Source of the DNA: Candidatus Binataceae bacterium
Lineage (GTDB): Bacteria > Desulfobacterota > Binatia > Binatales > Binataceae
Length of the DNA stretch: 64,000 nucleotides
Assembly: GCA_050011435.1 (NCBI GenBank)
Contig: JBEKJC010000005.1
Location: forward strand, 45,941 to 109,940
Direction of reading: 5' to 3'
Shown here: positions 1 to 64,000 of the stretch, in pieces
How the letters are laid out: each line of letters starts with the position of its first letter
Numbering within the stretch: the stretch's first letter is position 1
Notes under the pieces: model-generated
Database searches by the model: none
What the model was told of the DNA's origin: nothing
Seen by the model: only the letters and a program-made list of their open reading frames with translations
Program-made: the position numbers and the translations under genes

Positions 1-1
1 G

Positions 2-556
2 GTTGCGCTAGAACGGGTCTTCCTGAACCTGATCCGCAATGCTCGCGAGGCGATCGAAGCGGCGAGTGGCGCCGGACCCTCCATGGCGGCGCCGCGCGGA
101 GACACCTTGTCGAGACCGGCGTCCACCGATTCCATGATCCCAAAAGCGGCGGCTCCGCGCGGAACTATCCGGCTGCGCACCGCCATGGAAACGCAGTTCC
201 GCGTCAGCGCCCATGGCAAACGCAGACAGTACCTGCGGGTCGAGGTGAGCGATACCGGCAAGGGGATGTCGGACGCCGATCTGAAGCAATTGTTCACGCC
301 CTTTTACACCACCAAACCGTCGGGTACCGGTCTCGGCCTGGTGCTGAGCCAGCGGATTGTGGCTCTCCACGGCGGCAAACTGTGGGCTGAGCGGGGTGGG
401 ATGCGTCCGCGCGGCGCGCTGCGTCAGGAGCGCGCGCACGCGCGCAGGCGCTCCGATGAGGCCGCGGGCGACGGTGCACTCTATCCGTCCCCGGCGACCG
501 AACCCGAGCCGCGGGGAATGACGTTTTACGTAACGCTGCCGGTTGGCCCGGAGTGA
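2..556 (+). CDS. sensor histidine kinase, C-terminal portion (5' end lies outside the window)
   Basis: The reading frame is open from the window edge. It contains the N-box-like VFLNLIRNAREAIE and the G-boxes DTGKGM and GTGLGL of a HATPase_c domain. A response regulator gene follows 85 bp downstream. There is an unusual Arg-rich insert of about 40 aa before the final beta strand. Confidence 0.8.
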   Translation, partial: VALERVFLNLIRNAREAIEAASGAGPSMAAPRGDTLSRPASTDSMIPKAAAPRGTIRLRTAMETQFRVSAHGKRRQYLRVEVSDTGKGMSDADLKQLFTPFYTTKPSGTGLGLVLSQRIVALHGGKLWAERGGMRPRGALRQERAHARRRSDEAAGDGALYPSPATEPEPRGMTFYVTLPVGPE

Positions 557-640
557 GCATCCGCCTGGCACTAATATACTTGGGCCGGCGCGAATCGAAG
601 CCGGTATATCGCCCCCGACCCGCACGGTGCGCTACGATGG

Positions 641-2155
641 TTGCTTAAGATACGCCGAACGATGCAGCCTGAGAATCGAAACTTGACCGAACCGACCGCC
701 GAAACCGCGCGCGCTTCCGTACTGATCGCTGACGACGATCCGGGCATCCGGCTCGTCCTGCGTCATCGGCTGGAAGCGGACGGCTACCGAGTCGAGGAGG
801 CTGCCGACAGCCAGAGCGCACTGGAAGCGTTGATCGCCAATCGCCACGAGGTTGCGCTGCTCGACATCATGATGCCCGGCGCGGGCGGACTCGAAGTACT
901 CTCGGCGGCGCGCGCACAGTCGAGCCGCACCCCGATCATCGTGATCACGGCCGCCAGCACAATGAACAATGCGGTCGAGGCGATGAAGCGCGGGGCGCAC
1001 GACTACCTGACCAAACCGTTCGAGAATCTCGACCTGGTGGCCGCGGCAGTAGCGCGCGCGATCGATATTGCGGCGCAGGCGGCTGACTTCACGCGCCTTA
1101 AGGACGAGGTCAACCGCCAACTCGTCGGCGGCGAGATCATCGGACGCAGCCCGGCCATGCAGGAGGTTTACAAGCTGATCGGACGGGTGGTGAACAACGA
1201 CGCGACGGTCCTGCTGCGCGGCGAGAGCGGCACGGGCAAGGAGTTGGTCGCGCGGGCGATTCACTTCAAGTCGCAGCGTTGGCGCGGGCCCTTCGTCGCC
1301 GTCAATTGCTCGGCGATTCCGCACGGCTTGCTCGAAAGCGAACTCTTCGGCCATGAGCGCGGCTCGTTTACCGGGGCGACCGAGCGGCGGGCGGGCAAGA
1401 TCGAGCAGGCGTCGGGCGGCACGCTGTTTCTCGACGAGATCGGCGACTTGCCGGTCGATCTGCAACCGAAGCTGCTGCGGGTTCTGCAGGAGCGGGAGTT
1501 TTCGCGCGTCGGCGGATTCGAAACGCTGCGGATGCAGGCGCGAGTGATCGCCGCGACCAACCAGGACCTGGAAGAGGCGGTAGCCGAGAAGAAATTCCGC
1601 GAGGACCTGTACTTTCGGCTGCGCGTGATTCCGATCGATCTGCCGCCGTTACGCGAACGGCGCGAGGACATCGCGGAACTGACCGATTATTTCATCGGCA
1701 AGGCGGTGCGCGAGATGGGCGCGAACTCGCGCTACATCAGCCCCGAGGCGCGCGCCAAGCTCCAGAATTATACGTGGCCAGGCAATGTTCGCGAGCTCGA
1801 GAACGCGGTCTTGCGCGCCGCCCTGCTCGCCCCGGCCAATACCGTGCGCGCCGACGACGTCGAACTCGGCCGCGGCGGTGCACGTCTCGCCGGCGCCAAT
1901 CCGGACAACGGGGCCTCGCTGACCGAGCTCATTGCGCGGCGCATCAGTGAGATGATCGAAAGCAACGGCGAGGAGCCGCGCGACCTCTACCAGAAACTGG
2001 TCGGGGAGCTGGAAAAGCCGTTGATTGAGATCGCGCTCGATCGCGCCGGCGGCAACCAGGTCCATGCCGCGCGCATCCTGGGGCTCAATCGCAACACCCT
2101 GCGCAAGAAGCTCACCGAGCATCGGATCGTGCCGCAAAAGACCCTGCCGCAGTGA
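641..2155 (+). CDS. sigma-54-dependent response regulator, NtrC/AtoC family
   Basis: Receiver domain with a conserved Asp (LLDIMMPG). AAA+ sigma-54 activation domain with GESGTGKE and the GAFTGA-type motif ERGSFTGA. C-terminal Fis-type HTH (HAARILGLNRNTLRKKL). The start is either TTG at 641 or ATG at 662. Confidence 0.9.
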   Translation: MLKIRRTMQPENRNLTEPTAETARASVLIADDDPGIRLVLRHRLEADGYRVEEAADSQSALEALIANRHEVALLDIMMPGAGGLEVLSAARAQSSRTPIIVITAASTMNNAVEAMKRGAHDYLTKPFENLDLVAAAVARAIDIAAQAADFTRLKDEVNRQLVGGEIIGRSPAMQEVYKLIGRVVNNDATVLLRGESGTGKELVARAIHFKSQRWRGPFVAVNCSAIPHGLLESELFGHERGSFTGATERRAGKIEQASGGTLFLDEIGDLPVDLQPKLLRVLQEREFSRVGGFETLRMQARVIAATNQDLEEAVAEKKFREDLYFRLRVIPIDLPPLRERREDIAELTDYFIGKAVREMGANSRYISPEARAKLQNYTWPGNVRELENAVLRAALLAPANTVRADDVELGRGGARLAGANPDNGASLTELIARRISEMIESNGEEPRDLYQKLVGELEKPLIEIALDRAGGNQVHAARILGLNRNTLRKKLTEHRIVPQKTLPQ

Positions 2156-2171
2156 CGCGGCTCGCGCGACC

Positions 2172-2795
2172 ATGCAACTGCCCTCCCGCCTTTATGCGAT
2201 GGTCGATACTGCCGGCGGACACGACCCGGTGGAGCTCGCGCGGATATTACTGGGGGCCGGCGCTCGCATCATACAGTTGCGCCTGAAGGACATGTCCAGC
2301 CGCGATTTCCTGGCCGCCGCGCGTGCGATTGTCGCGCTCTGCCGTGAGCACGGCGCGATGCTGATCGTCAACGACCGCGCCGATATTGCCATGCTCGCGG
2401 GAGCCGACGGGGTTCACGTGGGGCAGGACGATCTGGCGCTCGCCGACGCCCGCGCGATCATGGGTGCGTCGGCGATCATTGGCGTCTCGACCCACAGTGT
2501 CGATCAGGCTCGCGCGGCCGCCGCGGGCGGCGCCGACTATATCGGGTTCGGTGCGATCTATTCCGGCGGCTTGAAGAATATTCGCAACGCCCAGGGGCTC
2601 GAGCGCTTGCGCGCGGTACGGGCAGCGGTGACGCTGCCGATTGTCGCGATCGGCGGCATCACGGAGGCAACCATGGCGCAAGTACTCGCAGCCGGCGCCG
2701 ACGCCGCCGCGATTATCACCGATGTCGTCCGGGCGCCCGATATTCCGGCGAAGGTGCGCGCCTTGCTGGCGGTGTCGCCGAGCGCGCCGACCTAA
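2172..2795 (+). CDS. thiE: thiamine-phosphate synthase
   Basis: Translation matches TMP-TENI family motifs (LYAMVD, IQLRLKD, VNDRADIA, GADGVHVGQDD, IIGVSTHS, ADYIGFGAIY). ATG at 2172 sits inside a longer listed ORF. Confidence 0.85.
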   Translation: MQLPSRLYAMVDTAGGHDPVELARILLGAGARIIQLRLKDMSSRDFLAAARAIVALCREHGAMLIVNDRADIAMLAGADGVHVGQDDLALADARAIMGASAIIGVSTHSVDQARAAAAGGADYIGFGAIYSGGLKNIRNAQGLERLRAVRAAVTLPIVAIGGITEATMAQVLAAGADAAAIITDVVRAPDIPAKVRALLAVSPSAPT

Positions 2796-2912
2796 CGGTA
2801 CCAGCGGCATGGCGTACAATCAGGAAAAGAGCATCTATCAGAATTTTAATTAGTATTCCTGCGCACTGCTGGCGCTGACGTCGAGGGCGACGGCCGAGAG
2901 ATATCACGAAAG

Positions 2913-2928
2913 GCCGGAGCTATCCGGC
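2913..2928 (-). terminator. candidate intrinsic terminator hairpin
   Basis: GCCGGA-gcta-TCCGGC hairpin immediately 3' of the stop of the 2929..3543 gene. On the minus strand it is followed by the pyrimidine/U-rich CUUUCGUGAUAUCUCUC. Confidence 0.25.
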
Positions 2929-3543
2929 TCAGCTGCCGGCCGCGCGGTGACGCTCGGCGAACGAATGCGGTGCGCTGACGGTGACGCCGCGGCGCTTCAT
3001 CGAAATCATGTACGCACCGGCGATGGTCGCAGTGCCAAAGAAAACGATCGCGAGAAAGCCACCGATAAAGTGATGCATCCGATGGCCGTTGAGGATCATC
3101 AAGGCCGCACCGGCAAACGGCACGATCGACGCCACCTCGCAGAGCCACAAGAGGCTGGCGTGGGTCTCGTCCGCGACCGTGCGCAGCAGACTCCCGAGGC
3201 TGAGCATATGATGTTTAGCGGTGACGGGCTCGTGGACGACGGATTCGAGTCCTGAAACCAGTCCCCGCACCGCAAACTGGTACACGATACCAGAGCCGAG
3301 CGCGAAGACGGCGAAGGCCGCGAGCAATCCGAGCGAGCCGAAGTGCAGCGCGATGGGCGCGATTATCGCAACCGAGAACAGCTCGCACAGCCCCCAATAT
3401 TTGGCCAAGGTCCGCAATGCGTCCTCGCTCTGGGCGTCCGGCACGATATAGGCAGACTTGGCCATTGGTGTGGCGAAGAATAGCAATTTGCCATCCGCGG
3501 CCCGGGCAAATAGCCCGTTGGTTTTCAGGAGAGGTAGGCCCAT
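2929..3543 (-). CDS. hypothetical polytopic membrane protein
   Basis: Long ORF with several hydrophobic segments. The start is placed at MGLPLLK. No family recognised. Confidence 0.45.
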   Translation of the reverse strand: MGLPLLKTNGLFARAADGKLLFFATPMAKSAYIVPDAQSEDALRTLAKYWGLCELFSVAIIAPIALHFGSLGLLAAFAVFALGSGIVYQFAVRGLVSGLESVVHEPVTAKHHMLSLGSLLRTVADETHASLLWLCEVASIVPFAGAALMILNGHRMHHFIGGFLAIVFFGTATIAGAYMISMKRRGVTVSAPHSFAERHRAAGS

Positions 3544-3744
3544 CTCGTCGTCCTTCCAGATACGTGAGGATACCCTCACGGCTGTTTGGACTGAACTATA
3601 CACCATTTACTGTGCTAATAGATGTAAAGTTATCGCATGCTGGGTCTATCGGCGAAAATAGTTGCAGTTATGGTGCATGTACCAGCGATTGTTGCATCGA
3701 TGACACAACTGCTCAATTTCGAGGCCACCCCGCCGCGTGGACAC

Positions 3745-4434
3745 CTACTCGAGGGCGTGGATCGGAATGTAGCCTTCCTTGCCGTCCTTCATTCTGATTT
3801 TCACGTAGCTCAGCGCGATCCCGATAGCGTGAACATCGCGTCCGCGATGAACTTCGGCGATCTTCGAGGCCGAATGAGTGGGCGCGCTCAACACCGGGGC
3901 GTCCGCGGTGAGCTTGAACATCTTGTCGGTCGGATTGACCAAAGCAATCGAGGTCAACGGGACATACGCGATCTCGCTGTTCTTCAGCTTCACCTGAGCG
4001 TAGTAGTGCGACGTTCCTATCACATTGACGAACTTGCCAGCCTCGACCGGCTCGATACGGGTGCTCGAACTGGTCGGCCGCTCATAGGCATACGAATTTT
4101 TGATGAGTTTCAGGTGGCCCTGCGCGGGCTCGATCGAACTCCTGTCCACGGGGACGCTCCTGGTGTGGCGAACTGTGCGGTGATGCGTAGTCGTCACCGG
4201 TGTCGGCTCATCGGGACCATAGGGAACAATCGTGGTTTTGGAAGGGCCGCCGCCGCTCGGCGCGGGCGCACTGATCGATCCGGCGCCGCCGCCGGGCAGG
4301 GGGCTGATCCCGCCGCTGCCCGTACCCCCATATTCGATGCCGGTCTGGGCGAAGGCCGGCGTCGCCGAAACGATTGCGCACGCCGCCACCATCGTCAGCG
4401 TGGTCTTCAGGTATATTCCGATTCGCGCATCCAT
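3745..4434 (-). CDS. secreted protein with N-terminal signal peptide, Gly/Pro-rich linker and two SH3b-like repeats
   Basis: MDARIGIYLKTTLTMVAACAIVSATPAFAQ looks like a signal peptide. The C-terminal half contains two similar ~60-aa modules ending in GYVPL/GYIPI, which resemble bacterial SH3 domains. The start is placed at the internal Met. Confidence 0.5.
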   Translation of the reverse strand: MDARIGIYLKTTLTMVAACAIVSATPAFAQTGIEYGGTGSGGISPLPGGGAGSISAPAPSGGGPSKTTIVPYGPDEPTPVTTTHHRTVRHTRSVPVDRSSIEPAQGHLKLIKNSYAYERPTSSSTRIEPVEAGKFVNVIGTSHYYAQVKLKNSEIAYVPLTSIALVNPTDKMFKLTADAPVLSAPTHSASKIAEVHRGRDVHAIGIALSYVKIRMKDGKEGYIPIHALE

Positions 4435-4457
4435 CAACGTCTCCTCCGACGCCCGGC

Positions 4458-6230
4458 TCAGCACGCTCCGCAAACGGTGCAGCGCGTCACGTCGCACGGT
4501 TTGGTTTGATGTTCGTAATGGGCCTTTTTGCGCTCTGAGAGCAGGAACCATTTGTGAATGTGATGGTCGATGAAGTCCCACGGCAGGACCTCGTCGTGGG
4601 TAAACTGCCGTGTCACGTAAAAGTCCGGATTGGGCAGATTGGTAGTGCCCTCGCCCGCTTCGCATTTGATTGCGCGCAGCTCGCGCCAGATGGCGCCCGC
4701 GTCGTCGCATCCGCGTTCACTCAACCGCTCCAGAATCCGCCCAACCCGGCGATCGCCGCGCGAGACCAGCGTCTGAAAGTAGGCTTCACGCGGGGACTCC
4801 GCGTCGAGTTCGATACTGGCGCCGCCGATACGCCCGAGCGCCGCGCGCAGCAGCGCGATCTTGCGCTTAAGGCCGGCGGCATCTTCCATCGGATCCCATT
4901 GGAAGGGCGTCCAGGGCTTCGGCACGAATGGGTTGAGCGAAACGGTGACATGGCCGACGCGCTTCTTCTGCGCGCGTGCACGTTCGAGAATGCGTCCGGT
5001 GAGGTTCGCGATTTCCAGGACGTCCTCCTCGCGCTCCTCGGGCAGTCCGATCATGAAATAGAGCTTGAGGCTTTCGACCCCTCCGCCCACCAGCATCTCG
5101 GCTGCGTTGAGAATTTCAGTCTCGTTCAGATTTTTGTTGATGACTTTGCGCATGCGCTCGCTGCCGGCCTCGGGCGCGACGGTGACGCTGCGCGCACCAT
5201 TGCGAGCCAGCGCGGCGGCCAGTTGCGGCGAGATACAGTCGGCCTTGAGCGACGACGGCGAAAGCCGCCCGCCCTCATCGGCGACCGCCTCCGCGATACG
5301 GGCGACGCCTGGCACACTCGCCATCTCGGCGCCGACCAGGCCGATCACGCTGCGCTCGCGCAACCCGCGTTTGGCCTCGGCGAGAATCTTGTCCGGACTG
5401 CGGTAGCGAATCGGCCGGTACATAAAGCCCGCCGCGCAAAAGCGGCAACCCCATTGGCAGCCGCGGCTGGCCTCGACCAGGAACATGTCGCCGAAAACGG
5501 ATTCCTCGGTGAGAATCAACGACGAGGTGTTGAAGCGATCGAGGTCGCCGAGCAGGCGGCGGGACACCTTCGGTTCGCCCGGTCCGTCATAACTGACGCT
5601 CTCGAGGCGGCCGCGCGAGTCGAGGACCGGCGTGAAGTAGTCGGGCAGATAAGCGCCCTCGACGCGCGCTAGATCGTGCAGGCGCGGGGCCTGATTGCCG
5701 GTACTCGCGCGCGCGTTCTGGTAGGCTGCGAGGAACTCCGGCACCATTTCCTCACCCTCGCCAATCAGAAACAGATCGACGTAGTCGGCGATCGGTTCGG
5801 GGTTGAGGAAAATTGCCGATCCGCCGGCGATGATCAGTGGATAATTCCGCCCAACGCGATCGGCGCGGCGCAGCGGTATCCCCGCCATCCGCAGCATCGT
5901 GACCAGATTGAGATAGTCGGTCTCGAATGAAATCGAGAACGCGAGAATTTCGAAATCCGTGAGCGGGCGTCCACGCTCGAACGAAACCAGCGGCGTCGTG
6001 CGCGCGTGAATCGCCGCACGTTCATCGGCGTCGGGCAGAAAGGCTCGGTCGGCGGCTACGCGCGGGTCGGATTCGAAGATGTGGAAAATGGCCTGGAAAC
6101 CCAGGTTTGCCATCGCGAGGCGATAGATGTTGGCATAGACCACGCATACCCCGATATCGCCGCCGGCGTGGCGCTCGTAGAGCACCTTTTCGTTGGCGAT
6201 GCGCTCGAGCGCGCGTTTGCGTGGGAACAT
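4458..6230 (-). CDS. radical SAM protein, TIGR03960-like (B12-binding-like N-domain plus rSAM core plus C-terminal DUF)
   Basis: 590 aa. CQWGCRFCAAG is the CxxxCxxC-type cluster motif. Domain order is typical of the widespread uncharacterised rSAM family. Cys-rich C-terminus CDVTRCTVCGAC. Confidence 0.8.
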   Translation of the reverse strand: MFPRKRALERIANEKVLYERHAGGDIGVCVVYANIYRLAMANLGFQAIFHIFESDPRVAADRAFLPDADERAAIHARTTPLVSFERGRPLTDFEILAFSISFETDYLNLVTMLRMAGIPLRRADRVGRNYPLIIAGGSAIFLNPEPIADYVDLFLIGEGEEMVPEFLAAYQNARASTGNQAPRLHDLARVEGAYLPDYFTPVLDSRGRLESVSYDGPGEPKVSRRLLGDLDRFNTSSLILTEESVFGDMFLVEASRGCQWGCRFCAAGFMYRPIRYRSPDKILAEAKRGLRERSVIGLVGAEMASVPGVARIAEAVADEGGRLSPSSLKADCISPQLAAALARNGARSVTVAPEAGSERMRKVINKNLNETEILNAAEMLVGGGVESLKLYFMIGLPEEREEDVLEIANLTGRILERARAQKKRVGHVTVSLNPFVPKPWTPFQWDPMEDAAGLKRKIALLRAALGRIGGASIELDAESPREAYFQTLVSRGDRRVGRILERLSERGCDDAGAIWRELRAIKCEAGEGTTNLPNPDFYVTRQFTHDEVLPWDFIDHHIHKWFLLSERKKAHYEHQTKPCDVTRCTVCGAC

Positions 6231-6580
6231 GATCGGAGAGCGGTGTACGATCTCCTAGGTTAACGTCCGGCGGCGTGCAACCACAAGAGGCAGAATTTCA
6301 TCAACCAGTTCAAAGACCACAAGCCCGCGATGAAAATAGAGACCAATTTCCTCAAAAAACCCTATATGAATAAAATCGCCTAGAACCTTGCAGAGGAAAG
6401 CCGTTCGATCTATGGAGCGAGTTGGAATTGGGAAGTCAAAAAGGAAATCCCGGATAAGTAGGCAAAAGCATTCAAAAGCGGGGGTGGCCGCCTGATGGCA
6501 CAGCCTAAAGCAAAAGTGCACGAATTCGCGGAAATCGCGAAATTAGTGCAGTGTACGATTGTGAGTGATTAGAGGGGCGA

Positions 6581-7735
6581 ATGTCGACACGGGCAATAAT
6601 ACAGACAGTAGGACTGTTTCTTGCGCTACTGGTTGCTCCAACATCCGTATTCGGTGAGGAATTCAGCCGCGTCAGCGTTCCCATTCCGGTCGAGATCGAT
6701 GGTCGGCCTATACGTTGTCGGCTTTATATAAAGTGTGAATTGAAGAGGTACAACATTCCCTTTAGCCAGTTTGCAGCAGGCCCTTTGGATAAAGAGCAAA
6801 CGATGTTCGTGACGGCAGTGCAAGCAATTCGCACATCGGATGCGGCAAAGTTTAGAAGCGTCTGGACATCCCCAAATCAAATGAAGGGTCTCGGTACGAC
6901 AATCATAACCTTGGTAGATGACAGTCCCGAGAATTGGATACGTCAGGCTAGAAGCATTTTCGATTTTGATAATTTAAAGATGATCGCCCAAGTCCAGCTT
7001 GGATTGAGAACCATGTTCATCTGGGATTCGATGACCAAGGACGGCGCTCGACGGAATGCGTTTTATGTCGGATTCGACAAGAACAACCAATTGCGGCTGA
7101 GCGTGGTGAGCAGTTCCACTCCGGTAGAAAGCATGATACTGGAGACTTTTTCGGCAGCTCAAACCGAACCAGACGCCTACAAGCCGTTGCCGAACATCAA
7201 TCTGCGTTACGGATATCCGATTCCTGTCGACGGCAAGGCCGGTACCAGCGCGCATCCCGTTTTCCTCGAATTTGACGGATCACCCTTGGATTTCCCGCTC
7301 GGCGACGAGAAGGTAAAGCCCCCCTCTGCATTGCTGGAGTTTTTCCGGAATGCAGCCCTTGCCCATCAGAAGGGCAAGGACGATTTATACGCCGGCAGCT
7401 TTACTCCCAAGAGTGCGGACAAGGTAAGACAATGGCTCGCCTCGATGGAAAGCCGCAGGAAACTGGCAAACCAGCCGCCGCAAATGCCATCGACGTTGGG
7501 GAACGTAAAATTCGTGCTCAACGCTGAACCCATCTTCCTGGTATTTGAGGCTCCGACTCCAGGGAACGACTGGAAACCGGAAAATCTAACGTATTCTTAT
7601 ATTTTGCATGAGGGTGGCGGGTACAAGATTGCGAACTTCTTTTATTCCAGTGATCTTGACGACTTTCTGCAAAACCCGTCTTTCTTTGACAAAGGGGTTT
7701 TGAAATCGGCTCCGACCGCCCCGCCCTCTAAATGA
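6581..7735 (+). CDS. hypothetical secreted protein (lower-GC gene)
   Basis: Signal-peptide-like N-terminus MSTRAIIQTVGLFLALLVAPTSVFGE. AT-richer codon usage than its neighbours. A ~350-bp AT-rich region lies upstream. No recognisable domain. Confidence 0.5.
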   Translation: MSTRAIIQTVGLFLALLVAPTSVFGEEFSRVSVPIPVEIDGRPIRCRLYIKCELKRYNIPFSQFAAGPLDKEQTMFVTAVQAIRTSDAAKFRSVWTSPNQMKGLGTTIITLVDDSPENWIRQARSIFDFDNLKMIAQVQLGLRTMFIWDSMTKDGARRNAFYVGFDKNNQLRLSVVSSSTPVESMILETFSAAQTEPDAYKPLPNINLRYGYPIPVDGKAGTSAHPVFLEFDGSPLDFPLGDEKVKPPSALLEFFRNAALAHQKGKDDLYAGSFTPKSADKVRQWLASMESRRKLANQPPQMPSTLGNVKFVLNAEPIFLVFEAPTPGNDWKPENLTYSYILHEGGGYKIANFFYSSDLDDFLQNPSFFDKGVLKSAPTAPPSK

Positions 7736-7782
7736 AATCAGACTGCGCGAGAGACCGCGAACAGCTCGCGGATGCGCGGGCT

Positions 7783-8283
7783 CTACTTGCGCAGCTTGCG
7801 CAACTGCCGCTGGGTCATCATCCAGAGCAGCTCGGCGGCGCCGGGCTGAATCCGGTTGGCCGGCAATTCAAGCGCGACGCAGCCACCCTTGCGCATCCGC
7901 AAATGCATCGCGTCGGGCTCGCCGGCCAGCAAGATCGAAACCATCGCGCTCAGTTGCGGCTCATGACCTACGATCATTACGCTGTCGTTGCGCCCGTGGG
8001 GCGCAAGCGCCGCGACCGCGTCGGCGGGCGCGATTCCAGTAGCCAACTCCGTTAGCACACGTGGTGTTAACCCGGTGGCATAGACCGTCGCGATAACCTC
8101 GGCAGTCTCGGCCGCGCGCGCCAGCGGACTGGTCAGTATCAGGTCAAATTCGAGCCCCAGCGCCTGCATTCCAGCCGCGGCCTTGAGCGTGCGCTGGCGG
8201 CCCACTTCAGTCAGATGACGCCCTTCGTCGCCGCCGGCAGCGAGATCCTCGGCGAGCGCATGGCGCACAACATAAAGAATCAT
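7783..8283 (-). CDS. sixA: phosphohistidine phosphatase SixA-like (histidine phosphatase superfamily)
   Basis: VVRHALAE (the RHG motif region) and the downstream IVGHEP catalytic His motif. ~165 aa. Overlaps the upstream CHAD gene by 4 nt. Confidence 0.7.
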   Translation of the reverse strand: MILYVVRHALAEDLAAGGDEGRHLTEVGRQRTLKAAAGMQALGLEFDLILTSPLARAAETAEVIATVYATGLTPRVLTELATGIAPADAVAALAPHGRNDSVMIVGHEPQLSAMVSILLAGEPDAMHLRMRKGGCVALELPANRIQPGAAELLWMMTQRQLRKLRK

Positions 8284-9443
8284 CCGTTATCATCCATTGG
8301 TCGGGATGTGGTCGGGGGCGCGACGCTGGGCATCGGCGTCGCCTGGGCGTCATTCGCTGGCGTCATCGGCTGCGCGGCGCCGGACGCCGCCAACGAATCT
8401 TCATCGTGGGCAAGCGCCAGGTTCTCAGCGGCTCGCGCGGCGTTTTCGGGGTCGATACGCGCCGCATTCGCAGCGTCCACCTCAGCTTGACGGGTGGACT
8501 CGCGGCGCTCTTTCGCGACACGTGAGATTTCTTCGAGCGCATCGTCGAGGACATCGGAGCGCACGATTTTCCTCCATCGGCGACACGCGCGCGAAGCGAG
8601 CTTTTGGCGCCGCACGACCAGCGCCTGGAGCATTGCGCCCACCGCCATCAGGGTCTCGGGCGCGACGCCCGTCCCATTCGCAGCGAAGGCGCGCAGCCAC
8701 GCGGCCGTCGCGACCAGGTCCTGATGAACCCCGAGCAACTCCTGCATCTGTTCGAGACGCAACAGCGCCTTGCGCGAACGCTTGCCGCCCATTTCGGCGA
8801 GCATCTCGAGCGCATAGCGCAGCCGCTTGATGCGCACGCGCAGGCGGTGGAAAATCTCGGGCGGCGCCTCGCGCGCGATGCGTTTGCCGGCCTTGCGGAC
8901 GCTTCTAGCGATGGGCGCGATCATGGCCGGCGCCTCGCAACCGGCGGCGATCGCCGGCAGCGCGCGGCGCAGCAGGGGATTGGCGAGCCGCTCGCACATC
9001 CGCGTGTAACGTTGCGTGCGCAACTCCGCGACGAAGCGCGCATGTGCGGTGTCGCGCTCGGCCGCGAGCGCGGTGCAAAGCGGCGTCAGCGCACCGGCGA
9101 GCGCGGGGTCTAATCGTCCTCCACATTCACGAACGAGCGCCTCGATCACGTCGCGTTCGCGCACGGCGCCGGCCGCCTGTCCGAACCACGGGAGGTCGCG
9201 CTTGTAGACGAGCACGCGCGAGCCGTGAATCACGCCGGAAAATAATTGCACTATAGCGCGCAGCCGTCGCGCCGCCACGCGCATCTGATGGAGCGGTTCG
9301 ATTTCGCCGGCAGTCGCCGCCGCCTCGTAATACGTCAGGGCCGCGACCGCGGTGGCGAGCGTCAGCCGTACCGCGTCGCCGAGCGGCAGATCGGGTGCGA
9401 TGACGATGCGAGGGGCCCGCGCTGACGGCACTGGCGCAGCCAT
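8280..9443 (-). CDS. CHAD domain-containing protein (polyphosphate-granule associated) with Ala/Pro-rich C-terminal tail
   Basis: Helical repeats rich in Arg/Leu with conserved RRLR and RIKRLRY motifs typical of CHAD. GGAGG sits 8 nt before ATG 9443. Lies between ppx and sixA in one orientation. Confidence 0.7.
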   Translation of the reverse strand: MAAPVPSARAPRIVIAPDLPLGDAVRLTLATAVAALTYYEAAATAGEIEPLHQMRVAARRLRAIVQLFSGVIHGSRVLVYKRDLPWFGQAAGAVRERDVIEALVRECGGRLDPALAGALTPLCTALAAERDTAHARFVAELRTQRYTRMCERLANPLLRRALPAIAAGCEAPAMIAPIARSVRKAGKRIAREAPPEIFHRLRVRIKRLRYALEMLAEMGGKRSRKALLRLEQMQELLGVHQDLVATAAWLRAFAANGTGVAPETLMAVGAMLQALVVRRQKLASRACRRWRKIVRSDVLDDALEEISRVAKERRESTRQAEVDAANAARIDPENAARAAENLALAHDEDSLAASGAAQPMTPANDAQATPMPSVAPPTTSRPMDDNG

Positions 9444-9529
9444 AGTTAGTTCCTCCGCCCCGATTTTCTGAAGATTGTATTGAGCATCGCCGCCCACTGG
9501 AAATTGATCGTAAGGCTTTCGCGCATCGT

Positions 9530-9549
9530 TTGAAAGCGCGAGCTTTCAA
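9530..9549. promoter_or_regulatory. perfect palindrome TTGAAAGC-gcga-GCTTTCAA in the ppx/CHAD intergenic region
   Basis: 8-4-8 inverted repeat read directly from the sequence. No U-tract follows it, so it is more likely an operator than a terminator. Confidence 0.35.
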
Positions 9550-9645
9550 CCTAAACCAACACACTCGAGCGCGGGCGCCATGCGATTGTTGACAGCGCGC
9601 TCCTCCCGCCGTGGAAATGGCCGACTGGAATCGAGGGAGTACGCG

Positions 9646-11160
9646 CTACTGGCGCAGGATCACGCGGCGGTCGAGCAGCTTCGAGAGCAGGTCGGTGCGC
9701 CGCTCGCCGGTCCACAATTCGAGGTCGGCCTTATCACGATCCGAGGAGACCTCGACGATCATGCGCCCGGGCGAGTAGCGCACGTCGATGTTGCGGACGA
9801 CGCCGAAATGGCTGCGGTCCAGTGCGTCGGCCACGCGCAGGATTGCGGCCATTCCGCGTACGACCCGCCGCTTGCCTACGTTGAGCGCCTGCAATTCGGT
9901 CGAATCGAGGCTCGGCGCCTGCTTGCGATGGCCGCGGGCCGCCTGCGCGATAACCTCGATCTCGGGGGGCGCGAAGCCGAGCAGTTCGGCGTTTTTGATC
10001 AGGTAGTAGGAATGGCGATTGTGGCGGTCGTGATCGATTGCGTGTCCGACATCGTGAAGCAAGGCAGCGTATTCCAGCAGTTCGCGCGCGCTCGGCGGCA
10101 GGCCCAGCACCAAGGCGGTCTCATCGAAGAGCTTGAGGGCGAGCCGTGCGACCTGCTTGCCATGTTCGTTGGCGCCGCAAAACCGCTTGGCCAGCATCAT
10201 TATCGAGCGGCGGCGCGCTTCGGTCGCGGTGCGGCCCGAGGTGTTGCGCGCGAGGCCGAGCAACAAGCCTTCGCGCAGCGCCCAGGTACACGCGGTCAGT
10301 TCGGCGGCGCCCGACTTGCGCATGACGAAATCTGCGAGCATGCTGGCAGCCGGCATCAGGTCGGAGCGCTTGGCATCGATGCCCGGCAGATCGATGCGCA
10401 TGGCGGCGTTGGCCTCGCACAAATCGCGGGCGAGGCGCGCCACCTCGGCGGCCGAGGCACTCGCGCCGTGGAGCCGTCCCAACTCCTCGCCGCGCTGCGC
10501 TCGCGCCATCGCAACCAGCGTGTTGATCGTCCCGGACGTACCGATCGCGCTGACCACTTTGGCCTTGCGCGCCGCCCGCATCAGGTCGCCGATCTCCTCC
10601 TCGAAATGTTTCTCCAAGCGGCGCCGCTGTGCGCTCGTCGGGGGGTCGTCGGTCAGGAATTGTTCGCTCATGCGCGCGGCACCGAGCTTCACCGAATGCA
10701 TCCACAGCCGCCGCCCGTCTTTGACCAGCACCAGTTCGACACTGCCACCGCCGACGTCGACGAGCAAAAATGGACCACCTTCGAGGCCGAGCGCGTGGCG
10801 CGCTGCCTGAAAGATCAGCCGCGCCTCCTCCTGGCCGGAAATCACTTCGACCGGGATGCCGGTTTCTTTGCGGATGCGCCGGATGAACGCGATCCGATTG
10901 CGCGCTTCGCGCACGGCGCTGGTCGCCACCGCGTGCATCTTCTGCACGCGCCGCACCCTCAGCAGGCGCCGAAAGTTCATCAGGGCGCGCACCGCGAGGT
11001 CCATTGATTCTTCGGTGAGGCGTCCGGTGGTGAAGGATTTGCGGCCGAGCCGGACCATCTCCTTCACGCGGTCCACCACTTCGATATGCCCATCGCGATT
11101 CACGTCGGCGATGAGCATGTGGACGGAATTTGAACCGACATCGATCGCGGCAAGCCGCAT
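9646..11160 (-). CDS. ppx: exopolyphosphatase / guanosine pentaphosphate phosphohydrolase (Ppx/GppA family)
   Basis: N-terminal MRLAAIDVGSNSVHMLIA with the ASKHA motifs DVGGGS and EGGPFLLVDVGGGSVEL. C-terminal HD-like domain LLHDVGHAIDHDRHNRHSYYLI. Confidence 0.9.
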   Translation of the reverse strand: MRLAAIDVGSNSVHMLIADVNRDGHIEVVDRVKEMVRLGRKSFTTGRLTEESMDLAVRALMNFRRLLRVRRVQKMHAVATSAVREARNRIAFIRRIRKETGIPVEVISGQEEARLIFQAARHALGLEGGPFLLVDVGGGSVELVLVKDGRRLWMHSVKLGAARMSEQFLTDDPPTSAQRRRLEKHFEEEIGDLMRAARKAKVVSAIGTSGTINTLVAMARAQRGEELGRLHGASASAAEVARLARDLCEANAAMRIDLPGIDAKRSDLMPAASMLADFVMRKSGAAELTACTWALREGLLLGLARNTSGRTATEARRRSIMMLAKRFCGANEHGKQVARLALKLFDETALVLGLPPSARELLEYAALLHDVGHAIDHDRHNRHSYYLIKNAELLGFAPPEIEVIAQAARGHRKQAPSLDSTELQALNVGKRRVVRGMAAILRVADALDRSHFGVVRNIDVRYSPGRMIVEVSSDRDKADLELWTGERRTDLLSKLLDRRVILRQ

Positions 11161-11285
11161 GGCGTTAAGTGTAACCGAGGCTGGTGCCCGAATCATTCAT
11201 ACACTAACCATACCCTAACGAGTTAATTAACAGACGCGCGCGCGATCAATGGGGGAATATTAATAAATTGTTACGCGTGAAGATT

Positions 11286-12581
11286 TCAACCGAGGCGCAG
11301 TGCGATCAGCCAGCCGGCGCCGCAAGCCGCTATCATCGCGAGCGACGAGGCGAGGAAGCGCAGGCCCATCGGTGCGCCGCCGATCACCCACGCCATCGCC
11401 GACTTGAGCACCGTGTTGGAAATGCAGGCGAGTAGAATCGCGGCGATCGCAACCGCCGGCGTGACCATCTGAGCGCTCATGGCGGCGACCGACAGGCTGA
11501 CCGGAGTGGCGTCGACCAGGCCAGAAATTCCGGCCACGAGAAACAGCCCCGAAGCACCGGCCCACGCGCTCGCCGCGCGCGCGGCGACCATGATCACCGT
11601 CAGCATGGACGCGAAGCGAATCGCGGCGCCGAGATCGAGCGGATTGCTGGTCTTAACTTTTTCGCCGCCGGGGGCCGGGGTCTTTCCTTCGTTGCGTCCG
11701 CGGCGCTCGAGCATCAGCGCCGCGGCCGTCGCGACCAGGGTCGCGATTGCGATGGGCCACGCCAGGCGGATGCCGAGCACCGGATTGACCGCGAACACGA
11801 TGAGCATGATTCGCGGCCACATGATCGCGCTCGCGATGGTCGCGCCGGCGGCGAGCAGATTCGGCTCCGCGAGGCCCTGCGCCGCCCGCCGTGCGAGGCT
11901 CAGCGCCACCACGGTTGACGACACCAGTCCGCCGAACAAGCCGGTGACCAGGATGCCGCGCTCGGGGCCCATCAGGCGCGTCGAGAAATAACCGACGTAA
12001 GAGACCGCCGCGACCATCACGACCATCCACCAGATCAGGTACGGATTGATGGCAGACCATGGGCCGTAGCCGCGATTGGGAAGCACCGGGAGCATCACGA
12101 GCGAGATCAGGAGCAGGCGGAAGGTCGCGAGGAGCTCCTCGCGGTCGATTTTGCGGATGAGGCCGTGCAGTTCGGGGCGAAAGCCAAGTAGCGTCGCCAG
12201 CACCACCGCTGAAGAAGAAGCCGCCAGTAGTTCGCCGCTGCCGGCCAGCGCGCCAAGGCTGTAGGTCACCAGCGCGGTGACGGCGGTCGTCAGGCTCAGG
12301 TCGCGGTCGATTTCGGATTCGCGCCAATAGCCCACAGCGACGACCAATCCGAGTGCGATCGCCAGCCCCGCGATCAGCAGGCCGCCGTGAGTTCCGTCGA
12401 GCTGCGCGGTGACGCCGCCGAGCAGTCCAATCGCGCCAAACGTACGCAGACCGGCAGTCCGTTGCGCGGTCGGTAAATCTCGCCGCTCCCATCCGCGCTC
12501 CAAGCCGATCAGCAAGCCTATCGCGAGCGCGACCCCAAGCCGCATCAGGGCCGGCAACTGGTCAATTTGAACGGGCGCCAT
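11286..12581 (-). CDS. MgtC/SapB family plus DUF4010 membrane protein
   Basis: N-terminal LRLGVALAIGLLIGLERGW matches the MgtC signature. About 10 further TM segments. Confidence 0.65.
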   Translation of the reverse strand: MAPVQIDQLPALMRLGVALAIGLLIGLERGWERRDLPTAQRTAGLRTFGAIGLLGGVTAQLDGTHGGLLIAGLAIALGLVVAVGYWRESEIDRDLSLTTAVTALVTYSLGALAGSGELLAASSSAVVLATLLGFRPELHGLIRKIDREELLATFRLLLISLVMLPVLPNRGYGPWSAINPYLIWWMVVMVAAVSYVGYFSTRLMGPERGILVTGLFGGLVSSTVVALSLARRAAQGLAEPNLLAAGATIASAIMWPRIMLIVFAVNPVLGIRLAWPIAIATLVATAAALMLERRGRNEGKTPAPGGEKVKTSNPLDLGAAIRFASMLTVIMVAARAASAWAGASGLFLVAGISGLVDATPVSLSVAAMSAQMVTPAVAIAAILLACISNTVLKSAMAWVIGGAPMGLRFLASSLAMIAACGAGWLIALRLG

Positions 12582-12589
12582 CGCGTCCG

Positions 12590-13387
12590 CTAACGCCCCG
12601 GATAGCGCAAGGCCGGCAGAATTGTGAAGACGAGTTCGAGTAGAATCAGGAAGACGACGGTAATTTCCAGGAGCAGCAGACGGCGATCGCGCGCCACGTC
12701 AACCAGCAGCTCGAGCGATTCCTGAATCGAGCGCAGCTTCAACTCCAACGCCGCGTATCGATCGCGCAAATCGAATTCGCCCCGCAGGTCGTCGTAAATC
12801 CGGTCCATCGCGGGATCGTCCCACGCCTCATCGGGTTTATCGAGCAGGTGCAATACCGACAGCACCTCGGTGCGGGTGCCGATCGCTTCGCCGATGAAGC
12901 GATGCAGCGGGCGGGTGCGAAAGGGCACCGTGCCGCGGCGCTCCATGAAATCGATCAGGCTGCCGGTGCGCGCGAAGAGATCATCGACCAGGTTTTCGTA
13001 GTATTCCATGGCGGCGCTCTGCGCGACCGTCAACGCGACGATGCCGGCGCGGGCGGGCGTGAAGCGGTCGACCCGCAGGACGCCGTCCACGATGCCGATC
13101 TTGAAGGCCGGGTCCTCCGCCACGGTGTAATCTTCGCGCACGACCTTGGCCGTCAACTTGGGCATCGCGGTGTGCAGCCGCTGCAGCTCCGCATCGCGCT
13201 GATCGGGCGGAATGTCGTGAGTAACGATCGCGCCGAAGGGAAAGACATAAACCGCGCCGTTGGGTGCAATCGTATGGCGCAATTCACGCAGTGTCGCCCG
13301 TGCGCCGGGGAAATGCGGCGCGAGCCGCCGGAGGTTGAAATTCTCCTCGAAGGCGATCGCGTTAAACTGATGGAGTTGTGCGGCCAT
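12590..13387 (-). CDS. RMD1/DUF155 family protein with C-terminal TM helix
   Basis: 265 aa with a conserved DUF155-like core and a terminal hydrophobic segment LLLEITVVFLILLELVFTILP. Confidence 0.6.
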   Translation of the reverse strand: MAAQLHQFNAIAFEENFNLRRLAPHFPGARATLRELRHTIAPNGAVYVFPFGAIVTHDIPPDQRDAELQRLHTAMPKLTAKVVREDYTVAEDPAFKIGIVDGVLRVDRFTPARAGIVALTVAQSAAMEYYENLVDDLFARTGSLIDFMERRGTVPFRTRPLHRFIGEAIGTRTEVLSVLHLLDKPDEAWDDPAMDRIYDDLRGEFDLRDRYAALELKLRSIQESLELLVDVARDRRLLLLEITVVFLILLELVFTILPALRYPGR

Positions 13388-13563
13388 ACCAGCCGCAATC
13401 TAGTCGATTGCGGCAGCGCGCCCAAGCGGGTGCTGCGCGATGCGCGCGTCCACGGACAGTCGCGGCATGCGCGCTGCGGTCACGGCAGGCAAAAAAGCAG
13501 CGGGCGCCCAAGTGGACGCCCGCTGCGCTCGTTCAGTTCAGAGACTCGCTCAAGCCAGGGTCA

Positions 13564-15309
13564 TCAATGAAGGGCGAGACCCGGCAGCAGCGGCGTGTGT
13601 TCCACCTGCACGGCCTGCAGATCGTTCGGGTCGAGTCCGAGTGCCTCCAGGATGGTCGGCGCGACCTGGGCTGTCTGCACCGGGGTCGTTACCGTCGAGC
13701 TATGGAAGCTCGGGTTCGACACCAGCATGATTACGTTGACGTCGTCCTTCGCGAAGCCGCCATGCTCCGCGAGTTTCTTCTTACTGCCCGAATAGGTCAC
13801 GCCGATATTGGGAGTGACCAGGATATCCGGCGCGCGCGAATCTCCGGCATTGTAATACAAGGCGAGGGACGGGCCCGAGAAAATCTCGCCGATGCCCGCG
13901 ACGTTGTCGGCCAGCGGCGTCGCGGGAGACGCGGTCTCGAGCGTCGCGACAGCGTCGGCTGTGGTGCAACCCGTAGTTTGCGTGAGCCAGAGCAGGGAAA
14001 CATCGTCCTGAGTCGGTCCGATTGCGCTGTTTTCTGAAGCGTCCAGGCACGAAGTCAGGATTGTTGCGGGATCGGTGGAGATGCCGGGCAATTTCTCCTT
14101 GTTATAGCGGCTGGAATCGACCGGTGACTGCCCGTGTTTAGCGGTGATGATGATCAGGGTCGAATCGATCAGATGCTGCGCCTTCAGTGCTGCGACCATC
14201 TGACCTATCTCAGTATCGACGAACTCGATCTCATTCTTCAGCGAAAGCGATGGCGTTCCGATCGAATCGGTGTAACCGCCGGATTGGCTGTAGCCGGTTG
14301 CGACCGTGCCGTGCTGGTAGATCAACTTCTCGCCGATGCTGACCGCCTGGAAGTTCATGCCGAAGATGGCAGGCACGGGCGCGGCGGCGGTGCCAAGGTG
14401 GTTCTTGCCGTCGATCTCGTTGATGATGGCGTTGGCCTTGAGGCCGTCATAGCACTGGATGTTCTGGAAACTCCCGGTGTAGTCATCGCCCGCGGATACG
14501 GCGAGTTGGTCCGGCAGCGGGTTGCAACCGGGGATGATCAGTTTCGTCGGCGCCTCGGAGGCAAAGTTCGCGGAATCCGAGTTTATTTCCGGCGAATAGT
14601 AGTCGTCAACATTACTATCTGAAGTGGTCCCGGTGGGGCCGCCGACGGACGAATACGACGCATGCTTGTCGGACCACGCCGTGTAACCTTTCGCAGCGTG
14701 GATAACTCCGTAAATGGTGTTCTCGCGGATGAAATTCCACGGATAGACCGGATTGCAATTCTTGTCGCGGACCAGCTTCATCGGATCAATGCCGTTGATT
14801 CCGCCGCCGTTGCCGCTCGTGTCGCCACCGGTGAGCAGCGATTGATTAAGTTCGATGCCCTCGTCGTATTCGGTGGTCGTACCGGACGGGGTTCCTCCAG
14901 CCGTACAAAGGCCGCCCGGGTTACCGTTACCCGACGTGATCTCCGACGGATTGAGCGCACGGTCGTAAGCGACGTCATAGTTGACGCCCATCGTGCGCGG
15001 CGAACCGCCGGTCATCAGTGCCATCAAGCCGGGGAAGGAATCCGACGGCTTCGAGGTTGACGTGTCCAGATAATTGACGCCGTTCGTACCCAGCGCCTTC
15101 AGGTTCGGGCAATAGCCGCCCGCGGCGCAGTTCAGGTAATCGAGCGCATGCATGCCGTCAACGCTGATCAACAGAACGTGACTGATGCCGTGGCCGTGGC
15201 CGAGATGCGGGTCGGCGAACACCTTTGGCGCCGCCCCCACCGCGAGCGCAAGCGCGCCAATCGCGACGCCTGCCCGCAGTTTCCGAGAATGTGATTTTAG
15301 TTTTTTCAC
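13564..15309 (-). CDS. secreted alkaline-phosphatase-superfamily enzyme (nucleotide pyrophosphatase/phosphodiesterase-like) with Gly/Thr/Ser-rich insert
   Basis: Signal peptide MKKLKSHSRKLRAGVAIGALALAVGAA. The NPP-type metal-site motif HVLLISVDGMHALDYL. GTG start at 15309 with GGAGG 9 nt upstream. Confidence 0.7.
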   Translation of the reverse strand: MKKLKSHSRKLRAGVAIGALALAVGAAPKVFADPHLGHGHGISHVLLISVDGMHALDYLNCAAGGYCPNLKALGTNGVNYLDTSTSKPSDSFPGLMALMTGGSPRTMGVNYDVAYDRALNPSEITSGNGNPGGLCTAGGTPSGTTTEYDEGIELNQSLLTGGDTSGNGGGINGIDPMKLVRDKNCNPVYPWNFIRENTIYGVIHAAKGYTAWSDKHASYSSVGGPTGTTSDSNVDDYYSPEINSDSANFASEAPTKLIIPGCNPLPDQLAVSAGDDYTGSFQNIQCYDGLKANAIINEIDGKNHLGTAAAPVPAIFGMNFQAVSIGEKLIYQHGTVATGYSQSGGYTDSIGTPSLSLKNEIEFVDTEIGQMVAALKAQHLIDSTLIIITAKHGQSPVDSSRYNKEKLPGISTDPATILTSCLDASENSAIGPTQDDVSLLWLTQTTGCTTADAVATLETASPATPLADNVAGIGEIFSGPSLALYYNAGDSRAPDILVTPNIGVTYSGSKKKLAEHGGFAKDDVNVIMLVSNPSFHSSTVTTPVQTAQVAPTILEALGLDPNDLQAVQVEHTPLLPGLALH

Positions 15310-15583
15310 CAGTCGAGAGACCTCCTCCCAGAGGATTGAAAAGTTAGTACGACTGCGGAGGCTACCGACTGAATTTGTCCGCACCGGCAACGGCGAGTTA
15401 AAAGGAGATTAATTGCCGCTTATGTGTGTGTTGCGCAAAGGTGATCGCGAATACCGTTGGTGGCGGGCGCGCGGTCATCGGTGCGAGTGACCGCGGGCGT
15501 CGACTTGAGAGGAAGCGAAGTGCAGAAAGATCGTATGCGCCGGGCGGGCGCTCAACCTGATATACCGAAGGCCCGCTCGAGTT

Positions 15584-16681
15584 CTATTTCGTCGATACGC
15601 CGGAGGATTGCGCCGAACCATCGGCAGGCGAAGTTGACGACGTCCCCGATGATGCGTCAGTGGAAGCGGTCGCCGCTACGTCCTTTGCTGCGGCTGCCGC
15701 CGGTTTGGTAACGGCGGATTGCGCGGATTTGGCTCGTGGAGCAGACGTAGGCTTCGGTAAAGCGGCTGGCGCGGGTTTGGACATTGCGATCGAAGCAGGC
15801 CTTGATGCGGAGGTCACGGGCTGCGAGGCCATCCGCGACAGCGGTTTGCTCGGCGCCTTCGATTGCGACTTCACCGGCGGCGGCACGGATTTGGCCGCGG
15901 GCTTCGGCGCGGGCGCGGACTTCGCGGCCGCCTGGTGGGCGTCGCGCCACAAGGCAATTCCACCCAGCAGCCCATCCTCGTTGCTGATAATTCGAACTCC
16001 CGCGGGGAGCTTGAAAGTCACCAATCGACTGTTGCCGCCGCCGATATACAATCGATCGTAATTGAAAGTCGCCTGGAGTTCGGCGATTGCCTCCTGCAGC
16101 AACTTGCTCCATTTCTTGCGCCCCTTCTTCTCGAGCGCACGTTCACCGAGTTCATCCTCATAAGTCTTGCCGTCATGAAACGGATGATGCCCCAGTTCGA
16201 GATGCACCCGCGTGCCGTCGGCGAACAGCACCGAGCCGAACCCGGTTCCGAGCGTGATCACCAACTCAAGACCGTGGCCAGTGGCGCAGCCGAGTCCCTG
16301 GATGTCGGCGTCGTTGGCGAGGCGCACCGGTTTCTTCAGCTTGAGCTCGAGCGCACGGCGGAGATCGAAGCCGACCCAGCCCTTGCCGAGATTGGGAGCG
16401 CTGTAAACCATCCCGTGCTTGACCACCCCGGGAAATCCCATCGAGACGCGGTCGAAACCGGGTTGGGCCTTGGCCAGCTTGCGGACGATTTCGATTATGT
16501 CCTTGGGCCGCGCACGCCTGGGCGTAGCGATACGGGTGCGTTCGTTCAGGGGCTTGCCGGCCGGATCGAGTGTCAGCGCCTTGATTCCGGTGCCACCGAT
16601 ATCGACTGCGAGCGTGCGCGGCGTTTTCACGGATTTCTTGCCGGCGGAATCGACAGCCGGTTTTGCGTTGCTCTTTTTCAT
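15584..16681 (-). CDS. ppgK: ROK-family polyphosphate glucokinase with ~130-aa Ala/Pro/Ser-rich C-terminal extension
   Basis: LAVDIGGTGIK, LANDADIQGLGC and HLELGHHPF are ROK/PPGK motifs. GAGGAG lies 7 nt before ATG 16681. The tail is low-complexity (PAPKPAAKSVPPPVKSQSKAP...). Confidence 0.75.
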   Translation of the reverse strand: MKKSNAKPAVDSAGKKSVKTPRTLAVDIGGTGIKALTLDPAGKPLNERTRIATPRRARPKDIIEIVRKLAKAQPGFDRVSMGFPGVVKHGMVYSAPNLGKGWVGFDLRRALELKLKKPVRLANDADIQGLGCATGHGLELVITLGTGFGSVLFADGTRVHLELGHHPFHDGKTYEDELGERALEKKGRKKWSKLLQEAIAELQATFNYDRLYIGGGNSRLVTFKLPAGVRIISNEDGLLGGIALWRDAHQAAAKSAPAPKPAAKSVPPPVKSQSKAPSKPLSRMASQPVTSASRPASIAMSKPAPAALPKPTSAPRAKSAQSAVTKPAAAAAKDVAATASTDASSGTSSTSPADGSAQSSGVSTK

Positions 16682-16854
16682 GGTGGCGACGCTCCTCTCA
16701 TTGTGGCGGCAAGTCCCCTTCAGCCAGCCGGAAATCGCGCTATCCGTGGCGCGCCATGGGAGCTTCGTTGTACCCCTACCCGGTCCGCCCCGCACGCAAT
16801 CGACTTCAACTGAAATGCGCCCTTTGACCGCAGGCAGTCAATCGGCCTTCATGC

Positions 16855-17679
16855 TCACGCGACGATCCGCTCCGGATGCGTGTAAATGTTGAAGTTGGGC
16901 TCGCGCAGGAATCCCACCAGCGTCATCCCGAGGTCGTCGGCCAACTCGACCGCCAGCGATGACGGCGCCGATACCGCGCACAAAATCGGCACGCCTGCGG
17001 CAGCCGCCTTTTGCACGATCTCGAAACTGAGCCGTCCGCTCACCATCAGGGCGTGACGCGCGAGCGGAAGCAGATCTCGCGCGAGCGCAAAGCCGACCAC
17101 CTTGTCGACCGCATTATGGCGGCCCACGTCCTCACGCAGGACGATCAGCGTTGGCGTGTCCATGCTTTCGAGCGCGAACAGAGCCGCCGCATGCAAGCCG
17201 CCGGTCGCGGCAAAGACCGCCTGCGCCTCGCGCATCATCGCGGGCAGGCGGAGCAGCGCCGGCGGCGCGATTGCGGCCGTGCTGGTGATCGGCGCAATCC
17301 GCCGCTCGATCGCTTCGATACTGGTCTTGCCGCAGATGCCGCAACTCGACGAGACCACGAAGTTGCGCTGCATCCGTTCGCGCAATCCGGCCGCGGGAAC
17401 ATTGAGGATGACGTCGATCGCGTTGGGGTCCGGGGCGCCTTTGGAATCGCGCAAGCGGCGAATCTCGCCGAGTTCGCCACGTGCGTTCACGAAGCCCTCC
17501 GCCATCAGGAAGCCGGCCGCGAGTTCCTCGTCATGGCCGGGCGTGCGCATCGTCAGCGTGAAGCGACGGCCGGCGAGGCGAATTTCGAGCGGCTCCTCGA
17601 CCGCGAGCCGGTCGGCTGCTTCGCACAGGGCGCCATTGCGCCATTTGAAGGCAGGCCGCAGCTTTACGGATTCGCTCAT
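16855..17679 (-). CDS. fdhD: formate dehydrogenase accessory sulfurtransferase FdhD
   Basis: The conserved SSCGICG motif and the overall FdhD layout. Confidence 0.85.
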   Translation of the reverse strand: MSESVKLRPAFKWRNGALCEAADRLAVEEPLEIRLAGRRFTLTMRTPGHDEELAAGFLMAEGFVNARGELGEIRRLRDSKGAPDPNAIDVILNVPAAGLRERMQRNFVVSSSCGICGKTSIEAIERRIAPITSTAAIAPPALLRLPAMMREAQAVFAATGGLHAAALFALESMDTPTLIVLREDVGRHNAVDKVVGFALARDLLPLARHALMVSGRLSFEIVQKAAAAGVPILCAVSAPSSLAVELADDLGMTLVGFLREPNFNIYTHPERIVA

Positions 17680-17688
17680 CGCGACCGG

Positions 17689-18561
17689 CTATGCGATCCA
17701 CGCCTTGGCCATCGTCTCGAGCTCATGCTCGTACTCGTTGGGCCCGAGCTTCTCCGGGAACAGGATCAGCCGATGCGCCCCAGCCTCCTGGTAAGCCGCG
17801 ATCGTCCGCTTCGGATCACCGCCCTGCGTCACGGGCGCATATATCGTGATTTCGAGCTTGCTGAAGTCGCGGCCTGCCTCGGCGCACATCTTCTTGAGCT
17901 TCACGAGCTCCGCCACCAGCTGCTCCGGCGGGACCCCGAGCGGCGCCCAGCCGTCGCCAATCGCGACCGTGTCCCGCAGCGCGCGCTCCATGCTCGGACC
18001 GATGCCGCCCGCGCCGACGTGGACCGGCGGATGCGGTTTGCGCGCGGGCTTGGGATTGCTTTTGACCGCGGGGAACTTGATGAACTCGCCGTCGAACGAG
18101 GCTTCGGGCTTGGTCCACAGCTCCTTCATCGCGTTGACGTACTCACGCGTGATCGCCCAGCGCCGTTTGAAATCGACGCCCATGATTTCGCTTTCATCGC
18201 GCAGCCAGCCCGCACCGATTCCGAAGATGAAGCGGCCGCCCGAGTAATGGTCGAGCGTCGCGATCACTTTCGCCAGGATCAGCGGGCTGCGCTCGGGCAC
18301 GAGGCAGATGCCGGTGCCGAGGCCGATGCGCGTGGTCGCAGCCGCCGCCAGCGTCAGGCCGACGAACGGATCGATCATGTGCGCGTATGGCTCCGGAATC
18401 TCGCCGTCGGGCGACAGCGGATACCGCGTTTTGTGCTTCACCGGCAGAATCGGATGCTCGGGCAGGTAGAAAGATTCGAAGCCGAGCGCCTCGCACTTTT
18501 TGGCGACGGCGGCGGGATCGGCGGTGTAGGTTGCAACGAATGCCAGGACTCCAATTTTCAT
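17689..18561 (-). CDS. LLM-class F420-dependent oxidoreductase (luciferase-like monooxygenase family)
   Basis: MKIGVLAFVATY..., FYLPEHP, GIGAGW and a TIM-barrel LLM signature. Confidence 0.8.
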   Translation of the reverse strand: MKIGVLAFVATYTADPAAVAKKCEALGFESFYLPEHPILPVKHKTRYPLSPDGEIPEPYAHMIDPFVGLTLAAAATTRIGLGTGICLVPERSPLILAKVIATLDHYSGGRFIFGIGAGWLRDESEIMGVDFKRRWAITREYVNAMKELWTKPEASFDGEFIKFPAVKSNPKPARKPHPPVHVGAGGIGPSMERALRDTVAIGDGWAPLGVPPEQLVAELVKLKKMCAEAGRDFSKLEITIYAPVTQGGDPKRTIAAYQEAGAHRLILFPEKLGPNEYEHELETMAKAWIA

Positions 18562-18788
18562 TTTGCATTCCTCTCTGTTTCAGTGATTGACGCTTTTTTC
18601 AGTGCTGGACGCTCGCGATGGCTCGGATAGGGGGCTAAGTTCTGCGGTAACAGAAAGCGCGAGCGATTTGAGACTTGTACGCGGTTTTTTCTCAAATTTC
18701 ACCATCAATCAGTGCGCTGGCGCTCACAGCCCCCGGGGGCTTGGCCGGCTGCCCGAGCATCGCGAGCGTCAATCCCACGATGGGAAGT

Positions 18789-18810
18789 TTGAAACCTTGT
18801 AAGGTTTCAA
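18789..18810. promoter_or_regulatory. palindrome TTGAAACC-N6-GGTTTCAA (copy A), ~230 bp upstream of the LLM start
   Basis: Perfect 8-bp arms. One of three related palindromes upstream of consecutive minus-strand units. Confidence 0.4.
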
Positions 18811-18865
18811 CGCCCGAAAGAAATCATAGTTTTGCGTTCTTCAACAACTCTCTTCTCGCTCTGCC

Positions 18866-19267
18866 TCAGGTCAGGAAGACTTCGCGAATCAGGTTGGTGT
18901 CGTTGTATTCGCGTCCCTCGGCGATCAGGTCGCCCTCGAAACGCAGGAAGAAATTGTAGCGTTGGCGATAGCGGCGCCCGTTCATCGCGGTCGTATCTGC
19001 CTCCGCGGTGGCAGCGACGAAGTCCCCCTCGGCAATCACCGTCTCGAGCCGCAGTTTGAGGCCCTCCGGGAACAGCCGCTTGAGGAGCGTGCATTCGGTC
19101 ATCGCGAAATTCTTGCGCCCCTCGATCGGCGGAAACTCGCGCAGCGCCGAAACGATCTCGAAGCGAAAATTCTCGGCAATCAGATCCTCGAAGACCGCCG
19201 GGTCGACCGCGTTTAGGTTTTCGAGAAATCTGATCGCGCGTAGCTTTTGTTCGGCTAGTGTCACCAT
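18866..19267 (-). CDS. NTF2-like / SnoaL-like small protein
   Basis: ~133 aa with an NTF2-fold-like composition. The start was chosen at MVTLAEQ. An alternative start at 19324 would place the upstream repeat inside the coding sequence. Confidence 0.5.
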   Translation of the reverse strand: MVTLAEQKLRAIRFLENLNAVDPAVFEDLIAENFRFEIVSALREFPPIEGRKNFAMTECTLLKRLFPEGLKLRLETVIAEGDFVAATAEADTTAMNGRRYRQRYNFFLRFEGDLIAEGREYNDTNLIREVFLT

Positions 19268-19375
19268 GATTGACGCTCGCGATGCTCGATACGTGGCTAA
19301 GTCTTGCTTAAGGGTCGCATGCACTTGGCACGGCCGTCGAGATCATATGCGCTCCCTCTTCCAGCAATGGGGAGT

Positions 19376-19397
19376 CTGAAACCTCGTGAGGTTTCAG
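19376..19397. promoter_or_regulatory. palindrome CTGAAACC-N6-GGTTTCAG (copy B), ~110 bp upstream of the NTF2-like gene
   Basis: Perfect 8-bp arms. The surrounding ~85 bp is similar to copy A. Confidence 0.4.
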
Positions 19398-19452
19398 TAA
19401 ACTATAGGTTTTGCGCTCCGCAACCACCCTCCCCGCTCTTTCGGTCCGTGCC

Positions 19453-19929
19453 CTACTTCCAGCCGAAGAAGTCGCGGGCATAAACGAATTTCCCGACGCC
19501 GCCCGCGCGCGCAGCCTGCTCGTCCACTTCCTGATCGCCCACCATCGTCGAGCCCTTGAGATCGACTCCGTGGATCTCCGCCAACTCCAGGATCATGCCG
19601 CCCTTGGGTTTGCGGCATTGGCAGCCGTCGGCATCATCGTGCGGGCAGATTTGCCATCCGGTCAGAATATCGCCCAACTGGCGGTCGAGGTCGAGGATCG
19701 CGGCCTCGACCTGGGCCAATCGAAAGCGCCCGCGCTTGACGCCGGCCTGATTGGTCACGACGAACATCAGATGGTCGTGGATCGGGGCGAGCTTTTCGCG
19801 CACGCCCGGCAGCAGTGTGACGGTTATGTTGCCTTGCGCGTCGATCGGGAGCTGGCGGGTCTCGTCCATCGCGACGAGCGTGCCGGCCAAGTCGAAAAAG
19901 AGCGCGATATTGCCCGCGTCGTGTGGCAT
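19453..19929 (-). CDS. HAD-IIIA hydrolase, D,D-heptose 1,7-bisphosphate phosphatase (GmhB)-like
   Basis: LFFDLAGTLV (DxD-type motif I region), VVTNQAG, the Zn-binding CPHxxxDxCxCRKP motif, and MVGDQEVD. Confidence 0.7.
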   Translation of the reverse strand: MPHDAGNIALFFDLAGTLVAMDETRQLPIDAQGNITVTLLPGVREKLAPIHDHLMFVVTNQAGVKRGRFRLAQVEAAILDLDRQLGDILTGWQICPHDDADGCQCRKPKGGMILELAEIHGVDLKGSTMVGDQEVDEQAARAGGVGKFVYARDFFGWK

Positions 19930-19932
19930 CGC

Positions 19933-21339
19933 TCAGTCACCGTTGCGCCAATCGGCATGGTCGCGCACGTGGGCAAAGACTTCGTCGAGAATCGAGATTC
20001 CGGCGTCGGCCTGCTCCTCGGTGATCACGAGCGGCGGGTTGATGCGCACGCGCGGGAAATAGCCCATGAGCAAGAGCCCGCGCTTGAGCGATTCGGTGAA
20101 GACCAGCTCCATGACCTTGCGGCCCAGCTCGCGCCGGGACTTGCGATCGCGCACGAGGTCGAGACCGATCAACAGGCCGCGTCCGCGTACGTCACCGAGA
20201 AATTCGTATTTCTCTTGCAGCTCAAGCAGCCGCTTGAGCATCACGGCACCGACCTTACGCGAATTCTCGACGAGCTTTTCCCGCTGGATCGTCTTGATTG
20301 TCGTCGCCAACGCCGCGGCCGCGAGCGGATTACCGCCGTAGCTCGAGGACGACGCGCTGGGCTTGGCGAACGGCTCGGCCTTGCCGATTTCATCGCTCAT
20401 GAGCACGCCCGAAATCGGAAAGCCCGAGCCCATGCCCTTGCCGACGGTGACGATATCTGGGGTCACGCCGCTGTGATCGACGCCCCACCATTTGCCGGTT
20501 CGACCAAAGCCGGTGATCATCTCGTCGGCGATCAGCAGTGCGCCGTTATCCCGCGCGACCGACTTGATCGCGGGCAGCCAATCGTCGGGCGGAATCACGT
20601 TACCGGCAGTACCCTGCATCGGTTCGGCGATCACTGCGGCGATCGCGCCGGCGGAGGAATTCTTGATCTGCTTGCGCGCGAATTCGACGCAATAGAGCCC
20701 GCAGTCCGGGTAGGTCATCTTGAACGGGCAGCGGTAACAGTCGGCGTAGGGCACCTGGTAACGACCGCCCGGCAGCGGCCCATAGCCCTGCTTGGATTCA
20801 TCGCCGATAAGCCCGAGCACGCCCATGGTCTTGCCGTGGAAGCCGCCCCAGAAGCTGACCACCTCATCCTTCTTGGTCACGGACCGCGCGAGCCTGAGCG
20901 CCGCTTCGACCGCCTCGGCGCCGCCGCTATACAGATGCGCGCGCTTCAGGTTGGCGGGCGCCACCTCGCTGATCAGCTTGAAGGCCTCGACGCGCTCGCG
21001 CGTCGCGAACGTCCCGACCATCAGGCGCGCCGCTTGTTTGGAAATCGCCTCGGCCAGCGCCGGATGTCCATGACCGAGGCTGGCGACCGCGACGCCAGCG
21101 AAGAAATCGACGTAGGTGTTGCCGTCGGCATCGGTCAAGGTCGCGCCGTTACCGTACTCAAAGGCAACACCCGCGAGCAGCGAGATCCGCTGGCGGCCGG
21201 GCGCGATATAGCGCTGCTCTTCGGCGAAGATCTCGCGCGATTTGGGGCCGGGCACCGGGGTTACGATTTTCGGCAGTTTGGCCTTGGCGGCCGCCCCGTC
21301 GTTAACGCGTTTTGAAGTTGAAACTTGCGCCGTCCTCAT
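19933..21339 (-). CDS. class III (omega-type) aminotransferase, PLP-dependent
   Basis: GGFHGKTMG, LLIADEMITGFGRTGKWWG and TVGKGMGSGFP, with the PLP-binding Lys. ATG 21339 is preceded by GGAG. Confidence 0.85.
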   Translation of the reverse strand: MRTAQVSTSKRVNDGAAAKAKLPKIVTPVPGPKSREIFAEEQRYIAPGRQRISLLAGVAFEYGNGATLTDADGNTYVDFFAGVAVASLGHGHPALAEAISKQAARLMVGTFATRERVEAFKLISEVAPANLKRAHLYSGGAEAVEAALRLARSVTKKDEVVSFWGGFHGKTMGVLGLIGDESKQGYGPLPGGRYQVPYADCYRCPFKMTYPDCGLYCVEFARKQIKNSSAGAIAAVIAEPMQGTAGNVIPPDDWLPAIKSVARDNGALLIADEMITGFGRTGKWWGVDHSGVTPDIVTVGKGMGSGFPISGVLMSDEIGKAEPFAKPSASSSSYGGNPLAAAALATTIKTIQREKLVENSRKVGAVMLKRLLELQEKYEFLGDVRGRGLLIGLDLVRDRKSRRELGRKVMELVFTESLKRGLLLMGYFPRVRINPPLVITEEQADAGISILDEVFAHVRDHADWRNGD

Positions 21340-21545
21340 CTCCTCATCATCCGTATGATCTTCCGCATGGCGCGCCAACCTTTTTTTCCGAAATGCTGGC
21401 GGCGCCGATGACCCGTAAGCACTGTCGTGCAATCGAGCGCAAGTCAAGTAGTGCTTAGGGTTCCGCCAACCGAGGGGGAGCAAGTTCCGGTCACAACGAA
21501 GGGCTCAAAATCGCCAGACGCTGCAAACTCGAAAGCAAGAGGCTC

Positions 21546-21568
21546 TTGAAACCTTTGAAAGGTTTCAA
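21546..21568. promoter_or_regulatory. palindrome TTGAAACC-N7-GGTTTCAA (copy C), ~210 bp upstream of the aminotransferase
   Basis: Perfect 8-bp arms with the same half-site as copies A and B. Confidence 0.4.
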
Positions 21569-21609
21569 ACCTCCCACGGTGAACCGGCGGGGCGCAGGGG
21601 TAGCGCGAT

Positions 21610-22455
21610 TTACACGGTGAGGTCGCGCATCGCCGGATGGCGGCGCAGGTGGCGCAGCGAACGGCGTGAGATCGCGCGGGCCGCCTCGGCGCGTACCCGG
21701 CTGAAGCTCGGCCAGTCGTTGAAGTCGATGATCGAGAAGCTGTCGCCCTTGAAGATCGCGTCGCCGCCCCAGACTTCCAGGCCGAGCGCCGACGCCGCAA
21801 TCGAGGTCGAACGATTGAGCGTACGCGTTTGCGCGTCGGTAAGATGAGCGCCGTTCTCTATAATCGCCGCAAAATATTCGCCGCCGCTCACGCCGTAGAA
21901 CTTGACGACCTCGCCGACCACCTCCTGCTGCACGAAGGCGAGTTGCACCCCGCGACGGTTAAAACGCATCAGGGTGGCCTCGAGGTGTTCGAGTCCCTCG
22001 ACCCGCTGAACGTCGAGCGGACCCAGTGCATGCAAATCGCCGCGCTTGACGTACATCGGGGAAGAAAGATCGATCGTGCGCAATGGCTTCAAGTCCAACG
22101 GCACCGCGGTATGTACGAGGACGCCCTCCGGCACCGGCACTCCGGCGCGCATCAGGCCGGCGCCAAGCAGATCGCGATAGCAGTTGCGGATCGCGAGCGC
22201 GGAGTTGATTACCACCGCACCGGTCTCTTCGGCCGCCGCAAGGCGCGCCAATCCGTGCGGCCCCTGGCACATCGCGAGCACTAGATGGGGCACGGGAAAC
22301 TCCCGCGCGGCAAAGCTGGCAGCGTCCAGCGCCGTCGCCTGCGCACCCGACGCTCGCAAATGATCGAGTACCGAGTCGAGAATCGCGGTGTCGGCCTCGA
22401 CCTTGCCCGGCGAATATTCCGGTTCGCGATAGACTCCCATCACCTGGATTTTCAT
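21610..22455 (-). CDS. ATP-grasp domain protein (RimK/CofF-like ligase fold)
   Basis: ~280 aa with a pre-ATP-grasp N-domain and a central YVKRGD...VQQEV...FYGV layout. RBS GAGGA before ATG 22455. Confidence 0.5.
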   Translation of the reverse strand: MKIQVMGVYREPEYSPGKVEADTAILDSVLDHLRASGAQATALDAASFAAREFPVPHLVLAMCQGPHGLARLAAAEETGAVVINSALAIRNCYRDLLGAGLMRAGVPVPEGVLVHTAVPLDLKPLRTIDLSSPMYVKRGDLHALGPLDVQRVEGLEHLEATLMRFNRRGVQLAFVQQEVVGEVVKFYGVSGGEYFAAIIENGAHLTDAQTRTLNRSTSIAASALGLEVWGGDAIFKGDSFSIIDFNDWPSFSRVRAEAARAISRRSLRHLRRHPAMRDLTV

Positions 22456-22495
22456 CGAATGCTCCGGTCCTCGCAGTGAGCCCGCAACAGCCGCA

Positions 22496-23227
22496 TCAGG
22501 GCCGCCCGCCCTGGTTTGCGACTAATGCGCGCGCCGCGTCGAGATCTGCCGCCTCGTCGACGTCGATCACACCCGTCAGCTCGATCCCGGCAATCCTCAT
22601 GCCTTCACCGATCAGCAGCGCCAGATACCGCCGCAGCGCATCCAGCCCGGCGGATCGGGCCTTGTCGCCGAACGCAAATATCCGCGTCGAGAAAAGGTAA
22701 ATACCCGCGGTCACCAATGCAGTTTCATGCCCCCCGAGACGGCTGATAACGCCATCGGCTGCCACTTCCGCAAACAGCGGATGCCGATCGCCGCGCCATT
22801 TTACCACGCCGAGTGCGCCGTCGAGAGCGCCCGGACGCGCGGGATCGGTAATTTCGAGCGCATGGTTGAGGAAGCGCGTCAATTCTGCCGACGCTATCAC
22901 CGCATCGACGGTCGTCATCAGGAAGCGCCCCGGCGCGAGACGTTCTCCCAGCGCGAGCAAGGATTCCATCGAATTAGCCGTGTCGCGCACGCAGATTTTC
23001 AGGTCGGGCGGCATCACCAGTCCGCGATCGCGAATCATCTGAGCGGTCTCCGAATTGACGATCGCATGCACCGGGCAGGCTCCCAGAGCCGCCAGCGCGA
23101 GTGACTGCCGCACCAGCAGCGTCTCGCCGCCGATCACGACCAACGGCTTGGGCACGCCGCCCGACGCGGCGCGCAGGCGCTCACCTCGCCCGGCTGCGAT
23201 AATCGCGCCGCTTAGTCCCGGTACCAT
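22496..23227 (-). CDS. sugar/alcohol-phosphate nucleotidyltransferase (NTP_transferase family)
   Basis: The N-terminal GAIIAAGRGERL glycine-rich loop typical of nucleotidyltransferases. ~240 aa. Confidence 0.7.
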   Translation of the reverse strand: MVPGLSGAIIAAGRGERLRAASGGVPKPLVVIGGETLLVRQSLALAALGACPVHAIVNSETAQMIRDRGLVMPPDLKICVRDTANSMESLLALGERLAPGRFLMTTVDAVIASAELTRFLNHALEITDPARPGALDGALGVVKWRGDRHPLFAEVAADGVISRLGGHETALVTAGIYLFSTRIFAFGDKARSAGLDALRRYLALLIGEGMRIAGIELTGVIDVDEAADLDAARALVANQGGRP

Positions 23228-23955
23228 TTCAGATGCTCCAACCCCGCCAACGTATCAATCGTGAAATCCGCGACTCCGTCGGCCGCGCCCTCGTTCGCGC
23301 CGTTAGCGTCAGAATGCCCCAGCCAGATCGCCGTGATTCCGAGCTTGCGGGCCGGGACGCAGTCCTTGCTTAACGAATCACCCACCATGGCGGTTTCAGC
23401 CGGCAGCGCACCTAGTTGTTCGAGCGCAGCAATGAAGAGACCCGGCTCGGGCTTGAATATTCCAATTCGGGACGAATCCGCGATCGCGCCGAAGAATCGC
23501 TTCAGATCGGCTTCGGCAAGAATGTTCTCCAGGTTTCCATAAAAATTCGAGACCACCCCCATCCGAAAACGGCCCGAGAGCGCGCCCAGCACCTCGCGGC
23601 TGATAGCGAACCCCTGGCGCGATTCGGCGACGAACGATTGCGTTATCCAGCCCGCGACTTCGTCCAGACGCATCCCACCGGCAGCCGCGGCGAGATTCTC
23701 GCGTAATTCCTCGGAACCGTGGCGCCCCAAAAAGCCGATTTGCAGACGCACCAGGTAATCCACCAGTTCGACCAATCCGTAGCCTGCAAGCGCTCGCGTC
23801 GAACGATAGGCGATGCGCGTCGCGTGGTCGAAGCCGTGGTCGAGTTCGGCGCGGGTCAGGTTGATACCGGCGGCGCGGTAATGCGCCAGAAAGCGGTCAA
23901 GCCAGTGGCGCGGATAGTCCAGCGTGCCGCCGAAATCGAACAGAATCGAGCGCAT
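23212..23955 (-). CDS. HAD-family hydrolase (phosphatase)
   Basis: ILFDFGGTL is motif I (DxG) and MVGDSLSKD is motif IV. Confidence 0.7.
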   Translation of the reverse strand: MRSILFDFGGTLDYPRHWLDRFLAHYRAAGINLTRAELDHGFDHATRIAYRSTRALAGYGLVELVDYLVRLQIGFLGRHGSEELRENLAAAAGGMRLDEVAGWITQSFVAESRQGFAISREVLGALSGRFRMGVVSNFYGNLENILAEADLKRFFGAIADSSRIGIFKPEPGLFIAALEQLGALPAETAMVGDSLSKDCVPARKLGITAIWLGHSDANGANEGAADGVADFTIDTLAGLEHLKWYRD

Positions 23956-24182
23956 CGTCGGCGAGAGTCTAACAGCAAATCGACCGTGGTCTCTACAATC
24001 CGCGGCTGACGATCGCATGCGACGGCGAGGATTAACGGCAACTTAACCTGCTCGCACTGGGGGGTCGTATGTGATTCTATGTACGGGATGCCCACCGGAA
24101 AAACCGTTAGAAAGTTACAGAATTATTGTGGCGTCGTTACATTGACTCAGCGGTCAGAATCACTTAAAAACCTGGTTCTAAA

Positions 24183-25361
24183 TTGACCGACTTGATTGAA
24201 ACCGCATTGATTTGTGCGCCTTCAAGGGCGCATGAAACTATCTTCGGACGCCCGTTACTCGAACGGCTGATGCTGCTTTGTTCGCGGGTCGGCGTTCGCC
24301 GCTTCATCGTCGAAGCGGATGCTTCCGGCAACGAGCACACCCGCGCCGCCCTCGGCAGTTTCGGCTCCAGTCCTCAGGTCACGATTGTCGATTCGATCAT
24401 GGCAGCCGGAAACTGGCGCAATGAAGTGGACCCGTCGGCGCCCTGCGTGGCCTTTCGTGGCAACCTGGTGATGGCGCAGTCGCAACTGCGGCGCGCGCTG
24501 GCGGATTACGGGGAGAATCCCGGCCGCGAATTGCGCGTCGTCAGCACCGACGACGATCATGGCGGCACGATCGAGGTCGGGTCGCTAAGCGCAATTTTGA
24601 ATGGCAATGGAAACGACGACGACGCGATCATCCAATCCCCGTCGGGCTACCTGCCGTTTGCGCTCAACGGCCGGCCCGAGGATCGTCACGAAGCCGAACT
24701 GCGGCTGGCCAAGTCGGTTCGGGTCGAAAGCCTCGAGACCGATGCGGTGCTCGCGCGGCTGCTCGACCGGCGGCTTTCGTGGCGGCTGAGCTATCGGCTG
24801 GCGCGCACCCGCGTGATGCCGAATCACGTGACGCTCGCGAACACCGCATTGGGCTTCGGCTGCGCCGCGATGCTGGCCTCGACCAGCTACTGGATACGGC
24901 TGGTCGGCGCCCTCCTCTTTCTGGTTTCGGTGACCCTCGACGGCGTCGATGGCGAATTGGCGCGGCTGCGTATGGTCGAATCGGAAGCCGGGGCGAAGCT
25001 CGACGTGCTGACCGACAACATCGTGCATGTCGCGATATTTATCGGGCTGATGATCGGCTGCTATCGTGGCAGCCACAGCACGGCATACTTCTACCTCCTG
25101 GCAATACTCCTTGGAGGATTCGGCGTCTCGGCGTTTGTGGTCAATCGCGCCCTGAATTTAAGCGGCGAACATGCGCAAAAGTGGATTGGCGCGGTCGAGC
25201 GGGCTACCGGACGCGATTTTGCCTACCTGGTAGTGGTCCTCGCGCTGTTCAACTGGCTTCCGATCTTCGCGTGGGGAGCCGCATTTGGTTCATGGATATT
25301 TGCGCTCAGCCTCTGGTGGCTGACGAATCGGCGCCGGGGAAACGCTGACGTGCGGGTCTAA
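24183..25361 (+). CDS. CDP-alcohol phosphatidyltransferase-family membrane protein with degenerate nucleotidyltransferase-like N-domain (IPCT/DIPPS-like architecture)
   Basis: The C-terminal membrane domain carries [10 protein letters not shown]...D, the CDP-OH_P_transf motif. The N-terminal ~180 aa are soluble and resemble an NTP-transferase fold but lack the Gly-rich loop. TTG start. Confidence 0.65.
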
Positions 25362-25396
25362 TACCCGTCTCAGCCGGCGCGCAGCAAGGAGGGTTT

Positions 25397-26722
25397 GTGA
25401 AGAAGCCGCGTATTCTTCTGGTTCAACCGACCACCGTTCATCTCGACGGCACCCCGCACAAGACGCGCTGGCGTCTGATTATGGGGTTGATGATTCCCCT
25501 GATGGCGGGCCTGACTCCAGACGACTTCGACGTCACATTGTGCGATGAACGGCTCGAAGATCTCGATTTCGATGGCGGCTGGGAGCTCGTCGGCATGACC
25601 ACGACGATCGGTGCGTCCCTGCGCGCATACCAGCTCGGCGATGAGTTCCGCAAACGCGGGATACCGGTCGTAATGGGGGGCTTTCACGCGACGTTGCAGA
25701 CCGAGGAGGCACTCAAGCATGCCGATGCAGTCGTGCAGGGCGAAGCCGACCTCGTGTGGGAACCGCTACTGCGCGACTGGCAGGACGGCAAACTCAAGCA
25801 GGTCTATAAGGCCGACAAACTCCACGATTTGAAAGGTCTGCCGCGCCCGCGTCACGAGCTGCTCAAACTGAACAAATACCTGTTCAAAGCGGTGCCGGTG
25901 CAGGCCAGCCGCGGCTGCCCTTATCGGTGCTCGTTCTGTGAGATTCCGGTCTTCTACAACGGCAGCTATCGGACGCGTCCGGTCAGCGAGATCGTCGAGG
26001 AAATCAAACAGGTGATGGCGGTGACCGGTTTTCGCCGGTTCCAGTTCATCGACGACCAGATCACCGGCAAGCACAAGTTCGCCAAGGAATTATTCCGCGC
26101 GCTGGCGCCGCTCAATATTCGCTTCTCGTGCCTGTGGACGGTCAACTCCAATCACGACGAAGAGATGCTCGAGCTGGCGGCCAAGGCGGGCGTATTCCAC
26201 GTCAACATCGGGGTCGAATCGATCAGCCAGGACAGCCTGCTGTCGATGAACAAGATTCAGAATCACACCAAGGACTACAAGAAACTGCTCAAGCGCCTCG
26301 AGCATTACGGGATTTACTACTCGCTCAACTTTCTCTTCGGGCTCGAGGACGACCATCCGCAGATTTTCGACGACACGCTTAAATTCCTGCACGAGGTCAA
26401 GGCGCCCGAGGCGTTCTTCAATACGGTGACGCCGCGCAAGGGCACGCCGATGCGCGATCAGCTCGAGGCCGAGGGCCGCGTGATCATCCCCGACGCCGAC
26501 ATGTACACGAACAACTTCCGCTGCATGTTCGTGCCGAAGAACCTCTCACCCCAGCAGGTCGAAGAGGGCGTCTGGCGCTGCACCAAGGAATTCTATTCGT
26601 TCAAATCGATGTTCAAACGGCTGCTGATGCCGCCGGGAAAATTCACCTGGCAGGGCCTAACCGAGAACATGCTGTTCTGGTACGGCGCCAAGCGCCAGGT
26701 CGATCCCGTCGATTACTATTAG
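25397..26722 (+). CDS. B12-binding radical SAM protein (class B rSAM-like)
   Basis: N-terminal cobalamin-binding Rossmann-like domain (ILLVQP...GMTT), then SRGCPYRCSFCEI, the CxxxCxxC motif. GTG start with AAGGAGG upstream. Confidence 0.85.
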   Translation: MKKPRILLVQPTTVHLDGTPHKTRWRLIMGLMIPLMAGLTPDDFDVTLCDERLEDLDFDGGWELVGMTTTIGASLRAYQLGDEFRKRGIPVVMGGFHATLQTEEALKHADAVVQGEADLVWEPLLRDWQDGKLKQVYKADKLHDLKGLPRPRHELLKLNKYLFKAVPVQASRGCPYRCSFCEIPVFYNGSYRTRPVSEIVEEIKQVMAVTGFRRFQFIDDQITGKHKFAKELFRALAPLNIRFSCLWTVNSNHDEEMLELAAKAGVFHVNIGVESISQDSLLSMNKIQNHTKDYKKLLKRLEHYGIYYSLNFLFGLEDDHPQIFDDTLKFLHEVKAPEAFFNTVTPRKGTPMRDQLEAEGRVIIPDADMYTNNFRCMFVPKNLSPQQVEEGVWRCTKEFYSFKSMFKRLLMPPGKFTWQGLTENMLFWYGAKRQVDPVDYY

Positions 26723-26811
26723 GAAATTACCGGTGCGGTTAGCCTGATTGGGCAGCCGCACCGGCGAACAACCTCAGACGCTCGAGCTCAGACTCTCGAG
26801 CCAATTGAGCG

Positions 26812-27186
26812 TCAGCCGGCGTTCGCGAGGCCGAGTTCACGCGGACGGTTGTGCTCGTCAACGTGGATCACGGTGGGTACATGGCGGCGGGCGCGAACCT
26901 CGTCCATCGGCGCGAAGGTCGCGACGATGATGATATCGCCAGCCTTGCCGCGCAGGGCCGCAGCGCCATTGAGTGCGACCTCGCCGGAGCCGGCGGGCGC
27001 CTCGATCGCGTAAGTTTCGAGCCGTTCGCCGTTGGTCACGTTCCAGACGTGAACCATCTCGTTTTCGATAATCCCGGCCGCTGCCAGCAGGTTGGTATCG
27101 ATTGCGATACTGCCCTCGTAGTCAGGGTCCGCGCCGGTCAGGTGCAGGCGATGAAGCTTGGATCGAAGCATGATGCGCATGGCCAA
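26812..27186 (-). CDS. panD: aspartate 1-decarboxylase
   Basis: MLRSKLHRLHLTGADPDYEGSIAID carries the pyruvoyl-forming Gly-Ser site. ~120 aa. Confidence 0.9.
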   Translation of the reverse strand: MAMRIMLRSKLHRLHLTGADPDYEGSIAIDTNLLAAAGIIENEMVHVWNVTNGERLETYAIEAPAGSGEVALNGAAALRGKAGDIIIVATFAPMDEVRARRHVPTVIHVDEHNRPRELGLANAG

Positions 27187-27312
27187 AAATTACTCCTCAC
27201 ATTCTGCACGCCGCATTCAAATCTCGCGGTCGCGCGATTTGTTTGATGAAGAACCCTGCCCTCACCCGCGTTCGCTGCGCGAACTTGCCCTCTCCCTGGA
27301 CAAGGTGAGGGG

Positions 27313-28170
27313 TTAAGACTGGGACGCGGGCGTCAGTACGACGTTGTCGATGAGCCGGGTCTTGCCGACGCGCGCCGCGATTGCGACCACGACCGCCCGA
27401 TCGAGTTTCTCCATCGGCTTAAGCGTTTCCGCATCCACCGCGCCGACGTATTCGATCTCCAGGCCCGGCGTGCGTTCGAGCACCGCCCGCGCGACGTCCG
27501 CGAGCTGCGCTGTGGTTCGTGCGCCTGACCTGACGCATTCATCAGCCGCCCGCAGCGCGCGGCTCAACGCGAGTGCCCGCTGACGCTCTTCTGGCGAGAG
27601 GTAGGCGTTGCGCGAACTCATCGCGAGGCCATCGGCTTCGCGCACCGTCGCTACTGGGACAATCTCCAGGTCGAAATTCAAATCGACCACCATCCGCTGG
27701 ATCGCGCGCAATTGCTGAAAGTCCTTCTCGCCGAACAACGCAAGGTGCGGCTTTACGATATTGAAGAGCTTGGCAACGACCGTCGTGACGCCGCGGAAAT
27801 GGCCCGGGCGATGGTCGCCGCATAGCCCCTTGGTCACCTCAGTCGCCTCGACCCAGGTCTGCGAGCCCGCCGGAAACATCACGTCGGGTTCGGGCGCGAA
27901 CAGCACGTCCACCGGCACCGTGCGCATCAGTTCGCAATCGCCCTCGAAGTTGCGCGGATAGCGCGAAAAGTCCTCGTTGGGGCCGAACTGCGTCGGATTT
28001 ACGAACAGCGAACTTGCAAGGTGACTGGCACGTTTGCGCCCCTCACGCATCAGTGTGAGATGGCCCTCGTGCAGGAAACCCATCGTCGGCACGAACGCGA
28101 GCGTCTCCCCACGCCGACGCGCGTCCTCAGACCAACGCTGCATGTCCGCGGGCGAGCCGATAATCTCCAC
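27313..28170 (-). CDS. panC: pantoate--beta-alanine ligase
   Basis: FVPTMGFLHEGHLTLM is the HIGH motif region. Typical PanC length from the GTG start at 28170. Confidence 0.9.
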   Translation of the reverse strand: MEIIGSPADMQRWSEDARRRGETLAFVPTMGFLHEGHLTLMREGRKRASHLASSLFVNPTQFGPNEDFSRYPRNFEGDCELMRTVPVDVLFAPEPDVMFPAGSQTWVEATEVTKGLCGDHRPGHFRGVTTVVAKLFNIVKPHLALFGEKDFQQLRAIQRMVVDLNFDLEIVPVATVREADGLAMSSRNAYLSPEERQRALALSRALRAADECVRSGARTTAQLADVARAVLERTPGLEIEYVGAVDAETLKPMEKLDRAVVVAIAARVGKTRLIDNVVLTPASQS

Positions 28171-28175
28171 GCCCG

Positions 28176-29006
28176 TCAGACTCCCTTGAGGCCGTAACTG
28201 TGCTCGGGGGTCGGAAAGGTGCGCTCGCGCACTTCGCGGATATAGCTGGTCGCAGCGGCCGATGCATCCTGCCACAGGTTGGCATAGGGTTTGGCGAAGC
28301 GCGGCAGGAACGATTCACTCAGTCCGAGGACGTCGTGCATCACCAGCACCTGACCGTCGCAGCCGACGCCCGCGCCGATTCCAATCGTCGGAATCGCGGC
28401 GCGCTCGGTGATTTCGCGAGCGAGCTCCGCCGGGATGCCCTCCAGCACCATCGCGAATGCGCCCGCCTGCTCGACCGCGGCGGCGTCTTCCAGCAGGCGC
28501 TCGCGGCATCCGGCACTCTTGCCCGATCGGCGCCCCTGCACACGATGGCCACCCATGCGATGGATCGATTGCGGCGTCAGACCAATATGGCCCATTACCG
28601 GAATATCAATGTCGACTACCCGGCGGATGGTCTCGGCCATCGTGATGCCGCCCTCGAGCTTGACCGCCTCGGCGCCGCCTTCCTTGATCAAGCGCCCCGA
28701 ATTGGCGAGCGCCTGCTCCACGCTGACCTGGTAGGTCAGGAACGGCAGGTCAGCGATGACCAGCGCACGCCGGCGCCCCCGCACGACCATGCGAGTGTGG
28801 TAGATGACCTCATCGAGCGTGACGGGCAGCGTGCTGTCAGCGCCCTGCACGACCATGCCCAGGCTGTCGCCCACCAACAGCAGGTCCACGCCCGCGTTGT
28901 CGAAGATGCGCGCGAAGGGAAAGTCGTACGCCGTCAACATTGCGATCGGCGTGCCCTCAGCCTTCATCCGGCCAAGGTCGGTAACGCGTACTTTGTCTTT
29001 CGCCAT
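28176..29006 (-). CDS. panB: 3-methyl-2-oxobutanoate hydroxymethyltransferase
   Basis: MLTAYDFPFA, DLLLVGDSLGMV and IPVMGHIGLTPQ motifs. Confidence 0.9.
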   Translation of the reverse strand: MAKDKVRVTDLGRMKAEGTPIAMLTAYDFPFARIFDNAGVDLLLVGDSLGMVVQGADSTLPVTLDEVIYHTRMVVRGRRRALVIADLPFLTYQVSVEQALANSGRLIKEGGAEAVKLEGGITMAETIRRVVDIDIPVMGHIGLTPQSIHRMGGHRVQGRRSGKSAGCRERLLEDAAAVEQAGAFAMVLEGIPAELAREITERAAIPTIGIGAGVGCDGQVLVMHDVLGLSESFLPRFAKPYANLWQDASAAATSYIREVRERTFPTPEHSYGLKGV

Positions 29007-29283
29007 GGTCCCGGCCACCTGTTCCTCTAACGCGAAAATGCGGAGCCGCCACTAACCGGCAACCCCGCATCGAAAGCGCAAATCCGAACTACGCGCTCAA
29101 GTTCCGCTCGGGGTCCCGGTCCTTGTGCGGATCCAGGCTTGGAGCCCAACCTTATGTCATTCGCCGCAGGCGCTAGCGCCTGAATTTAACCTCGTTCACC
29201 GATCTCGCCGGGCACGCAGCCTCAACGGACGAACCCTTTTAGCGCGAACCAATCATGAGGTAAAGCGCAATTCTGCGATGAAG

Positions 29284-30273
29284 TCAAAAAGGTGCAGTTG
29301 ACAGTGATTGCACTTGCACCGGAACCTGCACCCGGTCGCCATTGCGCACGATGCTCAGATACACGATCTCGCCGGGCTGAACATCGCGCATGCGGTCTTC
29401 AAAATCCAGGTAGTTGACCACGCGCGCCCCGTCAACGCCAATGATCATATCGTAACTGTCGCCGAGGTTGACCTGGTCGAGGATCGGCACCGCCAGCACC
29501 GCCGGTGGAAAGAACAACGAGGCCGCGACCGCGACCGCTGTCACGACAGTGCGCGCGGTGTGCTGGGCCGCACGCAGGCCGCCTTTGGCGGCGGCACTGC
29601 CGTTGCGCACGCCAACGATCGTCAAGCCGTTGGCGATCTCGCCCGAATTGAGCTTGCGCTGGTCCTCGCGCAATTCAACGCCGAGCGGCGAACTCTCATC
29701 GCCCTCGTTGATGAACTCCTGGAGCGAATGCAGTTGCGGATCAATCAATTGCGGATTCTGACGCGCTTGATAGTAGAGCACCTGAGGATCCGTCGCTCGA
29801 TCGATATCGGCGGTGGCGGGTTCCGGCGCACCCATCGATTGTGGGATTTCCGTGGTCGAAGGCGGGACACCTGCACCCTGCTTGACGTACGACGGCGCCG
29901 GCATCGAGGTGGGGACAATCACCGTCTCGGTGGTCACCGGCGGCAGGGGCGGATGCGAAGCGGATGTATCAGATTCTGACGCCGAACTATCATCGGTCCC
30001 AGACGACGTGTCAGCGGCGGACGCCGAAGATGCCCCAGAGGAAGCAGGTAACGTGGCGGGCGCGGTTTTTCCCGTCGCTGAAGCTGCCGGATCCGTCGCG
30101 ACCGGCTCGTACAGCGCGGCAGCGGTAGCCGTGTCCGCGGCAGTCGGGGCATCGGCCGCCCTGGCCGTCGCACCGATCTCACCCAGCGCGAGAAGCATAG
30201 CGGCGCCCACCATCAGCGCCGAATACGCCGCGCGCTGCCTAGTTGAGCCTCCAGCAGTTCTCATGCTCCACAA
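29284..30273 (-). CDS. secreted PDZ-domain protein with Ala/Thr/Ser/Asp-rich low-complexity region
   Basis: Signal-peptide-like N-terminus. The C-terminal ~90 aa are PDZ-like (GLTIVGVRNGSAAAKGGLRA...GDRVQV). The start is uncertain (30273, 30262 or 30213). Confidence 0.55.
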   Translation of the reverse strand: MWSMRTAGGSTRQRAAYSALMVGAAMLLALGEIGATARAADAPTAADTATAAALYEPVATDPAASATGKTAPATLPASSGASSASAADTSSGTDDSSASESDTSASHPPLPPVTTETVIVPTSMPAPSYVKQGAGVPPSTTEIPQSMGAPEPATADIDRATDPQVLYYQARQNPQLIDPQLHSLQEFINEGDESSPLGVELREDQRKLNSGEIANGLTIVGVRNGSAAAKGGLRAAQHTARTVVTAVAVAASLFFPPAVLAVPILDQVNLGDSYDMIIGVDGARVVNYLDFEDRMRDVQPGEIVYLSIVRNGDRVQVPVQVQSLSTAPF

Positions 30274-31114
30274 CCTGATTCTCGTTGCGCAGCTTCCTGA
30301 GATGCGATCGCATCGATTGCGCCGCCGCCTTATGCAGGAACTCGGGTACGTCGGTATAAATGCGCTTCACGATCTCGATCACTTCCAGCGGACCGTCCTG
30401 CAACGCCCCCAACACTTGCTGCTCACGCAACTCGCGATGCGCAATATACTCGCGAATCTTTTTCTTCGCATCGTGTATCACCGGACCATGCGCCGGGTAA
30501 ATCTTCTCGAGATCGAGTTCGAGCAGGCGCCGCAGCGAATCCATGTACTGCCCGAGGTCGCCGGTCTCGTCGGGAATGATCGTGGTGCCGGCGCCGAGTA
30601 TGACGTCGCCGGTGAAGAGCGCTTTTTCTTCCACGAGCAAGTAACAGAGATGGTCGGGCGCATGGCCGGGTGTGAAGACGGCGCGCAGGGTCGCGCCCGC
30701 GGTCGTCACCTCCGCGTCGTGATCGATCGCCGTAATCAAAACGCCCGCGGGATCGTCGTGACCAGCCCACGGTTTCTTGAGCACTTCGAGCCGTCCGAAG
30801 CGCTGAACCGCATCCTTGATGCCGCCGATATGGTCGCCGTGGGCGTGCGTCACCACGATGCGCTCGAGTTCGTCGGCTCGGCAAAGCTCGCGCATCCCCA
30901 CCGGCAGATTCTCGGCCCATTTTCCCACGCCGACGCCGGTATCGAGCAAGAGCGGCCGCGTCCCGGTGCCGATTAAGTAGGTGTTCGTGCCCGGTCCCGT
31001 GAAAGGCCCCGGATTATGACCCAACACTGTCGCTACAAGCGGGGAGAGCCGCGCGTAATCCGGCAGCTTGAGCCCCATCATGTTATCGGTGACGACGCGC
31101 TTGGGCTGTTCCAT
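30239..31114 (-). CDS. MBL-fold metallo-hydrolase
   Basis: The VVTHAHGDH motif (HxHxDH) and downstream His/Asp ligands. Confidence 0.75.
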   Translation of the reverse strand: MEQPKRVVTDNMMGLKLPDYARLSPLVATVLGHNPGPFTGPGTNTYLIGTGTRPLLLDTGVGVGKWAENLPVGMRELCRADELERIVVTHAHGDHIGGIKDAVQRFGRLEVLKKPWAGHDDPAGVLITAIDHDAEVTTAGATLRAVFTPGHAPDHLCYLLVEEKALFTGDVILGAGTTIIPDETGDLGQYMDSLRRLLELDLEKIYPAHGPVIHDAKKKIREYIAHRELREQQVLGALQDGPLEVIEIVKRIYTDVPEFLHKAAAQSMRSHLRKLRNENQVVEHENCWRLN

Positions 31115-31143
31115 CGAGATCTCCTTCCGAGGTTTATTTCCCT

Positions 31144-31917
31144 TCAGAGGCGGCGATTGCGTTCAAATATCAGCCTGAGGCCCTTCAGCGTCAGGAATTC
31201 GTCGACTTCCTCGATTGTTTCCGACTCCGGCGCAATGAGATCGGCCAATCCGCCGGTGGCGATAACCCGGGTCTTTTCGCCGCGCTCGCGCACGATGCGC
31301 TCGACCAGGCCGTCGACCAGCGCGGTATAACCGAAGATCAGTCCCGATTGGATTGCGCCGACGGTGGTGCGGCCGACGACATCGCGCGGACGCGCCAATT
31401 CCACCCGATAGAGCTTCGCCGCGTGCTCGACCAGGGCGTTCATCGAAATCCCGAGCCCTGGCGCGATCGCGCCGCCGACGTACTCGCCACGGCCGGTCAC
31501 ATAGTCAAATGTCGTCGCGGTGCCGAAATCGACCACGATGCACGCGATGCCGAAGCGCTCGTAGGCCGCGACTGCGTTGACGATCCGGTCGGCGCCGACC
31601 TCCTTGGGATTCTCGTAGAGAATCGGCATCCCGGTCTTGATCCCCGGGCCGACCATCAGCGGCTGACAACTGAAGTAGCGCTCGCAGAGCAGCTCGATCG
31701 TCTGGTTGAGCGGCGGGACCACGCAGGCGACCACCACGCCCTCCGGCTTGAGCGGTGTGCTCAGCTCGGCGCCTTGCAGCAGGGCGTTGAGCATCACGCC
31801 ATGCTCGTCAGTGGTGCGCTCGGTATTGGTCGAGATGCGCCAGTGCTGAATCAGGCGCTCGCCCTCGTAAATCCCGATCACCGTGTGGCTGTTACCCACA
31901 TCGATCGTTACCAGCAT
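31144..31917 (-). CDS. coaX: type III pantothenate kinase
   Basis: MLVTIDVGNSHT and DRIVNAVAA...VVDFGTATT are CoaX signatures. Confidence 0.9.
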   Translation of the reverse strand: MLVTIDVGNSHTVIGIYEGERLIQHWRISTNTERTTDEHGVMLNALLQGAELSTPLKPEGVVVACVVPPLNQTIELLCERYFSCQPLMVGPGIKTGMPILYENPKEVGADRIVNAVAAYERFGIACIVVDFGTATTFDYVTGRGEYVGGAIAPGLGISMNALVEHAAKLYRVELARPRDVVGRTTVGAIQSGLIFGYTALVDGLVERIVRERGEKTRVIATGGLADLIAPESETIEEVDEFLTLKGLRLIFERNRRL

Positions 31918-32048
31918 GAGTGGCGTCAGCCTCGGGGAAGCTTGAGGATTTTGGTGATTCCCTTCATTAGGACTCGCCGAGGGTTACTAGATATACCGAA
32001 TGACCCCGAGATGGAAATGGCTCACGACAGCAGGATTGGCTCGACCTC

Positions 32049-32762
32049 CTATCGCGCGCGAATCCACCATCCGCCGGGACTCGGCGGCATATTGTGCGGG
32101 AGCATCGGGCTGGTTGAGCCGACCGCGGTGTTCATCCCGTTACCGCTCGGCAGGGCGATGTTCGGGCCGGATGGATTCGCCGGCACGTAGCCGGGCCCAA
32201 ACGCGGAATTTATCCCTGGGCTCATGCGTCCGGTATTGATTCCATAAAGATTCATATTCCCCTGCGGAATCTGGTTGACATAGCCGCCGGCGACGCCGGC
32301 ATCTTCTTCGTCTTGATAATCGTCGATGCTCCCCACTTGATCGTCTGACGAAGAATTGCCGTCACGTGCTGCCTGACCGGGGTCGCCGGAGGGCTGCGCA
32401 TTGGCAGGGTCAACCACTTGCGGAACCTCGAGGACCTTGTCGCGCGGATTGGCAGTGTCGGTTTCCACATCGCCCGATCGAACCCAGCCCGAACGATCTT
32501 CGGCGGAGTCGTCGGACGCGGAACCGCTCGCGGCCGTCGTTAACGGTGCGATGCCGTCGATTGGTGCATCGGCCGGAGGATCGGCAATGGCAGGAGGCGC
32601 GGCGTCTTCCGCAGCCGGCAGCGCCAGGCTATCGGTGGTGGATTGCGCGAGCGCCGGGGGCACTAATGCGAGCGCCACCGCAATCACCAATATCGGTGCA
32701 ATCGCGGCGAAACCCACGGCAGCGCGATTGCCGCGAATTAATGACAACAAAACCCTGTTCAT
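32049..32762 (-). CDS. hypothetical secreted/anchored Pro/Gly/Asp-rich protein
   Basis: The start is placed at MNRVLLSLIR, followed by the hydrophobic segment GFAAIAPILVIAVALALV. The remainder is low complexity. Confidence 0.4.
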   Translation of the reverse strand: MNRVLLSLIRGNRAAVGFAAIAPILVIAVALALVPPALAQSTTDSLALPAAEDAAPPAIADPPADAPIDGIAPLTTAASGSASDDSAEDRSGWVRSGDVETDTANPRDKVLEVPQVVDPANAQPSGDPGQAARDGNSSSDDQVGSIDDYQDEEDAGVAGGYVNQIPQGNMNLYGINTGRMSPGINSAFGPGYVPANPSGPNIALPSGNGMNTAVGSTSPMLPHNMPPSPGGWWIRAR

Positions 32763-32877
32763 CGACTCGTCGCGCTCCTGGTAAATAGCTAACACCCGCT
32801 GCACCCCTAGCCAAGCGCAAATTTTTCGCTGCCAGCCGACGCCCCTCACCTTTGCAGAAAATCGCCGCCAAGCTAAG

Positions 32878-33630
32878 ATGCGCCCCATGTCAGAAGCGAA
32901 AGTCGCATTGATCACGGGCGCCGGCCGCGGTATTGGCCGCGATATCGCGCTCAGGATGGCTCGGGAAGGATACGCGTGCGGACTGATTGCGCGCACCAAG
33001 TCGCAGCTCGACGAGACCGCCGAGCTGATTCGTCAGGCCGGCGGCAAAGCGGTCGTCACGCCGACTGACGTCTCAAAACGCGATCAGGTGGCTGCCGCCG
33101 TCGCCACAGTGGAGCGCGAACTCGGCCCCATCGCGGTGCTCATCAACAACGCCGGCGCCTACCTGCGCAAGCCGTTTGCTGAAATCACGGAAGAGGATTT
33201 CGACTTCCAACTCAAGGTCAACTGCTACGGCCCGTTCTTCTGCACTCAAGCGGTAGTCGCCGGGATGGCCGAGCGTGGCGCCGGCACCATTATCTTCGTG
33301 CTCGGATCGGAGACGCGCGGCGGCCCCGCGCAGTATGCTGCCTACAACGCGTCGAAGGTGGCGCAGCGCGCGGTCGCCGAATCCGTCGCCTACGAATTTA
33401 TGCATCGCGGCGTCCACGCGGTCGCGCTCGACGTCGATGGGGCGGTTGGACTGCCACGCGTGACCGACGCAGCGCACGACGAGGATCCTGATCACTTCGT
33501 CTCGACTGAAGCAATTTGTAGCGAAATCATACACGTAATCAATCAGCCGCGAAATGCGTGGACCTTCGCCATCGATTTGCGGTCCTTCTTCCAATGGCGT
33601 CCGCGGGTCGCGGCCAAGAAAAAGGCCTGA
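32878..33630 (+). CDS. SDR-family oxidoreductase
   Basis: TGAGRGIGRDIA is the cofactor-binding motif, with a YNASK catalytic motif. Confidence 0.85.
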   Translation: MRPMSEAKVALITGAGRGIGRDIALRMAREGYACGLIARTKSQLDETAELIRQAGGKAVVTPTDVSKRDQVAAAVATVERELGPIAVLINNAGAYLRKPFAEITEEDFDFQLKVNCYGPFFCTQAVVAGMAERGAGTIIFVLGSETRGGPAQYAAYNASKVAQRAVAESVAYEFMHRGVHAVALDVDGAVGLPRVTDAAHDEDPDHFVSTEAICSEIIHVINQPRNAWTFAIDLRSFFQWRPRVAAKKKA

Positions 33631-35036
33631 CGTGCCCCGAGTCCGCCCGCGCATCGATACGCTGACGGTGATATGGTCTTCACCGCTGGCGTGCCGTTAT
33701 ACTTCGGGCGCGTCAGTTGTGATTCGACGCCGTCATTCAGGGTCGGGGTGTGGCGCAGCCTGGTAGCGCACACGCTTGGGGTGCGTGTGGTCGCCGGTTC
33801 AAATCCGGCCACCCCGACCAACAATAAATCCTTTGTTTTCAAGTAGTTAGTGCACTGACCGCGCGGTCGACCGCCCGCAGGTTCCGGCGATTGTGCCCAA
33901 TTTTGTGCCCTCCCCCCCTCGTAGCCAGAAATATCCGTGTTTTTTGCGGTGCGCTCCAGGGTCGCGATGGCCTCGCGCCGGGCTTGCACGCGGATGTGAG
34001 CGTAACGGCCAAGCATCCGGTCGCTCACGTGCCCGGCCAGTTGCCGGATGGTCTCGACCGACACGGTCGCGTTCTCCGCAAGACGGGTGACGAACGTGTG
34101 GCGCGCATCGTAGAAGCGGCACGTGACCGCGACCTTTCGCCGTGCGGTTTCAAATGCGCTTTTGTAGCTCCACTGACCCATGGGGCGATTCAGGTCCACG
34201 TCCCAGATCAAAGATTTACGGCTGTTGCCTGCCAAACCCACCCGATGAAACGGGAAGACGTAGTTGTCGGGCCCGGTCTCGGGAAAGCGCCCACGCCAGA
34301 TGGTAAGCGCTGCGCAGGCGCGCCTGGTGAGAGGAATGACGCGGCCGGTGCCACCCTCGGTCTTGGATCGCGACACCACGATCTCGCCTTCGCTGATTGC
34401 GCCATCCGTCCAGCGCAGGGCCAGGTCACACCAATGGAGCGCCCGGCTCTCGGACGGTCGCAGGCCCGCATCCAGCGACAACACGAAAAACGGATACAGG
34501 ACCGGCGACGGGCTTGCGGCAATGGCCGCGAGCAGCTTGTCTTCCTCTTCGAACGAAAGAGCGCGTCCGGCATCGGTCCTTTCTCGGAGAAACCGAACTC
34601 GACCGCCAAGGGGCGACCAGCAGTCGCAGTGCTTGAGAATCTGCCTCAACGTCGCCACTTCGCAATTTATGCTTCGAGCGGAGAGCCGCTCGCCAAGGCG
34701 TTTCCTCTGCAGTGCCGCGATATCGTTGATCGTAATATCCGACACCAGCCTGCTACCGAACTCGCGCACGAGCTTGCGCGAATATTGTTCGTAATAAACT
34801 CTGCCGAGGGGTGTGAGGGCGCTTTTGGATGCGAGCCACTCCTTGGTGGCCAGCGCGAATAGGGGCAAGCGTTCACGTTTGGAGATGCGGTTGTAACCCA
34901 ATTCGAGGTCGCGTCGGCGCGCCCGTTCCGCTTCGCGCGCGACGGTCTTCGAGTTGGTTTTTGCCGAGTCCCGTATGAGCTGCCCTTGGAAGAGGAACTT
35001 GAACCAATACGTCTCGCCTCGTTTATAAACGCTCAT
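33543..35036 (-). CDS. int: tyrosine-type integrase (phage integrase family); the ORF has no stop until 33543 and runs antisense through tRNA-Pro
   Basis: N-terminal SAM-like domain (MSVYKRGETYWFKF...). Catalytic R...HxxR (ARHTFVTRL)...H (LAGHVS)...Y (LGRYAH) around residue 345. RBS GAGAGAGG before ATG 35036. The functional C-terminus is probably well upstream of 33543. Confidence 0.85.
   Translation of the reverse strand: MSVYKRGETYWFKFLFQGQLIRDSAKTNSKTVAREAERARRRDLELGYNRISKRERLPLFALATKEWLASKSALTPLGRVYYEQYSRKLVREFGSRLVSDITINDIAALQRKRLGERLSARSINCEVATLRQILKHCDCWSPLGGRVRFLRERTDAGRALSFEEEDKLLAAIAASPSPVLYPFFVLSLDAGLRPSESRALHWCDLALRWTDGAISEGEIVVSRSKTEGGTGRVIPLTRRACAALTIWRGRFPETGPDNYVFPFHRVGLAGNSRKSLIWDVDLNRPMGQWSYKSAFETARRKVAVTCRFYDARHTFVTRLAENATVSVETIRQLAGHVSDRMLGRYAHIRVQARREAIATLERTAKNTDISGYEGGRAQNWAQSPEPAGGRPRGQCTNYLKTKDLLLVGVAGFEPATTRTPSVCATRLRHTPTLNDGVESQLTRPKYNGTPAVKTISPSAYRCAGGLGARQAFFLAATRGRHWKKDRKSMAKVHAFRG
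33590..33635. repeat. 3' end of the SDR gene; a second copy lies at 48283-48335
   Basis: CGGGTCGCGGCCAAGAAAAAGGCCT is identical over 25 nt, and the flanking TTCCAATGG...GACGT is also similar. Confidence 0.7.
33744..33820 (+). tRNA. tRNA-Pro (anticodon GGG), 77 nt including CCA
   Basis: Folded manually: 7-bp acceptor CGGGGTG/CACCCCG, D-arm GCGC-AGCCTGGTA-GCGC, anticodon arm CACGC-TTGGGGT-GCGTG, T-arm GCCGG-TTCAAAT-CCGGC. Confidence 0.85.
33891..33911. repeat. arm-type-like direct repeat TGTGCCCAATTTTGTGCCCT just inside the left end of the island; a second copy lies at 61086-61106
   Basis: A 20/21-nt exact repeat found near both island ends in the same orientation. It contains an internal GTGCCC-N6-GTGCCC direct repeat. 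Confidence 0.6.
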
Positions 35037-35067
35037 CGTCTTTCCTCTCTCCGTATCTCACGCCATC

Positions 35068-35278
35068 TCACGCCGCCCGACTGCTCGCCTCGGCCAGGTA
35101 GCGACGAACCTCGGCATCGAGCACAACGACTCGACGCCCCAGGTGAGCCGCGCGCAGCCGGCCACGCTTTACTTCGAGCCGCAGAAAGGGGGACGGACAC
35201 GCCCAAGCTGCGCGCCAGTTCCTCGAGCGTCCAACCGAGCTTCGGGCTGTTCGATTTCATCACCGCCTCGCTTTCCAT
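35068..35278 (-). pseudogene. xis: excisionase/AlpA-like HTH DNA-binding protein, frameshifted at a C5/G5 run (35188-35192)
   Basis: Frame 1 reads MESEAVMKSNSPKLGWTLEELARSLGVSVP. After a -1 shift the frame reads FLRLEVKRGRLRAAHLGRRVVVLDAEVRRYLAE. Together they make a complete excisionase-type HTH. Sits directly upstream of int. Confidence 0.55.
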
Positions 35279-35418
35279 AGCGTTACCGTCCTGGCCGTGC
35301 CACTTCGTTGCGCCGTTGTGAGCCGATTTCATGACCTGCACCTCATAGTTGTTACGTTGCATGCAGTTTTGATAGCACACGTCGGTGCGGCCATGCAAAC
35401 GTCCCGAGTGTGCCCGGT

Positions 35419-36117
35419 TTATATGGCGGATTGGTTCGCGAGGTAGCCGAGCTGGACCAGGCGGACGCCGGCAGCCTCAGCCGAGACGAAGAACGCCTCG
35501 CTGACGCGTTGCTTCAGATCTGTCGCCCTGGTCGATTGGGCCGGCAGGGGTGCAACGTCGATTGTGCCAAGGCAAGCCTCGGCGACCAGCTTCAAACGGC
35601 TGATCGGCATCAGCAGAGCTCCGGCCGCGTAGCTCGCCTGCCATTCCATCCAGTCTACCTTGGGCCGCAGCGCGAGCGTCTCGTCGCCCGTGCAGTGCTG
35701 CTCCTGGCGCCTTGCTATCGCCGCTTTTTGATAAAGCGGATTGTGCACGCAAACGTGCACATATTCGTGGGCCAGCGTGAAACGACAACGATGCACGCCC
35801 CTGGCGTCCTCATGAAGCGCTCGGGCGATTCGGACCTCCGGTTTTCCCGGCGGATCGAAGAAGGTGACGCCCAGCAGCCCCTCCGCGACCTTGGTCAGAT
35901 CGGCGTAGAGGTTGAGTTCCCGGGCGTCGCGCTCGATTAGCTTGATGAGCGCGCCGGTCGGCACCGGCACGGTGATCTGGCCGTAAAGTTCGTTCAGAAA
36001 CTCGAACAGGATACGCTCGCAGCATTCATCGAGGTAGGCTCGCGTATACCAGGGACGGCGGCGGAAGCGCCCGGTTGTGTCGTGTATCCACTCAACCTCG
36101 AGATCTTCCTCGCTCAT
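35419..36117 (-). CDS. ImmA/IrrE-family metallo-endopeptidase
   Basis: TLAHEYVHVCVH is the HEXXH motif. DUF955-like, and paired with an XRE HTH gene. Confidence 0.8.
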   Translation of the reverse strand: MSEEDLEVEWIHDTTGRFRRRPWYTRAYLDECCERILFEFLNELYGQITVPVPTGALIKLIERDARELNLYADLTKVAEGLLGVTFFDPPGKPEVRIARALHEDARGVHRCRFTLAHEYVHVCVHNPLYQKAAIARRQEQHCTGDETLALRPKVDWMEWQASYAAGALLMPISRLKLVAEACLGTIDVAPLPAQSTRATDLKQRVSEAFFVSAEAAGVRLVQLGYLANQSAI

Positions 36118-36440
36118 CGCTTCTTCCCCTTGGCCTTGAGCTCCTTGCGGAAAGCGCGATAGGCGGCGAGTACCTGCTCCTCGCCGGCTTCCTTGGGCTG
36201 GATATCGGACGGCACTTTGCCGGCGACGAAGTAGAGCAGGTCGGCTTCGAGGTCGAGTTCCCTGGCGAACTGCTCGATGAGATAGCCACGCGGCGGATGG
36301 CGCAGATTGTGTTCGAGGTCGTTCAGGTACGGCGCCGATATTGGTCGCCCGTCTTCCATCTTGATGCGCGCCGCGAATTCGCGCTGAGTTAGCTTCGCGC
36401 GCTTGCGTCCCTCCGCAATCAGCTCTCCGAAGGTCTTCAT
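36114..36440 (-). CDS. XRE-family HTH transcriptional regulator (ImmR-like)
   Basis: FGELIAEGRKRAKLTQREFAARI matches a Cro/C1 HTH. Overlaps immA by 4 nt. Confidence 0.8.
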   Translation of the reverse strand: MKTFGELIAEGRKRAKLTQREFAARIKMEDGRPISAPYLNDLEHNLRHPPRGYLIEQFARELDLEADLLYFVAGKVPSDIQPKEAGEEQVLAAYRAFRKELKAKGKKR

Positions 36441-36716
36441 GTCACGTTGTGGTGTTCCGCGCCTCCTGCGATGGATATTATCGTGCCTGCATGTAGATGT
36501 CACGAGCGGAACCGGCCGCACTCCCGGCATTGAAAGAGAAAGCGCACTTTTTCTCGCGCCGCTCTCTCAACCAAACCTGGAGAGCGGCGCGCAGGTTTTG
36601 CGATGCGCGCGTCGCAGCGCTGCAACCGTGACGAGCCTTGCGGCCGGCCCGCCAGGGCCGGCGGCGCGGTTGCCAGCGGAGCGCGCGCCACCAGTTTTGC
36701 ACGGTCTGCGACAGCC

Positions 36717-37154
36717 TCAGGTGACCCACACCACTTTCAGACCGGCGCGATCCGCGGCCTCACGTTGTCGCGCGTCGGCGGTAGCGAAGGGCAGCGGCGC
36801 TCCGGATTCCATCTGGAGTACCAGCGCAGAGGCGATGTGGAGAGCGTCGAGGGTCCTGACCGGCGTCTGCAGGATCAGCCGTTCGGCGCCTTCCAGCACC
36901 CCTGAGCCGAGTTCGACCAGTTCCCAGTAGGAACGGTCGGCGTTCATTCGGGCGACGATCGTGTCGAAATCTGTCCGGGTCACCTCTCCAGCCCGATATC
37001 GGCGGGCAATCGCGGAGACTGCTTCGACTGGTGCGATAACGGACGACAGCAAGCGATAGCGGCGCATCAGCCGCCGGGCATGAGCGGAGCCGGGATCCTC
37101 GACGTAGCGCTTAATCAGAACACTGGTGTCGAAATAAGCTAATGCCTCCGCCAT
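36717..37154 (-). CDS. vapC: PIN-domain toxin VapC
   Basis: YFDTSVLIK (the acidic PIN Asp) and downstream D/E residues. Overlaps the antitoxin gene. Confidence 0.75.
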   Translation of the reverse strand: MAEALAYFDTSVLIKRYVEDPGSAHARRLMRRYRLLSSVIAPVEAVSAIARRYRAGEVTRTDFDTIVARMNADRSYWELVELGSGVLEGAERLILQTPVRTLDALHIASALVLQMESGAPLPFATADARQREAADRAGLKVVWVT

Positions 37155-37447
37155 CAGCGATCCTCCCGCTCGACGCGAACCGTATCCGAGAGTGGGGCTC
37201 CCGAAATCTTGCGGGGTTTCCATAGCGGTAGCGGGCCGGCTTTGGCGGCGCGGCGCACCAGACCCTGATCGTCGAGGCGCCGAAGCAAATCCGCCGTGGT
37301 TTCCGCCTCCGGACCCGCCGGCGCTTCGATCCGTGTAAGCCGGGCGACCGGGCGACCGCGCTCAGTGAGCACTACCTCGGTGCCACGCCGAACGGCCCGT
37401 ATGAGCCGCGAAAAATTTTGATTCGCTTCGCGCAGTCCAACCCGCAT
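37154..37447 (-). CDS. vapB: Phd/YefM-type antitoxin (VapB)
   Basis: MRVGLREANQNFSRLIRAVRRGTEVVLTERGRPVARL fits a Phd/YefM N-domain. Confidence 0.7.
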   Translation of the reverse strand: MRVGLREANQNFSRLIRAVRRGTEVVLTERGRPVARLTRIEAPAGPEAETTADLLRRLDDQGLVRRAAKAGPLPLWKPRKISGAPLSDTVRVEREDR

Positions 37448-37532
37448 TGTTCAATAACTCAACTTGTAGTTACGTCACTACATTAGAGTTGCCGGAGGAA
37501 AACTGCAAGAAAAAAACCACGTCGTGCGGCCG

Positions 37533-40253
37533 TCATCGTCGCAACCCGTGGCCTTGGCAGCGGCGGCGGAGGTTTTGCTCCGCGACGATCCGGACGCCGG
37601 CAAGTGAATTCCTTTGCACGTGTTCCAGAGCCGTGGACTTCTCACGGTTCCGGCTAACAACTTGGCGTAGTCGCTCGTGATCGTCGGTATAAATGCTGAT
37701 GCCGTTCCGGGCGCGGCTGACCGACACGTAGAACTGCTTGCGGTTGATGAGCTCGGCGCTCCGCTCCGTATCGATGTTGACGATGACGCGATCGACAGTC
37801 GTACCCTGGCTTGAGTGGGAGGTCGAGGCGTAGCCGTAGTCGATGTGACGCAGACGCTCAATGGTGGCGTGGATTTCGCGGCCGTCCTCGCCCCGAATCC
37901 TTGCCGTGCGTTCATCGATCGCCAAGATAGTTGCGAACTCACCGTTGGCGAGACCCAGCGTGCGTTCTGGTGCGCGGAACTGAATCCGGTCGCCCGGGGC
38001 GAATTTGCGCTGCTCCGTGCGGAGAACCTCGACCCCGGAAAGCCGCTTCGGTGAATAGTCAAAGCGCCTGCCATCGTTCAGTACCACCGAGAGTCGTCCG
38101 GCGTCGGAGTCCACGCGCTCTACCACCGCGTGAGCGCCCTTCTCTATCCCCAACCTCTTGCTGCCGCGCGTGAATCGCACGATGTCGCCTACGTCGTAAT
38201 TTCGAGCTTGTCCGCGCTGACTGCGGGTCAGGTCGCGATTTACGAACACGGTGTGCAACACCTCGCGGCAATCGATCATCCCGCGTTCCTTCAGCGTCTG
38301 CCGGATGACGGCATTGAGTTGGCGCCGTTCCTCGTTGGCCGGACTTACCACTAAGACGCGTTCCCGCGCACCATGGGCTGCGACGTATTCCGCGGCGATC
38401 GACGCGTAGCGCCTGACGGTATCGCCAAGCTCTCGGATTCGACCGAATCGTTCCAGGATGTCGATCGACTCGGCGATCTCTCCGTTCGCCGCGTGGTTAA
38501 CCGCTTTGCGCAGTTCGGGATCGCGCTGGCGGCGAATCACGTCGAGCCGGGCGACCCGCATGCCGGCCTGCTGCATCTGATAGAGCGGCCGTCCCGCCTC
38601 GATCGCATGATGCTGGCGCTGGTCGCCGACGAAGACAATCCGCACAACGCCCGCGTCGCGAGCCTTGCGCAAGAGGCCGTTCACTTGTCCGGTCCCGAGC
38701 AGGCTCGATTCATCGATGATCCAAAGCTCTTTGCCTTGTGCTTCTGGTATTGGATTCTCGATGAGGCTCGCGACGGTGCGGGCAGAGATCCCCGCGTCGC
38801 CGAGCGCCTTAACGGCACGCGTCGTTGGCGCGAATCCTTGCACGGCATAACCGTAATCCTCGGCGAACTCCCGAATCGCCCCAACCGTAGTGGTCTTCGC
38901 CGCTCCCGCGCGTCCCTCGACCGCACTGATCCAGTCGTTCGCGGTCACTGTTAGCTCCGCGACCTCGGCCTGATCGGAGAGCAGCCCTCGTCGTGCAGCC
39001 CACGCGCGAACCTCGTTTGCACTTGCGATACTTTGCGCGCCATCCCGACCAACCAGCATCAGATCTAGATTCTCGCGTTCAAGCGCCACCATCTGCGGTG
39101 TCGTGAAAGCGCCCTGCGGCGATCTGACGGTGGCGCCAATCTGGATCAGATTGGCGGCTCGTTCCCATCCATCCGCAACACTCCGCACCTGCTCAAGGTC
39201 CGCCCTGCCCATCGCATGCTGGAGTGCGGTCGCCTCGATTGCGCGGCGGTCGATCACCGCTTCGCGTTCGGTGTGGTGCGCGACGCTGTATTCGAGCGCA
39301 TCGTCTATCGAGGCCTTACTTCGCTCTGGCACTGGTTGGAGATTCGTGAGCGGCCGGGCCAGTTCGATTCGATATTCGTGTGCGCGCTCGCGCCATTCCG
39401 CCTTGAGGCTCTCTTCGTCGCGACGGTCCTTGGGGCACCTGGTCTGATGGGCGAGGTTCTGTGCGGCAGCGGCACCGTTTAGTCCCTGACGCGCCATCGC
39501 CGCCTCGATGTCCTGGCGCCGGCGCGAAAATGCCATCACCTGCTCGCGAGTGTATCCCGCAAGCTCCCAGCGGCCATCTGCGCCAGTCACATCGATCCGA
39601 TAGCCGAGATCTTGCACTTTAAGCGCAAGCTCCGAACGGTACACGCTGGTCGCGAAACTCTGCGAGCGGTAGATCTCGATCGGATCGAGCCCGCGCCACG
39701 CGCCGTCTGGGCGCCTCGTCATGTTGGCGATCACGACGTGGGTGTGGAGGTGCGGGTCGGGGCCGTAGCCGTCGTCAGCGCCCTGTGAAGGTCGCGCGGC
39801 GATGTGGTCGAAGCGGGCCGCGACGACGTTTCCGGTGATCACCCATTCGTGCCCGCCGTGCTGGCGCGATAACGCATAGCCCTCAAGTTCGGTAAGAGCG
39901 CGACTCACGGCGTTGCGATGCGCCTCCGCGAGCCGCGCGTCGCTGCCAACCAACGCCTGCACGCTTACCGACTTGGGCGCGTTGAAGGTTGCATCCCATC
40001 CGGCGCGGCGTTCGTCGCTGCCCCTGGCGTTTGGAACCAGCACTTCGCCGGTCGCCGGATTAAGCCCGTGCAATACGGCGCGAAAATCATCTGACGAAAC
40101 CTCTTCCGCGAGTCCGAGCGCTTCCCCTCCTCGACCGCACCACTGTCCGGCAACCCGGTGCTGCTCGGTGTAGTAGTCGTCCTGGGAGTATTTTTCCTGG
40201 TAATAGGTCTCCGCCTGTTTGGCGCTGAGCGCGCCTTTCGACATGACCAGCAT
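37533..40253 (-). CDS. MobF-family conjugative relaxase (TrwC/TraI-like relaxase plus RecD-like helicase)
   Basis: Relaxase N-domain (AETYYQEKY...DYY, with HTHVVIAN as the His triad). C-terminal AAA_30/UvrD-like helicase (GRAGAAKTT, ViVFVGDQRQ). Confidence 0.9.
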   Translation of the reverse strand: MLVMSKGALSAKQAETYYQEKYSQDDYYTEQHRVAGQWCGRGGEALGLAEEVSSDDFRAVLHGLNPATGEVLVPNARGSDERRAGWDATFNAPKSVSVQALVGSDARLAEAHRNAVSRALTELEGYALSRQHGGHEWVITGNVVAARFDHIAARPSQGADDGYGPDPHLHTHVVIANMTRRPDGAWRGLDPIEIYRSQSFATSVYRSELALKVQDLGYRIDVTGADGRWELAGYTREQVMAFSRRRQDIEAAMARQGLNGAAAAQNLAHQTRCPKDRRDEESLKAEWRERAHEYRIELARPLTNLQPVPERSKASIDDALEYSVAHHTEREAVIDRRAIEATALQHAMGRADLEQVRSVADGWERAANLIQIGATVRSPQGAFTTPQMVALERENLDLMLVGRDGAQSIASANEVRAWAARRGLLSDQAEVAELTVTANDWISAVEGRAGAAKTTTVGAIREFAEDYGYAVQGFAPTTRAVKALGDAGISARTVASLIENPIPEAQGKELWIIDESSLLGTGQVNGLLRKARDAGVVRIVFVGDQRQHHAIEAGRPLYQMQQAGMRVARLDVIRRQRDPELRKAVNHAANGEIAESIDILERFGRIRELGDTVRRYASIAAEYVAAHGARERVLVVSPANEERRQLNAVIRQTLKERGMIDCREVLHTVFVNRDLTRSQRGQARNYDVGDIVRFTRGSKRLGIEKGAHAVVERVDSDAGRLSVVLNDGRRFDYSPKRLSGVEVLRTEQRKFAPGDRIQFRAPERTLGLANGEFATILAIDERTARIRGEDGREIHATIERLRHIDYGYASTSHSSQGTTVDRVIVNIDTERSAELINRKQFYVSVSRARNGISIYTDDHERLRQVVSRNREKSTALEHVQRNSLAGVRIVAEQNLRRRCQGHGLRR

Positions 40254-40256
40254 CGC

Positions 40257-42083
40257 TCATGCCCGAAGGCGCCTGCTCGACGGCGCCTGCTGACTGGTGG
40301 GAGCCTTGGTTAGCCGCTCGCCCGGTAACCGGAGATTGCCGGCCGGCATCGACGCTGCGCTTTGATCGCTGGACTGCGCCGCCATCACCCGGCGCATGAA
40401 ACCCGGATGGCGCTTGATCGGGGCGAGATACGGAATCGTGACCCGCGCCCGGTGATGGCCGGTGACGCAGAGATAGCCCTCGAACGGTTGCAGCATCTGA
40501 ATCTCGCTGCCAAGCACGGAGCTCTCGATGATGCGCTGCGGATGAACGGAGAAGCTGTCGCGGTGCTCCTTCAGGCCGGTGTTGCTTCCGATCTGCGAGC
40601 GGCTGATTTCGCGCTCGCCGATCTGCGCGCTCGACCAGCGTGCGGTCTCGGCCTCGCCGGTGCGCAGGATTAGCTTGGTCGCCGGCGCCGCGGCGAGCGT
40701 CGCGGTCTGCTCGTGGCCGTAGATCGCGCGCAGCTGGGTGATCGCCTGAAACCCCAGCACCGCGCACAGTCCGCGCTTGCGCCCGCGCACGACCAACGCT
40801 TCGAACTGGCTCTGGCGTTTCAGTACCGGCAACTCGTCGGCGACGATCCAGACCTGCTCGCGCCGCTCCTGTTCTGCCATCAGCCGGCGCACGATGCAGT
40901 CGAGCCACACGCTCTGCAGCGGCAACGCCGCGTCGCGCGAGTCCTCGGTCGAAGTCAAAAACAGCCATCCCTCCCGCGCCTGCGCCCATTCGAGCGCGCT
41001 CCACGCCCACTCGGTCCCGCTCGGCAGATAGCGGAGCGAGTTGGTCGCGTTGAAGGCCGTCGCGACGATTCCCGCCCCCTGATCGTGCGCACCGGGATCG
41101 ATGAGCGCTTCTGCCGGCGTGCCCCGCAGCGCCTCCTTGAGTTTCGCTCTTGGCAGGGCGAGCAGCTTCGGGATGTCGCCGGGCTCGCGCGACCTGACGC
41201 TCTCAAGCAGCCCGACGATCAGCGTCCGCGCCGATTGCCGAAAGAAGAAGTCGGCGCCGCTCTGGCTGAACATGTTGGACGGGTCAGGGATGAGCGCCGC
41301 CGCCAGCGCCTCGGCGTCCATCGCCTCGCTGCCGGGCTTGAGCTCCCACCACGGCGACCATGCCGGGCAGCGCGCATCGAGCGGGTTCAGGATCAGGTCG
41401 CGGCGCGCGTGCCGGAAGAACTCGGGGAGGTATTCGCACTCCGGGTCGAGCACCACGGCGGTTTCGCCGCGCGCCTCGATCTGCCGTAGCATGCGGCGGA
41501 TGGCGGTGGATTTTCCAGAGCCGGGCGCACCCACGAACATGAAGTGCTGGGGCTCCAACGTCCGCTGGATACGAATGCCGCCGATCTCGACGCCGTTGCC
41601 CTGAAGCTCGTGACGCAGGCGGCGCTGCGGGACAACGTCGGTCCCGCGCACATAGCGGTCGTCGGTATGGTCGCGTCTGGGCCTAAAGAGGATCAGGCCG
41701 ATCCCGACGACGGTAATCGCCGTGACCAGAAAGCCCCACGGCGCATAGTGCCAGAACCAGCCGGGGAACGAACCGCCGGAGTAGTACTTGTAGCAGAGGA
41801 ACGGGTACATGCTCGGGATGGTGTAGCGCCCGCCGCGGTAGGGCACCGAGCCGAACGGCAAAGGGATGATCTCGCTGAAGAACCAGGTCAGAATCCAGAG
41901 TCGGAAGTGACGTTGAGCGGCCGCGCCGCCATAGTAACCGGTCCAGTACCAGACCAGACCGAACGTCAGGGCCGCCCACACCAGCGTCATCACGACCGCG
42001 ACTCGCGCCGCCATCTGCGTCCACAGCGCGAGCGATGCGCCGTCCGACCGCCATCTGATCGCCCGGTAAACACCCGCGCTCAT
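40257..42083 (-). CDS. type IV coupling protein (TraD/TrwB/VirD4 family)
   Basis: N-terminal TM helices. Walker A FVGAPGSGKST. TraD/TraG-like core. Confidence 0.9.
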   Translation of the reverse strand: MSAGVYRAIRWRSDGASLALWTQMAARVAVVMTLVWAALTFGLVWYWTGYYGGAAAQRHFRLWILTWFFSEIIPLPFGSVPYRGGRYTIPSMYPFLCYKYYSGGSFPGWFWHYAPWGFLVTAITVVGIGLILFRPRRDHTDDRYVRGTDVVPQRRLRHELQGNGVEIGGIRIQRTLEPQHFMFVGAPGSGKSTAIRRMLRQIEARGETAVVLDPECEYLPEFFRHARRDLILNPLDARCPAWSPWWELKPGSEAMDAEALAAALIPDPSNMFSQSGADFFFRQSARTLIVGLLESVRSREPGDIPKLLALPRAKLKEALRGTPAEALIDPGAHDQGAGIVATAFNATNSLRYLPSGTEWAWSALEWAQAREGWLFLTSTEDSRDAALPLQSVWLDCIVRRLMAEQERREQVWIVADELPVLKRQSQFEALVVRGRKRGLCAVLGFQAITQLRAIYGHEQTATLAAAPATKLILRTGEAETARWSSAQIGEREISRSQIGSNTGLKEHRDSFSVHPQRIIESSVLGSEIQMLQPFEGYLCVTGHHRARVTIPYLAPIKRHPGFMRRVMAAQSSDQSAASMPAGNLRLPGERLTKAPTSQQAPSSRRLRA

Positions 42084-42487
42084 TGCTTCGCCTCTTGCGC
42101 GCCGTCGAGGTGCGCGAGGTACTGACGAGCGGTCTGCTCCGAGGCTTCGATGATTTCGTCCACCATGTTTGCCCCCACGGTCTGGTCGAGCGAATGGAAA
42201 AGCGCCGAGCGGCTCTTGACCACTTCGAACAGGAGCTGGCCGTAACGCTCGGCCTCCGCCTGCTCCAGGCGCTCGAACCCCTTCCTGAGCGCCTCCAGTT
42301 TTCCGCCGAGCGCAGCGAGGGACGCGGTATCGGCGCCGCCCTGACCGGCGAGATCGAAGTGCTGTGCGATCAGCGATTGAAGCAGGGTGGTCGGCGTTGC
42401 GTTCATGCTCGCCGCGTGGTTCTCGACTTGCGCGGCATATTTCTCCGGGAGCCGGATCGTGTAGGTTTTCTTCGTCTCATCCGCCAT
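42080..42487 (-). CDS. ribbon-helix-helix relaxosome accessory protein (MobC/TraY-like)
   Basis: KKTYTIRLPEKYAAQVENHAASMNATPTTLLQSLI fits an RHH fold. Sits immediately upstream of T4CP and the relaxase, with the repeat region just 5'. Confidence 0.55.
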   Translation of the reverse strand: MADETKKTYTIRLPEKYAAQVENHAASMNATPTTLLQSLIAQHFDLAGQGGADTASLAALGGKLEALRKGFERLEQAEAERYGQLLFEVVKSRSALFHSLDQTVGANMVDEIIEASEQTARQYLAHLDGAQEAKQ

Positions 42488-42505
42488 GTTGCTCAACCTC
42501 CTGCC

Positions 42506-42664
42506 TGCAAGCAGCGCCGAATCGGATGCTTGCATTGAGAAATCAAGGGGTTTTTCATTCCACCGCTGGCTCTCTGACTCTTTGCAAGCACGTCACGAAT
42601 CCGCCTGCTTGCATAATGAAATCGCGGGATTTCCCGCTTTCTGCGCCCGCCGTGCTGCAAGCAG
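42506..42664. promoter_or_regulatory. candidate oriT / mob promoter region with reiterated inverted repeats
   Basis: Two tandem units of TGCAAGCA-N13/15-TGCTTGCAT-(t/a)a(g/t)aAAATC-GGG, plus a further CTGCAAGCAG. They lie immediately upstream of the RHH-T4CP-relaxase operon. Confidence 0.45.
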
Positions 42665-42878
42665 CCTTCATCAAGGGATGAGTGACGTGTCATACATTCC
42701 CCACGTGCGAGGTCCTTAGCCGAGCACGTCCCCGGATGCCTAACACCTCGCCTGAAGCTCGGGCGGTGGCAGAACGGCGTTGCCGCGAAGCTGGATGCTC
42801 TCGGCAATATGTGCCGGGCCCCTCGAGAACTGACTGCCACAGATGACGGGCGCATCGTCGCCGACTCAGAAAATCCCG

Positions 42879-43202
42879 CTAGTACGGGAGCAGGTAGTTG
42901 AGGAGCTTGACCGCTTCGATGGCAGCCGCCATCCCGAGCCCGGCCTTAAACAGCCGACGGCCGAGTTCGCAGTTGCCCAGGATTCCGAAAATGAGGAATG
43001 CGACAGTCAATGCGAAGGCCAGGAACGCGGGCGCAATCGCTCCGCTCAGAAGCGCCGCGATCGTGTTGAGCGGCTGGTCCCAGGGAAGCGCTCCCGGCTG
43101 AACGGGTCCCGCCACAGAGAGCGCTGGCCGAGCGATCACGAGCACCACTGCCAAAGTGCCTTCACCGACATGCCTTGAAAATGGTTTCATCGGTTTTCTC
43201 AC
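42879..43202 (-). CDS. TrbC/VirB2-family conjugative pilin
   Basis: ~105 aa with a leader followed by two hydrophobic helices (AIAPAFLAFALTVAFLIFGILGN...GMAAAIEAVKLLNYLL). Confidence 0.65.
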   Translation of the reverse strand: MRKPMKPFSRHVGEGTLAVVLVIARPALSVAGPVQPGALPWDQPLNTIAALLSGAIAPAFLAFALTVAFLIFGILGNCELGRRLFKAGLGMAAAIEAVKLLNYLLPY

Positions 43203-44182
43203 CGCGCCCAGATTGTGCAGCCGACAAATTGGTCCATCTTGCCCGCCTGCATGTATGCAGTTTTAATAGCAGCCAATCAAAAGCAACGCAAGCAACCCAC
43301 GTGGGATTTTGCGGCGCGTGTCGGCCTTTCGTTCGTTGCTGGACACGCTAGATTTGGTGCACCGATCAATGCGACCGCGGTAAATCTTGCAAGAGCGCCT
43401 GTGGCTATCTTGGCCTGCCCTCCCGAAAACGCCCGCGACTTGAAGTTGAGTCCGTCACTGAGAGAAGACGGACGAATGAAAGGTCGCGAGGCGCTCCCGT
43501 CTTGCGACTCCTGACCGTTGACCCTGGAATGATCACGACCGGACGTGAATGCAAGGGCCCCGCAGACAGCGGAATTGAGATTAGGCCCTCCGTCGCGCTC
43601 GATATGGACCCCTCACGGGCGAGCCCATCCATGATGATTTTAGACTATCGCAGCCTCGTCGCGCCGTACGCTGAGATGTTCTCTGCGCAGCGCGCAGCCA
43701 TGCGATAGACTTCGGGATTTCAAACTGGCGCGGAGGTTCGTCAACGCGATGAATTTGAAAGACAGAAGTAACAAAAGCTCCAGGAAGTATCCCTGTGCGG
43801 GGGCGGTCAGGCTGGCTCTGCGAAGCCGAACAGTTTTTCCTGCGCTCGCCACTCCTGCATCTCGACGCGTTCGGATTCCGTCCAACAGCATTCCGAAAGA
43901 GTTAAAACTGCTGTTTCGTGAACCGATATTCAACCGTCAATCTGATCTGACGAGTCTCCGCGCACCGCTGTGACGCGCTGATTTCAATACAGTCGGCGCC
44001 TTCGGGGTCGTTGCCGACCTTAAATGATCATGGACCAGGAGGTTTATCTGGCAAGTGTCCTCCAGGAGCAGCATTCTGTAGAACGCCTGATAGAAGTGGC
44101 CTCGCAATTTTGAACAGTGCGATAAGTGGAAACTCCGGGCCACAAGTCTGGCCGAAGCAGGCTGGGCAAGAAGGAGTTTGCG

Positions 44183-44500
44183 ATGGTCAAGAAATCCGGG
44201 CGGCGGACACGCCGCACGCACACGGCGGAGTTCAAGGCGCGCGTAGCGTTAGCGGCGTTGCGCGAGGACCAGACGCTGGCCGAGCTGGCTGCGCAGTTTG
44301 AGATTCATCCCAACCAGATTACGGACTGGAAGCGGCAATTGCTCGAACATGCGGCCGAGGTTTTCGGGACCACGCAGCCGGCGCCCGTTGTTCTGGCGCC
44401 GCTACATGCCAAGATCGGGCAGCAGGCGCTGGAGCTGGATTTTTTAGCACGCGCGCTCGCAAAGCGGGCGGGCTGGGCGCCAAGCTATGATCGACCGTAA
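44183..44500 (+). CDS. IS3-family transposase OrfA (HTH)
   Basis: [53 protein letters not shown]. Confidence 0.85.
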
Positions 44501-45317
44501 GCACCGTTTGTCGGTAACGCGCCAAGCCAGCCTGCTGGGCCTCAGCCGGGGGTCGGTGTATTACCTGCCGCAACCCACCAGCGCCGCCGATTTGGCGCTG
44601 ATGCGGCGGCTGGATGAGCTGCATCTGGAGCATCCCTTCATGGGCGCGCGGATGCTGCGCCGCCAGCTCCTGGCCGAGGGCATCCGGGTCGGCCGGCGTC
44701 ACGTACGGACGCTCATGCGGCGCATGGGCATGGAGGCTTTGTGTCCGCAGCCTGGCACCAGCCAGCGCCAGCCGGACCATAAGATCTATCCCTATCTGCT
44801 ACGCCAGTTAGCCATCACCCACGCGAATCAGGTCTGGGCGCTCGACACGACGTACATCCCCATGGCGCGCGGGTTTGTTTACCTCACCGCCGTAGTGGAT
44901 GTAGCCAGCCGCCTGGTGCTGGCGCACAAGGTGGCCATCACGCTGGAGGCGTGCCATGCCAGGGAGATTATCGAACAGGCCTTTGCGTGCTTTGGAGTGC
45001 CCGCGATCGTCAACACCGATCAGGGCAGCCAGTTCACGGCGGAGGAGTTCACCCAGGCCGTGCGCGCTCGCGGCTGCCAGCTCTCCATGGACGGGCGCGG
45101 CGCATGGCGGGACAACGTGTTCATCGAACGCCTGTGGCGCAGCGTGAAATACGAGTGCGTGTACCTCAAGGCCTATGACGGCGTGAGCGCGGCGCGCGCC
45201 GACATCGGCCACTATATGGACTGGTTCAACACCGACCGGGCGCATTCGCGGCTCAATGGCGCCACGCCCCAACAGGCCTATCTGGCCTTGGCGGCAACAC
45301 TGGAGGAGGCCGCCTAG
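44487..45317 (+). CDS. IS3-family transposase OrfB (DDE integrase core)
   Basis: WALDTTYI...[10 protein letters not shown] and [12 protein letters not shown] (rve domain). It overlaps orfA and is probably expressed as an OrfAB fusion by a -1 frameshift. Confidence 0.85.
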
Positions 45318-45451
45318 CATGAAATCCGTGGTGCGCCCCGAGTTGCCCACCGCGGCGGCCGGTCCGTCGCAAGCGCCGCCCGCCGCCGTGGACAACTCTG
45401 CACCTCGCTCAACCCGCCCGGAACCCACTTATAAATCGGGGAAAACTGTTC

Positions 45452-45973
45452 AAAGAACCGGGACCACTTCTGATCGAGCGATCTGCCGATCGCGAATGCG
45501 CCGTGGCCGCGCACCACCACTGAGCACGATTGCCTCAGCGCCGCGGCAATCGCGGTCGGCTCTTCACCGATGCCCAGGCCAAGCACCGTAGTATCCACGA
45601 TGGGAATCCGCTTCAGACCGGCGAGCCCTTCATTATGAATTGGGAGGATGTGGTCATCGCATGAAATCTGAGCAAGTGCGATCGCGTGAATTGGATGTGC
45701 ATGCACGATCGCGAGCGCTTCAGTGGCGTCGTATATTGCACGGTGCAGTGGGCTTTCACACGAGGCCTCGGGGGGTATCGGCAGGCCTTGCGAGATGTCG
45801 ACATGAATGAAATTGGATTCGAGCAGTTGACCGAGGTTGGCGCCAGTCTGTGTGATCAGAAACCGTTCGCCGTCCCGAATGCTGATATTTCCACTTCGCG
45901 TAGTTTGCAGCCGACGGTTATAAAGTTCCTTGCCAACCGCGATTAACTGCGCCGAATATTCGCCATTACTCAC
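45452..45973 (-). pseudogene. class II aldolase/adducin-family gene, 3' end truncated by the IS3 insertion
   Basis: The N-terminal ~167 aa match class II aldolase (VVVRGHGAFAIGRSL). The reading frame then runs into the IS right terminal repeat at ~45451, so the native C-terminus is missing. Confidence 0.5.
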
Positions 45974-46166
45974 GCGGTGATCTCCTACTGCGCTATCATC
46001 TTCAACGCTCAGCGAAACTGATGACCTCGACGGTGTGCTCTGCAGAAAACGACATTTTCATCCGAGCGCGCCGGCCCTGTGCAAGCGTCCCGCACGATTA
46101 ATACATGATTCTGTAGAGTCGGAGCCATTAACATAAAGTTAACCATTACGACCCGCCTCGGAAGAT

Positions 46167-46695
46167 TCACCGCTGACTTGCGCAAATCACGTTTACCGCG
46201 CCGCTCAAATCCGGCACGCGCCAATCAGCCGGATCAGCGTGGTTGTATGGGCGGTCGAGAATTATCGATTTGCAGCCTGCGCTGCTTCCAGCGCACGAGT
46301 CTTTCCACGTGTCGCCAACGATGTACGACGCTTTAAGAGCAAGGTCGTATTTGTGCGCCAATTCGACCAGCATCCCAGGGCTGCGGCTTGCGACAGCGGC
46401 AACCATCATCATTGTCGTGGGGACAGATGCGTACTTCCTCGATCTTGAGAAGGCTTAAAATACGCTCCGTCATCATGCACAGTGATTCTTTCGTCAGGAG
46501 ACCCCGCGCCAGTTCCGGCTGGTTCGTGACCACGAAAAGCTTGAATCCCCCAGTGCTCAGTCGGTCAAGCGCCGGCTCAACTCCTGCTTCGAACTCGAAC
46601 TCCCCGATGTTTCTGGGTGACGTGGGCTTGCCATCTCGATAGATGACTTTGTTGATCACTCCGTCGCGATCCAGAAAGACAGCCGTATTAGGCAT
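46167..46695 (-). pseudogene. second GmhB-like HAD-IIIA heptose-bisphosphate phosphatase, frameshifted at CCC/GGG run 46374-46380
   Basis: The N-terminal part (MPNTAVFLDRDGVIN...CPHDNDDGCRCRKPQP) is in one frame. The C-terminal part (SPGMLVELAHKYDLALKASYIVGDTWKD) is in another. Removing one C restores CRKPQPGML. Confidence 0.55.
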
Positions 46696-46959
46696 CAGAA
46701 TCCGCATTTTCAATGAAATCAGGAGCTCAACAACCATTTGAGGAGTCTGACCGGGGTAGGTCAAGTTAAAATTGCCAAGCGCCGGCAGCCAAGCCCGCGT
46801 GTCGAACCGCGTCGCCCGTTGGCGGATAGTCGCTTTGGGCCGGCACACTCCAAGCAGAGAGGACCAGCGGCGGGGCCAGAATGAGGATGGCGCGATCCCC
46901 GACTATTAATTATTAATGATGATGGAGAGAGATCGTGAACAGGCGGTGGTCCTGAGGCC

Positions 46960-48261
46960 ATGACTCATCGTGGACGAATCCTTGCCGATCGGATCATCGC
47001 GGCTCCGGTCGCTTTTCTGTTCAATGGCGTTGCGCGGATTCTGGGCGCACTAATGCGAAGAGACCATTCAATCGCGCCGTCCAACGTCAACCGGATCGTG
47101 GTCGCGAAACTCATCGGTATGGGAAGCATTCTCCAGGCCACGCCGCTGCTGAAGGCGCTGAAGCATCAATACCCGCATGCCCGATTAACGTTCGTGACAA
47201 TGCGATCGAACCGGGAGTTCCTGGACCGGCTCCCCGCCGTTGACGAAGTACTCACGCTCGACGACCGAAATCTCGTGGTGATGACGATAACGACGCTCCA
47301 GACAATTGTCGGGCTCATTCGGCAGCGTGCTGATCTGTACTTTGATTTAGAGGTATATTCCGCTTTCGCGTCGCTGCTGGCACTTTGGGCAGTGACGCGC
47401 AACCGGCTGGGGTTTTACCGACATAGCGTCGCCTTCAAAAATGGAATCTATACCCACCTGGTGTACTTCAACACTCGGATGCCGGTCCGTCAGTTGTACC
47501 TTCAGTTGGGACGAGTGGCCGGAGTTCCGCCGAGCCAACCGGAGAATATTGGACCGATACACATTGAGGAAGCCGATCGGTCATCTGTTCTCGCGGTTCT
47601 GTCTCAAAATACAGGATGGCACTCAGATCAAGCGTACATAGTGGTCAACCCGAACGCATCGGATCTGTTATTGGAGCGACGATGGCCCGTCGAGTATGTA
47701 GTCGAAGCCGTCACGAAGTTGGTCTCGCTAGGACATCAGGTGGCATTCATTGGAGCGCGCAGCGAGCTTCCGTATGTACAGAGTTTATTCGATCGCTTCC
47801 CGGCGGAGGTGCAAGTGCGCGTGGCAAATACCGCCGGGCGGCTGACACTGGGCGAGATGTTGGCGCTGTTGGACGGGGCCGCGTGCGTGCTTACCAACGA
47901 TAGTGGCCCGATGCACATGGCGGTCGCACTCGAGCGCCCGACAGTATGCCTATTCGGGCCAGCCAACCCCGAGCATTACGGTCAGGAATTGCCCAACGTC
48001 GCAATTTTCTACTCCCCGGTATTTTGCAGTCCGTGCCTTTACGAGGCCGATCAGCCTCCTTGCGGTGGCAACAACATCTGCATGCAGCGAATTAAGCCGG
48101 AGCCGGTAGTGCAATCGGTACTGCGGCTGCTCGGCATCCCGAATGCCGGTGCACAAGTACCTGCGCGGCCGGTTGCTTCCCCAGTCATCAGTGATGCGCC
48201 GGACGGCCGGCCGCTGGGCCTTGTGATTCGCGCGTCGCTGAGAAGCGATAGCAGAGAGTAG
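46960..48261 (+). CDS. glycosyltransferase family 9 (LPS heptosyltransferase-like)
   Basis: IVVAKLIGMGSILQATPLLKALK and TNDSGPMHMAVAL...CLFG are GT9 signatures. Confidence 0.8.
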   Translation: MTHRGRILADRIIAAPVAFLFNGVARILGALMRRDHSIAPSNVNRIVVAKLIGMGSILQATPLLKALKHQYPHARLTFVTMRSNREFLDRLPAVDEVLTLDDRNLVVMTITTLQTIVGLIRQRADLYFDLEVYSAFASLLALWAVTRNRLGFYRHSVAFKNGIYTHLVYFNTRMPVRQLYLQLGRVAGVPPSQPENIGPIHIEEADRSSVLAVLSQNTGWHSDQAYIVVNPNASDLLLERRWPVEYVVEAVTKLVSLGHQVAFIGARSELPYVQSLFDRFPAEVQVRVANTAGRLTLGEMLALLDGAACVLTNDSGPMHMAVALERPTVCLFGPANPEHYGQELPNVAIFYSPVFCSPCLYEADQPPCGGNNICMQRIKPEPVVQSVLRLLGIPNAGAQVPARPVASPVISDAPDGRPLGLVIRASLRSDSRE

Positions 48262-48282
48262 TGCCTCACCGTAGTAATTGTT

Positions 48283-48335
48283 CCAGTCCAATGGGCGGGT
48301 CGCGGCCAAGAAAAAGGCCTCGCCTGACGTTCGGG
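48283..48335. repeat. relic copy of the SDR gene 3' end (pairs with 33590-33635)
   Basis: A 25-nt identical core plus similar flanks. It lies 22 nt after the GT9 stop and marks the junction between the mobility module and the lower-GC cargo. Confidence 0.7.
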
Positions 48336-48344
48336 AAATCGCCC

Positions 48345-49985
48345 CTAACCACCCGCCGATCGCGTGTAAAAGACCCAGTCTTTTATGACCCGTGCCTGAT
48401 GGTATGGAGCCCACGCTCGACGGAAGCCCTCATCCCGCAAGAGAAGCTGCAGGATGTCAAAGCTGCGCCGCAGTTCAAAGGCATAACGGTCGTCGGCTGT
48501 TCGCACAGCAACCACCGCCGGCCTATATCGCTCGAGGTCTTCCTCAACCTGACGGGTCCAGAGTTGCCTAATCTCTTCCGCACGCTTGCGTTCGGCCAGC
48601 TTGCCCAGCGAAAGTCCGACAATTACCGGCACCATCCATTGTGCTGCCGTTCGGGATGACCATTGCGCATTTATCAATGAAACGGTCGGAAGAACAACAT
48701 CAAAGCCCCAGGCTGCGATTGCCAGGAAAGACCGTCCAGTCGCCAATTCAGCGGCGGTACGCGGGAACGGCTGAGCCATAAAATTGGAGCGAGTCCTGAG
48801 ACTCGACGTGAACCACATGGGCAACGTCACAATAACGCCTTGAAAGAGCAGCGCCATCACCAGGACCGCCGCGGCAATTCGTGGGACTTGATGCATTCGG
48901 GCCAGCGACGGCCAAATAGCCAGTGCCAGCAATACCAGAATCATCGACATCAAGATCAATGCTGGAATATTGTGATAATCCCAGCCTTTGTGCTGTGCGA
49001 CGGAGCATATTGACAGAAGTATAGCCGCAAGCGCCAAATAGCGTAAGAAAGAGCGAACTGTTTCGTCTATTTGAGCGAGTTCCCACACCACTGAGGCGGC
49101 TAGCACAAGGCCCAGGGGTGGCCAAAACGCCGCAAGAACAACAATCATCGGTTGGTTGAGAAACTTATAGGTATCGACCGCTAACCTCGCCACAGCGAAC
49201 CATTGCGGAAATACCAAAACGACTGTGCCCAGATATAAGATTGAAATGATGCTGAAGATGATGGCGTCGCGCCCAAAGAAAATGCGCCAACTCTGTTGCT
49301 CTATGCCGCGAGCTATGAGCATTCCGATCGGCAGCAGAACGAAGTAAGGTTTGATTAGAAACCCAACCGCCGCAATAGCGGCCGAACTTACGGAAGAGAA
49401 ACCCGGCAATTCCGAATCGCCATTCTCCTTCAGGGCAAACCGAAACAACCATGGACAAAGTAGAATCATCGCCAGATGTTCTCGCTGTCCAAATTGATAA
49501 CCCGGAAGGAAACATAACAGCACAGTATAAGCCAGCACGGCGATCGCCCCGGCAACTCGCCTCGCTCCAAACAGGTTGAGTAGCGAGCGGGAAACCTGCG
49601 CAATTGACCACAAAATCAGCAGGCAGACCCAAACGCTGAACACTACGTAAGTATCTAGTCCAGTCAGCGTAGAAAATGCGGCGCTCGGTGAAAGCAAGAT
49701 ATAAATAAGCGGCACATTGGGATCGAACACATCGTAATAAATATGTCCGCCGGCGATTAGTCGCTCTGTAGCTAAAAGAAACCAAGCGTTGTCGTGGTTT
49801 GGAACAATAGAAAAGGCATGTAGCCAGAAAGCTGCGAAAACAGTCACAGCTGTTTCACTTATAAGTAAAACCCGCTGAGCGAACGACAATGCAGGCACGG
49901 GCCACGGCGGATCCGAACCTGCCTGTCCCGGCAATGCACTACGAATGTGCTGGTTCACGACTTCCCGCGTACAGTTCGATAGCAC
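48345..49985 (-). CDS. large polytopic membrane protein, GT-C-like (ArnT/PMT-type glycosyltransferase candidate)
   Basis: 546 aa with >10 predicted TM segments. Lower-GC region. The assignment to the GT-C fold is inferred from architecture only. Confidence 0.5.
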   Translation of the reverse strand: MLSNCTREVVNQHIRSALPGQAGSDPPWPVPALSFAQRVLLISETAVTVFAAFWLHAFSIVPNHDNAWFLLATERLIAGGHIYYDVFDPNVPLIYILLSPSAAFSTLTGLDTYVVFSVWVCLLILWSIAQVSRSLLNLFGARRVAGAIAVLAYTVLLCFLPGYQFGQREHLAMILLCPWLFRFALKENGDSELPGFSSVSSAAIAAVGFLIKPYFVLLPIGMLIARGIEQQSWRIFFGRDAIIFSIISILYLGTVVLVFPQWFAVARLAVDTYKFLNQPMIVVLAAFWPPLGLVLAASVVWELAQIDETVRSFLRYLALAAILLSICSVAQHKGWDYHNIPALILMSMILVLLALAIWPSLARMHQVPRIAAAVLVMALLFQGVIVTLPMWFTSSLRTRSNFMAQPFPRTAAELATGRSFLAIAAWGFDVVLPTVSLINAQWSSRTAAQWMVPVIVGLSLGKLAERKRAEEIRQLWTRQVEEDLERYRPAVVAVRTADDRYAFELRRSFDILQLLLRDEGFRRAWAPYHQARVIKDWVFYTRSAGG

Positions 49986-50194
49986 TGGATAATGCTCCAG
50001 GGCTTACAAAACGCATAAAACCTTTCTGCCACCAGAATTCTGTGTTATCGAGTCATACCGGCGCGACCTCGAGCCTGATAAGCGCCCCGCCTTCCAATTC
50101 GCCAATGGCACCGCCCCCCTCCGCCCTCACGCGTTAACGCCGGTCCAGTAATGTCATATAATGTGTGAACCTGCCATAAGAGGCAAGTCGGTTC

Positions 50195-50236
50195 AGCTGG
50201 GTAGTGGGCGGTTTTAAAACCGCCCACTACCCAGCT
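50195..50236. repeat. 42-bp perfect palindrome AGCTGGGTAGTGGGCGGTTTT|AAAACCGCCCACTACCCAGCT
   Basis: Exact 21+21 inverted repeat in the 1.1-kb divergent intergenic region between 49985 and 51130. Confidence 0.9.
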
Positions 50237-50352
50237 ATCCCACACGATTTACGACGGAGGTCTGCGCTGCTAGTCTCGCGGATCGAGTTGGTCGCATGCG
50301 ATGGAGACGGAAGGAGCATTGCAGCCGTCGTTAGGCGGATTAGACTATCGAC

Positions 50353-51030
50353 ATGGTTCGACGCAGTTCCTCTCTCCCAGAAAAGGTCCTCTTCGCGAAC
50401 CCTACCCTATATAAGCTCAAGTGCTTCGTCATCGAGACAGTAATTTGGAAATGGCTCCTATGCGGCGTTTTCCGTCTGAAGCCTCGTCCTCTTACCGATA
50501 CGGAGCAGTTGTTCCGGGGACAGCGGGTGCTGATGGCCGCATGTGGGCCTGGTGACGTGAGCACGGGACCGTCTGTTGACAGCGCCTTCCAGGTGTTGCC
50601 TTGTCTCCACCGACGTTTGTAGAAACGTGCAAAAAAAACCGCCCAACATGGAACGTTTGCGGGGCTGACGCGCTGATGCTGCCCTTCGCTGACGGTGAAT
50701 TTGACATCTCGGTGATCTGCTCCTCCCTGCAACATATCCCAAGCAGCGCCGAACTCGTCTTAGCTGAGAGTTTGTGAATTTTTTGAAAGTGCAAAACATT
50801 CTAACCGAAATTGCTCAGGAAGTTTGGCTAATTCGGTACGTTTTCCGAATAAATTCACAAAAGCTAGTTGGCCAGCGTCACGCGAAGTTGCGTCGTATTT
50901 TCGGAAAGTGTGGTACCAGAAAGAGGGCTACTCCGCGATTGCTTCTGCTTGGTACGCCATCATCGACAGGGACGTGCACTACTACACGCGAGAGGAAGTT
51001 TTAGACAGCGCTGGCAGGCTCGGCTTCTGA
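50353..51030 (+). pseudogene. degraded class I SAM-dependent methyltransferase (three frame-broken segments)
   Basis: Motif I-like QRVLMAACGPGDVS sits in the 50353-50622 frame. A motif II/III-like LMLPFADGEFDISVICSSLQHIP ends at ~50775. A C-terminal segment spans 50824-51030. There is no continuous ORF. Confidence 0.4.
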
Positions 51031-51129
51031 GGTAGAGAGAGTCATGGAGCACGGGCCCGTCGGACACATGATATTCTGTGTGCTTCGCGTTTCTCGCCAG
51101 GTTGGGCAAGTTCGTGGCGCTGCACGAGG

Positions 51130-53064
51130 GTGATACGGAGAACTCCATTGAGTCCAGATTCTGCCGCTCAGCGAACCAACAATATCGGAAACCTCAACGT
51201 ACCGTCGGAGTGGAAAGCTGAAAGTGAGCAGTCGCCAGCTTCCGGGTCCACATCGTGGATCGCGCGTGGACTTATCGTAACCATTGCCAGTGCACTCGCC
51301 TGGTACACGTGGGGGCACTGGGGTGACTTTCAGGTAGATTGCGGGCGCGAGCTTTATGTGCCCGCAGCGATTGTTCACGGGAAGCTGCTGTATCGTGACC
51401 TTTGGTATATGTATGGGCCGCTGGCGCCCTACCTACAAGCATTGGCGTTCCGAATATTTGGAACCAGTCTTACCGTCTTGTACATGATCGGCCTTGCATT
51501 AACCATTGGTTCCGCTCTACTAATCTTCGAGATAACTCGCCAATTCGACTTGCCAGTTCCTGCTACGATTGCTCCTTCGCTATTCTTCCTCTCAGAGGCC
51601 TATCCGCCTTTTATATTTAACTACATGTTTCCATATAGTTACGCGGCGGCTATGGCATCGACGTTTGGCTTCGCTTGCCTTTATTTTGCGCTCCGATATT
51701 TGAGGACGGGCAGACAACTACATTTAGCTTTGACGAGTTTCCTGGCCGGCCTGGCACTGCTCACGAAAATCGAATTTGGCATCGCTTGTCTGGTGTTATT
51801 GGGCTTCTTGCTAGTCGTGCATCTCATCATCGAGCGCTCTTTTCAGTCCGTGAAACAAGATGTGTTTTGCTGCTTCGCTGGACTCTCGCCGGCATTGATG
51901 ATCTACGGATGGTTCATTTGGAAACTTAGCGCGAAGTTCATATTCCTCGACAATTGGATAGCTACCCCTGGAACCTATATGATGCGAACATTCGGCAAAC
52001 GAATGATGGCATTTGTAGGTTTTCGATTCTCATTGTCCGAATGGACCTTTGACGGCTATACGGTTCTGTTCTCAATCGGGTTGTGGTATATCATCGCAGC
52101 CGCTGATGCCGCCGTGATCTCCCGTCTGCAGGTTCGATCGCGATTATATGTGATCACGATAGTGCTTGTTGACCTGCTGCTGGCGTTAATGGTGCGAATG
52201 CACTCCGGCGAAGCCACGAGTGTCGTGACTGCTATCCTTTTCCAGATGATGTGTCCACAGGGACTTTTTCTCCTGGGCGGTTTCTTCCTGCTGCACGGTC
52301 TTTGGAAATGGCGAAGGCAACTGACGTTCAGCTTACCACTTGCTGAGGCTGCGCTCAGTATTTATGCGACGGTGGTCAGCATACGCGTAATGTTGGAAGT
52401 GGGGCCGTGGCGTGGGGGCTATGCAGTATTTTTCAATATTCCGCTGTTTATAATATTCGTAATAGTGACAGTAAGGGTTGTTCGTCGGGCAAGCCTATCA
52501 CTCGACACAACGCGTTCTGAGAGGCTGGTTGGCAGCATGGTCAGCGTGAATATTCTTTTGTTATTTATTATGCTGTTTCCCAAACCCGGGGTATTGTCAA
52601 CCTCGCTGACTACCGAATATGGAACATTCTATACGCACCCGGATATCGCTGTTCTGTATCCCCGGATTATCTCTTTTATGAAGACACACACTCGGAACGG
52701 GAGAGATATCCTGGTCTTGCCCGAACCGCCGAGCCTGTACGTTTTCGCCGGAATGGAGGCCCCGAGCCGCTGGTATTCGTTGCTGCCTGGTTATATCGAT
52801 CCTGCGAAGGAAGGAGAGTTCATTCGTGATCTTGTGGCAAGCAATGTGAGTTACGTTCTGATATCGAATCGCGCGGTAAGCGAATATGGTGTAGACAGCT
52901 TCGGCATTGGTTATGATCAGCCGATTTATAAATGGTTAATGGACAATTACCAGAAGGTCGATCAGTTTGGACCGCTTGCTGACGAAAGTCACGTTCCATA
53001 TATAATGTCGGTTTATGCCAGGAAATCTGCAGTGCTAGGACCATTCCATTACGATATACATTGA
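51130..53064 (+). CDS. large polytopic membrane protein (GT-C-like candidate) with C-terminal soluble domain
   Basis: 644 aa with ~14 TM segments followed by a ~170-aa hydrophilic domain. GTG start. Confidence 0.5.
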   Translation: MIRRTPLSPDSAAQRTNNIGNLNVPSEWKAESEQSPASGSTSWIARGLIVTIASALAWYTWGHWGDFQVDCGRELYVPAAIVHGKLLYRDLWYMYGPLAPYLQALAFRIFGTSLTVLYMIGLALTIGSALLIFEITRQFDLPVPATIAPSLFFLSEAYPPFIFNYMFPYSYAAAMASTFGFACLYFALRYLRTGRQLHLALTSFLAGLALLTKIEFGIACLVLLGFLLVVHLIIERSFQSVKQDVFCCFAGLSPALMIYGWFIWKLSAKFIFLDNWIATPGTYMMRTFGKRMMAFVGFRFSLSEWTFDGYTVLFSIGLWYIIAAADAAVISRLQVRSRLYVITIVLVDLLLALMVRMHSGEATSVVTAILFQMMCPQGLFLLGGFFLLHGLWKWRRQLTFSLPLAEAALSIYATVVSIRVMLEVGPWRGGYAVFFNIPLFIIFVIVTVRVVRRASLSLDTTRSERLVGSMVSVNILLLFIMLFPKPGVLSTSLTTEYGTFYTHPDIAVLYPRIISFMKTHTRNGRDILVLPEPPSLYVFAGMEAPSRWYSLLPGYIDPAKEGEFIRDLVASNVSYVLISNRAVSEYGVDSFGIGYDQPIYKWLMDNYQKVDQFGPLADESHVPYIMSVYARKSAVLGPFHYDIH

Positions 53065-53155
53065 CTCGGGTGCGCGCCCGAGGCGTTCGCGCGCACCTGT
53101 GTGGCTCTTAGTTCGCAGTTCGTAAAGACGTAGAGATCTCCGTAGCCAACATCAA

Positions 53156-53869
53156 TCATGATCGTTTCCGGACCACGGCCTGGATCTGCGCGCGCGCATC
53201 CTTGAGCGTTTGGTTTATCGGAGCGCCGAAACGGTATTCGATCGTTTCCAGAGCGTATTCCATTTTACCAACCCACCGGTTTAGTTCGGATGAAGTTTGG
53301 CTCCTAATGCTACCGCTCAATCCTGCTTTGCGTGCCCGCCTGAATTGAATGAGGAGACGACCGAAAGGAGTAATGTGGTTCCGATTTAGTTCATGGTTGT
53401 ACCCCTCGTCTTGCACGCGAATGTCGACTATATCTGCGCAGGGAAGTTTTTGAAGAACTGTCTTCAGGTCGTAAGAGACCGGCGACCATGTTGAGTGCTT
53501 TCCGAAACGGAAAGTGGCCTTATGGTCTGGATTAAAGATAGACGGCCAGATTCCCTGCTCGTAGAGATCCTCATCCGGAACTACGATAATGAGATGGCCA
53601 TTTGGCTTTACCAATGACCACCATTGTGAGAGCGGCCTGCGCACATCGTTCATATGCTCTGAGCAATTGGAACTATGAACACAATCGTATTGCACTTCGG
53701 TTGAGAGGAATTCCGTGATTCGTTGTGCATCTCCGTGCTCGAAGTCAAACGGTCGGGCATGCGGCACGATCAAATCCGCACCGCACCCGATGTCGAGAAC
53801 AGATCTCGAGAAATATTTCTCATGGAAGTCAGCGCCGCGAAGTCGCCAGGTCTTCGAAGATTCAAACAT
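53156..53869 (-). CDS. class I SAM-dependent methyltransferase
   Basis: VLDIGCGAD (motif I) and downstream acidic motif II/III residues. Confidence 0.7.
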   Translation of the reverse strand: MFESSKTWRLRGADFHEKYFSRSVLDIGCGADLIVPHARPFDFEHGDAQRITEFLSTEVQYDCVHSSNCSEHMNDVRRPLSQWWSLVKPNGHLIIVVPDEDLYEQGIWPSIFNPDHKATFRFGKHSTWSPVSYDLKTVLQKLPCADIVDIRVQDEGYNHELNRNHITPFGRLLIQFRRARKAGLSGSIRSQTSSELNRWVGKMEYALETIEYRFGAPINQTLKDARAQIQAVVRKRS

Positions 53870-54053
53870 TGCAGAACCTCCCTGAGTGCGGGGCTAATCG
53901 AGGCTGCCCTGAATCTGAGCCAAGTGTTGGGCAGCATGCCACAGCCTCTGACCGCTCTGAGAGTTCGCCGATCCCAGCTACCCCGGCGGTCCGATAATAA
54001 ATTGAGCTATCTTGGCACAACCCCTTGAAGGGACCCTCAGCCTGCGGCCTAAT

Positions 54054-56279
54054 TTAACGAATATATGTTGGCGGGTTGCGCTCTCCGACGGCCCGGCTGC
54101 GCACCAGTTCGGCGAGGCCCGGTAATTGATCTCTATCAATCACCATTAAAAGGATCCATTTCCTCGCGTCCGGACTGCTTGTGCTGATTGAGCGGGGCGG
54201 CGATATCTCGACTCTCTTCACCAATATCCGGTACACCGTGGCGAGCCGTTCCACGACTTCTCGAGAGCTGAGCACCCCGATAAGAATTTGCCTGTCGTTG
54301 AACGACTCGAGTACCATGCCGTTTTGCGCAGGCGTGGCGCGGTCATATATCGACACACCCGAAACCCACAACGGTGGTAGAAGCCCAAGCCGCTGCACTT
54401 CAGACGGGCTCAGCCCCGCAGGACTTAGCCCGCGCGCGGTATATTCGCTTGCTGCGTTAATCAAAGCGTCAAGGCGTTCGGTGGCGACAGCTTCTTCCTC
54501 CTTTCGCGGATCATGACTTATGTAACTGCTCAAACGAGATAGCGGCACTTCATAGATGGAAACACCACCCACCTTAATCGGGTTCAAAGCAAGACTCGCG
54601 AAGGTCGCGTTTATCGCTCGCTTCTCGTCCGGTTCGAAATGGCTGCGCTCCGTCGTCGGAGGACCTTGGTCGAAAACCAATCTCCACATGTGCGCTCCCT
54701 CGTCAGCAACGATCACCTTGCTAATATGCTTCTGAACTAAAAACGTCTTCAGTGCCTCATCTGAGTGTGGAATTACCGTTAAATTATACAGACTATCCGT
54801 AATCGCATAACGTGCGAATTCCCTTGGGAGCGGAGTCACGCTAACCCATCCACCTGCCATCCGAAAATACAGATGAGTATTCACCAGCCAAATATCACTA
54901 TTCCCCTCGTCCCCGTATGGAAGCATTAAAACGATCTCACCTGGTGACAGATATTGTTTGTACATATCTGTCGCGAAAAATGCTGGTGTGTCAACGTCAG
55001 TCGTCCAGAAAGCAGCACTGGGGTTAGGTAAATAGCATAATATGATTGCAATCGCGCCAGCGATTCGGACCGTCGGTTGGATTGTTTTGTCGGCCAACCA
55101 GAGACTCGCAATTATCGCGAAAATAAGGAAAGCATACAGAGCAAAACGCGCCGGTAGTACTTCGTCGCTAAGAGGCAGGCGAGAAAGTATTGTCCACGGC
55201 ATCGGTATTGTCAGATGGGTAGTAATGCGAAGTATCGGGCCAAGCGAAGCTAAGAGAATTATAATTAGCAAGGCCAGAAGTAGCCTAGTCTGTGCCACCA
55301 TCCAATGTCTGCGCGAGTAACTCCACACTATGAGGATTAATGGGAACGCAACGTACGCTCCAGTTTCTTGAAGGTTAAATCCACCGCAGAGCTTCCTGGC
55401 AAAGAGGGAGGTGCCGAAACAATTAGTGGGTGAAGGAAAAAACATTCCAGATACATGAATTGAAACAGCTGTGGCCAGGCCAGTTGGAAAGTCCTGAGGT
55501 CCAAACACGAAAAAGTAATATAGATACAGACTAAGCAAGACTGCAGTAATAATATATGCGAACGAAATGGGGAATATTAGAACGATCAGGCGATCGCGCC
55601 ATTGAGGCGCTATCCAGTAGCCGATCGCAAAGGCTGCCCAGCCGAATACTGTTGCAGTAGCGAATACCTCTAGTGAGCATGTGGCTTGAATTGTCAAAAG
55701 AAGGCACAGCATTATTATGAATCGACGGGAAGGCCAGATACCGTCTATTCGGAGCAGTATTACCATTAAAATGATAGGAATCGCGAAAACCATCAATGCG
55801 TGAAGATGGCCCAACATTTGCCCGAGCATGTATGGAGAGAACCCGAAAATATAGCCGCCGACAAAAGCCGACCTTGATGACGACGATAAATACCGACAAA
55901 CAGTGAAGCCGGTCCACGCAGCAATCGCCGGACTTACGAGTATCATCAAATTGTAGGTTGCTAGCGGTCCGAGATACTCGGTCAGCGGAGAGGCTAAGAT
56001 ACCAGCGAGTGGGACGAATGTCGTACGAGCGAGATTTAGTCCACTCGGAGCCCAGACAATGTTCGTAAAAAATGGATTTAAGCGATGAAGTATTGCGTAC
56101 TTCCACCATTCCAAGAAGAAAATGAACAAGCCCGGGTCGGTGCCGATTCCGATGTAGCGGTCCGAAAGATGGCCGACCAGGCCGCGCCCGAAGAACAGAA
56201 AGGAGAGAGCAAGATAGATTGCGAACGCTCCGAGACCGAGGCGGTTACCCAGGCTTTCTTGAATAGTTTTAGATTTCAC
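54054..56279 (-). CDS. large membrane protein, paralog A (N-terminal ~13-TM domain plus C-terminal periplasmic domain)
   Basis: 741 aa. N-terminus LSFLFFGRGLVGHLSDRYIGIGTDPGLFIFFLEWWKY is shared with paralog B (roughly 45% identity overall). Confidence 0.5.
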   Translation of the reverse strand: MKSKTIQESLGNRLGLGAFAIYLALSFLFFGRGLVGHLSDRYIGIGTDPGLFIFFLEWWKYAILHRLNPFFTNIVWAPSGLNLARTTFVPLAGILASPLTEYLGPLATYNLMILVSPAIAAWTGFTVCRYLSSSSRSAFVGGYIFGFSPYMLGQMLGHLHALMVFAIPIILMVILLRIDGIWPSRRFIIMLCLLLTIQATCSLEVFATATVFGWAAFAIGYWIAPQWRDRLIVLIFPISFAYIITAVLLSLYLYYFFVFGPQDFPTGLATAVSIHVSGMFFPSPTNCFGTSLFARKLCGGFNLQETGAYVAFPLILIVWSYSRRHWMVAQTRLLLALLIIILLASLGPILRITTHLTIPMPWTILSRLPLSDEVLPARFALYAFLIFAIIASLWLADKTIQPTVRIAGAIAIILCYLPNPSAAFWTTDVDTPAFFATDMYKQYLSPGEIVLMLPYGDEGNSDIWLVNTHLYFRMAGGWVSVTPLPREFARYAITDSLYNLTVIPHSDEALKTFLVQKHISKVIVADEGAHMWRLVFDQGPPTTERSHFEPDEKRAINATFASLALNPIKVGGVSIYEVPLSRLSSYISHDPRKEEEAVATERLDALINAASEYTARGLSPAGLSPSEVQRLGLLPPLWVSGVSIYDRATPAQNGMVLESFNDRQILIGVLSSREVVERLATVYRILVKRVEISPPRSISTSSPDARKWILLMVIDRDQLPGLAELVRSRAVGERNPPTYIR

Positions 56280-58447
56280 TTCTCGTGCGGTGTCGCGGCT
56301 GCGGAACCCAGACGGGTTGGATCAAACTCCAGCAGTAAAATCCATTGGGTGCTCTCCGCCCAGATCGCTACCGGCATCAGCGGCGAAACTTCGACCTTCT
56401 TCGCGAAAGGCTTGTAGATCGGGGCGACGGCTTCAACTGTATCGCGCGCGCCCATCACTCCGACCAATACATCTCCATTATTGACAGATGAGAGCACCAA
56501 GCCATTTACCAGGGAGGCTCGCGGATCGAGGGCATTGACCCCAGAGGCCCAGTGCGGCGGAAGAAGTTTCAAGCGTTGGGCTTCAACCGGACTCAGGTCA
56601 GATGAAGGATGACCATCTGCAAGATACTTCTGCGCGGCACTGATAAGCGCGCCGAGTTGAACGGCCACCATTCGCCTTTCGAGAACGCGCGGGTCCACGT
56701 TCTTGTAGGCGTCCAGTTTCTCGAGTGGAACCTGGTAGAAAGAGACACCGCCAATATGTATGGGTGCGACGCCCAGCGACGCGAACAACGAACGAATTAC
56801 TATTCTTTCGTCGGTAGTGAACTCGGTACGTTTGGGAAACTGCGGTCCGGGGTCATTGTTCTTTATCCATAAGTGCGCGCCGTCGTCTGCGACGACGATC
56901 GAGTTAACCTTCTTCTGAACCAGAAAGGCCTTGAGCATTTCGCCCGCATAAGGAAAGTCGGCCAAGGTGTAGAAGCCATAGATCGTTGGAAAGTACGGCA
57001 GATACTCCCTTGGAATTGGCGGCTGGCCTACATATCCGCCGGCCATGCGGAAATAAAATCCACTCATAGCCTGCCAGATATCGCCAGTGGCGAATCCGCC
57101 ATAGGGAAGAATCAAAACATTATCGTCGGGCGCAATGTAGCGTCTATATATTCGAGCCGAAAAGAAAGCCGGTGCGTCAACAGGCGTCGTCCAGTAAGAT
57201 GCGCTTAAATTTGGCAGCGTGAAAAATACCACGGCGCCGGCGCCTGCCATTCGGAGAGTCTGCCGGATGGAGCCATCGCTGAGCCAGAGACTCACCACTA
57301 TACCTAGAATCAGAAAGCAGTAAACCGAGAATCGCTCGGGCATAGCTTTGTCTATCAGCGGCAAATGCGCTGCGATTGCCCATGGTAATGGAATTGGTCG
57401 AGATGCCGGGATGCGTAATTCCGATCCAAGCGAAGCAACGGTGACAACCACCAGAAGCATCACGAGAAGTCGCGTGCGCCAATCGTGCCAATGGGCGTGC
57501 GCGAAGGCCACAACAATTAGAAGCAGCGGCAGCGCGATGTATGCTCCGGTCTCGTAAATGTTACTTCCACGGGACAGTTCGTGAACCAGATGGATTGTTC
57601 CAAGCAGAGTAGTGGTCGTCGGAATTAGAAAATTGGAAGGGTAAACCGAAACGAACTGTCTCAATCCACCTGGAAGCGGCAGATGGCCGAATGCGTAAAA
57701 GTAGTAAAGGTACGGACTGAGGATAATCGCACTCGCGACATACGCGCATGAAGTTGGAAGGACGAGACCTTGCAGACGTTCGCGCCATTGGGGCGCCGTC
57801 CACCATGCGATCGCTATCGCAGTGCCGCCAAATAGGGTAGCCGTAGCCACCGCCTCCGGCCAGCACAGGAAGAGAGCGACTATCAAGATGCTCAATGTGA
57901 TCGCGAAGTTGCGTGTGCTGATTTCCTCGTTCAGCCGCCGCAATGTCACTAGTACCATCAAGGGCACCGGAAACATCATCAGTACCGTTAAGTGGCCGAG
58001 TAAGTGACAGAGCATCCACGGAGAAAAGCCGAAAGCATAGCCGCCAACGACAGCCGCCCAGAACGAAGAACATAGATACCGGCAGAGAAGGAAGGCGGTC
58101 CATGCTGCGAGTGCCGGGCAGAGCAGCACCAACAGGTTGAAGGTCGCGATGGGACCCAGGGTTGCAGTGAGCGGGATCGCGGCGATTCCAAAAAGTGGTA
58201 TGAAGGTTACCCAAGCCAGGTTGGCGCCGCTTGGCGCCCATTGCAGATAGGTGAAGAACGGGTTTACGTGATGAGTGAAGACGTATTTCCACCATTCGAG
58301 GTAGAAAATGAAAGCGCCCGGATCCGTACCGATTCCTATGTAACGGTCGGAAAGATGACCCACCAGACCACGGCCAAAGAATAGAAACGAGAGAACCAGA
58401 TAGATAAAAAGTGGACTGACCTTACTATAATCTCGCCTACCACACAT
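56276..58447 (-). CDS. large membrane protein, paralog B
   Basis: 723 aa in tandem with paralog A, overlapping it by 4 nt. Same architecture. Confidence 0.5.
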   Translation of the reverse strand: MCGRRDYSKVSPLFIYLVLSFLFFGRGLVGHLSDRYIGIGTDPGAFIFYLEWWKYVFTHHVNPFFTYLQWAPSGANLAWVTFIPLFGIAAIPLTATLGPIATFNLLVLLCPALAAWTAFLLCRYLCSSFWAAVVGGYAFGFSPWMLCHLLGHLTVLMMFPVPLMVLVTLRRLNEEISTRNFAITLSILIVALFLCWPEAVATATLFGGTAIAIAWWTAPQWRERLQGLVLPTSCAYVASAIILSPYLYYFYAFGHLPLPGGLRQFVSVYPSNFLIPTTTTLLGTIHLVHELSRGSNIYETGAYIALPLLLIVVAFAHAHWHDWRTRLLVMLLVVVTVASLGSELRIPASRPIPLPWAIAAHLPLIDKAMPERFSVYCFLILGIVVSLWLSDGSIRQTLRMAGAGAVVFFTLPNLSASYWTTPVDAPAFFSARIYRRYIAPDDNVLILPYGGFATGDIWQAMSGFYFRMAGGYVGQPPIPREYLPYFPTIYGFYTLADFPYAGEMLKAFLVQKKVNSIVVADDGAHLWIKNNDPGPQFPKRTEFTTDERIVIRSLFASLGVAPIHIGGVSFYQVPLEKLDAYKNVDPRVLERRMVAVQLGALISAAQKYLADGHPSSDLSPVEAQRLKLLPPHWASGVNALDPRASLVNGLVLSSVNNGDVLVGVMGARDTVEAVAPIYKPFAKKVEVSPLMPVAIWAESTQWILLLEFDPTRLGSAAATPHEK

Positions 58448-59230
58448 GGTTGCAGCCCAACTCCCACCACCTCAGGAGCACCATGATGCCAAAGAAACAT
58501 GCCAATGTCAGCGGCGGCACCAGCAGACTGAATGGGCGGTGCCGTCTCGGAAGCCGGCCACGGAGAGGTCGGCAACTGCGCGTCTCTGCATTCGGGCTAT
58601 GCCGAAGCCGTGGCGCTCCTCGATCCCGTATTGGCCGGTCGTGCGACGGCGAGAATCCGCGGAGGGCTTCGTAAATGTGATCCGCTCTCGAAATCACCCG
58701 TCAGGCTTCTACGCTCTCTTTTAAATCTCGTTTACAAATCAGCCGGCCATGTCGAGTGGGATCCCGGCGATTCCAAAAAGTGGTATGAAGGTTGACCAGG
58801 CCAGATTGGCGCCGCTTGGCGCCCATTGCAGATAGGTGAAAAACGGATTTACGTGATGAGTGAAGACGTATTTCCACCATTCGAGGAAGAAAATGAACAA
58901 TCCGGGGTCGGTGCCGATTCCAACGTAGCGATCCGAGAGATGTCCGACCAAGCCACGTCCAAAGAATAGAAACGAGAGAACCAGATAAATAAAAGGCGGA
59001 CTGACCTTACTATAATCTCGTCTACCACACATGCTTGCAGCCCAACTCACGCCACCTCAGGAGCCCCATGATGCCAAAAAAACATGCCAATGTCAGCCCG
59101 GTCGCACCTGCAGATTGAGTGGGCGGTACCATATCGTGAGCTGGCCAAAGAGAGGTCGGCGTCGACCCGGTCCTGCGTGCGGGCTATGCCGAAGCCGTGG
59201 CGCTTCTCGATCCCGTATCGGCCCGGATTG
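58166..59230. repeat. tandem duplication: ~480-bp segment (58166-58645) repeated at 58751-59230, ~90% identical
   Basis: Read directly. It spans the first ~280 nt of paralog B plus ~200 nt of upstream sequence. Confidence 0.75.
58739..59032 (-). pseudogene. 5' fragment of paralog B created by the tandem duplication
   Basis: Encodes MCGRRDYSKVSPPFIYLVLSFLFFGRG...FIPLFGIAG, nearly identical to the first ~90 aa of paralog B. It terminates at the copy boundary. Confidence 0.55.
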
Positions 59231-59336
59231 CCGAGCTATCCCCCTGTCACTCCTAGCGGCCTATGTTTCAGTGTATTGGTTCGCCGCCGACTACGAAACA
59301 ATATGGTTTCTGCATGCGCTGGAAGTTTTCGCCACG

Positions 59337-59678
59337 ATGACAATCTTCGGCCTCATTGCAATTGCGCTGGGCGTGGCGGTGAGCCCGAGTGAGAGCAGAC
59401 GAATCGTGAGTGCGGTACTTCCGCTCGCGATTGGGCACATACTGGCGGCCGTGATCGTGATTTCAACGAGCTATTTCGAGCTGGGCCGGCTTTCTTTCTT
59501 CAAGGCAATCGCGATCAGATTTCCATTCGACCAATTTGAGTCCGATACCTACTTCGGGCCGGTCCTAATCGCGATGGCGGCGCTCTACGCCCGTCGCCAT
59601 TGGCACGGGCCGTTCGCCCGGATGATGATTGCCGCGCTGATCATAATCGCGGTATTCTCGCTTGGCACACCCTCATGA
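59337..59678 (+). CDS. small 4-TM membrane protein (possible GtrA-like flippase component)
   Basis: Four hydrophobic helices. The start is ATG 59337 or GTG 59271. It overlaps the start of the next gene (ATGA). The function is a guess. Confidence 0.35.
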   Translation: MTIFGLIAIALGVAVSPSESRRIVSAVLPLAIGHILAAVIVISTSYFELGRLSFFKAIAIRFPFDQFESDTYFGPVLIAMAALYARRHWHGPFARMMIAALIIIAVFSLGTPS

Positions 59679-60916
59679 AACGGTTAGCGCTCGCCCTGCT
59701 CTGGTCGATGGCCGGCCTCTGGGCGTTGGCTATATTTGGCAACGTCGCTGCGCGCGTGAACCGATGGGACTTTAGTCATTACTATCTGTCGGCGCTGGCA
59801 CTGCGGCAGGGCGCGAATCCATACCTGATCGACCTCAACTCCGTACCAGGCGCAGCGGGAATGGAGCTAGGATTGATCAATCACGCCAGCTACCCACCAA
59901 CCTTCCTGTTGTGCTTCGAGCCGTTTACCCTGATGCCCCCGGTGCCAGCGTACTGGACCTGGTTCGGATTGAACCTGGCGGCTCTCACAGTGGCGTTAGC
60001 GATGCTGCTCGGCGGGCGAAGCGAAATCGATTTTGTCACCGGCGCATCGCTGGTCGCGTTGGCGATTCTATACCCGCCGCTCTCGAACCATTTCAAGTTT
60101 GCACAGACTCAAATCGTGATTCTGCTGCTTCTGGTCGTAGCGATGCGGGCGCTAGCCAGCGGCAATGATCCGCTCGCGGGCCTGATACTGGCTTTCGCCG
60201 GGCTGCTTAAGGTGTTTCCGCTGGTTATGGCTGGATACTTGATCGTGGGCCGGCGGTGGCGAGCGCTCGGATGGATGATCGCGGGTTTGGTGGCCGGGGG
60301 CTGCCTCACCCTAGCCTTGGTTGGTGTAAAGCGGAGCTTCAGTTTCATAGGTCAGGCAAGTTTCCTGACCAGCCGACACTGGTATGACCAAGCTGCAAAC
60401 CTCTCAGTGAGCGCCACCGTGTCGCAGGTGTTTTGGTATACATTTGGAAATTCGCTAAGTTGGCCACTCGATCTTCTCCGTCACACAGCAAGCGCAGCAA
60501 CCGAATTCGGTCTGTTGGCGCTCACCATACGGGCGACCGCGTCGCGCGCGGAGCGTGGACAGGATCCCGATTCGAGCGCATTCGCACTGTGGGTTGTCGC
60601 TATGATCCTGCTGGCACCAACGGCGTGGCTCCACTACCTCGTGCTGCTGTTCATCCCGTTCGCGCAGATCACGATCGCAGTCTGCGGTGAACGCGCAAGC
60701 CGGCGAACGGTCCGCATGATGATCGCGAGCTACATCATTATAATTGTCGGAATGCTCACACTCGGGGCCTTCGAGTCATCCTTCTCCGAGCAGCTGGTGA
60801 TTGCCTTCAGAGAGTTGGCTTTCGTATCGCTCGTAATGGCCTACATTGCGACATACTGGTTCGTGCGCGATGCGCCGGGTGAAATGCAGGCTACGGGTCC
60901 GGCTGCAAGCCGTTGA
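59675..60916 (+). CDS. DUF2029 / GT87-like polyprenol-phosphate-sugar-dependent glycosyltransferase (membrane)
   Basis: ~410 aa with multiple TM segments and the central GLLKVFPLV motif region typical of DUF2029 transferases. Confidence 0.6.
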   Translation: MKRLALALLWSMAGLWALAIFGNVAARVNRWDFSHYYLSALALRQGANPYLIDLNSVPGAAGMELGLINHASYPPTFLLCFEPFTLMPPVPAYWTWFGLNLAALTVALAMLLGGRSEIDFVTGASLVALAILYPPLSNHFKFAQTQIVILLLLVVAMRALASGNDPLAGLILAFAGLLKVFPLVMAGYLIVGRRWRALGWMIAGLVAGGCLTLALVGVKRSFSFIGQASFLTSRHWYDQAANLSVSATVSQVFWYTFGNSLSWPLDLLRHTASAATEFGLLALTIRATASRAERGQDPDSSAFALWVVAMILLAPTAWLHYLVLLFIPFAQITIAVCGERASRRTVRMMIASYIIIIVGMLTLGAFESSFSEQLVIAFRELAFVSLVMAYIATYWFVRDAPGEMQATGPAASR

Positions 60917-61085
60917 TCGATCGGAACCAGAGCAGCTCCCTCAATCGCATTATCCGATAGGGCGGGGCTGCCTATGTCTGATCGCCAACTCTTCGGAGCA
61001 CTCGATCCTGGGACCGCGCCGCGAGTCTCTTCGAAATGAGACCGGCTTTCCCTGCCCGATTCACGCTCACAGGCGGACAATTTAC

Positions 61086-61106
61086 TGTGCCCAATTTTGT
61101 GCCCTA
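61086..61106. repeat. second copy of the arm-type-like repeat CTGTGCCCAATTTTGTGCCCT, ~130 bp inside the right island end
   Basis: Identical to 33891-33911 over 20 nt in the same orientation. Confidence 0.6.
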
Positions 61107-61237
61107 CCTGCATCAAAATTGGTGTCACTCGATACTGCTCCAGAGTTCAAGTCCAAGTGCAGGAAACCCCTCTGCCACAAGGGTTTTCGTGCTACCGAGC
61201 GGTACTGAACGATACCTATGATTCTTCGTCATTTTCG

Positions 61238-61282
61238 TTTGGGGTGCGTGTGGTCGCCGGTTCAAATCCGGCCACCCCGACC
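61238..61282 (+). repeat. 45-nt 3' fragment of tRNA-Pro (anticodon loop to CCA): right attachment-site direct repeat
   Basis: TTGGGGTGCGTGTGGTCGCCGGTTCAAATCCGGCCACCCCGACCA is identical to 33776-33820. Confidence 0.85.
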
Positions 61283-61439
61283 ATTTTTCCTCACTCGTTA
61301 GGCGCTCTGCCTGTTTCGCAGACGCCCAGCGCCGCGCGCCGCCGTTGAGCGTGATTGTTTCAAACCTTGGCGCAATCGCGGTCGTCTCTCTTGATGTGCT
61401 GGTGGCGGCAACCTGGCACCAGCTCTCTCGCGGGTGCGA

Positions 61440-62327
61440 TCAACCCACCGCGACCTGTTGCGCCCGTTCCACCACCGGTCCGAATCGCTTGATCAAATCG
61501 AGCGCCTGTCCGTCGGCCATCGCGATCGCCATCTTTTGCGAGAAAAGTACCACGCGGCTGGCACCGGCTTCGGCGTATTTCTTCAGATCGTCAAGCGAAG
61601 GGCCGCTGTCGCGCGGATCGACCAACGCCGTGATATGCAGCGCGTCGGGCTTGCGACCATGATCCGCGGCAAGTTTCCTCAACGCCACGACATCGCGTTT
61701 CAACGATTCGGGATTCGGCACCAGCGGCATCCACCCGTCGTAGGTCCTGGCCACGCGCTCGAGGACTTTGGGTCCGTGACCGCCCAGGAGAATCGGCGGA
61801 TACGGCTTCTGCAGCGGCTTCGGTTCGCATCTCAGGGCCGGGAAATGAACCAGCTCGCCAGCGTAGGCCGGCTCCCGCTCGGACCACAACACGCGCAGCG
61901 CCTCGACCGTTTCGCGCAAGCGCTTCCAGCGTGTCCCAAAATTTGCGCCCATCGCCTCGGTCTCTTCGCGGAGCCATCCAGCGCCAACCCCTAGAACCAC
62001 ACGGCCTCCCGAATAAAGGTCCAGGGACGCAACGGCCTTGGCCGTTATAATCGGTTCACGCTCGGGCAGCAGACAGATGCCCGTGCAGAGTTTGATGCGC
62101 TTGGTCACCGCCGCGGCAATCGAAAGCGCCACAAAGGGATCGACCCAGCGCCCGTAATGTTCGGGCAGAGGACCGACGCCCCCGGGAACCGGCGTCTTGA
62201 AACCGACCGGAATCACCGGATGTTCGGGAATCCAGAGCGACTCGTAGCCGCCGGCTTCGACCGCCCGCGCGATCGCGTCTATCGCGCCCGTCTGCGCGGT
62301 GGTCGCCACCAGGATGCCTATGTCCAT
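61440..62327 (-). CDS. LLM-class F420-dependent oxidoreductase (second copy)
   Basis: MDIGILVATT, LWIPEHP and LGVGAGW are the LLM signature. Confidence 0.8.
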   Translation of the reverse strand: MDIGILVATTAQTGAIDAIARAVEAGGYESLWIPEHPVIPVGFKTPVPGGVGPLPEHYGRWVDPFVALSIAAAVTKRIKLCTGICLLPEREPIITAKAVASLDLYSGGRVVLGVGAGWLREETEAMGANFGTRWKRLRETVEALRVLWSEREPAYAGELVHFPALRCEPKPLQKPYPPILLGGHGPKVLERVARTYDGWMPLVPNPESLKRDVVALRKLAADHGRKPDALHITALVDPRDSGPSLDDLKKYAEAGASRVVLFSQKMAIAMADGQALDLIKRFGPVVERAQQVAVG

Positions 62328-62558
62328 GGAATCTCTCCTTCACCCGCAATGCCGTCATCTTCGCTGAGCGCGTGTGTCGCTCGACGCCGCTCGCACCATA
62401 CCGCGAATCCTCCCCGAAAATCACGCGAATTTCTCCAGTCTATTCCTACCCGACTCAGCGGTTGACCCCGAAAGCAAGCGATGAGGCGGGCGGTGTTCAA
62501 AGCCCGGTAGGCTAGCGTTCGCATAATCGGTTTTCGACCGCGCGCATCTTCGCGGAAG

Positions 62559-64000
62559 TTAGCGATGCCCCGATCCCGCGTGACCGCCGCCGTGTCCCGC
62601 GCCCATACCCGGATGCGGCGCCGCGATACCGCCATGGAATCCCTGGAACGCATGCATCTCATCCCGATGCTGCCGTTCGAGCGCGCCCACCTGCGCAGCG
62701 TGCTGGCGTGCAAGCTCTCGTTGCTGCAAGATCTGATTGCGCGCGGCGGCCTGCTCCTGTTGCGCGCGTTCCTGCTCGAACCGCTCCAGTTGGGCGTTAT
62801 GGCTGTTCTCAAGCTCCTGCATCTGCGCGGTGTGAGCGCGCTCGACTTGCTCCCAGTCGCTACTGCCGATCGGTTCGTTATTGGCGGATTTTGCACGTTC
62901 GACTTCGAGCGACCGGAGCAGCTCGTTGTTCTCCCGCTCGAGCGCCTGTAACTGCTCATTATGCTTTTGCGCCGCCACCTGCTGCTGCTCGAGGCGCGAG
63001 CGATCGAGTTCCTGCACCTGCTGCGACTGCCGCCGCGCCAGTGCGATCTGACTCTCCTCGTGCTGATGCTCGAGTGATTGCTCCATTTGCTGCGCCCATT
63101 CCGGATGGCGCGCGCGCGCAACGGCCGGCTGCATCTGCGCCCACCAGTTCACATCGCGCCATCGATGTTGCTGGTCGTAATCGCCAACCCATTCGGGATG
63201 ATGCTGCCGCGCCCAAGCGCCATCCCGCTCCATCCACCATTGGTCACTGTGCCACACGCGATGATCGTCGAAGTCGCCCCACCACAGCGGATGATATTGC
63301 TTCACCCAATCCGGGTTATGCGCCCACCACCAGCCAGCCAGCCGCCAGTGGTGATTATCGTCGAAGTCGCCCCACCACTCCGGATGATGCATACGGCACC
63401 ATTCAGGTCGGTTCTGCCACCACCAGCCGGCCGGATACCAGACGCCCTCGTATGGTTCGCCCCACCATTCGGGATAGTTAGTGCTCATCCAATCTGGCTG
63501 GAACTGCCACCACCATCCTGCCGGATACCAGACGCCCTCGTATGAGTCCCCCCACCATTCCGGATGTTCATCGAGCGCCGTCTGTCGCTGAAGGGTCCAC
63601 CACCAACCCGCTGGATACCAGTTATTCTGGTAGTAATCGCCCCACCATTCTGGATGGTGCAGCCGAACCCAGCTCGGGTAGTTCTGGCACCACCAGACCG
63701 CGGGATACCAGGTGTTCTGATAATAGTCGCCCCACCATTCCGGATGATGCGCGCGCGACCAGGCGGGCCGGTTCTGCCACCACCACCATGCCGGACGCCA
63801 TACGCGAGCGTCGTCGAAGTCGCCCCACCATTCAGGGTGATGCTGCCGCAGCCAGTCCTGATGGTTGGTCGCCCACCACGAGGCGTCGTGCCAGACGTGG
63901 CCGTCGTCGTAATCACCCCATACCGGCTCAGGAGGCACGTCACCCCATTGCGCCTGCGTCTGTTTTGCCCCGATTATCAAAATCAGGGGCACCGCCAATA
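62559..64000 (-). CDS. Trp-rich tandem-repeat protein (N-terminus outside the window) with a Gln/Glu-rich coiled coil and a Gly/His-rich tail
   Basis: At least 9 repeats of ~29-30 aa with consensus HHPEWWGD(Y/F)(D/Y)xxxxWxPAGWWWQNRPxWxRx (DNA period 85-94 bp). This is followed by ~130 aa of Q/E/R-rich heptad-like sequence and GGHAGSGHR at the C-terminus. The N-terminus begins in a hydrophobic stretch at the window edge. Confidence 0.6.
   Translation of the reverse strand, partial: LAVPLILIIGAKQTQAQWGDVPPEPVWGDYDDGHVWHDASWWATNHQDWLRQHHPEWWGDFDDARVWRPAWWWWQNRPAWSRAHHPEWWGDYYQNTWYPAVWWCQNYPSWVRLHHPEWWGDYYQNNWYPAGWWWTLQRQTALDEHPEWWGDSYEGVWYPAGWWWQFQPDWMSTNYPEWWGEPYEGVWYPAGWWWQNRPEWCRMHHPEWWGDFDDNHHWRLAGWWWAHNPDWVKQYHPLWWGDFDDHRVWHSDQWWMERDGAWARQHHPEWVGDYDQQHRWRDVNWWAQMQPAVARARHPEWAQQMEQSLEHQHEESQIALARRQSQQVQELDRSRLEQQQVAAQKHNEQLQALERENNELLRSLEVERAKSANNEPIGSSDWEQVERAHTAQMQELENSHNAQLERFEQERAQQEQAAARNQILQQRELARQHAAQVGALERQHRDEMHAFQGFHGGIAAPHPGMGAGHGGGHAGSGHR

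What the first reader, a model, noticed from the sequence alone, without database searches (positions are those of the whole stretch)
62559..64000. Unusual Trp-rich tandem-repeat protein (HHPEWWGDYD…WYPAGWWWQNRP repeats), coiled coil and Gly/His tail
At least nine imperfect ~29-30-aa repeats (DNA period 85-94 bp) are extraordinarily rich in Trp. They are followed by a ~130-aa Gln/Glu/Arg heptad region and a C-terminal GGHGGIAAPHPGMGAGHGGGHAGSGHR. The N-terminus starts in a hydrophobic segment and extends beyond the window. I do not recognise the repeat as any known family (it is distinct from ~20-aa choline-binding repeats). It could bind cell-envelope glycans or form a surface scaffold.
Basis: seen in the sequence. 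Interest (0 to 1): 0.7.

Follow-up and report, generated by a model that had tools for sequence, protein, structure and literature searches.

The report
New tryptophan-rich exported repeat protein
The end of the window encodes a real, conserved, exported protein from uncultured soil bacteria (Binataceae) that is one-fifth tryptophan across nine repeats, matches no known protein family or solved structure, and most likely binds metal ions in the cell envelope, although that function is inferred from composition only.

Summary
On the minus strand, 62559-64000 encodes 479 residues of an exported protein; about 10 signal-peptide residues lie off-window. It has three modules:
- Nine 30/31-aa units with 20% Trp.
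- A ~155-aa predicted helical Gln/Ala/Glu/Arg/His region.
- A Gly/His tail.

One correction: the helical region has an 11-residue periodicity, not heptads.

The gene is real. Intact orthologues with Sec signal peptides occur in about 58 of 64 loci, almost all in Candidatus Binataceae MAGs, and dN/dS is 0.14-0.20 in the repeats.

Gene neighbourhood is not conserved, so function rests on composition:
- One invariant His per unit.
- D-D-x-H in the hairpin loops.
- ΦExxH in the helical region.
- HGGG-type tails.
- Net charge about −29 at pH 7.

My best guess is a periplasmic divalent-metal binder or a metal/pH-switched scaffold (confidence ~0.3). Glycan binding is neither supported nor excluded.

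The parts
62559..64000 (-). Coding sequence of the exported Trp-rich repeat protein. It is 5'-truncated by the window edge; 479 codons plus the stop at 62559-62561 are in the window.
   Evidence: The ORF is listed and translated. Full-length intact orthologues occur in about 58 of 64 Binataceae loci. dN/dS against seven relatives (the six closest, L002-L007, plus L009) is 0.14-0.20 in the repeats and 0.35-0.49 in the helical part.
63951..64000 (-). C-terminal part of a Sec-type signal peptide: hydrophobic core LAVPLILIIG and c-region AKQTQA, with predicted cleavage before QWGD.
   Evidence: Aligned with the orthologue signal peptides M(T/S)RIK..LLAA...L.LA.PAFA|Q. There is no lipobox Cys and no twin-arginine motif. 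About 10 N-terminal residues lie beyond the window.
63108..63929 (-). Array of nine Trp-rich units (aa 24-297). Unit coordinates are 63840-63929, 63747-63839, 63657-63746, 63567-63656, 63477-63566, 63387-63476, 63294-63386, 63201-63293 and 63108-63200. The unit types run 31-like, 31, 30, 30, 30, 30, 31, 31, 31.
   Evidence: Units were extracted and aligned. Consensus over 426 units from family members: the 30-type is HP[ED]WWGDyYqGvWYPAxWWWQxQPDWVRx[HN]; the 31-type is HP[DE]WWGDFDDxHvW[RH]PAxWWWQxxPDWVRx[HN]. AlphaFold2 (pLDDT 82.8) gives each unit a short turn, a β-hairpin and two 7-residue helices.
62643..63107 (-). Gln/Ala/Glu/Arg/His-rich predicted helical region (aa 298-452) with 11-residue periodicity and recurring ΦExxH motifs (LEHQH, LENSH, LERQH).
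   Evidence: AlphaFold2 predicts two long helices, 299-373 and 379-454, at pLDDT ~55-70. The motif [LVFIM]E..H occurs 209 times downstream of the last repeat unit (helical region plus tail) in 61 family proteins.
62562..62642 (-). Disordered Gly/His tail (aa 453-479): GFHGGIAAPHPGMGAGHGGGHAGSGHR.
   Evidence: pLDDT is below 50. The tail has 5 His in 27 residues. Across the family, His is a median 11.7% of the last 60 residues, 44 of 61 proteins have His within the last 3 residues, and 29 of 61 carry HGGG/GGGH motifs, often as 2-4 copies of GGGGGGH[VAP]EAPH.

Best explanation
**Shown.**
- The minus strand at 62559-64000 encodes an exported protein of about 490 aa (Sec signal peptide, AxA cleavage).
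- It belongs to a previously undescribed family found almost only in Candidatus Binataceae (phylum Binatota).
- It has three modules:
  1. A solenoid-like array of nine 30/31-aa units whose core is tryptophan. Each unit has about 6-7 aromatic residues and is predicted to form a β-hairpin plus two 7-residue helices.
  2. About 155 residues of polar helix with an 11-residue periodicity.
  3. A disordered Gly/His tail.
- The unit also occurs in rare ~95-aa secreted two-unit proteins that are extremely His/Trp-rich. The Binataceae protein therefore appears to be an expanded array of an older small module.

**Inferred (mechanism).** With only a Sec signal, the protein probably stays in the periplasm or cell envelope as an elongated, strongly acidic, His-studded rod. 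I propose that it binds divalent transition-metal cations (Cu, Ni or Zn type). It would act as a metal buffer or sponge, or as a scaffold whose assembly is switched by metal or pH. The candidate ligand sets are:
- The invariant His at each unit junction (H-P-E/D).
- The D-D-x-H residues in the 5-residue hairpin loops of the 31-type units.
- The ΦExxH motifs of the helical region, where His falls on the same helical face as the two hydrophobic positions.
- The C-terminal HGGG / H-x-E-A-P-H motifs.

On this reading the tryptophans build the fold rather than the binding site.
For: **Real and expressed as a protein.**
- Intact ORFs with signal peptides and Shine-Dalgarno-like sequences occur in about 58 of 64 loci.
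- Purifying selection is clear: dN/dS 0.14-0.20 in the repeats.

**Novel family.**
- No Pfam or NCBIfam hit.
- Only 6 hits in 5.8 billion proteins and 56 in 1.84 billion representatives with a unit HMM.

**Compositional evidence for cation binding.**
- H1 is 96-100% conserved. In 31-type units D9 is 100% and H12 75% conserved. Mapping the secondary structure onto the sequence places these residues in the hairpin loop.
- Distant two-unit relatives keep GDYDxxHxWH...HHPxW...HHPEW and are very His-rich.
- [LVF]ExxH occurs 209 times downstream of the last repeat unit in 61 proteins.
- Tails differ in sequence between clades but are His-rich in nearly all.
- The mature protein has pI 5.4, net charge about −29 at pH 7 and about +11 at pH 5, and 35 His.

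**Weak contextual support.** In the Binatus clade (22 loci) a NicO-like permease with a His-rich loop lies 33 bp to a few kb downstream.

**Functional precedents.**
- SmbP of Nitrosomonas is a periplasmic protein that binds Ni(II), Cu(II), Zn(II) and Fe(III) (PMC7137794).
- From my own knowledge, the PrP octarepeat PHGGGWGQ binds Cu(II) through His and Gly amides.
Against: - No metal-homeostasis gene is conserved next to the family as a whole. Neighbours differ between clades and are mostly housekeeping or unrelated genes: RecG-, CarB- and ABC-like ORFs by my reading of the sequences, and LLM oxidoreductase, enoyl-CoA hydratase and GST by Pfam.
- The NicO link is confined to one syntenic clade, has variable insertions in between, and scores just under Pfam's threshold (27.4 against 27.7 bits).
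- Seven loci examined for the small two-unit relatives show no metal operons. The only recurring neighbour is a Gly-zipper_YMGG lipoprotein.
- The central 30-type units lack the D-D-x-H loop.
- Conserved His could be purely structural.
- No model coordinates were available, so I could not check whether the His and Asp residues cluster in space.
- No expression or biochemical data exist.
Confidence: 0.3

Rival explanations
1. It is a glycan- or peptidoglycan-binding envelope scaffold. Exposed Trp on the solenoid would stack on sugar rings, as in choline-binding or carbohydrate-binding repeats. The helical region would act as a spacer or oligomerisation stalk.
For: Trp reaches 20% of the repeat region, more than a small unit can bury. 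The protein is exported. In this window the gene lies near envelope glycosylation genes: GT87, PMT_2-like and GT9.
Against: No match to any carbohydrate- or cell-wall-binding family was found. The glycosyltransferase neighbours are not shared with any other locus. Nothing anchors the protein to the surface or wall. This model does not explain the conserved His and Asp or the His-rich tails.
Confidence: 0.2
2. It is an envelope stress protectant or chaperone-like hydrophilin. The polar 11-mer helical region would resemble LEA group 3, apolipoprotein or perilipin 11-mers that fold on membranes or on drying. The His content would give a pH-dependent charge switch useful in acidic soils.
For: The 11-residue periodicity is clear in a very hydrophilic Q/A/E/R region. 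Net charge flips from about −29 at pH 7 to about +11 at pH 5. Small relatives sit next to Gly-zipper_YMGG (OsmB/SlyB-type) lipoprotein genes in L068, L069 and L070. The host MAGs come from peat, palsa and soil.
Against: No LEA or other Pfam hit. The most constrained part is the Trp solenoid, not the 11-mer region (dN/dS 0.14-0.20 against 0.35-0.49). The small relatives lack the 11-mer region entirely.
Confidence: 0.15
3. It binds hydrophobic or aromatic small molecules in the periplasm, such as alkanes, pigments, quinones or tetrapyrroles, using the aromatic solenoid as a carrier or sink.
For: Extreme aromatic content. Binatota are predicted alkane degraders and pigment producers (PMC8262859 abstract). 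More distant relatives carry an N-terminal module with a sub-threshold resemblance to hemophore-related TIGR04529 (E 0.06-0.2).
Against: The hemophore hit is below threshold and lies in a module this protein lacks. No transport or catabolic genes are linked to the family. No pocket could be examined.
Confidence: 0.1
4. It is not a functional gene: a spurious ORF in GC-rich repetitive DNA, a wrong reading frame, or a decaying pseudogene.
For: All three frames are open over the repeats. Many database copies are frame-shifted: P0005, P0006, P0008 and P0010-P0012 among others, plus locus L001/L064.
Against: The same frame is intact from signal peptide to stop in about 58 of 64 genomes. dN/dS in that frame is 0.14-0.20 with saturated dS. 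AlphaFold2 is confident. Several of the frame-shifted genomic loci are in 'MFD' MAG contigs, which I take to be long-read assemblies where homopolymer errors are expected (an inference).
Confidence: 0.02

Closest known systems
Choline-binding / cell-wall-binding repeats (Pfam CW_binding_1) and related Trp/Gly β-hairpin solenoids
   Same: Tandem short aromatic-rich repeats in exported bacterial proteins. Each unit contains a β-hairpin with conserved W and G.
   Different: The unit here is 30/31 aa rather than ~20 aa. It adds two short helices per unit. There is no HMM match even at E ≤ 10. It carries invariant His, Asp and Pro positions. No wall-binding context is present.
SmbP (Nitrosomonas europaea small metal-binding protein) and periplasmic metal sponges such as PcoE/SilE
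   Same: Periplasmic, repetitive, His-rich, helical proteins with no catalytic domain. SmbP binds Ni(II), Cu(II), Zn(II) and Fe(III) (PMC7137794). The ΦExxH 11-mers and His-rich tail here could plausibly work the same way.
   Different: There is no sequence similarity to any PDB chain. This protein is five times larger. Its most conserved module is a Trp solenoid that has no counterpart in SmbP, PcoE or SilE. Metal binding has not been tested.
Prion protein octarepeat (PHGGGWGQ) and other Gly/His-rich metal-crosslinked tails
   Same: HGGG motifs sit in a disordered Gly-rich tail. Binatus-clade members carry 2-4 copies of GGGGGGH[VAP]EAPH. From my own knowledge, the octarepeat binds Cu(II) through His and Gly amides.
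   Different: This is only a motif-level resemblance. The tail has no Trp and the spacing differs. The tail sequence is not conserved across clades; only its His richness is.
11-residue (hendecad) helical repeats: LEA group 3, apolipoproteins, right-handed coiled coils
   Same: Clear 3/8/11 hydrophobic periodicity in a long, very polar predicted helix.
   Different: No Pfam LEA or apolipoprotein hit. The region is Gln/His-rich rather than Lys/Ala/Thr-rich. It is attached to an unrelated solenoid. Its oligomeric state is unknown.
EAGR box of Mycoplasma terminal-organelle proteins (PDB 4dcz)
   Same: A short motif rich in aromatic and Gly residues. It was the second-ranked Foldseek hit.
   Different: The hit is not significant (E 5.5, probability 0.04, TM 0.08/0.25). 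I reject it as a relative.

Membership tests
Choline-binding repeat family (Pfam PF01473 CW_binding_1) and other curated Trp/Gly repeat families in Pfam-A | Sequence match to the family HMM at or near the gathering threshold | tested here: not met
   hmmscan of the whole protein against all 24,736 Pfam-A models at E ≤ 10 returned only two chance hits in the helical region (FUT8_N_cat, Sds3) and nothing on the repeats. NCBIfam gave the same result.
Choline-binding repeat family | A ~20-aa unit consisting of a β-hairpin only, forming a ββ-solenoid | tested here: not met
   Units are 30/31 aa. AlphaFold2 predicts a hairpin plus two 7-residue helices per unit.
Sec-exported (SPase I-cleaved) proteins | An N-terminal n-h-c signal peptide with AxA cleavage site and no lipobox | tested here: met
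   The window holds the h- and c-regions (LAVPLILIIGAKQTQA|Q). Orthologues show the complete M-x-(R/K)-...-hydrophobic-AxA|Q peptide. This was judged by eye; no dedicated predictor was available.
SmbP-like / PcoE-SilE-like periplasmic metal-binding proteins | Sequence or structural homology to a characterised member | tested here: not met
SmbP-like / PcoE-SilE-like periplasmic metal-binding proteins | Demonstrated stoichiometric binding of Cu, Ni, Zn or Ag | not testable with these tools
   Only compositional indicators are available: 35 His, pI 5.4, and the ΦExxH, DDxH and HGGG motifs.
LEA group 3 (Pfam LEA_4) / apolipoprotein 11-mer proteins | 11-residue periodicity of the helical repeats | tested here: met
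   Autocorrelation peaks at 11 and 22, and at 3, 8, 14 and 19, in 57 family members and in the window protein.
LEA group 3 (Pfam LEA_4) / apolipoprotein 11-mer proteins | HMM match to the family | tested here: not met
   No such hit at E ≤ 10.
   Lag 7 is a minimum: 1 match in the window protein and 61 family-wide, against 466 at lag 11.
The new Binataceae Trp-rich repeat family defined here | Signal peptide, then at least 5 HPxWWGD...W(Y/R)PAxWWW...PxW units, then a polar 11-mer helical region, then a His-rich tail | tested here: met
   The window protein aligns end to end with P0001 and with loci L002-L063 at 33-57% identity. It has 9 units, and its 31/30-type unit order is largely (not exactly) shared with P0001.

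The most novel reading that the evidence does not exclude
The repeat array is a new protein fold: a solenoid whose core is a continuous ladder of stacked Trp/Tyr side chains (about 6-7 per 30-aa unit, over 9-11 units), decorated with regularly spaced His/Asp metal sites. On this reading it serves as a heme-free conduit or relay for charge (electron or hole hopping) across the periplasm of Binataceae, or as a metal-switched conductive scaffold. Nothing in my evidence tests this. It is only not excluded.
Probability: 0.04. Interest if true: 0.9.

Novelty: categorically new. Interest (0 to 1): 0.55.

Why it matters
- **A new repeat and probably a new fold.** The family would add an undescribed sequence repeat to the catalogue. 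AlphaFold predicts a Trp-cored hairpin/helix/helix solenoid that has no match among solved structures. At about 20% Trp it would be among the most Trp-rich natural domains, which is of interest to structural biologists and protein designers.
- **A lineage marker.** It appears to be specific to Binataceae, a widespread but uncultured soil lineage whose envelope biology is unknown.
- **A possible new class of periplasmic metal buffer.** If the metal-binding inference holds, the class has a minimal ~65-aa mature form (the two-unit relatives) that would be easy to test and possibly useful as a tag.
- **Caveat.** The fold is predicted, not solved; AFDB could not be searched; and function is inferred from composition only.

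Tried and rejected
1. **Family libraries.** Pfam-A and NCBIfam scans of the protein and of ten distant relatives found no family. The only results were sub-threshold noise such as FUT8, Sds3, TopJ and TIGR04529 at E 0.06-0.2.
2. **PDB sequence searches.** I searched with the protein, the unit profile and the small-family profile. Nothing scored below E 0.8.
4. **Conserved gene neighbourhood.** All-against-all clustering of ORFs in 64 loci plus the window found no neighbour conserved family-wide. The NicO-like, FAD-monooxygenase and epoxide hydrolase neighbours reflect synteny within one clade.
5. **Contexts of the small two-unit relatives.** I looked for metal operons and found none.
6. **Upstream regulatory signals.** Conservation is limited to the Binatus clade. 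There is no Rfam hit and no covariation. The window itself lacks the upstream region, and no terminator-like or promoter-like site lies downstream.
7. **Literature.** Searches for Trp-rich repeats and for Binatota turned up nothing on this family.
8. **Heptad coiled coil.** Rejected in favour of an 11-residue periodicity.
9. **Pseudogene or wrong frame.** Rejected on conservation and dN/dS.
Full report
**1. The observation**

The feature lies on the minus strand. Reading 64000→62559 gives an open frame of 479 codons. It starts inside a hydrophobic segment at the window edge and stops at 62559-62561.

The protein has nine consecutive units of 30 or 31 residues at aa 24-297, window 63108-63929. 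Tandem Repeats Finder detects the central, least diverged copies as period-90 arrays at 63416-63785. Mean pairwise identity of the nine units is 47.7%, against 8.6 ± 0.8% for shuffles of the same composition.

Trp makes up 12.3% of the whole protein and 20.4% of the repeat region. The sequence then continues with a Gln/Glu/Arg/Ala/His-rich stretch (aa 298-452) and ends ...FHGGIAAPHPGMGAGHGGGHAGSGHR.

One descriptor is wrong. The polar region is not heptad-based. Hydrophobic autocorrelation is maximal at lags 3, 8 and 11 and minimal at 7 in the window protein. The same pattern holds across 57 relatives, with 466 matches at lag 11 against 61 at lag 7.

**2. It is a real gene**

A pattern scan plus tblastn of one genome per species (185,579 species) returned 64 loci encoding relatives at 33-57% identity over nearly the full length.
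- By their record titles these are MAGs of Candidatus Binataceae or Ca. Binatus, or older 'delta proteobacterium' or 'Proteobacteria' labels from the same soil, peat and palsa sample series. One exception is labelled Acidiferrales (lineage).
- About 58 of the 64 loci carry an intact ORF in the same frame.
- Each starts with a canonical Sec signal peptide, M-(T/S)-R-I-K-...-hydrophobic-A-x-A|Q, preceded by a Shine-Dalgarno-like GGAGG or GGGG.
- Aligning the window protein with these shows that only about 10 N-terminal residues are missing. The in-window start LAVPLILIIGAKQTQA|QWGD is the h- and c-region of the signal peptide.

Against seven relatives (the six closest, L002-L007, plus L009), dN/dS is 0.14-0.20 in the repeat array and 0.35-0.49 in the helical region, with saturated dS. 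This rules out a spurious ORF or wrong frame, even though all three frames are open across the repeats.

Several database copies are frame-shifted (for example P0005, P0006 and locus L001). Several of the frame-shifted genomic loci are in 'MFD' MAG contigs, which I take to be long-read assemblies, so I attribute the shifts to homopolymer errors. That is an inference.

**3. Anatomy of the family**

A unit HMM recovers 5-11 units per family member, most often 11. It yielded 426 full units from family members. Two unit types alternate in blocks.

| Type | Consensus |
|---|---|
| 30-type | H-P-[ED]-W-W-G-D-y-Y-q-G-v-W-Y-P-A-x-W-W-W-Q-x-Q-P-D-W-V-R-x-[HN] |
| 31-type | H-P-[DE]-W-W-G-D-F-D-D-x-H-v-W-[RH]-P-A-x-W-W-W-Q-x-x-P-D-W-V-R-x-[HN] |

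- Nearly invariant positions are H1, P2, W4, G6, W13/14, W18-19 (30-type) or W20 (31-type), and W26/27.
- In the 31-type, D9 is 100% and H12 75% conserved.
- The window protein runs 31-like, 31, 30, 30, 30, 30, 31, 31, 31. P0001 has a similar though not identical order, so much of the array appears to be inherited as a whole rather than recently amplified.

The helical region is 20% Gln, 14% Ala, 11% Glu, 10% Arg and 7% His. Together with the tail it carries the motif [LVFIM]-E-x-x-H 209 times in 61 proteins. In the common 11-mer F-E-R-Q-H-A-x-Q-V-x-A, my helical-wheel reasoning places His between the two hydrophobic positions on one face of the helix.

The C-terminal tails differ between clades. 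Binatus has 2-4 copies of GGGGGGH[VAP]EAPH, and other clades have HAE-rich or Pro/His-rich tails. Almost all are His-rich:
- His is a median 11.7% of the last 60 residues.
- 44 of 61 proteins have His in the last three residues.
- 29 of 61 carry HGGG or GGGH motifs.

The mature window protein has 59 Trp, 35 His, pI 5.4, and net charge about −29 at pH 7 and about +11 at pH 5.

**4. Structure prediction**

- AlphaFold2 on the full protein with a 5-row alignment gave pLDDT 72-84 in the repeats. It predicted two long helices (299-373 and 379-454, pLDDT ~55-70) and a disordered tail.
- The repeat region alone, with a 26-row alignment, gave mean pLDDT 82.8 and pTM 0.60.
- Every unit has the same secondary structure: a short turn (HPE), a β-hairpin (W-G-D-F / loop / W-R-P), a 7-residue helix (A-W-W-W-W-Q-N) and a second 7-residue helix (P-x-W-x-R-x-H).
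- In 31-type units the hairpin loop has five residues and carries D-D-x-H-x. In 30-type units it is a tight two-residue turn.

**5. Comparison with known families**

- Pfam-A and NCBIfam give no hit on the repeats even at E ≤ 10.
- PDB chain sequences give nothing with the protein or with two profiles.
- The AlphaFold database library was not available.
- Among 5.8 billion clustered proteins only six relatives were found.
- A unit HMM read against 1.84 billion cluster representatives found 56 proteins. Most are fragments of the same family.
- The remainder are distant relatives: secreted ~95-aa proteins made of two 31-type units and extremely rich in His and Trp, such as P0038 and P0052. Others carry 2-4 units behind a different N-terminal helical module.
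- A profile of the small proteins finds only 35 in 5.8 billion. None has a Pfam or NCBIfam family, and sources label them hypothetical or give them no name.
- Literature searches found nothing on this family.

**6. Genomic context**

All-against-all clustering of ORFs in the 64 loci and the window shows no neighbour conserved across the family.
- One clade (Binatus, about 22 loci) keeps the order FAD-monooxygenase / target / variable insertions / NicO-like permease with a His-rich loop / epoxide hydrolase. The permease scores 27.4 bits against a 27.7-bit threshold, and the spacing is variable.
- Other clades have unrelated neighbours. By my reading of the sequences these are RecG-, NUDIX-, CarB-, ferredoxin- and ABC-like ORFs. 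Enoyl-CoA hydratase was confirmed by Pfam.
- In the window the downstream neighbours are a luciferase-like oxidoreductase, GT87, PMT_2-like and GT9 glycosyltransferases, and two large Pfam-less membrane proteins. Apart from LLM paralogues, none recurs at other loci.
- The gene therefore looks monocistronic.
- Seven loci examined for the small relatives show no metal operons. The one recurring neighbour is a Gly-zipper_YMGG small lipoprotein, in L068, L069 and L070.

**7. Interpretation**

*Shown:* the protein is exported and belongs to a lineage-restricted, selectively constrained three-module family. Its repeat is undescribed, and its predicted fold has no solved counterpart.

*Inferred:*
- The location is periplasmic, because there is only a Sec signal peptide. 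The window contains a heptosyltransferase-family (GT9) gene, which suggests an LPS-bearing diderm.
- The residues conserved besides the fold-building Trp, Gly and Pro are His and Asp. All three modules, including tails that are otherwise unrelated between clades, are His-rich. The protein is strongly acidic.
- The most economical reading is a divalent-metal-binding envelope protein: a buffer or sponge, or a metal/pH-switched scaffold.
- It would be functionally comparable to SmbP of Nitrosomonas, a periplasmic protein that binds Ni, Cu, Zn and Fe (PMC7137794). From my own knowledge it also compares with PcoE/SilE and with the HGGG Cu(II) sites of the prion octarepeat.

I give this reading about 0.3, because it rests on composition alone and the gene context does not back it up. 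The rivals are:

| Rival | Confidence | Main point |
|---|---|---|
| Stress-protective hydrophilin or chaperone | 0.15 | 11-mers, pH charge switch, Gly-zipper neighbours of the small relatives |
| Hydrophobic or tetrapyrrole ligand carrier | 0.1 | Extreme aromatic content |
| Non-functional ORF | 0.02 | Largely refuted by conservation and dN/dS |

**8. Verdict**

The finding is real and the family is new at both sequence level and predicted-fold level. Function is unknown but testable with simple biochemistry, especially on the ~65-aa mature two-unit relatives. I rate interest as moderate to good for protein-family and structural specialists. It does not resolve a standing biological question.

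Noticed in passing
window 56008-59223 (repeats 58169-58468 vs 58754-59053; 58512-58636 vs 59099-59223; 56008-56219): A ~470-bp segment is duplicated 585 bp further on at 80-88% identity. It holds the 5' end of the 723-aa membrane-protein gene (56276-58447, minus strand) and its upstream region. The copy leaves a truncated 103-aa ORF (58739-59050). The 5' end of the neighbouring 741-aa paralogue (54054-56279) is 72-75% similar. Neither large protein has a Pfam family.
   Followed up: partly
window 46960-60916: A cluster of envelope glycosylation genes lies here: GT9 heptosyltransferase-like (46960-48261), PMT_2/ArnT-like (51130-53064), a methyltransferase (53156-53869) and GT87 (59600-60916), interspersed with large uncharacterised membrane proteins. 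It is not shared with other loci that carry the Trp-rich gene.
   Followed up: partly
L010, L012, L014, L017-L021, L024, L025, L027, L029, L031, L032, L035, L036, L042: about 150 nt upstream of the start codon (e.g. L012:9850-9982): In the Binatus clade the promoter (−10 TATAAT with a TTGTTG-like −35) and a ~95-nt 5' UTR (…GGCTTGCGATGCGATTGNCTTGAC…GCATCGATG) are almost invariant, while sequence further upstream is unrelated. A CGAUGC/GCAUCG hairpin could enclose the Shine-Dalgarno sequence. There is no Rfam match and no covariation. Other clades lack the element, and the window's own upstream region is off-window.
   Followed up: partly
L001/L064 10001-11400; proteins P0005, P0006, P0008, P0010-P0012, P0017, P0022, P0024, P0029: Many database copies of this gene switch reading frame repeatedly within the repeat array (WWWQ becomes MVVAV or GGATSTT). 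All frames are open there. Long-read homopolymer errors are the likely cause. Genuine frameshifts or pseudogenes were not excluded.
   Followed up: partly
P0034, P0035, P0038, P0040, P0043-P0046, P0052 and 35 proteins; loci L066-L073: This is a separate, rare family of ~95-aa secreted proteins made of two 31-type units (GDYDxxHxWH..WW..HHPxW...HHPEW) and very rich in His. In L068, L069 and L070 the gene is adjacent to a Gly-zipper_YMGG small lipoprotein gene.
   Followed up: partly
P0031, P0047, P0053, P0056, P0059/P0063; L065 10290-10829: These proteins combine 2-4 of the Trp/His units with an N-terminal module of repeated 'NPxLLYNPxxxxxHPxLxxFLxxHP' helices. The module scores below threshold against the hemophore-related family TIGR04529 (E 0.06-0.2). 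P0059 also has a C-terminal (A)PPMHRMPPVAV tandem repeat.
   Followed up: no
22 loci of the Binatus clade (e.g. L010, L012, L014, L016, L017, L019-L021, L024-L027): 33 bp to a few kb downstream of the target, opposite strand: A 277-aa permease with a long His-rich loop (HAHAHTHDGDLHAHPHVHVHAHEHDEDAAHEDH) scores 27.4 bits against Pfam NicO, the nickel/cobalt transporter family (gathering threshold 27.7). It is the only metal-related neighbour seen, and it is confined to one syntenic clade.
   Followed up: partly
L020+L063, L015+L065, L054+L056, L041+L055, L016+L059: Some Binataceae genomes carry two paralogues of the family. Their C-terminal tails differ: Gly/His type versus HAE/Gln-rich type.
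   Followed up: no
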